From assembly GCF_030028105.1 (NCBI RefSeq), contig NC_092370.1:201172005-201236004 (forward strand): 64,000 bases of DNA. The letters are read 5' to 3'. Each line of letters opens with the position of its first letter. Position 1 is the stretch's first letter. This document shows positions 1 to 64,000 of this stretch, piece after piece. Position numbers and translations under genes: made by a program. Source of the stretch: Mobula birostris (taxonomy: Eukaryota). The notes under the pieces are model-generated. The model was given only the letters and a program-made list of their open reading frames with translations. It had not been told where the DNA came from and did not search any database.

Positions 1-1654
1 CCATCCATTGCACATTAATCCAGGAAAATCTCCACATGGAAGTGTGTAGCACTAGTATACACAAAGTTGATTTGTGTAGTCTGCAACAACCAACATTTCT
101 TTCTGAATAACTTGCCTTTTGCAAACACAAAACAAGTGTCTTCACTTTTTCTAACTCAAGACATCAAAGTAGTTCACTGTGTGCGAAGTGCTTCAAGATG
201 TTTCAGTAGGGTGCTGTATAAATGCAATCATAGTATCCATTGAGATAAATAGAAAATAATCTCTTATCTGTTTCAGTAAACAGCATAATGTCATGACTAT
301 GCCAGCGGCACATTCCAGGCAGCAGGAGTTGCTCCCTGTGCAGTTCAAACAATCTTTTTGATGTTGGCTACACAAATTCAACAATTCTGTTTTCAATCAG
401 TCTGTTCCTCATCTTCTTAATAATACACACAATTGAATATTATAATATTAAATCATTTTTTATCATTAGAAGCAACATTGGAATGGGATACCTTACTAGA
501 CCAAGTTCAACAAAGCTAGCCATGTTTCTCTTTCATTAAAACACGCCACAATGTTCCAACTATTTACAGCCAAGATATGAAACAAGTGTAGTTTAATTTA
601 TATACAGTAGCCTGACTATGAAAATATGTCATTTTGTTTGATTTCACAACAAAAATATATCAGTGGAGATATAATGTGGATACATGATGGCACTTTTTCA
701 GAAGAATATTCAAGAGAAGATCACTGGAAATTACTTGAAATACAGGAAGTTAGGGTAATGTTTCCGCTAAGAATCCATCCTGTCTAATTTGTTTTTCAGA
801 CTGAAGCTGAAGATAGAGTTAAAAGACTGCAAACATCTGGAGAAGGATCATTACTAGTAATCGTGAGCCTCTCTGTTAATGCACCCCATGAGAAAGAAGC
901 CAACAGCCTGCATATTTCTGCAAACTGCTCCCAGAAAGAACCAATTTCCTGACTTCCATGTGGTGTCAATAACAGAGGCATGAGATGGAGTTGTCCATAT
1001 GAAATATTAAATCTACTCGCAGGACCAGAATGAGCAAATTCAGACCACCTGTGAGAAGAAGGTTTGTGGTAGGTATAGTATTTAAAACAGTGAAACACGT
1101 GCTACCTTGAATGATGTGACCGAGTCAAAATCTCTTAGCTTAATCTACCAACAATTTGACTAAAGCAAAAAAAAAATCATTATGCTGCAAATTTCATTGT
1201 AGCTGCAAGGGGTGATATTTTGGGAACTTGGTGTGATATGTGGCCAAAGGTCTTGTTATTAATCAACAGAATGAATTTGTACTTCATTGCATTTGAATTA
1301 GATCATTCAAGATAATGCCAAAAAAAACCAAAGGAATTGTGTCTTAACGTTTTAAAAGATTGAATCAATTCATTTATTGATATTGGAACCAGTAAGCTTA
1401 ACAATTGAGTGCACTATAATGCAAGATACTAGCAACAGTTCTGTCCCAAAATTATTAAAAGCTCCCCAAATGAGCACTTCATTAGTGTTATGGTAGATGT
1501 TATCTGATTTACATATCTTGGCTTTGTCTATATACACTGTTATGACATTTAATAGAATCAGCTATCTGGATTGGTGGTTAAAATTTGATATTAAATTATC
1601 TTAATATATTTATGAATGCATGCAAATTTGAATATCATTAAAGTAAACAGACAA

Positions 1655-1800
1655 CTATGACATTGCTGTTTGTGGGAACTCACTGTGCATAGATTGGGCT
1701 CTGTATTTTCTACTGAACAATCACTACACATTGAAAGTAAAGTGTTTTGAGACATCTAGAGGTCATAGAGGGGACCATAAAAATATAAGCCTTCTTTTTT
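1655..1800 (+). mobile_element. DeuSINE-like (SacSINE1/AmnSINE1/SINE3-type) Deu domain plus 3' tail, decayed
   Basis: cattgctgtttgtgggaactcactgtgcatagattgg...gtgttttgagacatctagaggtcatag...tataagccttc resembles the remembered Deu-domain/tail consensus. Confidence 0.6.
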
Positions 1801-1949
1801 GAAATTATGTAGATATTAACTTGCATAGAAGTAGTTCCTTGTAATGTTGAAGTGCAATTTAAGTTGCCTTACATGAGATATTACAACAGATAAGCAATCA
1901 TCTTTTCAAAGAGATTTTGAGAGGTTTCTTATTTTTTAGAATATGGGTG

Positions 1950-2250
1950 CATGTGGAATTGAAAGCTTTTATTGCCTATCCCAAAATGACCATGAGCAGA
2001 GTGAAACATGGTGCCGGGCACTGAGATGCTTATAGGCCTAACAGGGTAAGGACAGAGATATCTTTTCCTGCTGGAGTGAATTAGATGTGTTTTTATGACA
2101 TTCCAGTACATACCGGTTCCTTATTACTAAGATTAGCTACTTCTCTTTTTAGATTCCAGATTCTTATTTAAATCTCTTAGACTGTTAATCTCTGGATCAT
2201 TAGGCCAGAGTTTTGCAGTATTCTGAAATTTAATCACCAGACCATTATAA
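1950..2250 (-). mobile_element. Old SINE-like dispersed repeat fragment
   Basis: tttattgcctatccc...gggtaaggac...ttccagattcttattt pattern; a related fragment lies in opposite orientation at ~60310-60620. Confidence 0.4.
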
Positions 2251-3159
2251 AGAAAGGCACAGGGATTAGGCCAGAGAGTTGTTATGATGGAGATTAGAAA
2301 GAGGTGATAATCAGGGGAGCATGGAGATCTCAGACAAGGACTTGAGAGTATACAGGGTCAGCAGAAGAGAGGCCCAAGGGATGAGGATTTTTCAGGCCAG
2401 GCAGTAATGTAATTCAATGGTGATCACTGAACAGGCATTGCAAGGGAAAGGATTTAGTTGAAATGTATGCCAGATGAAAAAGGGAGGTTAGTCAGGACAG
2501 CATTTAGTATGTTGGTTATAGAATTTTCCAAGAACAGAAGGAATCAAAATTATCATAAAGGGTGAATGCTGAACACTCTCCTCCAGTAGATGAAGTAGCA
2601 AGGGTAAAATGGTTCTGCTAACCAGTTAATTTCTTTATAAAACAAATGTTAGTCTCGACCTGCCCAACCACTGAGATGAAACAAGAGATACACCAGTTAT
2701 TACAATCGTGCTAAGTAATTGAAGAAAAGTAAGGTACATTGTCAAACTATAACAAAGGAGCATTTTTATTGAAAAAAACAGGTGCATCGCGACATGTTAA
2801 CATTTTTATTTCACAGTGGTTGTGCAATTGATGTGAAGTTGATGCACTTGACAGAAAGTTGGTGTTTTATGGCAGCAATCCAGAAATAATGGCATTTTTG
2901 CTTTGAAGCTTCAATCAGCAGGAGTACAAACCTTGCCAAGTAAGAGGAACTAACTCTACTTACATTAACACTTGTATTCTGTTGAAGGCTTACTGCCAAA
3001 CTCTACAAAGCTAGATCAGAAACTACTACAGAGATTTCTTAGAACAATTAAATGACGAAGCATAAGTGAAACTATAGCACAGGATGAGTATAGAAGTAAT
3101 TTAAGCATAGCTAATTGTATATTGAAATATTGAAAAAATTTAATTTGTCCTGTCTTTAT

Positions 3160-4378
3160 CCTATAGCTCAGTATTCAATATTATCATCTGCTCAAAACTA
3201 ATCAAGACCTCATCCTCAATACTTCCTTGTGCAAATGGATCCTCGATTTCCTCACTTGCAGGCCCCAGTCAGTTCAGATTGGCAACACAATCACCTCCAC
3301 ATCACCATCACCACAGGTGCAACACAAGGCTGTGTGCTTAGTCCCCTGCTCTACTCACTTCACACTTATGTCTGTGTGGCTAAGCACAGTTCCAATGCCG
3401 TATTCAAGTTTGCAGATAACACCACTGTCACTGGCCAAATCAAAGGGGGTGACGAATCAGCATATAGGAGGGATATTGAATATCTGGATGAGTGGTGCCA
3501 CAACAACAACCCTTTATTCAATGGCAGCTGATTATTGACTTCAGAAGGAGGGGACCAGAGGTCCATGAGCTGGTCCTTGTCAGAAGATCAGAGGTGGAGA
3601 CGGTAAGCAACTTTAAATTCTTCATTGTTATTATTTCAGAGGACCCGTCCTGGGCTCAGCACGTAAGTGTAATTATGAAGAAAGCACGGCAGTGCCTTTA
3701 CTTCCTTAGGAGTTTATGAAGATTCCGCATGACATCTAACACTTTGGTAAACTTCTATAGATTTGTGGTGGAGAGTATATTGACTGGCTGTATCACAGCC
3801 TGGTATGGAAACACCAATGCCCTTGAACAGAAAATTGTACGAAAAGTAATGGATACAGCCTAGTATATCCTCACCATTGAGCACGCCTACATGGAATGTT
3901 GGCGCAGGAAAGCAGCATCCATCATCAGGGATCCCACCACCCAGGTCATGCTCTCTTCTCACTGCTTCCATCAGGAAGAAGGTACAGGAGCCTCAAGGCT
4001 CACACCACCAAGATCAGGAAGAGTTATTACCTCTCAACCATCAGGCTCTTGAACCAAAGGGGAAAACTTCACTCAATTTCAGTTGTCCCATCATTAAAAT
4101 GTTCCCACAACCCATGGATTCACTTTCAAGGACTCTTCATCTCATGTTCTCAATATTTATTTATTTACTTGTTTGTTTGTTTGTTTATTACTTCTTTCTT
4201 TTTGTATTTGCAGTTTGTTGTCTTTTGAACACCGGTTGAATGCCCAAGTTGATGCAGTCTTTCATTGATTCTAATACGATTCTATTATGATTTGTTAAGC
4301 ATGCCCGCAGGAAAATGAATCTCATGGTTGTGTATGAAGATATATATGTAATTTGGTAATTAATTTACTTTGAACTTA
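3160..4378 (+). mobile_element. Rex1/Babar LINE, 5'-truncated RT fragment with 3' UTR
   Basis: [18 protein letters not shown]...[39 protein letters not shown]; tail taatttactttgaactt; frameshifted. Confidence 0.9.
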
Positions 4379-4974
4379 ATTATTTACTTTTCTACAAAGA
4401 CAACTTGATGGCAGTTTTTTTTCTGTTTTTACTTTGGCAATGGCATTAAACTCACTTGGCATTGGTTAACTCAAATAATGAAGGTAGAAGAGCAGAAATA
4501 TTACAGGAAACCTGGTCTCTGCCTAAATCCATCTGGGATTCTGGTTCAATGACTAAGAGATATTCACAGCAGACTCTGTACGTACTCTACATTGATCCAG
4601 TTTGTATTCAATCTGACCAACAGAAACCTTTCTCTGACCGTCATAATCATTTTTTAAACATTAACCCTTTGGAATTTGTAATATAATTTCAGAAGAGTTG
4701 CAACTTTGCAAAAATATTGTAAATCCACATCCACTATTAGATTTTTGCTAAAGGTTTCTAACCGACTACAGTATATGTATGGTTTAATATATGGGGGAAA
4801 CTCTGTGCTTGTTTATAAATCTGAATTGGTTTAGCTAGTAAATCAGTTCAGTCTATCACCTTTTTCACATTTATGTGAAAATGAAATGCAAGCATTTAAA
4901 TTTCTAAACTATCTCAGATGGGATATTCTACTTAAGTACATATTTATCCTGAGCTGTAATTTCACTTATGATTC

Positions 4975-5454
4975 ATCATTAAATCATCTGGATCAAAGAT
5001 GATTTGCTCTCACTCTGGTCTTGTGGGCTCCATGGTGGTTGATGAGGCCAAAGTGGGAACGAGGGTCTCTTCCACAGATGAAGCAGGTGGTGCCTGATGG
5101 GGTGGGTGTCTTGCAGTTTATAAAGTGGTCCACTCCTTCTGCCACTTATGCAGGCTTTCTGCGCGCTTTTGACGCGTAGCCTCAAGGTTCTCGATACTAT
5201 CCTGAATGTTTCTTCTCTACTTTGAGATTCCCAAAAGTTGGTGGGAATGTTGCATTTCTTCCAGAAAACTTTGAACGCATTAAGCAAACTTTTGTTTTGT
5301 CTTCCTGGTAACCTTTTCCCATGACAAAGCTCAGAATAGAGTGAGGCCGGTTATGATCTGCCCAGTGGAGCTGACTGAGTGTAACAAGAGCCTCAGCACT
5401 GGGTATATTGGCATGGAGGAGAGCACTGAAGTTAGTTCCCTTTTTCTCCAGGTA
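4975..5454 (-). mobile_element. RTE-clade LINE 3' fragment (resumes ~6015-6075 after an insertion)
   Basis: Degenerate RT C-terminus on minus strand (ANIPSAEALVTLSQLHWADH; KKCNIPTNFWES). Confidence 0.6.
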
Positions 5455-6016
5455 CAAGGCCGGTGCCCCCGACTGAGGCGTCGCTGGAGATCACAGACCA
5501 TCGAGAGCAGCGGGTTAGCTGCCGTGGACTATGTGTCCAGAGACCTGAGCCTTGGGGTCGACTCTCTGGGCACAGAGCTTGGAAAAAGCGACACAACAGA
5601 CTTTTAACATCATAAATCAGCGAGTTGTTTGTTATGTCTCCACTCTCGCTGTGAAACAGGGACACCTTTCTCCTCTTATTAGGGAGAGAGAGAGCCTGTG
5701 GTATGTTAAATTACCGGGTGAACAAGCAGTCTTTAGGGTATTGCAAGCGTATGTCTTTGCTGCACGCTTGAGTGCTCGGTGGAGGGCATTGGTGCTTATT
5801 TGCTGGTGGGGGAGGGAGGGGGGTCATTGCCTTGCTGCAGCTTGTGCATGGGAGGGGGGAGCTGGGTTGGCTTTGGGGTTCTCACATTTAACTGTCATTC
5901 ATTCTTTGGGGCACCCCTCTGTTTTTGTAGATGTTTACAAAGAAAAAGAATTTCAGGATGTATATTGTATACATTTCTCTGACATTAATTGTGCCTATTG
6001 AAGCCTACCTATTGAA
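5455..6016 (+). mobile_element. Non-coding SINE-like element with Rex1-like 3' tail, copy 1
   Basis: Clear homology to 57589-58236 (aatcagcgagttgtttgttatgtctcc...gggacacct; aagaatttcaggatgtatattg.atacatttctctga); tail repeat ctattgaa. Confidence 0.7.
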
Positions 6017-6289
6017 TATTGGAATATCCTGAGGTCATAAAATGTCCGGCAGGAATATCAACTCTTCCTCTCCTAAAATAAAACAGAAACATGTCTAATT
6101 ATGATAAATTCACATTACACTTGAAATAACTGTCCAATTTATGTCTATGATCAATCATTCTTAGGTTAATTTAACCACCCCTAAATGGTTAAATCACGTC
6201 TATGGAGTTTTTCACCAGCCCTGGTTTGTTCACGGACTGGTGATATATAGATCTATTGAAACATGAAATATTGAAATATATTGATGACG

Positions 6290-6570
6290 CTGGGTGGTAG
6301 CCTGCATGGACAAGTCTCACATAGGAAGTTGACCGGAAAGGTTGGAGACCATGGGATACAAGATATTTTGGCAAAGTGGATTTAGAATTGGCTTGGTGAT
6401 AGGACACAGGGTGATGGTGGAGAGTTGTTTCTTGTCATTGCAAGCTTGTGACCATTAGTGTGGCACAGGGATCTGTGTTGGAACTCTTACTGTAATATAG
6501 ACTAATGATTTTGATATGAATGTAGAAGATTTGATTAGTAAGTTCACAGATGACAGGAAACTTGGTAAAT
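6290..6570 (+). mobile_element. CR1 LINE RT fragment
   Basis: agtgtggcacagggatctgtgttgg (GVxQGSVL) and aagttcacagatgacagg (KFxDD). Confidence 0.75.
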
Positions 6571-7380
6571 TTGTTTATTATTATCACATGTACCAAAGTA
6601 CAATGAATTTTTTTTACATGCCATCGATACAGATAATTTAATTACATCAGTATGTCAAGGCAGGAGAAGGGAAAAGCAATAACAGAATATAGATTATAAC
6701 GTTACAGCTACAGAGAAAGTATGGTGCAGGCAGACAATAAAGTGCAAGGTCATGAGTCCATCCTTTTGTAAAAGAGGTTCATTAAATAGCCTTATAATAA
6801 CAGGATAAAGGCAGTCCTTCAGCCTGGTGGTACATTATTTCAGATATTTGTATCTTCTGCCTGATGTGGGGGTGTGGGGGGGGGGGCGAGGAGAGAGAAT
6901 GTCCCAGATGGATGGAGACTTTGATTATGTTGAATGCTTTACCAAGGAAGATGGAGAGGTGGCTGGTTTTCATGATGTTCTAAGCTGTGCACAACTCTCT
7001 GCAGTTTATTGTGGTCTTAAGCAGACCCATGATGCATCCGGATTGGATGCTTGCTATGGTGCAAGCCAATAGGGTACACCATATTTCCTTAGCCTCCAGT
7101 GGAAGTAGAGGTACTGGTGCACTTTCTTACCCATAGCATTTATGTTGTGGGACTAGGATGGGATATTGGTGACATCTACATCTCGGAACCTGAAACTCTC
7201 AACCATTTCTACCTCAGCACCATTGATGTAAACAAGAGGATGTACACAGCTCTAGTATCTAAAGTCAATAGTTAACTCTTTTGGGTCAGCTGACATCGAG
7301 GGAAAGGTTATTGTCATGACAACACGTTAGTCAGTTCTCCATATCCTTTCTGTATTGCAACTCATCGTGATTTGAGATTT
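6570..7380 (-). mobile_element. Rex1/Babar LINE 3' fragment
   Basis: Reverse complement of the Rex1 3' region also seen at 27330-27920 (ttattatcacatgtac tail; ggaagtagaggtactggtg). Confidence 0.7.
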
Positions 7381-8090
7381 GTTATGAGATTTTTGAAATT
7401 CGATGTGTTGTTGACAATGAGAGGATTGTCATGGGCCACAGAATAAAACATAGACTTATCAAGTTTGGCCCATCGTCCATTCCAAGAAAGATGCCTGCTT
7501 AAGCTACTCAAATTTCTCTGCATTTGCCCCATATCCCTTTAATCCTTTCTTCTCTATCTACCTGACCAAATGTCTTTTAAACATTATAACTGTACCTACT
7601 TCCACCAGCTCTTCTGGTGGGTCATTTCATATTACCCACCCTCTGTGCAACGTCTGCCCCTTGGATTCCCTTTAAGTCTTTCCACTCTCACCTTAAGCCA
7701 AATCTCTCTTGTCTTAGGCCTCTATCCTAGGAAAAAGACTGAGATACCTATCATAAGAAATAGGAGCATAGTATCATAACTAGGCCTCTCAGCTTCCTTC
7801 TCTGCAGGGGTAACAGTTCCAGCATACCAGATCTCTGCTTATAACCCACACACTCCTGCCTGAACAACACCATTGTGTATCTTCTCTGCACTCCTTATCT
7901 TAATAATACCTTTCTTCTCATGTGGGGACTAGATATGTGCATAATACTCCATTCAACCTAAACAAAGTTATATACTACTGTATCATGACGTTCCAACTAT
8001 GGCCAATGAAGGAAAGCACACCGTAACCCTTATTTACCATCCTGTCCACATGTGTTGCCATGCTCAGAAAACTGTATTCTTTTACCGTTA

Positions 8091-8370
8091 CACACATCAA
8101 AGTTGCTGGTGAACGCAGCAGGCCAGGCAGAATCTCTAGGAAGAGGTGCAGTCAACATTTCAGGCCAAGACCCTTCATCCTTTGGAGACCCTTTGGAGCT
8201 CCAACTTTCAAATCTCTTACTCACCCTTCCTTCAGTTAGTCCTGACGAAGGGTCTCGGCCTGAAACGTCGACTGCACCTCTTCCTAGAGATGCTGCCTGG
8301 CCTGCTGCGTTCACCAGCAACTTTGATGTGTGTTGCTTGAATTCCCAGCATCTGCAGAATTCCTGTTGTT
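8091..8370. mobile_element. Penelope-like element terminal remnant with inverted arms
   Basis: 8091-8180 is the inverted complement of ~8245-8332; 14-bp TSD ttcttttaccgtta at 8077-8090 and 8371-8384. Confidence 0.8.
8238..8273 (+). ncRNA. Minimal type I hammerhead ribozyme motif (Penelope-associated)
   Basis: AGTC-CTGACGA-AGGGTCTCGGCCT-GAAAC-GTC-GACT: intact core CUGAnGA/GAAA, GUC cleavage triplet, stem I agtc/gact, palindromic ACGT stem III. Confidence 0.75.
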
Positions 8371-10279
8371 TTCTTTTACCGTTAGATCCTTCTATTGCAC
8401 AAACCCCCCCCCCCCCCTCCGCCCCAGTGCCCTGCCATTGACTGTGTATGTTGTGGTTTGGTTTGACTTCCCAAAATGCAATAGTTTACACTCGTCTAAG
8501 GTAAATTCCATCTGTCATTTCTTTGCCCACTTTTCCAGTTGTTCAATACCCTGTCGTAACTTGGAGCAACTCTATTCACTGTTCATTATGCCATCGGTTT
8601 TTGTGTCATCTGTAAACTTACTAATCTTTCCACATACATTCTCATCTCAACCATCTCAATGTTGCTAAGATGGGCAGTGAAGCAGCTGAATTTAATTCGG
8701 GTTGTTTGGTGTGAGGTGATGCACTCTGGGAGATCTACTAAGAGTAGACTATGCACAATGTCAGAGCCAAAGGGAATATTGAGGATAAAAGGAACCTTGG
8801 TTTACAGGAGCAGAGATCCCATAAGAGGAGAAAGAGTAGTAAAAAACCCCATGAGTAGAAAATGTAATAAGGAAAACAAATAGGACACAAGCTTTCATTA
8901 GCCAAGCAGAGCAGAGCGCAGAGGTTATGGTACAACATCAGTCAGGCCACAGCAGGAGTCCTATACACAGTTCTGGTTGACAATTTATAGGAGGACGTGA
9001 TTGTACTGGATTGGGTGCAGAGGAGATTCATTGGAATGGATTGTTTCGGTTTAACGAGAGATTGGATGAGCCTGCTTTTAATCCCCTTGCAGCAGATGAA
9101 TTTGCAGGGAAATCTGTCCGTGGTATGCAAAATTATAAAAGAAACAAATAACGTAGATAGTAGGAAACTTTCCCAGAATAGGGATGTCTAAAGTTAGGTT
9201 AAGGGTAATGGATAAGAGATACTGAGGGAATCTCAAGTGAAAATTTTAGCCAGGGATGGAACCTGGACTGCATTGTCTGTTTCTGGATTTCAGTTCAGCA
9301 TTCAATACTATTGCCCCAGAAACCTTGGTTATCAAACTGTTGCTCCTTGGTCCAAGTACATCACTGTGCAACAGGGTGTTGGACTTCCTAATGAACAGAC
9401 CTGAGATAGTCAGGATGCACAACCGGTTCTCCCTCCTCATCATCCTCAACATGGGTGCCCCCCAGAGCTGTGTGCTGAGCCCACTGCCATACAGTCCGCT
9501 GGCACATGACTGCACGGCCAAACGTCCGAGTAATCATGTTGTATAGTTTGCTGATGACTCGACAGTGGTGGGGCTCATCACCTGTGACAATGAAACAGCC
9601 CACAGAAAAGAGGTGAGAGAGCTCGAGGCCTGCTGACAAGCAAGTAACCTTTTCCTCAATATGAACAGGACAAAGGAGATGGTTATTGACTGCAGGAGAA
9701 CTCGCACCCCTCACACCCGTTTTACATCGGTGGCACAGCAGTTGAAACTGCTGGCAGTTTCAATCTCTGGGTGTGTATATTTCACATAACATGTTATGGT
9801 CCCAGAAAATATCCTGCACAGTCAGGAAAGCTCACCAACATGTCTGTTTCCTGAGGAGGCTGAAGAGAGCTGGACAATGCTCATCTGTACTCACATCCTT
9901 CTACATATGTGCAGTAGAGAGCATCCTATCAAATCACATCACTGCATGCTATGGAAACTGCACTGCAGTGACGAGAAGGCTCTATAAACGGGTAGTCAAA
10001 ACTGTCCAACACATCACCGGCATCAGCCTACACACCAGCAAGGACATACAGTGTATACAGAAAGGTGTCAGTAAAGGGTAACATAATCAGGTAGTTCAAC
10101 CAGCTGGAACCCACTCACCTTGCTCATGGACTGTCTGTCCCACTCCCATCAGGGAGGAGGCTTTGAAGCATCCACGCTAGAAGCGCCGGAACAGTAAATT
10201 CCCCAAGCAGTAAGGCTGAGCAAACTTCCACCCACTAACCCACCCCTCCACGCCCCCAAACCACCACTACATTATCACT

Positions 10280-10495
10280 AACAACAGGAATTCTGCAGAT
10301 GCTGGAAATTCAAGCAACACACATCAAAGTTGCTGGTGAACGCTAGGAAGAGGTACAGTCGACGTTTCAGGCTAAGACCCTTCGTCAGGACTAACTGAAG
10401 GAAGAGTTAGTAAGAGATTTGAAAGTTGGAGGGGGAGGGGGAGATCCAAAATGATAGGAGAAGACAGGAGGGGGAGGGATGGAGCCAAGAGCTGG
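10280..10495 (-). mobile_element. Penelope-like terminal fragment
   Basis: Near-identical to the reverse complement of 8198-8370; TSD actac(a/t)ttatcact at 10266-10279 and 10496-10509. Confidence 0.8.
10357..10392 (-). ncRNA. Minimal hammerhead ribozyme motif (Penelope-associated)
   Basis: Minus strand reads agtc-ctgacga-agggtcttagcct-gaaac-gtc-gact. Confidence 0.7.
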
Positions 10496-10550
10496 ACTAC
10501 TTTATCACTTCCTGTCAGTCACCTTATGTACAGACACTCCTGCGCCTAGC

Positions 10551-10963
10551 GTCGTCGTCGTGGCTATCCCTCGAGGTCGAGGATGATGGTCTTCATTCTG
10601 AAGTAGTGGCCCATAGAGCAAAGACACCTGTGCATGTATTTGTTTAACGTGTACTTGATGTTGCACTCCAAGAAGCACACGATACTTCACAAATCAACCA
10701 ACTGATTCCAATGGCATGGAAACCATGATGATTGGAGCTGATGGATTTGTTGCAGCCTTCATCCACCATTGAGTTCGAAGTAACTTCGTCCGCCTGTTCC
10801 ACCGTTGAGGTCTTGGTTGGATTGTTCTTTGTCAGGGACCTCACCCTCGACCTTACTGCCGTGGGTGACCCTACCAGGAGCATAGATCCAGACGGCATCA
10901 CTCTCAGGATCACAGGACCACACAACCTTCTCCACCACGACAAGGTGACAATCCACGGAAAAG
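10551..10963 (-). mobile_element. Non-autonomous bipartite RTE-derived retroelement
   Basis: 12-bp TSD cctgcgcctagc (10539-10550, 10964-10975); 5' end tcaccttgtcgtggtggag...cctggtagggtcaccc resembles Rex3/Expander (RTE) 5' UTR; (GAC)3 tail. Confidence 0.75.
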
Positions 10964-13721
10964 CCTGCGCCTAGCATCTCTTTATGTACACACAATCATT
11001 CTATAAATACATAAAATCTATCTCATGCATTGATATTTATTGTGATGTACTATCATTATTATTATTATTATTGTGTTCTTTATCTTATTGTGTTTCTTCG
11101 TGCTGCATCAGATCTGGAGTGACAATCATTTCATTCTGTTCTGCACTTGTTACAGGAAATGGTATTAAGCAATCTTGGATCTTGAGTGTGTGGTGGTGGC
11201 AGGTACTCCCACGACATTTAAGAAGTTCCCAGACCAGCATTAGAAATGCCAAGGCATAGACAGGTACAGACCAAATGTCAGTCAATAAAAAAGGCATAGA
11301 TAGGTACTTGGTCAGCATGGGGATGGAAGGCTGAACTCCGTACGTGACTCTGATACTGTGATAAATTTGATAGAGGGACTGTATAATATTGCATTTTCTT
11401 GCAAACTGGTATAAAGAAATCTTCCCAATTGCAGCAAGCATTCCTGCACTAAAATAAAGGTGAAAGAAAAATATACTGATGTTCCTTCTACAGAAAAAGG
11501 TGGGAAATAGGGTAGATACAGGTCAAAGCTCCCTCTCACTGTCCCATCATGCACTCCCAGAAAAAATAGAAAAACTGGATCAGACACCAAATAGAGCTCC
11601 CCTTACAAAAAAAAAGAGAACTTCAAAAAAATCTGCTAGGGGATAAACAGCAGAAGAAATGCCCTCTTTTTTTTATTATTAACTTAAAACGTACAGTAGA
11701 TGGAAGTACAGCAGCTCACTCTGAATATTAAAGTGGCCTCTGCTCACTGCATTAACTCTGCTTCTATACTCTTTTTTTTCATCTTTATTTCTCTCTTACC
11801 TGTCTTGCAAATGAGGTCAACCAGAATGTTTTGAATTTCTATAGGTTGGCAAAATGCAGCTTAATCTAAAATGAATTCCTCTGACTGAATAATGGTCAGT
11901 AACTGTGTGGAAAATTGACTATTTCAGATGATTAAGTGCATCTTTGGCTGGAGCCATTAGGATTGGATCTAAATAGCTGGTCAACCATATGATTTCCTGA
12001 CTCTGGGCAAGTGAGCCTGCTGGAAATGCCAGCATTGTTCCGGTTGTCTGCCTCTGATAAGCCCACGTGGGTCAAGCAAATCTTTCTCCAGCACCATGAT
12101 GACAGATGCTTGAGATCAGTTTGGGAAGCAGGTAAGTGAAGGACAAGGAGAACACAAAGCATTCACTAAAACGAAGAAATATGGCAGAAACTAGGAAAAG
12201 ATCTGGAATATTTTGATCCCAAAACTGCTGCAAGTTTTTAATCAGAAAAAATTACCTCTATTGACAGATAACTAAGGCCATTAATTTCTAAACATCACAG
12301 AAAGTTATGAAATATTTTTCCTGTGAACAGAATCTATCATAGCCTCTACAATGGAAGAGGATAAAGAGATTCAGAATAGGCATAATTAATCACATATAAT
12401 TCTACATTCTAGCATTCTATAACTGAGTAACCGAGGTTCCAAGTCAAATGATACATGAGCAAGTCCACTGACGAGACAGCTACAACTGGGAGGCAAGGAG
12501 TTTTGATGGATTCAAACTTATTAAATGAGGTGGATTTTGCTCAACTATGATTTAAAGCATTACAGAGACAATTATTTCACCAAGGTTAATGGGCGAAAGT
12601 TATAGATGAATTATGCATAAGTATGCAAGCTGATAGCAGATCTGGAGATAAATCATTCAGATGAGACTAATGAAAGGAGCTGCCAACTTTAAGATGATCG
12701 TGGGGGAAATGGATGTAAGTCCATCGTTGACGTGCACAAAATCCAAACATTGACTTTGCATTTATTTAATTCTGCCAGTAACAGTAACATGTTAAGTGTA
12801 GATACACAGTTAAATGTTTCAACAGAGTTATTGAATTTTTTTGGCAGAATCATTGGAATACCATATGCTTTCCATCCCTTTGTAAAGTATTTGGGCTCTG
12901 TCATCATCTTGTCATTGTAATAGTCCTATAAGATTGGTGGCTCACATCTGGCTAGTTCATAATGTATGTTGTCAATTTAGAAATTTCATATAATTGATGT
13001 AAAAAGATATGGGACTGCAGTGAAAGATCTACAGATAACTGAAACAAAAGTATAGAACAATATGGGGTCGATCTAAAGTTCCAGATTTAACTTGCAATAG
13101 AACACATACTGCTGGCAGAATGTTGTTTCTGAAAGACTTTAATATTTTCCAGATTTAGAGGAAAATGCAACCAAAATGACTGCCCCACTCTGCAGGATGA
13201 TGGCAAGAAAACTGTGGTAACAGCACTTGATGAAACAATTTGTCCATCACTTCCAGAATGTAATCAGTAGTTAGGAAGTATGATTATAGGTATGTACACT
13301 CTAAAGGCACAAATGAATATGAAATTCATTGGAAAGACCAATAGAATAGTGAAAATCGTGTTTGTCACTAAATGTATTTTCACTACATTTCAGTACATGC
13401 TATTTTCATTTAGAGATTAAAATAACATGGGAATATAGAAAAAAAGGTTGAGAAATGTGTAGAAATGTGGAGATATTTTAAACTGAGCTGTAGAAAAAAT
13501 GATTAACTTGCACAGATAGAACTCATTTGGTGAACTTACTACCCCATGATGCAATGTGTTCAGCAGAACAACCCTAGAAGGGATCCCAACTTCATATTTC
13601 AGTTTGTTCTCAGTAAAAAATATCAGAGAGGGGGTAGGTGAAGTTGTTGCTGTTGGGACAGTTAAAATTAGTTAAGTACCTACTATCATCAGTTGCTAGT
13701 CATCTTTATTTGATCCTCCTC

Positions 13722-14110
13722 TGTTACGTTACATCACAAGGTTCACGGACCACCTTGGTAATGCAGAAAGACACAATCTCCTTTTACCTACTTATAACTA
13801 CAAAACTTTGTTATGGCAGAATAGCAAATATTAAAACATTTACCTAAGTGTGAGTGGGCCCTCTCACTAAAGCACACCTCCCACTCAATCCTTGGTGCAG
13901 TCCGCAACCAGCCCATCAGTGCGGCCTCGAAAATCTGCTTCCAACCACTCTACCCATTCCACTGATATGAAATGCTGCAGTGTGCTCCCATACAATAGCA
14001 CCGGCTGAAACCACTGAACCAGGTGTGTTGGATTCTCACGGCCCCAGTCACACACACTCAAGGCCACAGTGGTGAAGGTATTCGACAAGCACAAAGATTA
14101 GCCCTTTACA
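13722..14110 (-). repeat. ERV 3' LTR
   Basis: Colinear with 18110-18598 (agaatagcaaa.attaaaacattta; caaccagcccatcagtg; ccctttaca); on the minus strand preceded by PPT-like caaagggtgga. Confidence 0.8.
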
Positions 14111-14189
14111 ATAGATTCCACCCTTTGAACGTTGCAACCCCGCTACATCTGCCCCAGAGGCTTTAATGCATCCCTCATGGATGCCCCAC

Positions 14190-14844
14190 TTTATTACAAC
14201 CAAAATGCAAAATTGCTAAACATAAAAGCAAAATGTCTACAGGAGCACCCCAGTGCACAACGGTAGCCCACTAGCCTCCAGGCATTCCAAAAAGGCCACC
14301 AACTCCCTCTCAGGGTGTAATATTCTACATTACACATCTTATCCACTGACCGTTGGATATGGTCAGCCAAATTTGTTATATTCGCTGATTCATCAGGGAT
14401 GTACATACAATGCTCCTGGCCCTATTATGGCACAGGTACCCAGGATATAATCCAATGCCATTGTATTCTCTCTGAGGCCATTAAGATGATCTCCCTATAT
14501 AACAAGGCAATACCATATGGGGGGAAAAGACAACATCCAATTTGTGGGTTGGGTGGTCGACTAGATCATCAATGTGATACCCATAGAGCACAGGAAACCA
14601 GGTAGCAGCAGCAAGACCAACCCGTGGGGAGCCAAAGTTAAGGACCAGAGCCGCACACCCAGAGCGTGCCATTCAATGTGGGAAACAAACGTGTCTCAAA
14701 GCAGTATGTTCTCACAGTAGTAGTGTCACACTGCTTTGTACCATTAAGGTGCATAAAGGTACAAGAGCTACTTCCCATCAGAACCAGCCCTTCATAATGA
14801 CAATCGCAATTATTCCTGGATTGCAGTAGTACATTCAACGTTGG
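14190..14844 (-). pseudogene. env: Retroviral env remnant (SU C-terminus and gamma-type TM)
   Basis: FPTLNGTLWVCGSG.LWLPTGWSCCCYL; ENTMALDYILGTCAIIG / EHCMYIPDESANITNLADHI (ISD and degenerate CX6CC, with a frameshift). Confidence 0.75.
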
Positions 14845-15467
14845 TACATAGAACATAGAAATCTATAGCACATTACATTGTGCCGACCATGTAACCTACT
14901 CTAGAAGCTACCTAGAATTTCCCTGCTGCAGAGCCCTCTATTTTTCTAAGCTCCATGTACCTATCTAAGAATCTCTTAAAAGGCTCTATTGTACCTGCCT
15001 CTACCACCGTCACTGGCAGTGCATTCCACACACCCACCACTCTCTGTGTGAAAAACTTACCTCTGACATCCCCCTTGTACTTACTTCTATGCACCTTAAA
15101 ACTTTGCCCCCTTGTGTTAACCATTCAGCCCTGGGAAAAAGCCTCTGGCTATCCACTCGATCAATGCATCTCATCATCTTATACACCTCCATCAGGTCAC
15201 CTCTCATCCTCCATCACTCCATGGAGAAAAGGCCAAGTTCACTCAACCTATCCTCATAAGACATGCTCTACAATCCAGGCAATATCCTTGTAAATCTCCT
15301 CTGCACTGTAAAGTATCCACATCCTTCCTCTAGAGAGGTGACCAGAACTCCAGTGCTCCAAATGGGGTCTAACTAAGGTCTTGTATAGCTGTAAAATTAC
15401 TTGAACTCAGTCCCACAGTTGATGAAGGCTAACACACCATACGCCTTCTTAACAACACTGTCAACAC
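14845..15467 (-). mobile_element. CR1 LINE 3' fragment inserted in the ERV
   Basis: MRGDLMEVYKMMR; FFTQRVVGVWNALP; tail catagaacatagaa; TSD cgttgg at 14839-14844 and 15468-15473. Confidence 0.9.
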
Positions 15468-15539
15468 CGTTGGCACTGGTCTTCGTCTGTTCAGATGCCA
15501 GTACATACCATTCCTAAAACAAGCTCATGGTGGATTTAT

Positions 15540-16330
15540 TCCGTGCCCTGCAACTCTCAAGCTATAAGGCCATGGCACAAGTTTGGGTTGTGCACATATC
15601 CCTGGGGAAGATGACAAAAGGTATACTGTCTCCTTTCCCATGTAAAGGCAAACTGGTCTTGTGACTAGGGACTCAAGGGAATAGAAAAGAAAACATTGGC
15701 CAAATCTACTACAAAGTACCAATGTTTCCCTTCCCTACCTCCTATGTCCTGTGCAATGGTCACTGCACCTAGGACAGCTGCTGTGAGGGGCGGGCGTGCT
15801 TATTCAACTGCCTAAAGTCTATCGTCACTCACCAGGTTCCATCCCCCTGCCGCACTGGCCACATGGGACTAATATAGGGGAACATTGCCAGCTGAATAAA
15901 CTTCCCCCCCTCCTTCAACGTGTTTCTCCGATCTCCTTGATGCCACCTGGGATGGGGTACTGCCTGATGTTCAGGACCTTGGTCAAGAGGCAGGTTGTGA
16001 GAGGCTCCCACTTGGCCAGTCCCACCAGCACTGTCACTCCAGCCACCCCAAAAGTAAACTCTGCAGAACAAAAAATTGTTTTGCAGGGACCTATCTTTCA
16101 GCACATTCATAGGCAAAATACAATCGGGAATGCCACAACCAGCCCAGACATAGGTCCTGGTTGTTCTGATAGCTGCCCTTACTGTAACTATCCAGGCTGA
16201 AATGAGTAACCCTCCCAGCCCTTCTATCATCACCTGGGGCTCTGGGATAATCGTGTGTTCAGCCTCATTATCAATGTGCCAACCGTCATTGTGCATTTCC
16301 CCTTCCAGTGGACCACAATAGATACGTAAG
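15540..16330 (-). pseudogene. pol: ERV pro-pol remnant (protease and RT N-terminal half)
   Basis: IDNEAEHTIIP (degenerate DTGA); SPMWPVRQGDGTW*VTIDFRQLNK; WYFVVDLANVF / FSIPLSP*SQDQFAFTWERRQYTFCHLPQG / YVHNPNLCHGL, matching remembered ERV-L/S RT motifs. Confidence 0.85.
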
Positions 16331-16399
16331 GCCTCAGGCCTCCCGGCTAAGAAAGAGTCACTGAATATATACACTAGGAGCCCTGGCCATACTCCCATA

Positions 16400-17450
16400 G
16401 GAGCAGAGTGCCAGGTGTTGGGGAGCTATCTGCAATGCCTCAAGGGAGGTGTATCAGGAGTTGGAGATCAGCACAGGTCTCCTTCTCTCCTGCAGCTCCT
16501 CTCCCTTCCTATTTTAACAATAAAGCACACAAAGCAGTAGCAGGTATCCCGTCCTTCCGTTCCTTCACGATGCCTGTCTTGAGCAGAGCTAAAAGCATCT
16601 CCATACCAGTCAGGTGGTAGCACCCCCCCCCCCACTTCTTTATCTTTTTTTTGTCTTCCTCACCTGGCTACAAGCCCTGCTTACATGTACCAACCTCTCC
16701 AAGAGTCCGGTAGCCAAACCTACTGTCCTCCCTTCCACCGGCCCTGAAAGGGGCAGCATCTTTCCCTTCAAATGGAGGGCTGCCATTTTTACCAGGTACC
16801 CTACCATGGTCAGGGAGAACTTCTGATCCTCCAGCGGGTCATCCCCACCCCCATAAGCCCCAGTGATCAGGGCCCACTGACGAAGAGCCTCAGTCCCCTC
16901 CTCCACTGTGTTCCACAGTTCTTGACAGTCTAAATCCCAGTCTAACAGGGAGGGATGCTTACCCTTTACTGCAGCTGCTACTCTCTACCACAAAGATTTA
17001 TACTCTCTGACCATTCCCCCATAGGATATTGCTTGCCCCATGGTTTGATGGCAATCCTCCCAGGGCACCCATTTCTCAGTTGGATAAGATCATTCCACCT
17101 CCGCTCACGGCTCGTATCCTTAACAAGTACTCTGCTAATGGTTCCTGCAATTACTGTCTGATCCGATCCTCCAACTCCATCAATTCCTTGGAGGAGTAGT
17201 TCTTAGTCAACCACTGCGGTGGCCACCATTTCGGATCTCCACTCTTGCACTTTCCCTAGCTGGATGACACATTGGCCCGGTGTATCAGGCTGCCCCACAG
17301 GATGACAGGGGCTTGGAGAGGGAGGTTGGTCAGGCCCGGTTTCTGTGGACATAATAACCCTAGTTAGTTGTGTTCTTAAGGACTTGGGGGGCAGAGGAAG
17401 GAAAGTGACTTTCCACCCTATAATCCCAATCCTCACCATCAAACTAAATA
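16400..17450 (-). pseudogene. gag: ERV gag remnant, class III type
   Basis: RQ*LQEPLAEYLLRIRAVSGGGMILSN*EMGALG and C-terminal MLLALLKTGIVKERKDGIPATALCALL resemble ERV-L/S Gag motifs; no zinc knuckle seen. Confidence 0.65.
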
Positions 17451-18080
17451 TCTGCATCCTTGAGTATCTAGGTCATCGCCCCATAAAATAAGAGCTCAGA
17501 TCTTCACTGGGTCCAATTGCTAATTGGCCCTTCGACCTATTTCCTGCTTCTGGATCTTGGTCAGGTAACAGGTGATATCGATACTCTTTTTCTCCATCTC
17601 TTTAATGCAGATCTGTGGTCATGCTGCACTGATTCAATCTCCCCACCTTGTGTTCAAGAATCTCTATCTCCTCCTCTTTCCAAGAGATTGGTTTATGATG
17701 GATGCCAGCAGCCCTCTCTGGCTGCCCTTCTTGTCCAGGCACCTTAACCCCTTTAGTATGGATATGAGATGGTGTCCCATCTTTACCCTTGTATGTCCAG
17801 CTTGTCTGTCCAGTCCACTAGCACACCATGTTCTGCGAGCAAACTGGCCAGGCTGCCAAACCCATGGTTTGATGGCAATCCTCACACAGCTCCCAATTCC
17901 CAGTCGGATAAGATCACTCCACCTTCTCCCAGAGCTCATATCCTTAACAAGCTCTCTGTTAATGGCTCCCAGTTATCAGTCCACCCTGGTACTTGGTATT
18001 CTTCACCAAGGGGGTCTTCCTTCTTACTCTTACTCCTAAACATTTTTTGCAAGCATATTTGCTTTCTCTCACACCTGCCA

Positions 18081-18101
18081 GATCCTTAGCCGACAAAGCC
18101 A
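18081..18101 (-). promoter_or_regulatory. Degenerate tRNA-Ser primer binding site
   Basis: Minus strand tggctttgtcggctaaggatc versus tRNA-Ser complement tggcgtagtcggcaggattc, a few nt downstream of the 5' LTR. Confidence 0.6.
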
Positions 18102-18109
18102 AAATATTA

Positions 18110-18598
18110 TGTTACACCAAAATGTTCACAGAATGGCTCAGTAAGGCGGAAAGATACAAACTCCAATTATCTACTCAGAGCTACAAAACGTTGCTTATTA
18201 GGACAGAATAGCAAACATTAAAACATTTATCCAGGTGTGCATATGCTCTTGTCACTGTAGCATACCTCCCACTTGATCCACAGTGCCATTCACAACCAGC
18301 CCATCAGTGAGGCCTTGACAACCTACCGTCGACCACTCTACTTTTATACCCATTCCACTAATATGAAATGCTTCAGAAGCGGGCCAGTACATTAGTACCA
18401 ACTCAAACCACCAAACCATAACCAACCATCACTTGTCACCACAACTCACTAATCCTGCCCCTGTGTTCACCTGATTTTCATGTTCTAGTGGTTGTATTCC
18501 CACAGTAGTATTGAATTCTCATGGTGTAACACATTCTCACGTACGCTCAAGGCCATAGCGATGAAGACATTCACCAAGCACAAAGGTGAACCCTTTAC
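18110..18598 (-). repeat. ERV 5' LTR
   Basis: Minus strand begins TGTAAAGGG and ends GTAACA; homologous to 13722-14110 with ~100 extra bp. Confidence 0.8.
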
Positions 18599-19464
18599 AA
18601 TACACCCTTATGCATCAAGATTGGGGAAGGATTGAGCGTGACTGTTAGGCAGCATTCCAAAATTCACCACTTGTAGGGCAACTAACACTGGGAAGTTTGA
18701 TGAGGTATCTGAAAGCCACTGTGCCTGTGAAACGTTGCCTGCCCAGTATCAGTGTTTCTTGAAAAGAAAGAGGAGAAATATGTTGTGCAAGAAGGGACCA
18801 GAAATATTAGTTTCTAGTTACTTCGGAAACCAATTAGACCTTTTCAACTTGCCTTTACCCATGTCACTGTTTTACCTTCTGTAATCACTCTTTCAGTCAC
18901 CATACTCTAATCTGAAGCTTTCTCCCTGAATCTCATACTTTCTAACTTCAAAACCTTCCAAAGTACTCTCTTGCACTATGTTTTTGACCTCATCCTTTTC
19001 TTATTTATCTTCTCTTCCCAGCTGTTTGTAAAGTACCTTTGCCAAGGAGTTCACCCAAGTCAACTATATGTGCTATATAATAATATAGACTCTGAGATTT
19101 TCCTTCATCATTAGCTGTTACTATTCATTATCACTGAATAGGGGTAATAATCTGGGCATTTCAGTCTACCTAAGGGCCATAAAAATATAAATACATTTAT
19201 TCATTTGAAGTACTAGCAAAACCCACCTGGCAATGTTCATTGTCACAATGTGCACTGCCAAGTGCGGTGGAAAGACAGACTCCCCATGTAGAGACAGCAG
19301 AGTTAATACATAAGAATTCCAACAGAGCATCGGTTGCTCGACCAGGCGACACCAACGAGACAAATATCCTCCAAACTAGGACACAGCGATAAACCCTAAG
19401 GAATGACCACTTAATTAGAACAGGTGACCCAGAAACCCCAAGCTAACAAGGTTAAACAATTAAT

Positions 19465-19600
19465 GACAAACAAGATAAAATCTGCAGATGCTGGAAATCC
19501 AAGCAACACACACAAAATGCAGGAGGAACTCAGCAGGCCAGACAGCATCTATGGAAAAGAATACAGTCGACGTTTCGGGCCGAGACCTTTCATCATGATT
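19465..19600 (-). mobile_element. Penelope-like terminal fragment with mutated hammerhead
   Basis: tctgcagatgctggaaatccaagcaacacac...gtcgacgtttcgggccgagacc; core reads atgatga instead of ctgatga. Confidence 0.75.
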
Positions 19601-21624
19601 TTCAAGAGGATGATCTAACAGAGGAAAGTCACAGTGGTCAGGTCTGTGATACTGAATCTGACTCTGTGATTCAGAAAGGAAGGGGGTAGAAGAGGTATGC
19701 TGTGGTGATTAGTTAGGAATCAAAAGGTTGAGCATGGTGCAACTTGTGTCCTGGGCTGTCTATATTTAAATGCAAGAAGTAACATAGGAAAAGAGGATAA
19801 TAGTACTGAAGATGGGGTAGCAGGTTTACATACAGAAGCAATTTGTAGTGAGGGGAGGCTGTAGATAGGGCAAAATTGCAGTCAACAGGATGAGTTGCAA
19901 TGTGAAAGGCAGACAACATCGAAAAGAGTGAATACAGGGCTGAAGGTGTTGTATCTGAATACGTGCAGTACGCAGAATAAGGTTGATGAAATTGTAGCAC
20001 AGTTGCAGATTGGCAGGTATGATGTTGTAGGCATAACTGAACCATGGCTGAAAGATTATAACTCGGAGTTTAATGTCCAAGGATACACATTGTGTCAAAA
20101 GAATAGGCAGGAAGGCAGAGGGTGCGGCATTGCTCTGTTGGTAAAAGTTGAAATCAAATCATTCGAAAGAGGTGACATACAGTCCGAAGATGTTGAATCA
20201 TTGTGAATAGAGCTAAGGAACTGTAAAGGTAAAAAGACACTGATGGGAGTTGTATACAGACCCCCAAACAGTACTAAGGACGTGTCCTAAAATTTACAAC
20301 AGGAGATAGAAATGCATGCCAAAAGGGCAATGTTACAATCGTCATGGGGGACTTCAATATGCAGATAAATTGGTAAAATCAGGTTGGTGTTGAATTACAG
20401 GAGGGGGAATTTCTAGAGGGCTTACATGATGACTTTCAGAGCAGCTCGTGGCCGAGCCTACTAGCGAATCAGCTATTCTGGATTAGGTGATGTGCAATGA
20501 ACCGGAATTGATTAGAGTCCTTAAGATAAAAGAACCCTTAGGGGAAAGTGATCATAATATGATTGAATTCACCCTGAAATTTGAGAAGGAGAAGCTAAAG
20601 TCAGATCATAGTCATACTTTATTGATCCCGGGGGAAATTGGTTTTCGTTACAGTTGCACCATAAATAATAAATAGTAATAAAACCATAAATAGTTAAATA
20701 GTAATATGTAAATTATGCCAGGAAATAAGTCCAGGACCAGCCTATTGGCTCAGGGTGTCTGACCCTCCAAGGGAGGAGTCGTAAAGTTTGATGGCCACAG
20801 GCAGGAATGACTTCCTATGGCGCTCTGTGTTGCATCTCGGTGGAATGAGTCTCTGGCTGAATGTACTCCTGTGCCCACCCAATACATTATGTAGCGGATG
20901 GGAGACATTGTCCAAGATGGCATGCAACTTGGACAGCATCCTCTTTTCAGACACCACCGTCAGAGAGTCCAGTTCCATCCCCACAACATCACTGGCCTTA
21001 CGAATGAGTTTGTTGATTCTGTTCGTGTCTGTTACCCTCAGCCTGCTGCCCCAGCACACAACAGCAAACATGATAGCACTGGCCACCACAGATGTATTAG
21101 TATTACAGTGGAGTAAAGGGAATTATGGAAGCATGAGAGAGGAGATGGCCAGAATTGATTGGAAAAGAACACTGGCAGGGATGATGGCAGAGAAGCAATG
21201 GCTGGAATTTCTGGAAGCAATTCAGAAGTCACAAGATATATACATCCCAAAGAGGAAGAAGTATTCTAAAGGCAAAATGAAACAACTGAGGCTAATAAGA
21301 GAAGTCAAATCCAACATAAAATCCAAAGAGAGGGCATATAATAGAGCAAATCCTGGTGGGAATTTCAAGGATTGGGAAGCTTTTAAAAACCAACAGAAGG
21401 CAACTAAAAAAGTCATTGAAAAGGTAAAGATGTAATATGAAAATAAGCTAGCCAATAATATTAAAGAAGAGAGCAAAAGTTTCTTCAGATACACAAAATG
21501 TAAAAGAGAGGCAAGAGTGGATATTGGACTTCTAGAAAACAATGCTGAAAGATAATAATGGGGGACAACAAAATGGCGGACGAACTGAATAAGTATTTTG
21601 TATCATTCTACACTGTGGAAGACA
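19600..21624 (+). mobile_element. CR1 LINE 5' part (APE endonuclease region), interrupted
   Basis: LKVLYLNTCSTQNKVDE, YDVVGITEPWL, VMGDFN, EPLGESDHNMIEF. Confidence 0.85.
20607..21088 (-). mobile_element. Young Rex1-type LINE 3' fragment inserted in CR1
   Basis: Open C-terminus ...ILDNVSHPLHN...TERHRKSFLPVAIKLYD; cagat duplicated at 20602-20606 and 21089-21093. Confidence 0.85.
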
Positions 21625-24600
21625 GGTGACGTAGGTATGTGTTGGGGAGCACTTCGGATCCAGTGATCACAATGCCATTAGTTTCAATATAATTATGGAG
21701 AAGGATAGGACTGGACCCAGGTTTGAGATTTTTGATTGGAGAAAGGCTAACTTTGAGGAGATGAGAAAGGATTTAGAAGGAGTGGATTTGTTTTATGGGA
21801 AGGATGTAATAGAGAAATGGAGCTCATTTAAAGGTGAAATTTTGAGGGTACAGAATCCTTATGTTCCTGTTAGGTTGAAAGGAAAGGTTAAAAGTTTGAG
21901 AGAGCCATGGTTTTCAAGGAATATTGGAAACTTGGTTCAGAAAAAGAGAGAGATCTACAATAAATATAGGGAGCTTGGAGTAAATGAGGTGCTCGAGGAA
22001 TATAAAGAATGTAAAAAGAATCCTAAGAGAGAAATTAGAAAAGCTAAAAGAAGATATGAGGTTGCTTTGGCAAGTAAGGTGAAAATAAATCCAAAGGGTT
22101 TCTACAGTTATATTAATAGCAAAAGGATAGTGAGGGATAACATTGGTCCCTTAGAGAATCAGAGCGGATGGCTATGTGCGGAGCCAAAAGAAATGGGGGA
22201 GATTTTGAACAATTTCTTTTCTTCGGTTCACTAAGGAGAAGGATATTGAATTGTGTTGTCATAAGGAGGTGGCTGGGAACGGACCCAAGTGTAAGACACA
22301 GACACTAAAGTACTAGGGACAGGACTAAGATACAGGCTGAGGGCAAGGACATGGACACGAAAACCAGGAACCCGGAACAGGACTGGACAAGAGATCTAGG
22401 AGCCCGGGCTTGGACTCCGAGCCAGACACTGGACAAGGACCCACTACCTGGGTCTTGCCTCTGGCTCGGACCCCAGAACTAGGCAAGGACGATGCTTGGC
22501 AGGCAGGCAGGACGAGGCTGGAGTCTTAGAGACTTGAGACGAGGCTTGGCAGGAGGCAGGAGACTTGAGGCAAGGCTTGGCAGGAGGCAGGATACTTGAG
22601 TCTTCAGGCTTGAGGCTAGGCAGGAGGCTGGAGTCTTCAGGCTTGAGGCTAGGCAGGCTCCTCTTGGGCAGGGTGTGGTTCTCCTGGGCAGGGCGCGGAT
22701 CACCACCCAACAGAGGCATGGGACAGGAAGGGACAGGACCAACCGCAGGTAATGGCAAGACGGCCTGACTTACCCGACAGAGGCAAGGGACAGGAAGGGA
22801 CAGAACCAACCGCAGGTAACGGCAAGACGGCCTGGCTTACCTGGGCGGAGGCAAGGGACAGGAAGGGAGCTAGTTACAGGGTGGCTCCAGGACAAGACTA
22901 CAGGCGAGACGAGGCAAGAGTTACCAGCAAGACAAGGCAAGGCTTCAGGCAATGCAAGGCGAGACGAGAACTTCAGGTGAGGCAAAAGTTACTGGCAAAG
23001 GCAAGGCTTCAGGCAATGCAAGGCGAGACGAGAACTTCAGGTGAGGCAAAAGTTACAGGCAAAGGCAAGGCAAAGGCAAGGCAAAGGCAAGGCAAAGGCA
23101 AGGAAACAGAAGGCAGGGAAAGGGATACAAGGAGTAAGGACAAGAACAATCCAGCAGCCACACCCTGGTCTCTGAAGGTATTTATACAGCCAGCCCCAAC
23201 GAGCATCAGCTGACTCAATTAGAGCTCAACAGGACCAGAAACAGGGTAGACAGGAAAACCTGGAGCAAGGGTCGATGGACCGGACCGTGAACCGGAATGT
23301 GGACTTCACGGACCGGACCATGTCATGTGTAAGGTAAGGGAAACAAGTAAGGTAGTTATGGAAACTATGATGATTAAAGAAGAGGAAGTACTGGCGCTTT
23401 TAAAGAATATAAAAGTGGATAAGTCTCCAGGTCCTGACAGGATACTCCCTAGGACCTTCAGGGAAGTTAGTGTGGAAATGGCAGGGGCTCTGACAGAAAT
23501 ATTTCAAATGTCATTAGAAACAGGAATGGTACTGGAGGACTGGCATATTGCTCATGTTGTTCCATTGTTTAAAAAGGGTTCTAAGAGTAAACCTAGCAAT
23601 TATCGGCCTGTGAGTTTGATGTCAGTGGTGGGTAAATTGATGGAAAGTATTCTTAGAGATGGTATATATAATTATCTGGATAGACAGGGTCTGATTAGGA
23701 ACAGTCAACATGGATTTGTGCGTGAAAGGTCATGTTTGGCAAATCTTATTGAATTTTTTTGAAGAGGTTACCAGGAAAGTTGACGAGGGTAAAGCGGTGG
23801 ATGTTGTCTATGTGGACATCAGTAAGGCCTTTGACAAGGTTCCACACGGAAGATCAGTTAGGAAAGTTCAATCGTTAGGTATTAATATTGAAGTAGTAAA
23901 ATAGATTCAGCAGTGGCTGGATGGGAGACGCCAGAGAGTAGTGGTGGATAAGTGCTTGTCAGATTGGAGGCCGGTGACTAGTGGTGTGCCTCAGGGATCT
24001 GTACTGGGTCCAATGTTGTTTGTCATATATATTAATGATCTGGATGATGGGGTGGTAAATTCGATTAGTAAGTATGCAGATGATACTAAGATAGGTGGAA
24101 TTGTGGATAATGAAGTAGGTTTTCAAAGCTTGCAGAGAGATTTAGGCCAGTTAGAAGCGTGGGCTGAAAGATGGCAGATAGAGTTTAATGCTGATAAATG
24201 TGAGGTGCTACATTTTGGTAGGACTAATCAAAATAGGACATACATGGTAAATGGTAGGGCATTGAAGAATGCAGTTGAACAGAGGGATCTAGGAATAATG
24301 GTGCATAGTTCCCTGAAGGTGGAATCTCGTGTGGATAGAGTGGTGAAGAAAGCTTTTGGTATGCTGGCCTTTAGAAATCAGAGCATTGAGTATAGGAGTT
24401 GGGATGTAATGTTGAAATTGTACAAGGCATTGGTAAGGCCAAATTTGGAGTATTGTGTACAGTTCTGGTCACCGAATTGTAGGAAAGATGTCAACAAAAT
24501 TGAGAGAGTACAGAGAAGATTTACTGGAATGTTACCTGGGTTTCATCTCTTAAGTTACAAAGAAAGTTTGAACAAGTTGGGTCTTTATTCTTTGGAGCGC

Positions 24601-24990
24601 AGAAGGTTGAGGGAGGACTTGATAGAGATATTTAAAATTATGAGGGGGATAGATAGAGTTGACGTGGATAGGCTTTTTCCATTGAGAGTAGGGGAGATTC
24701 AAACAAGAGGACATGAGTTGAGAGTTAAAGGGCAAAAGTTTAGGGGTAACATGAGGGGGAACTTCTTTACTCAGAGAGTGGTAGCTGTGTGGAACGAGCT
24801 TCCAGCAGAAGTGGTTGAGGCAGGTTCAATGTTGTTGTTTAAATTTAAATTGGATAGATATATGGACAGGAAAGGAATGGAGGGTTATGGGCTGAGTGCA
24901 GGTCGGTGGGACTAGGTGAGCGTAAGAGTTCGGCACAGACTAGAAGGGTCAAGATGGCCTGTTTCTGTGCTGTAATTGTTATATGGTTAT
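21625..24990 (+). mobile_element. Relatively young CR1 LINE, 5'-truncated ORF2 with RT
   Basis: KSPGPD, NYRPVSL, SQHGF, SKAFDKVPH, SGVPQGSVLGP, SKYADDTK; 324-aa open stretch 23941-24915; few frameshifts. Confidence 0.95.
22257..23325 (-). mobile_element. Solo-LTR-like insertion (Ty3/Gypsy-type) with internal tandem repeats
   Basis: TG...CA ends; 5-bp TSD tgtgt at 22252-22256 and 23326-23330; TATA-like TGTATAAATACC on minus strand at 23177-23188. Confidence 0.8.
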
Positions 24991-26150
24991 ACTGGATGCT
25001 CTCTACTGTACAACTGTAGAATGATGTGAGTATGGATGTGCCCAGTCCAGCTCTCTTCAACCTCCTCAGGAAGTAGAGGCATTGGTGAGCTTTCCTGACT
25101 GTGAAGGATGTGTTCTGGGACCATGAAAGGTTGTGTATGATGTGCACTCCCACTCCACTGCTGTACCATCGATGTAAAGCAGGTGTGAGTGGCGCGAGCT
25201 CTCCTGAAGTCAATAACCATTTCCCTTCTCATGTTGAAATTAAGCAAAAGGTTATTTATATGGCACCAGGCCTCGAGCTCTTCCATCTCTTCAATGTATG
25301 CTGTCTCATCATTGATGGTGATGAGCCCCACCACCGTCGTGACATCAGTGAACCCCACTATGTGATTACTTGGGCATTTGGCCGTGCAGTCATGTGTGAG
25401 CAGAGAGTACAGCAGTGGGCTCAGCACACACCCTGAGGGTACCCGTGTTGAGGATGATGGGGAGGGAGGAGTGTTTGCACAACCTGACTATCTTAGATTC
25501 AAGGTCCAAAATTGTTCACAATATTCTGAATGTGTCTGACCATTTCAGCCTCCCCAGAAAGTAGAGGCGTTGATAAGCTTTCTTGACTGTGTAGGATGTT
25601 GTCTGGGACTATGAGACATTGCGTATGATGGGCACTCAGGAGTTTGAAACTTCTTGCTGCTGTGCCACCGATGTAAAGCGTAGTGTGAGTGGTGCAAGTT
25701 GATGACCGTCTCCATTGTCTTGTTGACATTAAGGAAGGGGTTGGCACCAAGGTGCGAGCTCTTTCCCCTCCTCTCTATAGGCCATCTGATCATTGCTGGT
25801 GATGAGACCCACCAATGTCAAACCTGAAGATGAGGTTGCTCAGGTGTCTGTCTGTGCAGTCACGTGTGAGCGGACTACTCAGCAATGACAGGCTCAGCAC
25901 ATGGCCCTGGGGGGCAACCGTGTTGAGGACGATGGGGGAGGGAGGAATGGTTGAAAATCCTGACAATCTGAGGTCGGTTTGTTGGGAAGTCTAACACCCA
26001 GTTGCACAGTGGTTCTTTTAGACTGAGGAGTAGGAATTTGTTTACCAGGTCTGTGGGACAACAGTACTGAATGCTGAAATGAAATCCAGAAACAGCAGTC
26101 TGACATAAGTGACCTTGTTTTCCAGGTGTGTCAGGGCCAGGTGCATGACA
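24991..26150 (-). mobile_element. Two adjacent Rex1/Babar RT fragments covering overlapping regions
   Basis: [13 protein letters not shown]...FTDVTT (24987-25500) and a second, more decayed copy (25545-26150). Confidence 0.8.
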
Positions 26151-26431
26151 AATGCTGTTGTTCTGTTGATAATAAGAAAATTTTCCTACAATTGATCAGG
26201 ATTTTGCCTCTGTTTAGTACTACTCTAAGGATTTAGTTCTGTCTAAAACTAAAATAAATATTAATTAAAATAGCAAATACATGTTCTTAAGATCACCAAC
26301 ATAAATTTATAACATGTTTCGCAGTTGCAGTGTGAGCTTTTATTTAGTGTCAAATCTAGTATAATTGAGTTTTTGCAAAGGATTACCATAACACCTACAG
26401 AAGTTGTCAGTAAGTTTCCTTTCAGAAATAC

Positions 26432-26916
26432 TGCAGACATTGTCCTAGTGTCTGAGTCTACTAAGCAAGTGGTGCTGCTGGAGCTGACAGTCCCATGGGA
26501 AGATAGCTTGGAGGAGGCCTTTGAAAGGAAGCTCTCCAAGTACGCAGGACTGGTCAGCAACTGTCAGCAGGCTGGATGGAGAGCGAGGTGTCTCCCAGTG
26601 GAGGTTGGTTGTAGGGGATTCGTAGCCCATTCTTTAGTTAGAGCATTCAGCATTTTGGGCATCGAGGGAGAGAGGAAGAGGAGAGCCATCCGCAGTACCA
26701 CGGATGCGGCAGAGAGGGCCTCAAGATGGCTGTGGCTCAAAAGAGGGGAGCCATGGAGTCATAAGTAGCTAGCCATCTGGACACAAGCTGGGGTCTGATC
26801 GGCCCCGGCTGGGTCACCTGGAGGAGGTTGTATGACGTTGAAAGACCCGAAACACCCGATGATTCCAGGAACATCACTGAAGATGTGTCCAGAAGCATCA
26901 GTAGCATCAGTAGCAT
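26432..26916 (+). mobile_element. HERO-like (R2 group) non-LTR retrotransposon 3' fragment with restriction-like endonuclease
   Basis: DIVLVSESTKQVVLLELTVPWEDSLEEAFERKLSKY...PVEVGCRGF...AERASRWLWLKR; short 3' UTR ending in agcatcagt repeats. Confidence 0.85.
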
Positions 26917-27329
26917 TCTGACAGAAGCATCTATGTATGTACATAGTAGATGCATTGGTCATTGGATTGTAAATATACAAGAGTGGAGGATGGCATAGAT
27001 AGTACTTAACTCACTTTATTCATTCTTGTTTACGTAATCAGCTATCAAAGCATGACAGAGAAATAAGGCAGAGGGAATAATACTGGTGTTTCAGACTCAC
27101 TAGAGACTCTAGAACTGATAACTGCAACCTGTTGTGATAGCTGGCAAACTTCTGCCAATAATTAGCTAACACATGAAAGTCACTACTGTCCTCAATTGAA
27201 CACAATAACATACTGTGTAAAAACTTTAAAAGTACAATGGGCAAACTATGATCAGACTTTGTTAGATTTGATAGACTATGGCCAAGAAAATGCACCAGTG
27301 CCTCTAGTTCCTCTCGGGACAAAGAAATT

Positions 27330-27925
27330 CATCATGTTCCATTGTCCTTCACTAATTTTTACAGATGCACCATAGAAAGCATCTTATCTGGATGCATTGC
27401 AGCTCAGTATGCCCACAAGCGCAAGCAACTGCAGGGAGTTGCGGAAACATCTCAGTACATCACTTGGCTACCTAAAGCTTGACTACCATCCATAGCCTCT
27501 GTCTGCATTTCTTACTGCCTCAGTAAAGCAGTCAGCATAATCAAGCCACCCCAACATCCCCAGATACTTTCCCTTCTTCCCCCTTCCATCAGACAGAAAA
27601 TACAAAAGCCTGAAAGATTGTGCCAGCAGGCTCAAGGACAGCTTCTATCCTACTGTTATAAGATTATTAAATGGTCCCCTTGTATGATGAGATGAGATGT
27701 TCTCTTGACCCTACAACCTACTTTGTTATGGTCTTGAAACTTATTTTCTGAATGTACTGCATTTCTCTGTAACCGTAACTCTTCATTCTGCTTTGTGCTA
27801 TTGTTTTCCCTTGTACTCAATGTACTGATGTCATGAAATGATCTGTATGGATGGTATACAGTTTTCCACTGTACCTCACTACATGTGACAATAATAACCA
27901 ATTTACCAATCTACCAATTTTCCAA
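27330..27925 (+). mobile_element. Rex1/Babar LINE 3' fragment
   Basis: ttttacagatgcaccatagaaagcatc; ctcaaggacagcttctatcc; tail (accaatt)n. Confidence 0.8.
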
Positions 27926-28614
27926 CTTAGCTATTAAGATTATTGGTATAAATGCATATTTGAAATTTGTGGTGGGAGAAGTTTAATTTCCCATATAGTT
28001 TTATTACTTAGAAAACATTTTAACATGAAATTAATAGTTTACTTATTCCTACAGTAACACATACTTTGTTTGCACTTTGGAGACAGAATTCACTGACTCC
28101 CAATCCTATTTGACAGAATGGGTATTATACCGTCCTGCTGGAAAATACTACATACATGATGTATCATTGTATCATTTGAAAGCATTTCCTTTGTAAAGTC
28201 CGAATGCTTCTATTAACATTTTACCATCCTACAAGCTAAGTAACAATTTCTATATTTACCATTTCTATTGACATCCTCCACCCTCATGCTTATTATAATC
28301 ACAGCCATATAAAATAAAAATTTATCATTATATCCTCCATATTACACAACTGACTAGTAGGTCATATACTAAAACTCTTTTCCTCCTCTGAATTCATTAC
28401 ACATAAATGAAATTGAAAACAGTTTGAACCAATTTTTCAATATTATAGTGTTAAAAAGTAATCCACAAATCTGTGCAGGTTTTTTAAAAATTCTATTTAA
28501 TTGATAACATTTCATTTGTTGTAAGAGGAATATAGCTGGTTTTCACATAGTTCTAACAGACTAAATCAAAATTCAGTGTATTTGTTACTTCGATGAATAT
28601 TTCTGATTGTGTCT

Positions 28615-30182
28615 TAGAAACATAGAAAACCTATAGCACAATACAGGCCCTTCAGCCCACAATGCTGTGCCGAACATGTACTTACTTTAGAAATTACCTA
28701 GGGTTACCCACAGCCGTCTATTTTTCTAAGCTCTACGTACCTCTCCAGGAACCTCTTAAAAGACCCTATCATATGTGCCTCCACCACCGTTGCCGGGAGA
28801 CCATTCCACGCTCTCACCACTCTCTGCATAAAAAAACTTACCCCTGACGTTTCCTCTGTACCTGCTTCCAAGCACCTTAAAACTGTGCCTTCTCGTGCTA
28901 GCCATTTTAGCCCTGGGAAAGAGCCTCTGACTATCCACACAATTAATGCCTCTCATCATCTTATACACCTCTATCAGGTCACCTCTCATCCTCCGTCGCT
29001 CCAAGGAGAAAAGGCCAAGTTCCCACAACCTATTCTCATAAGGCATGCTCCCCAATCCGGGCAACATCCTTGGAAATCCCCCCTGCGCCCTTTCTATAGT
29101 TTCCACATCCTTCCTGTAGTGAGGTAGCCAGAACTGACCACAGTACTCCAAGTGGGGTCTGACCAGGGTCCTATATAGCTGTAACATTACCTCACAGCTC
29201 TTGAACTCAATCCAGCAGTTGATGAAGTCCAATACACCATTCGCCTTCTTAACCACACAGACAATCTGCACAGCAGCTTTGAGTGTCCTAAGAACTCAGA
29301 CCCCAAGATCCCTCTGATCCTCCACACTGCCAAGAGTCTTACCATTAATACTATATTCTGCCATCATATTTGACCTACCAAAGTGAACCACTTCACACTT
29401 ATCTGGGTTAAACTCCACCTGCCACTTCTCAGCCCAGTTTTGCATCCTATCAATGTCCCGCTGTAACCTCTGACAGCCCTCCACACTATCCACAATACCC
29501 CCAACCTTTGTGTCATCAGCAAATTTACTAACCCATCCCTCCACTTCCTCATGCAGGTCATTTATAAAAATCACGAAGAGAAGGGGTCCCAGAACAGATC
29601 CCTGAGGTACACCACTGGTCACCAACCTCCATGCAGGATCTGACCTGTCAACAACCACTGTGGGCAAGTCAATTCTGGATCCACAAAGCAAAGTCCCCAT
29701 GGATCCCATACTTCCTTACTTTCTCAATAAGCCTTGCATGGGGTACCTTATCAAATGCCTTACTGAAATCTATATACACTACATCTACAGCTCTACCTTC
29801 ATCAATGTGTGTAGCCACATCCTCCAAAACTTCAATCAGGCTCGCAAGGCACGACCTGCCTTTGACAAAGCCATGCTGACTATTCCTATTCATATTATGC
29901 CTCTCAAAATGTTTATAAATCCTGTCTCTCAGGATCTTCTCCATCAACTTGCTCACCACTGAAGTAAGTCTCACTGGTCTATAATTTCCTGGGCTATCTC
30001 TACTCCCTTTCTTGAATAAGGGAACAACATCTGCAACCCTCTAATCCTCTGGAACCTCTCCCATCCCCATTGATGATGCAAAGATCATTGCCAGAGGCTC
30101 AGCAATCTCTTCCTTCACCTCCCACAGTTGCCTGGGGTACATCTCATCCAGTCCCGGTGACTTATCCAACTTGATGCTTTCT
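28615..30182 (-). mobile_element. CR1 LINE RT/3' fragment
   Basis: SGVPQGSVLGPLLFVIFINDL, KFADDTK, DFSKAFDKVPH, KSPGLD; tail tagaaacatagaaa. Confidence 0.95.
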
Positions 30183-30210
30183 TGTATGTAAAACCTATTG
30201 GCTTTCCAGT

Positions 30211-30579
30211 NNNNNNNNNNNNNNNNNNNNNNNNNNNNNNNNNNNNNNNNNNNNNNNNNNNNNNNNNNNNNNNNNNNNNNNNNNNNNNNNNNNNNNNNNN
30301 NNNNNNNNNNNNNNNNNNNNNNNNNNNNNNNNNNNNNNNNNNNNNNNNNNNNNNNNNNNNNNNNNNNNNNNNNNNNNNNNNNNNNNNNNNNNNNNNNNNN
30401 NNNNNNNNNNNNNNNNNNNNNNNNNNNNNNNNNNNNNNNNNNNNNNNNNNNNNNNNNNNNNNNNNNNNNNNNNNNNNNNNNNNNNNNNNNNNNNNNNNNN
30501 NNNNNNNNNNNNNNNNNNNNNNNNNNNNNNNNNNNNNNNNNNNNNNNNNNNNNNNNNNNNNNNNNNNNNNNNNNNNNNN
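30211..30579. other. Assembly gap (369 N)
   Basis: Run of N. Confidence 1.
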
Positions 30580-30879
30580 GGCTCGCCAGAGACTTCTGTC
30601 CTGGGCCAGTCCAGATGTGGCCCATCTTCTTGGTGTATCCTTCCACTCCCAGGGATGAGATATTTGGAGCTTCTGTTAGTGTTTCAGTAGTACTGGGTTT
30701 ATATGGGATGGTGTTGCTAGCCCATGCCCAATCCTGCTCCATTTACAGCCAGGATTAGCACCATCCATGGCAGAGTTTAAATAATTTATCATACTTGTAA
30801 ATATTTTTATCATAAATATTTTTTTCTTCAGCCTCCTGGTATTACAACTGCTTCTGCTCCTCCCTCTAAATAAAACCCA

Positions 30880-31670
30880 AATACAAAGGAGCAGATTAGG
30901 CCATTCAGTCCATTGAGTCTGCTCCACCATTCCATCATGGCTGATTTATTATTCCTCTCAATCCCATTGTCCTGCCCTCTCCCCAAAACCTTTGGCGCCC
31001 CGACTAATCAAGATCTTATCAACCTCTGCTTTAAATATACCCATTGACAGCCTCCACAGCCGTCTGTGGTAATGAATTCTACAGATTCACCGCCCTCTGG
31101 CTGAAGAAATTCCTCCTCATCTCTGTTCTAACAGGACTTCTTTCTGTTGTGAGGCTGTGTCCTCTGGTCCTAGATTCACCCCTAAAGGAAACATCCTCTC
31201 CAAGACCACGGTCTCTCGGCCTTTCAATGTTTATTTATTTGTTGAGATACAGAGCAGAACAGACCCTCCCAGCCCTTTGAGCCTCGTCACCCAACAACCC
31301 ACGATTTAATCCTATCCTAATCATATGACAATTTATAAATGACCAGTTATACTACCATCCAGTACATCTTTGGACTGTGGGAGGAAACTGGAGCATCCGG
31401 AGGAAAGCCACACAATCATGGGGAGAATGTACAGACAGTGGCGGGAATTGAACCCGAGTCGCCTGTGCTGTGAAGCATTGTGCTAACCACTGCAATACTG
31501 TGCTGCCCTATCTGATAGATTTCAATAGGCTCTCCCCTCGTTCTTCTAAACTCCAGCAAGTACAGTCCCAGAGCCATCAAACTCTCCTCATTCACCCTTT
31601 TGTTCCTGGGATCATTTTCTTGTACCTCCTCTGGACTCTCTCCAATGCCAACACATCCTTTCTTAGAATA
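30880..31670 (-). mobile_element. CR1 3' fragment split by a SINE
   Basis: CR1 3' UTR 30880-31228, RT C-terminus resumes at 31510-31670. Confidence 0.8.
31229..31510 (-). mobile_element. tRNA-derived V-domain SINE (HE1-like)
   Basis: tttggactgtgggaggaaactggagca.ccggagga V-domain; B-box-like gggttcaattccc on minus strand; A-rich tail. Confidence 0.75.
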
Positions 31671-31869
31671 AAGAGCCTGGTAAAGCAATTATTTGACTCC
31701 TACCACACTTTTCTTCAAGTATGACCCTTTACAGTAAGTGTACAAAATAATGTTTGTTTTCACTTGGTAAGCAGGGGTAGAGGGTTGATGGTGATGGGTG
31801 GTGCAGGTTAGAGATCATAATGATTCTTTGGTTGAATCTTCCTCATATTGGCACTCACTGCAGACCAAT

Positions 31870-32135
31870 CTACTTAGAACAGAGATGAGGGGGAATTTCT
31901 TTAGCCAGAGGGTGGTGAATCTGTGGAATTCATTGCCACAGACAGCTGTGGAGGCCAAGTCATTATTTAAAGTGGAGGTTGTAGATTCTTGGTCAATAGA
32001 TTCCTGGGTGTCAAAGGTTATGGAAAGAAAACAGGAGGATGGGTTGAGAAGGATAATAAATCAGCCATGATGGAATAGTGGACCAGACACTATGAGCTAA
32101 ATGGCCTAATTCTGCTCCTTTGTCTTATGGTCTTT
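31870..32135 (+). mobile_element. CR1 3' end fragment
   Basis: RTEMRGNFFSQRVVNLWNSLP; tail tcttatggtc. Confidence 0.8.
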
Positions 32136-32317
32136 TTCACAATGACAAAAAATGTGCTTTCTACAGGCATATACTTACGACAGAAAGGAAGTCGCAAAAA
32201 CCTGCACAGAAGGCAAGAGAACACTAGAAAGGGGAAAGTTTGCAGATCTGTATCTTCAGGAACTAACTATCATACCTGGAACTCCCAGGGCAACAGTGTG
32301 AGTAATGGGGCTGCATC

Positions 32318-32580
32318 TTGGGGTGCCGCAGTAGTGTAGAGGTTAGCGTAACACTATTACAGCATGGGGCAGGGGAGTGCAGAGTTCATTTCCGGCATCC
32401 TCTGTAAGAAGGTTTGTATGTATGTTCTTCCCATGTGCATGTGGGTTTCCTCCACAGTCCAAAGACGTACTGGTTAGCAGGTTAATTGGTCATTGTGATT
32501 AGATGGGTTGCTGAGCAGCGCAGCTTGGTGAGCCAGAAGGGCTAGTTTTGTGCAGGATCTATCAATAAAATAAAATAAAT
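32318..32580 (+). mobile_element. tRNA-derived V-domain SINE
   Basis: A-box-like gtagtgtagaggttagc; gtgggtttcctcc...cagtccaaagacgt; aataaaataaaataa tail. Confidence 0.75.
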
Positions 32581-33009
32581 TTCAGTAGGAAGACCGTCAT
32601 ATGCACGTGTCCTGTGTCACAGTAAATATTGGAATCCATTACTGGGCCTGTGCACCTTTGCTTTGGCATTGAGATCACCATGACCATTAACATTTAGACC
32701 TCTAGCTCCTCCTGAACTACCAGTCATAAATTCAGTTTACAATACACACAACCATCCAGCAGGTTTTGATGCATCATTTGTGAAACTGTAGTAGACTATT
32801 ACCCTCCCCAGGAAGAAAGGCAAGCAGATTCATTGCAATCGAGAGCATCATAGGCTACATGCTCCTGGCTATGAGTTTGATCAATCCATTCACTCGTTGT
32901 AGAAATTCTGAGAAGTAAACCAACTTCTTTTGTTTGAGTTACCGAGCTGCAGAAACTTAGGGTTCCTCTTTGAGGAATTTTCATTCTTCATATTTAGTTT
33001 CTACTGATA

Positions 33010-33300
33010 GAATTATAAAGCATGGATGGCCCATCCAGCCTCATAAGCCTGTGCCGATAACCAGCTGATCATTTACTCAAATCCTACATTAATCCCATCT
33101 TTTACCTCTCCCCACATTCCCATCATTTCCCCCAATCCTACTACTCACCTATACAATGGCTTAAGTAACCTACTGACCTGTGTGTCTTTGGGATGTTGGA
33201 GGAAACACATGCAAACTCTGTGCAGAGTCTACCTGAAGTCTGGATTAAATTGAGCTTTCTGGCACTGAAAAGCATTGACTCTTCTTGCTGAGTCAATGCA
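33010..33300 (-). mobile_element. Decayed V-domain SINE
   Basis: gtgtctttgggatgttggaggaaac. Confidence 0.55.
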
Positions 33301-35127
33301 CTCTGATGCACGGTCTGTGAGAATTCTTAAAGGACCTATCAGTGAGATTCTAGATATGAAAGTAGAAATTCAGCCTAAACTCAATTCATTTTAAATTATT
33401 TTATGTTCATAAGGTTTAATCCAGTTTTTCCAATGTTAAATGTATATTGATAAATTTAGCTTATTTTTAACGTTAACTGAATTCATTTATGACAGATCAG
33501 TGAGCCAAACTCCTGCACACTAGATTATGCTTTGCAGTTCTGACACAATTTATACAGGCAGTTAATCATGACAGACAAAGGTTACGAATGAAGAGAATGA
33601 CAACTTATTGAATTTTCAAAGGTACAAAACAGTACAAACCCGTTGGCCTACAATGTTGTGCTGACCCATTAACCCACTCTAAAATCAATCTAACCTCCCA
33701 CATAGCCCTCCATTTTTCTTTCATTCATGTGTCAATTTGTTTGATTTGTTCTTTTGGATGAGACGGCGGGCGAACAGCAGCTGAAATATGGGAAAGGGGG
33801 TCCTCTACTGGCTGCAAATTAAAATTACAGAACAAAAATGGATTTTGTATAGGATCAGACTCTGAAAATGCATGCAAAAGTACAAATTCTTGTTAAATGA
33901 GGCTATGATTATTGAAAGCATTGATATTTCCTTCCATTAATCCATTCTGTATAAAATGAAGGACCTTTTTAATTTAAAAATTGTTAAAATTGATTAAATG
34001 TAGTGGTATAATGCAGCATTACTAAGGGCATGCTATATAATATAATTGAAAGAATACTATAATAAACTCAATTGACTTTACCAAATTATATGAATTATTT
34101 AGAGTGATACATGTTAAAATACACACATGATGATGCAACAAAATTTTGGTTGAATGTAATGTGCCATTGAATGGAAGCATGCAGTTGCCATCTTGTGATG
34201 CTTCGTGCTTACTAGAGACAGAGGCACCAAATGGTGGATCATTTCTTTTCTTGTCTGATGGATTATGATGAAGAGGAGGATTAGGATGTCTGCCTGTGCT
34301 AGTCAACGTATTGAATAGTAAAAGGCAAGAGGCCCAAAAGATGGAAGTTTAAGAAATTAATCAGTTAGCAGTTTTATAGTTTAAAGTCCACAGAGGCTGA
34401 AGAACACCCAAAATAAAGAAGGTTTGGTGAAAAGGATATTGGGTGGGTATGTTCTCCATGACAGCCTACAGTTTGATTAAATTGCCTTGCATCATTGTGC
34501 ATATGCATACGACGGATACCTCCATTACTCTGCCAAACGACACAGCTTATTGGTATACATCAAGTGGCTGAACAATCAACCAGACTAAAACTATTCATTA
34601 GCATTTCTAGACAATTTTATGAAGGTGGGATGCCTGGGACCAACAACTGATTGTCTATTCAACAATTCCCCAACGTGACATTTTTTTCTTTCCTTCAATG
34701 AATGTTCTATTCTTTAATTTGCTTTGTGAATCCTGCAGTAGAAATTTCTGTGCTATCACAGGAGGGTGCTCTTTCAAGCTGGTTGATGTTAATCATTGCC
34801 TAAGGAATCTCTCTATCTTGTGTGAGAAGGAGATTATATTATAATGATTGCAATAAGATAAAACTGAGCCGTGCAGGACGGGATAGTTTAATATAATGCA
34901 GTGTACTTAGATAAATGTATGTATAAGGAAGTAACAAATGTTAAAGAAAGAATGAGCCTGGCTTTGTCATACATTTTTACTATAATGTTAGCATTCGTTT
35001 CGAACAGGATATAATACTGATGCTTTATAAGTCAGAACAGATTTGGCGAATTGTGAGCAGTTTTCGGTCTCATATCTAAGAAGGGATGTGCTGGAGAGAG
35101 TTTAGGGGAAATTCTTGAGAATGATTT

Positions 35128-35450
35128 TATTTCGAGATCCCGCATGGAGTAGGCCTTCTTCTGGCCCTTTGAGCCGCACCACCCAGCAACCTCCACAGCC
35201 CCAATTTAACCCTAACCTAATCACCGGACAATTAACAATGAACAATTAGCCTGTCCTGTAAATCTTTGAACTGTGGGAGGAGACCCGACAACCCGGATAA
35301 AACCCATAAAACCCGGATAAAACCTAGATAAAGCCCATGCATTCTACAGGGAGGACGTGCGAAGACGCCTTTCAGAGGACACCGAGATTGAACTCTGAAC
35401 TCCAACACCCCGAGCTGTAATAGCGTCTCGCCTATACACTATACCAACAG
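35128..35450 (-). mobile_element. V-domain SINE with short internal repeat, within a CR1 fragment
   Basis: Homologous to 31229-31510; acccggataaaacc duplicated. Confidence 0.7.
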
Positions 35451-36089
35451 GGCCAAAACTGCTCACAATACTCCAAATGTCTGCTTCTTGGCAATAGCAT
35501 CTGAAAACAAATGATACCTTTTCACTTGCATCCTGATAACATACAACACTACTTCACTATAATCTGACCTGACTCTTCCACTGTCTGTGGACTGCCTGTC
35601 TGATATTCATTACTGGATTTGCAAATAACTTTTAACCCCAACAAAATACCAGGAAGCTCAAAGCCATTGTCTTCATTTGCATCACAAACCCCATTTCCAT
35701 TCTGCCCTCATCCTTCACCTGGGCATTTGTATAAAATTTATCCAGATTATTCACAGCACTAGTGTTCTCTCTAACCCCAGCAGAACCTATAGACCACCTA
35801 TCTATGCTATCACTAAGGCCATCAATTTCCACGTCTGTAATGTATGGCCCTGCTTCAGCTTGCGTATATTGAAATCGATAAACTTGTCAACGTCACCACT
35901 GGACTTACTATTCAATATACCTTTGCATGTTCTACCCTCCACTGATCAACAAAAAATCATCTAAAGCTCTGCTCTGTCTGCCCTACTTCCTACCTTTCCA
36001 TTCACCTTTGTGCTTACTGACCCATATTTAATCCTGGTTAAGGAATGCCTCAATTCTAAAATTGTCAAAAAATAAACCCTAAAAACAAA

Positions 36090-39000
36090 TTGTAGGAGAG
36101 TCCAAGAACAGAGATCACAACCTCAGAGTAAAAGGATGTCCCTTTAGAGCAGAAATTTCTAAAATTTCTTTAACCAGAGGTGGTAAAACTGTGGAATTCC
36201 TTGCCAAAGATGACTGTGGGGGCCAGGTCCTTAGGGATATTTAAAGTGAATTACCAGGTTACCAGAATGGCTGATGACGGAAAGGCAGTGGATATTCTCT
36301 GCATTGATTTTAGCAAGGCCTTCAACATGGTCCCGCGTCGGAGATGTGTCATAAAGGGTCAGATGCTTGGCCCTCAGGATGAGGAAGTAAATTGCATTCA
36401 ACATTTGCTTTATGAGGGAAGCCAGAGAGTGATAATAGATGGTTGCCTCTCTGACTGGAGGCCTATAACTAGTGGTGTGCCACAGGGATCAATGCTGGGT
36501 CCAGTGTTGCTTGTCATCTATATTGATGATCCAGATGATAGAGCTATTCCAGAGGGGTTAATCTAATTTAGAAGGGAGATGGGAACTGGAGTGAAAGTGC
36601 TGAGGATGAGGTAGTTGGTTTTACAAACAAAGGCAGTGTGTAGTAAGACAGGCTGATGAAAGGGCAAAATTGCAGTCAACAGGATGAATTGCAATGTAAA
36701 AGGCAGACAAAATCGAAAAGGATGAATACAGGACTGAATGTGCACAGAATAGGGAATAAGGTAGATGAACGCAGAACAGTTACAGATTGGCATGTATGAC
36801 ACTGTGGGCATCACTGAATCGTGGCTGAAAGAAGATTATAACTGGGAGCTTAACGTCCAAGAATAAACACTGTATTGAAAGGACAAGTAGGTAGGCAGAG
36901 GGGTTTGTGTGGCTCTGATGATAAAAATCGAAATCAAATTAGAAAGAGGTGACATAGGGTCAGAAGATATTGAATCATTGTGGGTAGAGATAATGAACTG
37001 CAAGGTTAGACGATGGAAGTTATATACAGACCCCAAACAGTAGTAAAGAAGTTGTCTACAAATTACAATGAAATTACAATGGGAGAAGGAAAACACATGT
37101 CGAAAAGGCAATGTTAAGATAGTCATGGGCAATTTCAATATGCAGGTAGATTGGGAAAATCATATTGATGCTGGATCCCAAGAGGAGAAATTTTTAGAAT
37201 GACTGTGAGATGGCTTTATAGCACAGCTTATGGTTGAGCCCATTAGGGGATCAGCTATTCTGGATTGGGCATTGTACGAAAAAAAACAGAATTGATGAGA
37301 GAGCTTGAGATAAAGAAACCCTTAGGGGATAGTAATCATGGTATGAAAGAATTCACCATGGAATTTGAGAAGAAGAGGCTAAAGTCAGATGTGGCGGTAA
37401 GAAGATTATAGCTGGGAGCTTAACATCCAAGAATAAACATTGTGTCGAATGTGATGTAACAGGGATGTGATGTTGAGGCTCTATAAGGCACTCATGAGAC
37501 CACACTCGGAGTATTGTGTGTAGTTTTGGGCTCCTTATTTTAGAAAGGATATACTGACATTGGAGAGGGTTCGGAGAAGATTCACAAGAATGATTCCAGG
37601 AGTGAAAGGGTTACCGTATGAGGAACGTCTGGCAGCTTTTGGGCTGTATTCCCTGGAGATCAGGAGGTTGAGGAAGGATCTTATAGAAACATTCCAAATA
37701 TTAAAAGGCCTGAACAGATTAGACATAGCAAAGTTATTTCCCATGGTAGTGGATTCTAGGACAAGAAGGCATGACTTCAAAATTGAAAGACGTCCATTTA
37801 GAACTGAGATGCGAAGAAATTACTTTAGTCAGAGGGTGGTAAATCTGTGGAATTTGTTGCCATGAGCGTCTGTGGAGGCCAAGTCATTGGGTGTATTTAA
37901 GGCAGAGATAGATAGGTTCTTGATTAGCCAGGGCATCAAAGTATATGGGGTGAAGGCAGGGGAGTGGGGATGACTGGAAGAATTGGATCAGCCCATGATT
38001 GAATGGTGAAGCAAATTCGATGGGCCAAATGGCCAACTTCTGCTCCTATATTTTAAGGTCTTATGTATCAATATTACAGTGGAGTAAAGGGAATTACAGA
38101 GGCATGAGAGAGCAGCTGGCCAAAGTTGATTGAAAGGGTGGCTAATGGTGTTTCAAAGGGGTCTGTGTTGGGACTGCTTCTTTTGACGTTATATGGCAAT
38201 GACTTGGATGACAATGGCTATGTGGCTGAGTTTACAGATGATCTGAAGACAGGTGGAGGGGCAGGTAGTTTTCAGGAAGTAGGGAGGTTACAGAAGGACT
38301 TAGATATATTCAGAGAATGGGCAAAGAAGTGGCAGATGGAATAGAGTGTCCAGAAGAGTATAGTTGTGCACTTTGTTAGAATAAATAAAAATATAGACAA
38401 TTTTCTAAATAGAGAGAAAATTCAAATGTCAAAGGAGCAAAGGGACTTGGGAGTCCTCATGCAGGATCCCCTAAAGATTATTTTGCAGAATGAGTCTGTG
38501 GGGAGAATGGCAAATGCAATATTAGCATTCATTTCAAGAGGACTAGAATGTACAAACAAGGAATTAATGTTGAGGCTTCATAAAGCAGTGATGAGGCCTC
38601 ACTTGGAGTATTGTGAGCAGTTTTGGGCCCCCTACCTAAGGAAGGATGTGCTGACATTGGAGGGATTTAAAGGACTTTCACAAGAATGATTTCAGGATTG
38701 AAAGGCTTGTCATATGAGGAGCATTTGATGGCTCTGGGCCTCTTCTCTCTGGAATTCATTGGAATGAGGGTGACTTCATTGAACCTTATTGAATGTTGAA
38801 AGGCCTCGATAGAGTGGATGTAGAGAGGATGCCTCCTATTGTGGATAAGTCTAAGACAAAAGGACACATCCTTTTAGAACAGAGATGAGGAGGAATTTCT
38901 TCAGCCGGAGAGTGGTGCATCTGTGGAATTCACTACCGCAGACGGCAGTGGAGGCCAAGTTTTTATGTATATTTAAAGCAGAGTTTGATAGATTCATGAT

Positions 39001-40225
39001 TGGTCAGGGCATGAAGGGATGAGGGGAGAAGGCAGGAGATTGGGGCTGAGAGCAAAAATGGATGAGCAATGAGAGCAGACTCGATGGGCCAAATGGTCTA
39101 CTTCTGCTCCTATATCTTATGGTCTATTCAGTGTGCAATCAATAAAAAGAAGTGGAGGATGATGATAGATGTCTGTGTACAAACGTAGTTCTGGTCATCA
39201 CACTATAAAGAAGATGTGGTAGAGAACCCTACAGGATCACTTCACTCCAGGGAAGAGAGTCCCAGCCTATCCAGCCTCTGCTCATAACCCAAATCTGCCA
39301 GTACCAACAACGTCCCTGTAAATCTTTTTTGCACCCTTACTAGCCTGACACCGATTGGGGCATAGTAGACAGCGAGGAAGTCTATCAAAGCTTGCAACAG
39401 GATCAGGACCAGCTGGAAAAATGGGCTGAAAAGTGGCAGATGGAACTTAATGCAGATAAATACGAAGTGTTGCACTTTGGGAAGACCTACATGGTGCGCA
39501 ATATAGGGCACTGAGGAATGTGGTAGAACAGAGGAATCTGTGAATACAGATCCATAATTCCTTAAAAGTGGTGTCACAGGTTGTAAGGAGAGCTTTTGGC
39601 ACATTGGCCATATAACAAAGTATTGAATACAGGAGTTGGGTATGTTATGTTGACATTGTACAAAACATTGGTGAGGCCTAAGTTGGCATATTGTGTGCAG
39701 TTCTGGTCACTAACATACAGGAAAGATATCAATAAGATTTAAAGAATGCCGAGAAGAGTTACAAGGATGTTGCTGGCTCTTGAGGACCTCAGTGAAAGGC
39801 CAAATAGGTGAAGTCTTTACTCCCTCGAGCATAGGGGAATGAAGTGAGAATTGATAGAGGTATATAAAATTATGAGAGGTATCGATGGGACAAATGCAAT
39901 CAAGATTTTTCTACTGAGGTTTTGTGAGACTAGAACTGGAGGTCACTTATTAAGTGTGAAAGATGATATGTTTAAGGGGAATATGTGGGGGGACTTCTTC
40001 ACTCAGAAGGTGGTGAGAATGGGGAACAAGCTGCCAGCAGGAATGGTGAATCTGGGTTTGATTTCAACATTTAAGAGATGTTTGGAATAGCACTTTAATG
40101 GGATGGGAATGGAGGGTTATGGTCCAGATGCAGGTCAATGGGATGAAGCAGAATAATAGTTCAGTAAGGAACGGATGGACTGAGGGGCTTGGTTCTGTGC
40201 TGCATTTATCTGTGTCTCTATGACT
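36090..40225 (+). mobile_element. Cluster of CR1 LINE fragments (APE region 36560-37392; 3' fragments 37450-38062, 38140-39125, 39355-40225; short minus piece ~39190-39350)
   Basis: DFSKAF, SGVPQGS, RPHLEYCEQFWAPYLRKD, FSQRVVNLWN motifs and several CR1 tails. Confidence 0.85.
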
Positions 40226-41595
40226 CTTTGACTCTGGAAATAAAAACTAGTGACTTTTCATCACATGGGTTCTCATAATTTATCTAATTCTCAGTTTGAC
40301 CCAATGGTTTAGAGAACATTCACTGCATTTTTTACAGTGATGAGCTTTTGCATTGCCTGAACAGATCGAAATAACACTGTTCAGATGCCAAATGGGTGTT
40401 TATTTTTCATTCCCATTCAATTAGGATAGTTCTGAGCTGTAAGGACCCATGCTGAATAACTGCAGGACAACATCTCTTTCTGAGTCTCCCCAAGACCTGC
40501 CTGACACTATTCCAAGTTGCTCAGTATGACTAAGGGACCAACAGAGGCGGTGGTGGGGGCAGGAACAGAAACATGCTATTAACTGGAGCAGTGATAATGG
40601 GAAGCCAGGGCAACAATGACAGGGAATGGGCATGCAAGATGCTTTATTGGCCTGAATCCAGCTGGGAACACATCGTATTTTGATTGAGTGCCCTGTCTGA
40701 AATGTCACAGGGACAGGCTGGTAGCTTGTTGCAACCTGTGCTCACAGGAACTGCCTTACCACCCCCAGGGATCTGGCTCATGCTTTGATGATGTTGAGTC
40801 TCTCACATTTGCAGAACCATGCTCAGCCAGAGTGCTAAGTGGATGATCCATTCTGGCTTCCTCCTCAGGTCTTAACCATCACAGGAGCCCGTCTTTAACT
40901 AATTCTATGTATATCATGGCAACAGGAAATAGCTGAGGATTCCGGATACGGCAAAGGTCACTCTCTCATGGTTTAGAGTTATACCTTGCTCGAAGGAAGA
41001 TGGGCATGCTTGTTGGAGCTCAATCATTCCCAAGCAGGACATCACTGTAGGGGTTCCTATGGACAGTGTCCTAGGCCCAACCATCTTCAGCTTCATCAAA
41101 CACCTTCTTTCTATTTTGAGATTAATATATTGGAAATTGGAATGTTCTCTGAAGATTGCATAACGCTCAGCTTCATTTGTAGCTTCACACCTGGATAGAC
41201 TAAGACCAAGGCAACATTAAGGCGTGAGCTGGCTCATATCAAAGTACTAGAAAACAACCACCTCAATAGAAGAGGGAACCTTTAACATTATCATCATCAA
41301 GTCTCAGTCAATTGACCTCCTGGTGAATACCATTGAACACCAAATTACTATAGCAGCCACATAAATATAACAGCAAATCATAGGCTGGGCTTTCCATGAT
41401 GAATAATTCACATCCTGACAGTCCAATCTCCTTATGCCAGCTATAAGGCACAAAGTCAAATGTGTGATGGAATATTGTCCACGTGCTTGATTGAGTACTC
41501 TCCAACAGCATTCAAGAAGCCCAATGCTGTCTAGCATAAATCAATGCACTTGATTGTCACCCTATCCTTCAGCCTAAAAATGTTCAATTCCCCCT

Positions 41596-44500
41596 TGTGA
41601 TGTGAAGAAAGTCACCGGAGAGACACTGAAGCTAGTGGAAATGGAAATGTTTTATTCAACAAAAATGAGCAACATGCATCATATTGAGACACTCTTGGAA
41701 GAAGAGGCCAGTTCAACTCAATATTACATGACATTTTTATATATTAAATATTAGAGGTAACCGCAGGACAATTCTATAGTTACAATGTATCTACAATGCT
41801 TCCTTTGAATTACATATAGTTTTCAAACACTTCCTTCTTCACACCCAACATGAATGTTAATTGTCAATGACTCTAGGCCACGTTCATAGAACCATTGAAC
41901 ACTACAGCACAGGAAACAGGCCATTCGGCCTTTCTAGTCTGTGCCAAAACTTTATTCTGCTAGTCCCATTGACCTGCACCCAGTCCATAACCCTGCAGAC
42001 CTCTCCCATCCATGTATCTATCCAATTTATTCTTAAAACTTAAGAGTGAGCCCGCATTTACCACATCAGATGGCAGCTCATTCCACACTCCCACCACTCT
42101 CTCAGTGAAGAAGTTCCTCCTAATGTTCCTCCTAAACCTTTCCCCTTTCACCCTAAAGCCATGACCTCTCATATTTATCTCTCCTAAGCTAAGTGGAAAG
42201 AGCCTACTCACATTTACTCTGTCTATACCCCTCATAATTTTGTAGATCTCTATCAAATCTCCCTTCATTCCTCTACACTCCAAGGAATAAAGTCCTAACC
42301 TGTTTAGTCTTTCCCTGTAACTCAACTCCTGAAGATCCGGCAACATCCTAGTGAATCTTCTCTGCACTCTTTCAATCTTATTGATATCCTTCCTATAGTT
42401 AGGTGACCAGAACTGTACACAATATTCCAAATTTGGCCTCACCAATGTCTTATACAACCTCGCCATAACATCCCAACTCCTATACTCATACTTTTGATTT
42501 ATGAATGCCAGGATGCCGAAAGCCTTCTTTACAACCCTGTCTACCTGTGATGCCACTTTCAGGGAATTATGTATCTGAACTCCCAGATCGCTTTGTTCCT
42601 CTGCACTCCTCAATTCCCTACCATTTACTGTGTACGTCCTGCCTTGATTTGTCCTTCCAAAATGCAACACCTCACACTTATCTGCATCAAATTCCATCTG
42701 CCATTTTCTGGCCCACTTTTCCATTTGGTCCAGATCCCTCTGCAAGCTTTGAAAGCCTTCCTCGCTGTCCACAACGCCTCCAATCTTAGTGTCATCAGCA
42801 AACTTGCTGATCCAATTTACCACATTATCATCTAGATCATTGATATAGACAACAAAGGTCCCAGCACAGATCCCTGAGGCACACCACAAGTCACAGGCCT
42901 CCAGTCTGAGAAGTGATCATCCACTACCACTCTCTGTCTTCTCCCACACTGCCAATTTCGAATCCAGTTTACAATCTCTCCATGGATACCTAGTGACTGA
43001 ACCTTTTGAACTAACCTCCCATGTGGGACCTTGTCAAAGGCCTTACTAAGTCCATGTAGACAACATCCACAGCCTTTCCTTCATCTACTTTCTTGGTAAC
43101 CTCCTCGAAAAACTCTACAAGATTTGTTGAACACGATCTACCACGCCCAAAGCCATGCTAACTATCCTTAATCAGCCCTTGGCTGTCCAATACTTGTATA
43201 TCCGATCTCTCAGAACACCTTCCAATAATTTACCTACTACTGGTGTCAGGCTCACCGGCCTGGTTTACTTTTGGAGCCTTTTTTAAACAACAGAACAACA
43301 TAAGCTACCCTCCAATCCTCCAGCACCGCACCTGTGGCTAAGGACATTTTAAATATTTCTGCCAGGGCCCCTGCAATTTCTACACTAGTCTCTCTCGAGG
43401 TCCGAGGAAATATCATGTCAGACCCAGGGGATTTATCTACCTTTATTTGCTGCAAGGCAGCAAGCACCTCCTCCTCTTTAATCTCTATATGTTCCATGAC
43501 ACTACTGCTTGTTTCCCTTCCTTCCATATACGCTATGCCAGTTTCCAGAGTAAATACTGATGCAAAAAACTGTTTAAGATCTCCCCCATCTCGTGAGGCC
43601 CCACACATAGGTGACACACTGATCTGCTAGGGGACCAATTTTGTCCCTTACTATCCTTTCACTCTTAACATACTTGTAGAAACCCTTCGGGTTTACCTTC
43701 ACATTATTTGCCAAAGCAACCTCATTTCTTTTTTTGCCTTCCTGATTTCCTTCTTTACTATTTTCTTACATTTTCTATACTCTTCAAGTACCTCATTTGT
43801 TCCTTGTTGCCTAAACCTGCTATACACCTCTCTCTTTTTCTTAACCAGATCGCCAATATCCCTTGAAAACCAAGGTTCCCTATGCTTGTTAACTTTGCCT
43901 TTAATCCTGGCAGGAACATGCAAACTCTGCACTCTCAAAATTTCACCTTTGAAGGCCTTCCACTTACTGAACACATCCTTGCCAGAAAACAACTTATCCT
44001 AATCCACTCTTCCTAGAACCTTTTTCATTTCCACAAAATTGGCCCTTCTCCAATTTAGAACCTCAGCTCGAGGACCGGACTTATCTTTATCCATAATTAA
44101 CTTGAAACTAATGACATTATGGTCACTGGACCCAAAATGTTCACCTACACATACTTCTGTCACCTGAACTGTCAGGTTCCTTAATAGGAGATCAAGTATT
44201 GCATCCTCTCTCATTGGTACCTCTGTATATTGATTTAGAAAACTTTCCTGAACACATTTGACAAACTCCAAGCCATCCAGCCCTTTCACAGTGTGGGAGT
44301 CCCAGTCAATATGTGGAAAGTTAAAATCCCCTACTATTACAACTTTCTGTTGCTTACATCGGTCTGCTATTTCTCTACAGATTTGCTCCTCCAATTCTCT
44401 CTGACTATTAGGCAGACTGTAATACAACCCTATTAGTGTGGTCACACCTTTCCCATTCCTCAGCTCCACCCATATGGCCTCTGTAGACGAGCCCTCCGGG

Positions 44501-45140
44501 CTGTCCTGTCTACGCACAGCTGTGATATTTTCCCTGACTAGTAATGCCACTCCTCCCCCTTTTTATCCCTCCCCCCTCTATCATGTCTGAAACAACGGAA
44601 CCCTGGAACACTAAGCTGCCAGTCCTGCCCTTCCTGCAACCAAGTCTCATTAATAGCAATAATGTCATAATCCCTTGTGCCAATCCACGCCCTAAGCTCA
44701 TCTGCCTTACCTACAATACTCCTTGCATTGATATAGATGCACCTGAGAACATTTCTATCACATACAAACCTTTGATTTCTGTCTTCATGTACAGTCCTCG
44801 CATGACCTTTATCCTCCTCCACCTCACTATCTGCTCTAACACTCTGGTTCCCCTCCCCCAGCAAATCTAGTTTAAACTCCCCGAAGCAGCACTAGCTAAC
44901 CTACCTGCAAGGATGTTAGTCCCTCTCCAGTCCAGGTGCAAACCCTCCCATCAGAACAGGTCCCACCTTCCCTGAAAGAAAGTCCAACTGTCCAGAAACA
45001 TAAAGCCCTCCCTCCTGATTTGCAGGCATCTGAAATATAATTGGTTTGCACAGTGTTTTAAATTCAAATTCAATCTGAAGATCGTTTGCTGATGAAATTA
45101 ATATTTGGTGGATAGCCTAACTACAGAATACACCCTCACA
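41596..45140 (-). mobile_element. Solo LTR (pieces 41596-41884 and 45018-45140) interrupted by CR1
   Basis: TGTGA...TCACA terminal inverted ends; 4-bp TSD ccct at 41592-41595 and 45141-45144; AATAAAA on minus strand ~41650. Confidence 0.7.
41885..45017 (-). mobile_element. CR1 LINE with near-complete but frameshifted ORF2 (APE plus RT)
   Basis: YINARSIVGKADEL, INETWL, VGDFNFPHIDW, GSSDHN, KSPGSD, SKFADDTK, FFTERVVGVWNELP. Confidence 0.95.
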
Positions 45141-46429
45141 CCCTCCACCATCATCTGACTGCTCCATGTGCCATCTGCCAAGAATACTGTAGCTATTTTG
45201 ATTCTACCTTCCAAACTAGTCTTTACTTCCAAGGATAAGAGCAGCAGGTACATATGAATACCACTACTAAGACACATCTTCCCAGATTTGAAATAAATCA
45301 TTATCCTTTACTGTAGTTGGTCCTAAATTCTGGAACTTGCAACCCAGCAGCAATGGTTAAGATGTTGGCTCACCATCACCTTATCAGGTACAATTAGGGA
45401 TCAGCAGTAAATAATCTGGCCTTCCCCGCAATGTCCACATTTTGAAAGAAGAATTTAAAAACCAAATAAAAATAATTTCCACACCATTCAATTTTTTCCC
45501 TATCTGCCTTTATTCGCTTATTATGCTTGAACCATCAGGTAAAAGCCTAAATCTTGTTGTTGAAGAATGAACAAAGTGTCAATATCTGAACGGGGCTTGA
45601 ATCTTGAGCCACAGTGTATGACCTATATGAGAGATTAAAGTTTTGTAGGAGGCTAGAACTGTTAAGATAAGAATTTTGACATTTTTAAGGGAGCTTATTA
45701 CGTAAATTTCATTAGATTATTCCCAAATTAAACTATTTTTCTCAAGATACACTCCAGGATTATGACATTAGGCATGCAGTCATTTTTGATGACTGTAATT
45801 TTAATGGGTATTGAATGCCGTGTGTCAGGGTTATATCAAAACCTGCCCTCTTCTACCCATCTCAGAAGAAAATAGCTTCCAACATGCTCCTTATCTCTGG
45901 GAACATATTCTGCAATCATCAAGTATGAGGTAACTAGAAAGCCACCTCTGGATTTCCCTCTCTTTCTGGAGTTCTGTGCCTTCTTCTGCAAGGATGAAAA
46001 GAAGGAAGCTGAATAAAGAAATATGACTTGTGCAGAATGGGTGGGTGGAAAACATTTGATAACAGTTATTATAAGGGAGGCACATTGTGTAAAGTCAAAG
46101 GTGAAAGTCAAAACTGGCCAAACAATATATGAAAATACAAAAGAGAATTGGTTTATGAACCATTTACTGAAGAAAACTTAAATTGTCATATTGAAAGGCT
46201 GGAATGACATGCATAGGAAGATTAGATAAATCACCTTCCTTTCTGAAAAGCTTATTAAAATATTTACCATCCAATTAAGGTGCTGAGGATTGCTTTTCTG
46301 TTATTCAATCTGGCAACCTTCAGCTATGTCGCCTTATTGTTACCAACAGGCCAACTATCTGCAAAGTACATAATGTCAGCCCAAGCAGCAACGATCACAA
46401 GTACTTTGGGTACATCTGCACACTATTCT

Positions 46430-46655
46430 CAATATTTACTGCTTATTTATTTATTATTATTATTTCTTTCATTTTGTATTTACACAGTTTGTGGTCTTTT
46501 GCATGCCAGTTGAAAGCTCAAGTTGGTGTGGTCTTCCATCAATTCTATTTGGTTGTTATCCTATTATGGAGTTATTGAGTATGCCCGCAAGAAATTGAAT
46601 CTTGGGGTGTATATGATCACATATATGTACTTCGAAAATAAATTAACTTTGAATT
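46430..46655 (+). mobile_element. Rex1 3' UTR fragment
   Basis: Homologous to 4147-4375. Confidence 0.75.
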
Positions 46656-47239
46656 ATTTTCTCATATCGAGCAGCCACAATTCATCAAATTTCATGCTTG
46701 CAATGTGCCTTAACATAGCAGACTTGAAAATAGAGTCATGTGAGCTGAATATTAACCTTAATTGCTTCAGAGAGCTAAACTGCTGTCAAGCTTTAAAAAT
46801 TTAGTTTCTTTCAAAGCTTTTAAATATATTTTTAAAATTCTAAAATGATGAGCCATATTCTATAAGCTTGAAAAGATAATCAGAAGTATTTTTGAATTAA
46901 TATGCCACAAGAAATATGTTAAAGGCTATCCTTTACTGAGAAAGTTTCTGTCAGAAGTTCTGCTTCCTCTGTTCTCTGACTAACTTGGCTTTGTTTGTTG
47001 TGAGCCAGACATATATCTCTGAAAATGGCAAGATGGTGAAGAAGGTATTTGGCATGCTTGCTGCAGAGGTGGAAGCATTGAATATAAGAGTTGGGACATC
47101 ATTCACATCTGTACAAAACAGTCGTGAGGCAAGACATGGAGCTTTGTGTACAGTTCAGTTACAAAGTGCTAGGACCACTACTGTTTCTCAGAGAGTCATA
47201 GAGAAGTACAGCAGAGAAACAGGCCCTTTGGCCCATCTA

Positions 47240-48670
47240 TATACCAGTGCCTCAGAAGGATAATGTGGGATGCCTTAATGACTATCGCCCAGTATCACTC
47301 ACACCAACAGTGATGAAATGCTTTGAGAGGTTGGTCATGACTAGACTGAACTCCTGCCTCAGCAAGGACCTGGACCCATTGCAATTTGCCTATCACTACA
47401 ATAGGTCAATGGCAGACCAAATCTCAACGGCTCTCCACACGGCTTTAGACCCCTGGACAACACAAACACCTATGTCAGAATGCTGATCATCGACTATAGC
47501 TCAGCATTTAATACCATCATTCCCACAATCCTGATTGAGAAGTTGCAGAACCTGGGCCTTTGTACCTTCCTCTGCAGTTGGATCCTCGACTTCCTAACTG
47601 GAAGACCACAATCTGTGCAGGTTAGTAATAACATCTCCTCCTCGCTGACGATCAACACTGGTGCACCTCAGGGGTGTGTGCTTAGCCCACTGCTCTACTC
47701 TCTATATACACATGACTGTGTGGCTAGGCATAGCTCAAACACCACCTATAAATTTGCTGACAATACAACCATTATTGGTAGAATGTCAGGTGGTGACAAG
47801 AGGCCGTACAGGAGTGAGATATGCCAACTAGCGGAGTGGTGCCACAGCAACAACCTGGCACTCAATGTCAGTAAGATGAAAGAGCTGATTGGGGACTTCA
47901 GGAAGTGTAAGATGAAGGAATACATACCAATCCTCATAGAGGGATCAGAAATAGAGAGAGTGAGCAGTTCCAAGTTCTTGGGTGTCAAGATCTCTGAGGA
48001 TCTAACCTGGTCCCAACAAATCGATGTAGTTATAAAGAAGGCAAGACAACGGCTATACTTTATTAGGTGTTTGAAGAGATTTGGCATGTCAACAAATACA
48101 CTGAAAAACTTCTATAGTTGTACTGTGAAGAGCATTCTGACAGGCTGCATCACTGTCTGGTATGGAGGGACCGAAAGAAGCTGCAGAAGGTTGTAAATCT
48201 AGTCAGCTCCATCTTGGGTACTAGTCTACAAAGTACCCAGGACATCTTTAGGGAGCGGTGTCTCAGAAAGGCAGCATCCATTATTAAGGACCTCCAGCAC
48301 CCAGGGCATGCCCCTTTCTCACTGTTACCATCGTAGGAGGTACAGAGGCCTGAAGGCACACACTCAGCAATTCCGGAACAACTTTTATCCCCTCTGACAT
48401 CCGACTCCTAAACGGACATTGAATCTTTGGACACTACCTCACTTTTTTTTTAACATACATTATTTCTGTTTTTGCACATTTTTTAATCTATTCATTATAC
48501 ATAATTGATTTACTTGTTTATTTACAAACGTATTATTCTTATTAATTTTTTATTTTATTTATTATTTTTTCTCTCTGCTAGATTTTGTATTGCATTGAAC
48601 TGCTGCTGCTAAGTTAACAAATTCCACGTCACATGCCAATGATAATAAAACTGACTCTGATTCTGATTCT
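47240..48670 (+). mobile_element. Rex1/Babar LINE RT fragment
   Basis: [55 protein letters not shown]; tail (tctgat)n. Confidence 0.95.
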
Positions 48671-49632
48671 AGTCTTTGGCAAAACCATTTGTAATGCCCT
48701 GAAACAATATGTTTTATTGTATTACTACTGTTGTGCTTTTAAGTGTTTATTTTCTGCAGCTTTCCTGTAAAACACAGTGTGTTCTTTAATTTGTTTCACA
48801 GTTCACTATTTTGGCTCCTGCTAACATAAGGGGCCATTTGCTCAGGTTAGGAATGCTGTGTCAGGAATCAGGTTTGGCTTGGTAACATTCTGTCCAGTGG
48901 GATGCCATGGAATATTCAAGAGAGCTGGGTGGGATCAGATTTCTGAGGGACAGTGGGTTGGTTTGGGTTTTTTTTAGTTGGCAGGGTTGGAGAAGAAGGA
49001 GCTGCAAGGAGAACACAAGGGAAGATGATCACAGAATCCCACCCGAAGCAGAGACCCCATTGTAAGAAGCACTTTGTGCAGATGAATGGTTCCAAAGATG
49101 AAGTGCCAATACTCCTGAGATAGCCAGTTCATTCGTAGTGGTCTTCAAGAGAAGTTTGAAATGTGGCTAGTGTTTTTAATGCAGAGCGTGGGTTCAGCGC
49201 ATGAGTAATCAAAGCAAGGCACCCAACTACTCCAGAAATGAGCTCCAGTGTTTATGTGCACGTTTAGACTGGCATTTAACAGTACTGGGCTCCTTTTTCC
49301 CTATTAACTGTTGGATAAAGTTGAAATACCTGTAAAAAAGATATACTTCCACTTTAATTTTTTGCCAGTGTAAGGTCTGTTATTTCTTGGTGAATGACAA
49401 CTTTGCATGGGGCAGTATTGCTAGAGCATTCACCACAATTTTCATTCCCTCAACGGAACATTCCAACTTTCCTATTTGGTTGAACCTGAATCATACCAAC
49501 CCTAGAGATGGGTTGCTTATTGACGATGACTTTCTCACCATTACCCATGCAATACTGAGTCACGTGGTTGTTGGCCAGAGTTAGCTAACAAGCCTAGTTT
49601 GTTATGAGCCTCAGTAAGAGTGCTACAATTTT

Positions 49633-49650
49633 TGGGGGCTCATCTGGGAT
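49633..49650 (+). promoter_or_regulatory. tRNA-Pro primer binding site
   Basis: tgggggctcatctgggat versus canonical tgggggctcgtccgggat, directly after the 5' LTR. Confidence 0.8.
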
Positions 49651-49744
49651 AAAATACTGCATAAGAATTGATTAAGCAGTTTATTTGTGTGTTTGAGCCA
49701 GAGTTCTGTGGAAAAAAAGGTACATCACTATTAATGTTCTTTAT

Positions 49745-51110
49745 TATGGATGTTGCAGAGGTTAAGCTCTGCTGCATTATGACTACCAATGACATGACTG
49801 AAGGCACACTGCTCAATAGGTTGGGGTACCTGGAGAGGCAGGGCCTGTCCTGTTCTTATCTTTAGAGTTGATGGGAATGTAGCTAAGGGTGAAGATTTTA
49901 AAGGCAAATTGTTCTCTTTTCTGTGGAGTGAGGGAAAGACTTTATCTGATGTGATAAGTCTAATAGGTCCTTCAGCTTTTGATTTAAATTCTGAGATGGT
50001 CTAGGCTATTAAATCACTGGTCAATAAATGCCAAGTGTACCTGCAGAAGGCCAAAGTTATTGTAGGCTGAGGATGTTCTCTGGAGTCAAGCCCACACCCA
50101 AAGGGGAAGAAGAATATGAGGCTTCGTCTGAGCAGACAGCTCATTTACTGGATGAATGGCAGTACTCAGACAATATGAAGAACAGAGACTGGTAGAGAGT
50201 TTAATGGGTCCAGAGGCTGATAAAGTGAGGTTCTTAAAGGCAGAAAATCCTTTAGCCAGGTCAGCTAACTAAATGCAAGCTCTGGAAAATGCTTTTGGCA
50301 CTACTGAAAGTTCAGCCGATCTTATGATGAAGTTTAGGCACACATTCCAGAAGGAAGGAGAGAAGCTTTCTGCCTAACTTTTCAGGTTGGAGAAAGTACT
50401 GCACTGTCTGCAAGAAATTGCTTGAGGGTGGAGTAAGTTGTGAAGGGCACGCTGTTACGTGATGTGATTGCTGTACGTATTAGAATGACCTGCAAGATGC
50501 GTCCTCCTCCGTCTTTCACTGAGTTACTCAGAGAAGTTAGAGAGGAGGAAAATATGATTGAGGAGTGGAATGCTTCCAAAAGCTGAGTAATGTCTTCAGT
50601 GGTAGCCTCTGTTGCTAAAATGAGCCCTGATGCAACAGAGATAGAGCTTTTGAGGAATGAGCCGAAAAACCTTCAAGCTAAACTGACTCATTGGATGTCT
50701 GCTCACATTTCAGCTGAACATGACGTCAGTTAAGAAACCAAACCCACGTACAGGACTTACTAAACAGAGGAACGCTGTTGAAAAAGGTCTTTTGACTGGG
50801 AGGCAACCGGTATTCTCTGTTACAACTGTGGAGAAGCGAAACTGTGAGGGGCAAGAAAATCTTCGAAAAGTAAGTCAGCAGTTAATCAAACAGAGAAAAA
50901 CAGAAGCAAAACTACAGAGGGACCCAGTAAAGGAACAGCCTAACTTCCTGTAGCAAACACATCCCAATCTGTGTATCACCAGAAATACTCAAGTGCAAAA
51001 CACTATTCCTGAAAGCTTAGTGGGACCAAGCTCTGATGTATCCATACGGATTGAAGCTATTTATGCTACAGCCATATTTGACACAGGTTCTCAAATTACA
51101 TTACTAGTGT
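49745..51110 (+). pseudogene. PNMA-like Gag and protease remnant
   Basis: RMFSGVKPTPKGEEEYE; RLVESLMGP; QALENAFGTTESSADLMMKFRHTFQKEGEKLSA*LFRLEK; VFCYNCGE knuckle start; multiple stops. Confidence 0.75.
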
Positions 51111-52184
51111 TGCTCTGCCCAGATCCGGTCGAAAAAGGTGAAGCTTCCATTCTTGTGGGAATAAATACTCCCATTCTGAGAAGGTTTGTGGGAGCATGCA
51201 AAGTGAGGAATAGAGAGAATTTTTTGAAAACCTTGTCCATTCATCCGATGTTCAGAGCTGCTTTTGAGAAGGTACAAGTTGCTCCTAAGCAGGATGATGA
51301 GCAGGAAATATGTGGTATTAACAGTCTAAACCTGTCCTGTTATGTACTGGAGGAGCAGCTAGAGTGACAGAGGGCACCCCTTTCTGAGAGAGGCCCTGCC
51401 AGTCAGCACCAGCAGAGGTTGAAGATGTTTGGCAGCTCCTGCTTAAACTGAAGGAAGCTGAGCTCATTCGGGGTCAGGAGGAACTGAGTTGCCAGATTGT
51501 GTGGGTGATAGACAGCGTGAGGCATCCCCAAGTAAACCAGAAGAGTCACAAGCAGTGGCTGTGACTTAAGAAGCTGAAAATGGGATAAGGAGGTCTCAGA
51601 GAGTCAGGAAACCCCCAGATAAACTGGCATATGCTGCACATGGTAAACAGAGTGTTGTGTCAGTCCCAATGGTGAGATAAGTTACTTCCATTTACAAATG
51701 GATTGGAGATCCTGAAATCATGAAAACAATTTAATGCTGTTTTATTAATAATGTATTAACAAGTTCTGTTTTTGGAGGGGGGAAAATGTAATGCCCTGTG
51801 AGAATATGTTTTATTATATTACTACTGTTGTGCTATTAAATGTCTATTTTCTGCAGCTTTCCTGTAAAACACAGTGTGTTCTGCTAATCAAGTTTCACAG
51901 TTCAGTACTTTGGTTTCTGCTAAAATAAGGAGCCATTTGCTCAGCTTAGGAATGTTGTGTCAGCCAATCAGGTTTGTCTTGGTAACATTCTGTCCGGTGG
52001 GATGCCATGGAACATTTGAGAGAACTAGGCGGGATCAGATTTCTGAGGGACAGTGGGCTGGTTTAGGGTTTTTTTAGTTGGCAGGGGTTGGAGAAGAAGG
52101 ATCTGTGAGGAGAACACAAGGGAAGATGCTCACACAATCCCACCCAAAGCAGAGACCCCATTGTAAGAAGCACGTTGTGCAGAT

Positions 52185-53794
52185 TGTTACCCGTCCCGTG
52201 AGTATCTTGTAAGTTTGATGTAATTGTCTTATGCTATTGGAATGATGGAGTTGTCTTGTGATAGTAGGGTGACGTGATGTCATGTGACGGCATGTTCCAA
52301 CTGGTATATAAGGGGAATCCACAGCTGTTGCGTAATTTGTTTTGTTGGGAGTCCACCGTTGGTACTTACGCCATCAGAGAAGAAAGAGTGAGAGTGAAGA
52401 ATCCCCAGCTCCAAACAAACCCCAAAAGGATTGGGGTTAACCAGCGGCATTCGGTGCATTATGGGTGTGACTGACATTTGGAACCGTCCGTACGTGGCAT
52501 GCACGTTTTGTTACCCCTGACACGGTTTGGGTTGTGCGATGATCACTTTGTTGAAAGGTCAGTTACTTTGAGAAATCGTATTCTGCATCATAACTTCAGA
52601 CAAGGCATTTCGGCTGGGAGCTGCATCAGCAGTGACGTCTTTACTTCGGGGACTGGTGAAGCCTCTCCCCTCGAATATTTCAGGAATCATTTGGACTTAT
52701 TAAACTACCACCTTAAGACTGTGCTTAAATAAGATCTATTAAGAATTATCTTTAAGTTCAACTGTTTGATAACTATAGATGCATAACGCTGTTAACATCC
52801 ATTTAAGTTAATCGTTCATTTACTGTTCCATGATAATTTGAGTAGAGGTTAATAAATATTGTTGTTTATTTTAAACATAGAAAATAGGTGCAGGAGTAGG
52901 CCATTTGGCCCTTCGAGCCTGCACCGCCATTCAGTATGATCATGGCTGATCATTCAACTCAGAACCCTGTACCTGCCTTCTCTCCATACCCCCTGATCCC
53001 TTTAACCACAAGGGCCATATCTAACTCCCTCTTAAATATAGCCAATGAACTGGCCTCAATTGCTTCCTGTGGCAGATAATTGCACAGATTCAGCACTCTC
53101 TGTGTAAAGAAGTTTTTCCTCATCTCGGTCCTAAAAGGCTTCCCTTTTATCCTCAAACTGTGACCCCTCGTTCTGGACTTCCCCAACATCGGGAATAATC
53201 TTCCTGCATCTAGCCTGTCCAATCCCTTTAGGATTTTATATGTTTCAATAAGATCACCCCTCAATCTTCTAAATTCCAGTGAGTATACCCCTAGTCAATC
53301 CAGTCTTTCATCATATGAAAGTCCTGCCATCCCAGGAATCAATCTGGTGAACCTTCTTTGTACTCCCTCTATGGCAAAAATATCTTTCCTCAGATTAGGG
53401 GACCAAAACTGCACACAATACTCCAGGCGTGGTCTCACCAAGGCCTTGTACAACTGCAGTAGTACCTCCCTGCTCCTGTACTCGAATCCTCTTGCTATGA
53501 ATGCCAGCATACCATTAGCCTTTTTCACCGGCTGCTGTACCTGCATGCCCACTTTTAATGACTGGTCTATAATGACACCCAGGTCTCGTTGCACCTCCCC
53601 TTTTCCTAATCAGCCACCATTCAGATAATAATCTGTTTTCCTGTTTTTGCCACCAAAGTGGATAACCTTACATTTATCCACATTAAATTGCATCTGCCAT
53701 GAATTTGCCCACTCACCTAACCTATCCAAGTCAGCCTGCATCCTTTTATAAAAACTCAACTCAAATTCATCTCTGTTGCTGCTGGTTCATAACA
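52185..53794 (+). mobile_element. Solo LTR of a different family inserted in the Gypsy 3' LTR
   Basis: TGTTA...TAACA ends; TSD agat (52181-52184, 53795-53798); the empty site gtgcagatgaatgg is seen in the 5' LTR; tatataag and aataaa on plus strand. Confidence 0.85.
52874..53743 (-). mobile_element. Young CR1 3' fragment inserted in the solo LTR
   Basis: RGDLIETYKILKGLDR...FFTQRV; tttta duplicated at 52869-52873 and 53744-53748. Confidence 0.9.
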
Positions 53795-56700
53795 AGATGA
53801 ATGGTTCCCAGGAGGAAATGCCACTGCTTCTGAGTTAGCCAGTTTGTTCATAATGATCTTCAAGGGAAGTTTGAATTGTGACTGGTGTTCTTAACACAGA
53901 GCGTGGGTTCAGCGTGTGAGTAATCAAAGTGAAGCACCCGACTACTTCAGAAATGAGCTCCAGTGTTTATGTGCACATTTAGACTAGTTTAACTGTAATG
54001 GACCCTTTTCTTGTTCTATTAACTGTTGTTAAAATTGAAATACCTTTAAATATACTTCCACTTTAATTTTATTCCAGCGTAATCAATGTTATTTCCTGGC
54101 GAATGATAACTTTGCATGGGGCAGCATTTACACAGCATTCGCCACAATATTCGTTCCCTCATCAGAACCTTACAACTTTCCTGTTTGGTTGAACTTGAAT
54201 CAAACCAACCCGAGATGTGTGTTGCTTATTGAATGTGGCTTTCTCACTGTTACCCATGAAATGCTGAGCCATGTGGCTGTTAGCCAGAGTAAGCTAACAA
54301 AACTAGATTGTCACGAGCATCGGTGAGAGGGTTACACATTTAAGCTGCCTACTCCCATTGACATACACCAGGACCATAGCCCTCCATACCCCTATCTATC
54401 CAAACTTCCCTGCAACATTGAAATTGAGCTCACATGCATCACTTGCACTGGCAACTCATTCCACATTCTCACAATCCTTGGAGTGAAGGAGCTTCCCCTC
54501 ATGTTCCCCTCAAGCTTCTTATCTTTCACCCTTAACCCATGACCTCTGCTTGTAGTCCCACCCAACCTCAGTGAAAAAAGTCTTCTTAAATTTACCCTAT
54601 CTATATGCCTCAAAACTTGGTATAACTTTGTCAAATCTCCTCTCAATCTTCTACATTCTAAAGTATACAGTCATACCCCATTCAACCTTTCCTTATAACT
54701 CAGGTCCTCCAGACCCAAAAACATCCTTGTAAATTTTTCTCTGTACTCTTTTAACCTCCTTTATATCTTCCCTGTAGGAGGATGACCGAAACTGCACACA
54801 GTACTCCAAATTAGACCTCACCAGCATCTTATACAACTTTAACATAACATTCCATCTCTTGTACTTAATACATTGATTTATGAAGGCCAATGTGCCAAAA
54901 GTTTTCTTTACAACCCTATCTATTGTGACACCACTTTCAATGAATTATGGGCCTGTATTCCCAGATCCCTTTGTTCTACTACACTCCTCAGTGTGCTACC
55001 GTTCACTGTATAAGACCTACCCTTTTGGTCCTCTCAAAGTGCAAAAACTCGCTCTTGTCTGCATTAAATTCCATCTGCCATTTTTCAGCCCATTTTTCCA
55101 GCTGAAGCAGATCCTTCTGAAGTTAGCCTTCCCCGCTATCCACTACACCCCTGTCTTGGTGTCATCCACAAATTTGCTGATCCAGTTAACCGCATTATCA
55201 TCCAGATCATTGATATAGGTGACAAACAGGGGCATACCACTATTCACAGGCATCCAGTCAGAGAGGCAACCCTCTACTACAAACCTCTGGTTTCTCCCAC
55301 AAAACCAATGTCTAATTCAATTTACTACCTCATCTTGAATGCTGAGTGACTGAACCTTCTTGACCAGTCTCCCTTGCAGGACCTTGTCAAAAGCCTTACT
55401 AAAGTTGGTTAAACATGACCTACCACGCACAAAGCCATGTGAACTATATTGAATCAGTCCGTGTCTATCCAAATACTTCCAAATCCAGTCCCTTAGAATA
55501 CCTTCTAATATCTTTCCCGCAACTGATGTTAGACTCACTGACCTATAATTTCCTGGTTTATGTTTAGAGCCTTTTTTTAAACAACGGAACAACATTGGCT
55601 ATCCACCATTCCTCTTGTACCTCTTCTGTCGCCAAGGATGTTTTAAATATCTCTGCTAGGGCCTCATCAGTTTCTGCAATTGCCTCCCGTAGGGTCCAAG
55701 GGAACACCTTGTCAGGCCCTGGTGATTTATCCACCTTGATTTGCCTCAGGGTAGCAAACACCTCCTCCTCCGTAATCTGTATAGGGCCCATGAAGTTGAT
55801 GCTGCTTTGCCTCACTTCTATAGACTCTGTATCTGTCTCCCGAGTAAAGACAGATGCAAAGAATTCACTTTCGAACTCCCCTATTTCTTTTGGCTCCCCG
55901 CATGGATTACCATTCTGGTCTTCCAGAGGATCAATTTTGTCCCTTGCAATCCTTTTGCTCAGCATATCTGTAGAATCCCTTAGGATTCGCATTCACCTTG
56001 TCTGCTAGAAGCAACTTCATGCCTTCTTTTAGCCTTTCTGATTTCTTTCTTAAGTATTCTCTTGCATTTCTTGTAGTCCATAAGCACCTCATTTGTTCCT
56101 ACTTGCCTAAACCTGCTCTGCATCTCCCTTTTTCTCTTAACCAGGGCCTCAGTATCGCTTGAAAAACAAGATTCCCTACTTTGCTATCTTTACCTTTTAT
56201 TCTGACAGGCAACCTTTGTACTCTCAAAATTTTGTTTTTGAAGGCTTCCCACTTTCCAAGTACACCTCTGCCAGAAAATAGCCTGTCCCAATCCACAGTG
56301 CCAGATCATTTCTGATTTCTCCAATTTACAATTTCAACCTGCGGAGCAGACCTACCTTTTTGCATATTTTGAAACTAATGGCATTGTGGTCACTGGATGC
56401 AAAGTGTTCTCCTACACTAACTTCTGTCACGTGCCCTGTCTCACTCCCTAATAGCAGATCCAGTATCACAGTCTCTTTTGTTAAGACTGCTACGTACTGA
56501 TGAAGGAAACTTTCCTGAGCACATTTGACAAACTCTATCCCATCTAGACCTTTTACAGTGTGGGATTCCCAGTGAATATGTGGAAAGCTAAAATCACCTA
56601 CTACAACAACCTTATGTTTCTTGCAACAGTCTGCAACCTCTTTACAAATTTCTTCCTCTAAATCTCTAGGAACTGTTGGGTAGCCTGTATTATAGTCCTA

Positions 56701-57012
56701 ATACTGTGGTCATATCTTTTTCATTTCTCAGTTCCACCCATAATGCCTCACTCATCAAATTTTCCTGTCTGTCCTGATGGAATGCTGCCATGACATTTTC
56801 CCTGACTAGTAATGCCACCCCTCCTTCTTCAATCCCTCCCGCTCTGTCATGTCTAAAACCTCAGAATATTGAGCTGCCAGTCCTGCCCCTCCTGCAACCA
56901 AGTCTCACTAATGGCCAGAACATCATATTTCCAGGTGTTGATCCATGCCCTGAGCACACCCTCCTTCCTATGATACTTCTTGCATTGAAATATAGGCAGC
57001 TCAGGACACTGG

Positions 57013-59400
57013 TTTGGGTTGCAGGAGGGAGGCTCAGTAAGCTTGTGGATGGCATGGATATTGTTGGAGTTGTAAATAATGTGGAAAGTACTCTTAGACT
57101 GCTGCAGAGAGATATCAATGTGTTGGTTAAATGAGCTGATAAATGACAGACTGAGTTCAATATAGACAAATGTGGCAAGATTCATTTTGGGAGCACTAAT
57201 ACAGTAGAGTGATGCACCATGACTGGTAAGGTCTTACGGAGTATTAAGTATCAGTGGGACCTTGGTTTTCAAGGTCATATATTCTTGAAGGTGACAATGC
57301 AGGTGAATAACCTGGTTAGGAAGGCATTTGAGATTCCGGCCTTAGTGAGTCAAGGCATTGACTGCAGAAGTAGGAGTGTTATGCTCCAGCTTTATAAAAT
57401 CTTCGTCAGATCTCAGCTGGAGTACTGAGTGCAATTCCCACTGCAGATAAGATGCAATTGTGCTGGAGAGGGTGCAGAGGAGATTCAGAAGGGTATTGCC
57501 TGAGGTGGAGTGCTTCAGTTATGAGGAGAGACTGTGGAGAAGCACAGTTGTCCCTGGAGCAGAAGAAGTTAAGAGGGGACGTAATTAAAGATGCAGCTTA
57601 GAAGATAAGTGCACCTTCAGGGTTCCTGCACATCACAACCCTGTGAATGTGCTGATTCTATGCCAGTGCTGCTGAATGAAGCATTGCGGGAAAAAAGCGG
57701 AACATCAGGAGCAGTGGATCGCTGTTGATGGCCCTGTACTCAGCGAATCGCACGCTCGCTCTCTCTTGTTAGTGGGGGAGAATTTGTCACTGATTCTCAA
57801 GTTGGAGAACTTGGAAAGAAGTGACATGACAGATGTTATTATCACAAATCAGTGAGTTGTTTTGTTATGTCTCCCCTCCCTCTGTAAAAGGGGACACCTC
57901 TCTGTCCCTTTATTAGGAAGAGATAAAGTCTGTGTATGTTGAAATGCGAGGTGAATGATTATTTTTTGTTGTACTGCAGATCATGGTCTTTCTTGGGGGC
58001 TTGCTATTGCTTGCTTAATGTGTGGAGGGTGCTGATGCTTCTTTTGTGGAAGCGGGTGGGGGTGGGGGAGGGTCATTAGTTTGCTGCTCCTTGTGTGTGA
58101 GGGGAGTAGGGGGGCTTCAGGGTTATCATTCATTCTTTGGGGTACTCTTCTGTTTTTGTGGATGTCTGTAAAGAACAAGAATTTCAGGATGTATATTGCA
58201 TACATTTCTCTGATATTATATGGAACTATTGAACTATAAAATTATGAGGAGTATCAATAAGGAAGACTGCAATCAATTTCATGACTCAGGTGTAGATAAA
58301 ATGAGAGAACATGGGTTTAAGGCAAGGGCATAGTGATTTAAAGGGGATATGAGGGAGACCCACTTCACTCAGAGAGTGATAAGTACTGGCATGCAATATC
58401 CAAGAAGACTGTTGAAGCTGGGACCCCCAACAACATTTTAGAAGTGCTTTGATGAGCACTTGAATTGATTACACAAGGAAACTTAACTGTGTGGATTCCA
58501 AATTGGCTTGACCACAGAAGGCAGAGGGTGGCAGTAGATGGAGCGAATCCTGTCTGAAGATCCGTGACCATTGGTGTTAACAGGGATCTGTTCTGTGACC
58601 CTTGCTCTTTGTGATTCTTATAAGTGCTTCCAATGAGGAAGTGGAAGGGTGAGTTTGTAAGTTTGCAGGAGACACAAACGTCGGTACTGTTGTAGACAGG
58701 GTAGAAGATTGTTGTAGGTAATAATGGGTCAACGGATGCAGAGCTGCATCGAGAAGTAGCAGGTGGAGTTCAATACAGGAAAATTTAAAGTGATTTATTT
58801 TGGAAGGTCAAATTTCAAGCCGGAAAACAGGGTTATTGGTAGGATTCTTAACTATGTGGACAAACAGAGGAATTTCCAGCTCCACAACCAAAGATCAAAG
58901 ATTGAAGTTGCAGAACAAGTTGATAGGATGGTTAAGAAGGCATATGGTGCGTTGGCCTTTATTAGACAGGGCACTGGGCTCAAGAGTCATGAGATAATGT
59001 TGTAACTCTATAAAGCTCTGGTTAGATTACACTTGAAATATTGTCTTCCTTTCTAGTCGCTCATTATGGGAATGATATGGAAGCTTTGGAGAGAGTGCAA
59101 AAGAGATTTGCCAAGATGCTGTGGATTAGAAGGCATGTCTTGTGAGGAAAGGCTGAGTGAACTAGGGCTTTTCTCTTTGGAGCAGAGGGTGAGAGGTGAC
59201 TGGATAGATGTGTACAAGATGAGGCATTGATCAAGTTGACAACCAGAGACTGTTTCCCTGGGCAAAAATCATTAATACAAGGAGATACAACTTCAGGTTG
59301 TCTGGAGGAAGATATAGGGAGGATAGCAGAGGTATATTTTTTGCACAGACACACAGCCAGGGGTGGTGGTAGAGGCAGATACATCAGGGGCATCATTGTT
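57013..59400 (+). mobile_element. Decayed CR1 RT fragments
   Basis: Two diverged CR1 3' halves (57013-58470, split by a SINE; 58470-59400). Confidence 0.75.
57589..58236 (+). mobile_element. Non-coding SINE-like element with Rex1-like tail, copy 2
   Basis: Homologous to 5455-6016; interrupts CR1 between gtaattaaag and ataaaattatgagg; tail gaactattgaactat. Confidence 0.7.
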
Positions 59401-60639
59401 GAGACTAATCTCAAACATCTTTGCACAGTAAAATGGCATGCTCAGAAATGAGTTGTCTGACAGCATCTCATTGGGAATGCTATGCTCCAGTCTGGGGCAA
59501 GTGACTGAAGAAAGAAGGAAGCAATTGGTGCCTTTAACAGCAGCTGTTATAGCTGCTGTTCAGGGATGATGGCAGCTGGCAGTTCACTGTGCATAAAGGA
59601 GCACACCAAATTTTTTATGTTTGGAAGATGCAAATTATAGGTTGCTGTACAGTCTTTTATTGTATCAGGAAATTGTGGAATCCCTTAACAGATCAGGCAG
59701 CATCTGGAGAGAGAAATATGATTAATGTTTCATGACCGTGACCCTTAACTGTAACCCTCTGTATTTATACTTCTTGAACGAATGTATCTTTCAATTACAG
59801 TAACCGTAGTATTTTTCTTTAATTTCTATTTTATCTTTTGCATACACAACATGTGGGAATATTCATGTAACAAAGTTATATATGTTCTCTCTTCTACACG
59901 TTAGTCTAAGTACATCAAACTGTAGGAACGTGATTGAATCCCCACATATATCACTGAAATGCAAGCAATTTGCTGCAGGCCTGAATATTGAATAAAGGCA
60001 AAAGGTTTACCAAAATTTCACATTATAGCATGGCTTGGAAGTTGCTTCAGTTTACATTTTGCTTGTTTTTCCTTCTTACATTCATAGTCAACACGAAGTG
60101 TTCACTACAAATGTACAAAACATCACATCATTTGATTTATGGTAACATTTAAAGTTCATGTGATCGCATAAATTTAAGAGACTACTAGACAGGTATATGG
60201 AGGAATTTAAGGTGGGGGATTATATGGGAGGCAGGGCTTGAGGGTCGGCACAACAATGTGGGCTGAAGGGCCTGTACTGTGCTGTACTATTCTACATTCT
60301 ATAACTGTTAGGTTATAGAACTAGCAGTTAGTGTTCTTGGCCTTTTGACTCAGACACATGGGTATTTATCCCACAATTAATTTTAAGTAATTTAATGAAC
60401 TGGAATTTACATAATTTACATAAATTGTCTCAGTCTGGTAACCATGAACCTGCTTAATTGATGGGAAGGCCTATAGCTTTGAAATGTGCATCCTCACACA
60501 ATTTGATCTATATGTGGCACCTAGCACACTGATCTACTTGATTGATAACCACCTCATCAATTCATGGTCAATTGTTAATGGTTTGCCAGTGACATTCATC
60601 CCTTGAACTAAATAATAAAAAGAAAATCTATCTATAAAA

Positions 60640-62530
60640 TATCAAAGGAGACCATGGGTGACTTGGAACATAAAATAATTTTTTTGTGAAGAAATAATGC
60701 ACAACTGAGATACCTAAGAACTTTGCTTTGTTCTTCACAGGGAAATAGGACGAAGGTATTGAAGCATAGAAGAAGAGTATAGATACGTATATTGCATAAA
60801 ACGTGTTGTATAAATAGAGGGAAAGGAGAAGAAAATTAGCAAGTTACAGTACAGAAGGAGAACATTCTTGAAATCTGAGGGAAGAAAGGAGGACAAAATG
60901 AGTAACTATCTTTCATTGCAAGAGAACTGAAATATTGCATGTTATATTCCTGTTCAAAACATCTGGCTTGTGGTTACCAAAGTGAGGCATGCATCTTGGG
61001 TAAACTAGCAAAGATCATGGAATATGAAAAAAAATCTTATTTGGAGAATGGTTTGCAACAGCCATCGTGGATTTGTTAAGGTTGCACATTCAGATGGAGA
61101 TATACATAAAGCTTTTTACTCCTCAAGTTGTGAAGGATGTAAGAAATAAAGTCAATTCAATTCAATTGAATTCATGCCTGAGTAATCTGATTGGGGTCTT
61201 GATTTAAATAGTGCAAATGGTGGGTAGATGATGACCAAATAGACTTCTAAAAGGCATTGGATAAAATGTGATGTAATAGGTTTATTCAGAAAAAGATATA
61301 TATACACATCTTATTAAAGGGTGGTAATAACTTGGGTATCAAGTTGTTGGCTAAAGGATGGGAAAGAGAGCAGAGATAAGTACTTTTCTGACCAGAGAGC
61401 TGGTCCTCAGGCACAGTATTGGGACTGATTCCCTATCGTCACTTAAATAACCTTAAGTGTCATTTTTAAGGTTATGAGTGGTAGAAAACTTGCCTGTGTA
61501 GTGGGTTAGATTATGGCAGAGTTAATGAAGATGGAATTGGGCAAAACCGTGGACAAATGATAAATGCACTTTAAAATTGGTAATAGTGATTTGATAGAAT
61601 TTGAGAGAAACAGCTTGGAGAGGGAACGTAACCTAAATGATACTATTCTGAGAAGTATGCAAGATCCGTGGGTCCATTAGTAGATATAAACAAATCTTTT
61701 GCAAATACAAAACAGGGTTAAAAAAGCACATTATCCTTGTAAATAGTAGCATTGATTAGAAAAACAAATCAGATATTTTACAAATCGTCCTTAAGCTTCA
61801 GGTTACGGATGGTGCCAAGTTCTAGATATGACATTCTAGGAATGATAACAACTGGTGCATAGCTTTTACGGTAATTAATTAGAGGTATCTAAACTTTATT
61901 GATTGAAAAGTTAGTGGAGGTAGGGACACTATTACAAAAGTACTTAGATGAATCTTTGGTGTGTCATAAGTTATAAGAGTATTAACTGAAAGTTAGAAAG
62001 TGGTAAGGATAGGGCTTTTTTTTAACTAATATGAGCACAACAAGGCAAATGACTTCTCACTGCTGTAAATTTCTATGATTCTACGTAGGATGTCAGAGCC
62101 TTTGGTTATATTATGGATGAAGAGCTAGTTATGTGACGTGATTGGAATAGTTGGAATTTTTGTCCTTTGAACATAGGTTAAAGGAAGGCATAAAAGGGAC
62201 ATTGAAAAATTGAACAAGCAAAGCGAAGTGGTTTCTGCTGGTAAGTGGATTAGTATCCAGATGTCATAAAATAATTGGCAAACGATCTAGAAGAACAAAG
62301 TGAATAACTGTTTACACAAGAGCCGTTAACATCAAAGACAGTCTTCCGCATTGGTGGTGAAATTAGATTTGTGCTTTTTTTTATAAAAGATAATTGGACA
62401 TATACTTTAAGAGAACTGACTTAGGGTTGGTGGGAGGGGGAGGGGAAGAACTAGGGTGCATTTATTCTGTCCTGAGCAATTAAGATTCAATGGTCAAATA
62501 GCCTTCTCTCTTCTGTATTCTATGACTCTT
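60640..62530 (+). mobile_element. Highly decayed ancient CR1 fragments
   Basis: Remnant motifs catcgtggatttgttaagg, aaggcattggataaa, cctcaggcacagtattggga; tails ttctatgattct. Confidence 0.5.
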
Positions 62531-63140
62531 ATCATATTGTGGATGTGGTTTATTCATAATGCTCCTCACTAAAATTTGTCATGTGACATTTTTATTAATT
62601 GCTGTCAAAATCAGTACTTATTGGATGCCAGGGTGGTGTACTAATTTTGCATTAGTATCTCCAGTGATTTTCTTCTGTACTGTCACTTAAGACAGATTCT
62701 ATGCAAATACGTAACTGCCAGGACCATCAGAAATTATTTCAGAATTGTTCTCATTTTCCTCCTGCAATGTGTGCACTGGCTATTGCTTGACAATCCACAG
62801 GGGTATAACAGATAGTGGGCTGTAAACAACTGGTAAAAATAGGATATAAAGTTGTGGCAATATAGCAAGCCAGTTAATAGAGAGCTGTAACTGGGGTAAG
62901 GAATGGAGGGCGGTAGGAGTTTCATTCTAGTGCATGATACAGATAGTTGATCAGGCTATAAAGACTTTGGTGCAGAGATTCTGATCTGCAACCCAGATAA
63001 TGGGGAAATGTCAAAGAAGATGCAGCAATGTTTCTATTTGATTTAACAATTTCATACCATGTTTGAGAGTCAGGAAAAGCAGCAATTTAAAATCAGTATG
63101 TGGATTACAAATTCCATATAGATGTCACTGGTGAACTCAC

Positions 63141-63254
63141 TCTGAAATGCAATCCTTTGTGTAGAGGGTCCCGCAGCGTGAACTTGCACATGTGTTGTCT
63201 TTACTTGACTGCTGAGACCTTGACTGGTTTGGGACCTCATTGTCAACAGTTTCA
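63141..63254 (-). other. Candidate spliced exon (114 nt), product unknown
   Basis: tattttag acceptor and AGA|gtgagt donor; length divisible by 3; two open frames; no recognised protein. Confidence 0.25.
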
Positions 63255-63784
63255 CTAAAATACATTGACAGCTGGTTTTGCTATGGTCCCTGATTTAAAG
63301 AAACTGAATGATTGTGAAGTCCCTCACATTCCAAAGCATTCAAAGGTTATTAAAAATTAGACATATCCAAGTTAACATTTGATAAAGTCAGATGCAGTTA
63401 ATTCCCCTATCTCCATTGAAGTGAAAAGGATTACAAACCCGTACCTGTGGGAATTTGTGTAAGTGTTGAAAATCTGCAGATGCCCCTGATAACACAGGTA
63501 CAGCAGGTTCAATAAGGATTCTAATGTTGCAGCATTTTTTGAATGCTTGAGAGGGGTGATCCGGACTTTATATACTTATGAAACAGCACAAAATTTCCAC
63601 ACAGTGTTAGAAGTTATTAGCTACCTGCTGAAATGTCAGGTCTTTAGCAGAAATGTGGGTCCAAAGGTTGGACTTCGAGAGTTATCATAGAGTTACTTTG
63701 AAACAAAATAGCCATGTGACCAGGTACTATAAAAGATAGAACAACCATATTAAAATTTCTAATTTCTAATTTCAATGATACTCT

Positions 63785-64000
63785 TATTTATTATTGACAT
63801 ATAGCGCAGAGAAGGCCCTTCCTGCCCTTCGAGCTGTACCGCCCAATTCAATCCTAGCTCAACCACGGGAAAGTTTACAACAACTAATTAACCTACAGTA
63901 TGTCTTTGGAATGTGGGGGGGGCGGGTGGAACCAGAGCACCCGGAGGAAACCCACACAGTCACAGGGAGAACATCCAAACTCTTTACAGGCAGTGGTAGG
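63785..64000 (-). mobile_element. V-domain SINE, runs off the window end
   Basis: tgtctttggaatgtggg...accagagcacccggaggaaacccac; homologous to 31229-31510. Confidence 0.75.

What the first reader, a model, noticed from the sequence alone, without database searches (positions are those of the whole stretch)
13722..18598. Ancient class III (ERV-S/L-like) provirus in an apparent cartilaginous-fish genome
Seen: LTR-PBS-gag-pro-RT-env-PPT-LTR order on the minus strand. The RT motifs are SPMWPV..DGTW.VTIDFRQLN, DLANVF..P and QFAFTW..RQYTF..LPQG, and the PBS resembles tRNA-Ser. The two LTRs are strongly diverged (by eye roughly one mismatch in four or five, plus a ~100-bp indel). Known: these motifs and a Ser primer characterise HERV-S/ERV-L-type retroviruses, which are best described in tetrapods. 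Inference: an old, possibly undescribed class III lineage in elasmobranchs that bears on the aquatic origin of this group.
Basis: partly seen in the sequence, partly recalled or inferred. Interest (0 to 1): 0.7.

Follow-up and report, generated by a model that had tools for sequence, protein, structure and literature searches.

The report
Ancient ERV-S-like provirus shared among rays
This is a dead, partly deleted class III retrovirus in a manta/devil ray genome, likely a relative of human HERV-S, that sits at the same spot in the DNA of eight other, likely related, species; the virus group was already known from sharks, so its main value is as a likely very old insertion that can be dated.

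Summary
The provirus is real: minus strand, 18604-13722, LTR-PBS(Ser)-gag-pro-half RT-env remnant-PPT-LTR. The LTRs differ at 23% of sites (K2P 0.28) plus a ~100-bp indel. The host is a Mobula ray (RAG2). The RT nests in class III (99/99) with stingray and electric-ray elements, beside amphibian elements; grouping with class I, Gypsy or loki-like RTs is rejected (AU p<0.004). A Ser primer, gamma-type env, 5-bp target duplication in a sister copy and no dUTPase match the HERV-S pattern. The lineage is not new: a whale-shark ERV with a visibly homologous Gag is listed beside HERV-L/S in Xu 2018, and class III is the main ERV class in cartilaginous fish. New here: contigs from 8 of 8 other organisms laid (2-7% diverged) bridge an LTR-flank junction, and the LTR distance is 3-4 times the deepest of these splits. 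It may exceed 150 My, but this is uncalibrated.

The parts
18105..18604 (-). 5' LTR, 500 bp, starts TGT; its end reads TA where the 3' LTR has ACA
   Evidence: bridged to host flank in 4 of 4 runs
18082..18101 (-). Primer-binding site, tRNA-Ser(AGA) type, 16 of 18 matches plus a 2-nt insertion
   Evidence: host tRNA-Ser(AGA) genes; alignment; sister lineage L066 matches 18 of 18
17861..17969 (-). 109-bp extra copy of gag segment 17037-17145 (83% identical), placed near the gag 5' end
   Evidence: absent in L059, L060, L062; bridged in 2 of 4 runs
16400..18030 (-). gag remnant, broken by stops and frameshifts; boundaries approximate
   Evidence: tblastn with Hemitrygon Gag-Pol P0028, E 5e-17
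15950..16330 (-). protease region; the catalytic DTG word is not intact in the window
   Evidence: P0028 residues 563-741 match 16290-15787; Pfam RVP on P0028; translation
15548..15950 (-). N-terminal half of reverse transcriptase, ending before YxDD at a deletion junction
   Evidence: trees
15477..15548 (-). env SU fragment joined directly to RT; roughly 2-3 kb of pol and env is missing here
   Evidence: matches env loci L080, L081, L084, L086; RT-to-env span 2.3 kb in L063 and 2.9 kb in L062
14848..15476 (-). Secondary insertion: 3' fragment of a CR1-type LINE with a short microsatellite tail
   Evidence: env is continuous across the site in L081 and L086; longer homologues run into LINE RT motifs FADD/PQG; depth about 1e6; the label CR1 is recalled
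14150..14847 (-). env C-terminal remnant of gamma type: end of SU, ISD-like MALDY, degraded CX6CC region, membrane-spanning part; frameshifted, with a ~40-bp loss at 14527-14540 that other species lack
   Evidence: L062 copy has CX6CC, Pfam TLV_coat E 5e-4 (below cut-off) and syncytin-1 as best PDB match, E 9e-7
14116..14126 (-). Polypurine tract
   Evidence: sequence; similar tracts before 3' LTRs in L034, L036, L038, L059
13722..14115 (-). 3' LTR, 394 bp, ends ACA; lacks about 100 bp present in the 5' LTR
   Evidence: bridged to host flank in 3 of 4 runs listed and 4 of 4

Best explanation
It is a dead, internally deleted class III endogenous retrovirus, likely of the ERV-L/ERV-S group and built like HERV-S (serine primer, gamma-type envelope, no dUTPase found in its family), that integrated in an ancestor shared by a Mobula ray and at least eight other sampled, likely related, species and has likely decayed neutrally since. 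The parent virus would have primed reverse transcription with tRNA-Ser, made a 5-bp target duplication, and entered cells with a covalently linked SU-TM envelope (inferred from family copies). It spread in one old wave of many near-identical copies, since all LTRs sampled are about equally distant. This copy lost the second half of pol and the start of env, took a LINE insertion in env, and encodes nothing today.
For: Shown: structure and LTR distance. Host RAG2 is 100% identical to a protein named Mobula birostris, 84% to skate and electric ray, 75-82% to sharks. The RT fragment falls in a 5-row ray clade (98/96), inside an 8-row batoid clade with Hemitrygon and Narcine proteins (94/87), sister to amphibian elements, two of them with dUTPase (91/89), within a 20-row clade (99/99) that also holds bird, turtle and bichir elements (31 rows). 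AU tests reject union with class I (p 0.004), Gypsy (0.002) and loki-like rows (0.0008). Family copies carry HYIDD and CX6CC. No dUTPase match in 51 sequences searched or genome-wide. L059 has a 5-of-5 target duplication with LTR K2P 0.25. Contigs bridge an LTR-flank junction in 8 of 8 runs laid, each a different organism label, K 0.020-0.071. HERV-S features from PMC4724089 passages; XtERV-S features from PMC8278194.
Against: No named HERV-S, MuERV-L, XtERV-S, SnRV or foamy sequence could be put in the tree. The class III and ERV-S/L labels rest on motifs, on database names (ENS-3-like), on dUTPase-bearing neighbours and on a by-eye match to Rh_ty_ERV3. The window RT fills only 46% of the columns and has a long branch (0.62). 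The target duplication here is 3 of 5. The two LTRs are no closer to each other (0.28) than to LTRs at other loci (0.235-0.44), so a single integration is not proved. The genome-wide dUTPase search also missed the host's own spliced gene, so it is a weak negative. Neutral decay was not tested by dN/dS.
Confidence: 0.87

Rival explanations
1. The element is a recombinant of two separate proviruses of the same family, so the LTR distance overstates or does not reflect the age of this locus.
For: Target duplication only 3 of 5, also 3 of 5 with the flank base seen in 3 of 4 runs; the LTR pair is not closer than cross-locus pairs; ~100-bp indel; large internal deletion.
Against: With 23% divergence, two or more mismatches in five are expected about a third of the time (my arithmetic). 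L059 has a perfect duplication and a similar K of 0.25. All LTRs being equidistant fits one old burst. Both junctions are bridged within single runs (X5, X10, X12).
Confidence: 0.15
2. It is class III but of the snakehead-retrovirus type, or a separate deep branch, and not of the ERV-L/S group.
For: Published elasmobranch class III elements include SnRV-like ones (PMC4422223; bioRxiv 2021.11.23.469661); no SnRV reference was in my tree.
Against: Gag resembles Rh_ty_ERV3, listed with HERV-L/S, and not Rh_ty_ERV2, which is listed beside SnRV and has a Cys-His box. P0028 Gag has no Cys-His box. Turtle ERVs listed in the HERV-S part of that tree share the RT motifs. Neighbours carry dUTPase after integrase.
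Confidence: 0.07
3. Part of the element, an LTR or the env remnant, was kept by the host as a regulatory or coding sequence, which would explain retention in many species.
For: Present in 8 of 8 runs laid; a highly conserved host stretch lies about 600 bp beyond the 3' LTR.
Against: All genes are broken. Orthologue divergence inside the element (4.6-6.8% in C-J) is no lower than in the nearby flank and far above that conserved stretch (about 1%). Indels differ among species.
Confidence: 0.04
4. It is a Ty3/Gypsy retrotransposon, a lokiretrovirus, or an epsilon/gamma retrovirus.
For: DFRQLN-type motifs also occur in Gypsy; the env is gamma-type.
Against: AU tests reject all three groupings; class III ERVs commonly carry class I envelopes (PMC4724089).
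Confidence: 0.01

Closest known systems
Rh_ty_ERV3, whale shark (Xu et al. 2018, PMC6001957, S2 Data and S2 Fig)
   Same: Elasmobranch class III element listed beside HERV-L, MuERV-L and HERV-S. Gag blocks match this Gag by eye in order and spacing, for example EMFAALLKAGI..KIDGIP against EMLLALLKTGI..RKDGIP.
   Different: Shark host, published as a consensus; the comparison is by eye on the Gag part shown; its RT, LTR, PBS and env were cut from view; no orthology or age was seen in what I read.
HERV-S (HERV18), supergroup HSERVIII (PMC4724089)
   Same: Class III pol, class I-type env, no dUTPase, no Gag zinc finger; serine primer (recalled from the family name).
XtERV-S of Xenopus (PMC8278194)
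   Same: Ser(AGA/TGA) PBS, TGT..ACA LTR ends, 5-bp target duplication, YIDD, TM with ISD and CX6CC, no Cys-His box.
   Different: XtERV-S has a dUTPase after integrase, 705-bp LTRs and is recent; this family shows no dUTPase, has ~500-bp LTRs and is old.
Unnamed RefSeq-predicted Gag-Pol proteins of Hemitrygon akajei (P0028, P0100) and Narcine bancroftii (P0042)
   Same: Same batoid RT clade; P0028 aligns along gag, pro and RT of the window.
   Different: Annotated only as uncharacterized proteins; different subfamilies, 49-57% identical over the RT piece.
Orthologous ERV-L of placental mammals, minimum age 104-110 My (PMC3758187, abstract)
   Same: Old class III insertion shared across species and carrying secondary repeat insertions.
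   Different: That age is calibrated by named hosts; this one is not.

Membership tests
Class III ERV (clade Huo) | RT groups apart from class I, loki-like and Gypsy RTs, with ERV-L-like elements | tested here: met
   clade 99/99; AU p 0.004, 0.002, 0.0008; references are database proteins, not named prototypes
Class III ERV (clade Huo) | YIDD catalytic motif | tested here: met
   deleted in the window; HYIDD in close copies L002, L020, L021 and in P0028, P0042, P0100
Class III ERV (clade Huo) | LTR ends TGT..ACA and 5-bp target duplication | tested here: met
   ends; L059 5 of 5, L040 4 of 5, L042 2 of 5; the window itself 3 of 5 and so inconclusive alone
Class III ERV (clade Huo) | Gag without Cys-His box | tested here: met
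   none in P0028 or in the L066 Gag frame; the window Gag is too broken to test alone
ERV-S type (HERV-S, XtERV-S) | Serine tRNA primer | tested here: met
   16 of 18 to host tRNA-Ser(AGA); 18 of 18 in L066
ERV-S type (HERV-S, XtERV-S) | Gamma-type env with ISD and CX6CC | tested here: met
   ISD-like word in the window; CX6CC in L062, L083, L084
ERV-S type (HERV-S, XtERV-S) | RT sister to named HERV-S or XtERV-S | not testable with these tools
   named references not obtained; only indirect support
ERV-L proper | dUTPase after integrase, no env | tested here: not met
   no dUTPase hit; env present in 126 of 150 scored candidates; the leucine primer of ERV-L (recalled) is also not met
SnRV-like ERVs | RT clusters with snakehead retrovirus | tested here: inconclusive
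   no SnRV sequence in the tree; Gag unlike Rh_ty_ERV2 by eye
Lokiretrovirus | Basal RT and paramyxovirus-like env | tested here: not met
   AU p 0.0008 against P0166/P0199 (the loki-like label is mine, from position and a recalled motif); env is gamma-type
Ty3/Gypsy | RT groups with Gypsy | tested here: not met
   AU p 0.002
Dfam/Repbase catalogued family | Match to a library consensus | not testable with these tools
   no repeat library on hand

The most novel reading that the evidence does not exclude
This locus is one of the oldest individually datable retroviral integrations: an ERV-S-type provirus with both LTRs, fixed before the main ray groups split (over 150 My, perhaps 200-300 My). 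It would be older than the 104-110 My placental ERV-L orthologue and would mark a Mesozoic or earlier wave of an enveloped ERV-S-like virus whose descendants kept entering ray germ lines.
Probability: 0.3. Interest if true: 0.6.

Novelty: new member of a known kind. Interest (0 to 1): 0.33.

Why it matters
As a virus type it adds little, since class III ERVs with gamma-type envelopes and shark members near ERV-L/S are published. As a marker it is useful. Published LTR distances for elephant-shark ERVs are 0.024-0.033 (PMC4422223), and orthologous ERVs in cartilaginous fish were reported within one genus without a date (bioRxiv 2021.11.23.469661); here the distance is 0.28 and the site is shared across nine organism labels. 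Once hosts are named, this locus and its many family copies give a hard minimum age for ERV-S-type viruses with gamma envelopes, a neutral-rate calibration for rays, and presence/absence markers for batoid phylogeny.

Tried and rejected
Named retroviral references from IMG/VR: one search found none, one search found one class I-like virus (L071, used as a class I row), and one search had no usable motif. Pfam on whole frames gave only weak RVT_1; Pfam on nine window fragments of env, gag, pro and insert gave nothing (six and three fragments). Rfam and ARAGORN on the window gave nothing. The exact look-up of RAG2 and L071 proteins failed. The careful 76-row tree did not finish, so the quick tree is cited; a careful 31-row tree did finish. 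Trees left out RT pieces under 165 columns other than chosen genome copies, P0042 and P0041, extra cluster members and most Gypsy rows. No RNA holder was listed; this is no evidence on expression. No listed contig piece bridges the pol deletion junction, so it is not shown to be shared. The LINE 3' junction is bridged by the tool's 31-letter rule in 1 of 4 runs (X12); three others reach 27-28 letters into it. Family-specific short words were absent from the held part of the Xu 2018 supplements (file 7 is held cut). No ray substitution rate or usable divergence date was found. The rate assumed in Han 2015 (2.2e-10) gives 636 My, which is impossible and rejected. The first idea, that the LINE insertion caused the pol deletion, was rejected: about 70 bp of SU lies between them and env is continuous across the insertion site in L081 and L086. 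Earlier scan notes by place and by sequence returned nothing.
Full report
Observation. The minus strand carries two LTRs, 18604-18105 and 14115-13722. They differ at 90 of 394 aligned sites (p 0.228, K2P 0.28 +- 0.03; p 0.204 outside CpG sites) and by a ~100-bp indel. A primer site follows the 5' LTR and a purine tract precedes the 3' LTR. G000 has 47 matches to a recalled tRNA-Ser 3'-end pattern; 6 of 6 loci checked are tRNA-Ser(AGA) genes, and the PBS pairs with that end at 16 of 18 positions with a 2-nt insertion.

A stingray Gag-Pol protein (P0028, found) aligns along gag, pro and RT. RT ends at about 15548, before YxDD. The next ~70 bp match env SU of four family loci, so RNase H, integrase and the env start are deleted; L062 and L063 keep 2.3-2.9 kb between these points. 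A LINE 3' fragment fills about 15476-14848; env is continuous across that site in L081 and L086, so insertion and deletion are separate events. A 109-bp gag segment is duplicated at 17969-17861 (83%) and is absent from L059, L060 and L062. Env has an ISD-like word in the window and CX6CC in three family copies; the L062 frame matches Pfam TLV_coat weakly and syncytin-1 best in PDB. Every gene has stops or frameshifts.

Host. RAG2 of G000 is 100% identical to a protein named Mobula birostris, 84% to skate and electric ray, 75-82% to sharks and at most 57% to bony vertebrates. The host is a devil or manta ray.

Family. In the 4.0-Gb genome the RT piece matched 150 of 150 scored candidates (1863 at first look), the TM piece 126 of 150 scored (872), and the LTR gave 46 matches from 40 scored candidates (204). 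These are lower bounds and include sister lineages. Fourteen LTR copies are mutually 0.235-0.445 apart, and the window's pair is no closer than cross-locus pairs, as expected from one old burst. L059 has both LTRs (K 0.25) and a perfect 5-bp target duplication; the window shows 3 of 5.

Placement. The window's RT fragment gave 27 hits among 107 candidates, the named ones all from birds, the top one called pol-like ENS-3. A longer natural frame from a sister lineage retrieved stingray, electric-ray, frog, caecilian, newt, turtle, bichir and mudskipper Pol proteins, several with dUTPase after integrase. Trees used unjoined single-frame pieces (181 rows FastTree; 76 rows quick; 31 rows careful). 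The window sits with old genome copies and a Hemitrygon protein (98/96), in a batoid clade (94/87), sister to amphibian elements (91/89), inside a clade of 20 rows (99/99). AU tests reject grouping with class I (p 0.004), Gypsy (0.002) or loki-like rows (0.0008). Named prototypes were not obtainable, and the fragment fills 46% of the columns. No dUTPase was found in the window or 50 loci or genome-wide (a weak negative).

Orthology and age. Twenty runs under 11 coded organism labels hold part of the stretch; I laid 8 runs from 8 labels other than the best holder. In one search, 4 of 4 have a contig across the 5' LTR-flank junction and 3 of 4 list one across the 3' junction. In one search, which covered only the 3' part, 4 of 4 bridge the 3' junction. 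Divergence from the window is K 0.020 (B), 0.048-0.066 (C, D, G, H, I, J) and 0.071 (F), from pieces I judged orthologous by length and likeness. The LTR distance is 3.3-3.9 times the deepest of these. Names are coded, so this is not calibrated: 0.28 gives 64 My at 2.2e-9, 140 My at 1e-9, 200 My at 7e-10 and 350 My at 4e-10 per site per year. If the 6-7% runs are other stingray-order families that split 50-90 My ago (dates recalled, identities assumed), the age would be about 170-350 My. More distant species would be missed by the word index, so the outer limit is open.

How it worked. Shown: structure, decay, shared insertion, class III RT. Inferred from family copies and from XtERV-S: tRNA-Ser priming, 5-bp target duplication, Gag without zinc finger, a covalent gamma-type envelope, and spread as an enveloped virus or by copying in the germ line. 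Nothing points to present function: divergence inside the element is not lower than in its flank, while a host stretch at 12800-13116 differs by about 1%.

Comparison with print. PMC6001957 (parts 1-2 of 5; S2 Fig as text; searches in a cut S2 Data file): clade Huo infects all vertebrate groups, an aquatic origin is proposed, whale-shark Rh_ty_ERV3 is listed next to HERV-L, MuERV-L and HERV-S, and its Gag resembles this Gag by eye. PMC11089739 (passages): most chondrichthyan ERV RTs are clade III. PMC8278194 (parts 1-3 of 8): XtERV-S features. PMC4724089 (passages): HERV-S has a class I env and no dUTPase. bioRxiv 2021.11.23.469661 (passages and part 3 of 6; supplements closed and may hold this family): gamma-type env ERVs in 6 cartilaginous fish, orthologues only within Chiloscyllium. 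PMC4422223 (part 1 of 2): elephant-shark LTR distances 0.024-0.033. PMC3758187 (abstract): placental ERV-L orthologue, 104-110 My. PMC10699275 (part 1 of 4 and passages), PMC8922424, PMC10587355, PMC12428016 and PMC12690878 (passages) added context only. Searches listed no paper on Mobula ERVs or on an orthologous ERV across ray families; the library lacks most subscription journals. Two earlier scan notes describe SnRV-like shark elements with a different envelope type; I did not check them.

Verdict. A real, old, dead provirus, correctly read as class III and ERV-S-like. It is a new member of a known kind: the lineage in elasmobranchs and the aquatic-origin argument are published, and my tree nests the ray clade among tetrapod elements. 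What remains of interest is the shared insertion with both LTRs, which may be among the oldest datable ERV loci (probability about 0.3). Interest 0.33.

Noticed in passing
window 12800-13116: Host stretch far more conserved across species (3 differences in 270 and 2 in 305 letters) than the element (5-7%); A+T-rich with TAAT/ATTA words, possibly a conserved non-coding element or exon.
   Followed up: no
L052 1224-6907; L066 1894-8111: Sister class III lineages with less diverged terminal repeats (83% over 193 bp, 90% over 188 bp) and serine-type PBS, so the group entered or spread in this genome more than once.
   Followed up: partly
G000:C6:35.58-36.26 Mb; also C17 and C24: Class III RT matches recur about every 24 kb on C6 and as near-identical sets on C17 and C24, which suggests tandem or segmental duplication of ERV-bearing units.
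   Followed up: no
L070 5220-6407: An epsilon-like (class I) ERV RT in the same genome.
   Followed up: partly
window 19450-19600: SINE-like repeat resembling the elasmobranch HE1 family (label recalled), high depth.
   Followed up: no
window 19802-22256, 23176-24992, 28615-30181, 37458-40221, 41884-45017, 52873-59349: Further repeat blocks, many LINE-like; 19865-20206 reads like a LINE endonuclease start, and 28666-29264 is a 79% copy of the insert in env.
   Followed up: partly
PBS of the window, L059, L060, L062: The window, L059 and L062 show a 2-nt insertion against the tRNA-Ser(AGA) end, at the same place; L060 has about one extra base. It may be a family trait or point to another Ser isoacceptor.
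   Followed up: partly
P0028 residues 439-499; L066 Gag frame: Weak Pfam DUF5535 match in the Gag C-terminal part (E 0.004 and 0.07), which suggests this unnamed family is a class III Gag piece.
   Followed up: no
window 30211-30579: 369-base run of N, outside the element.
   Followed up: no
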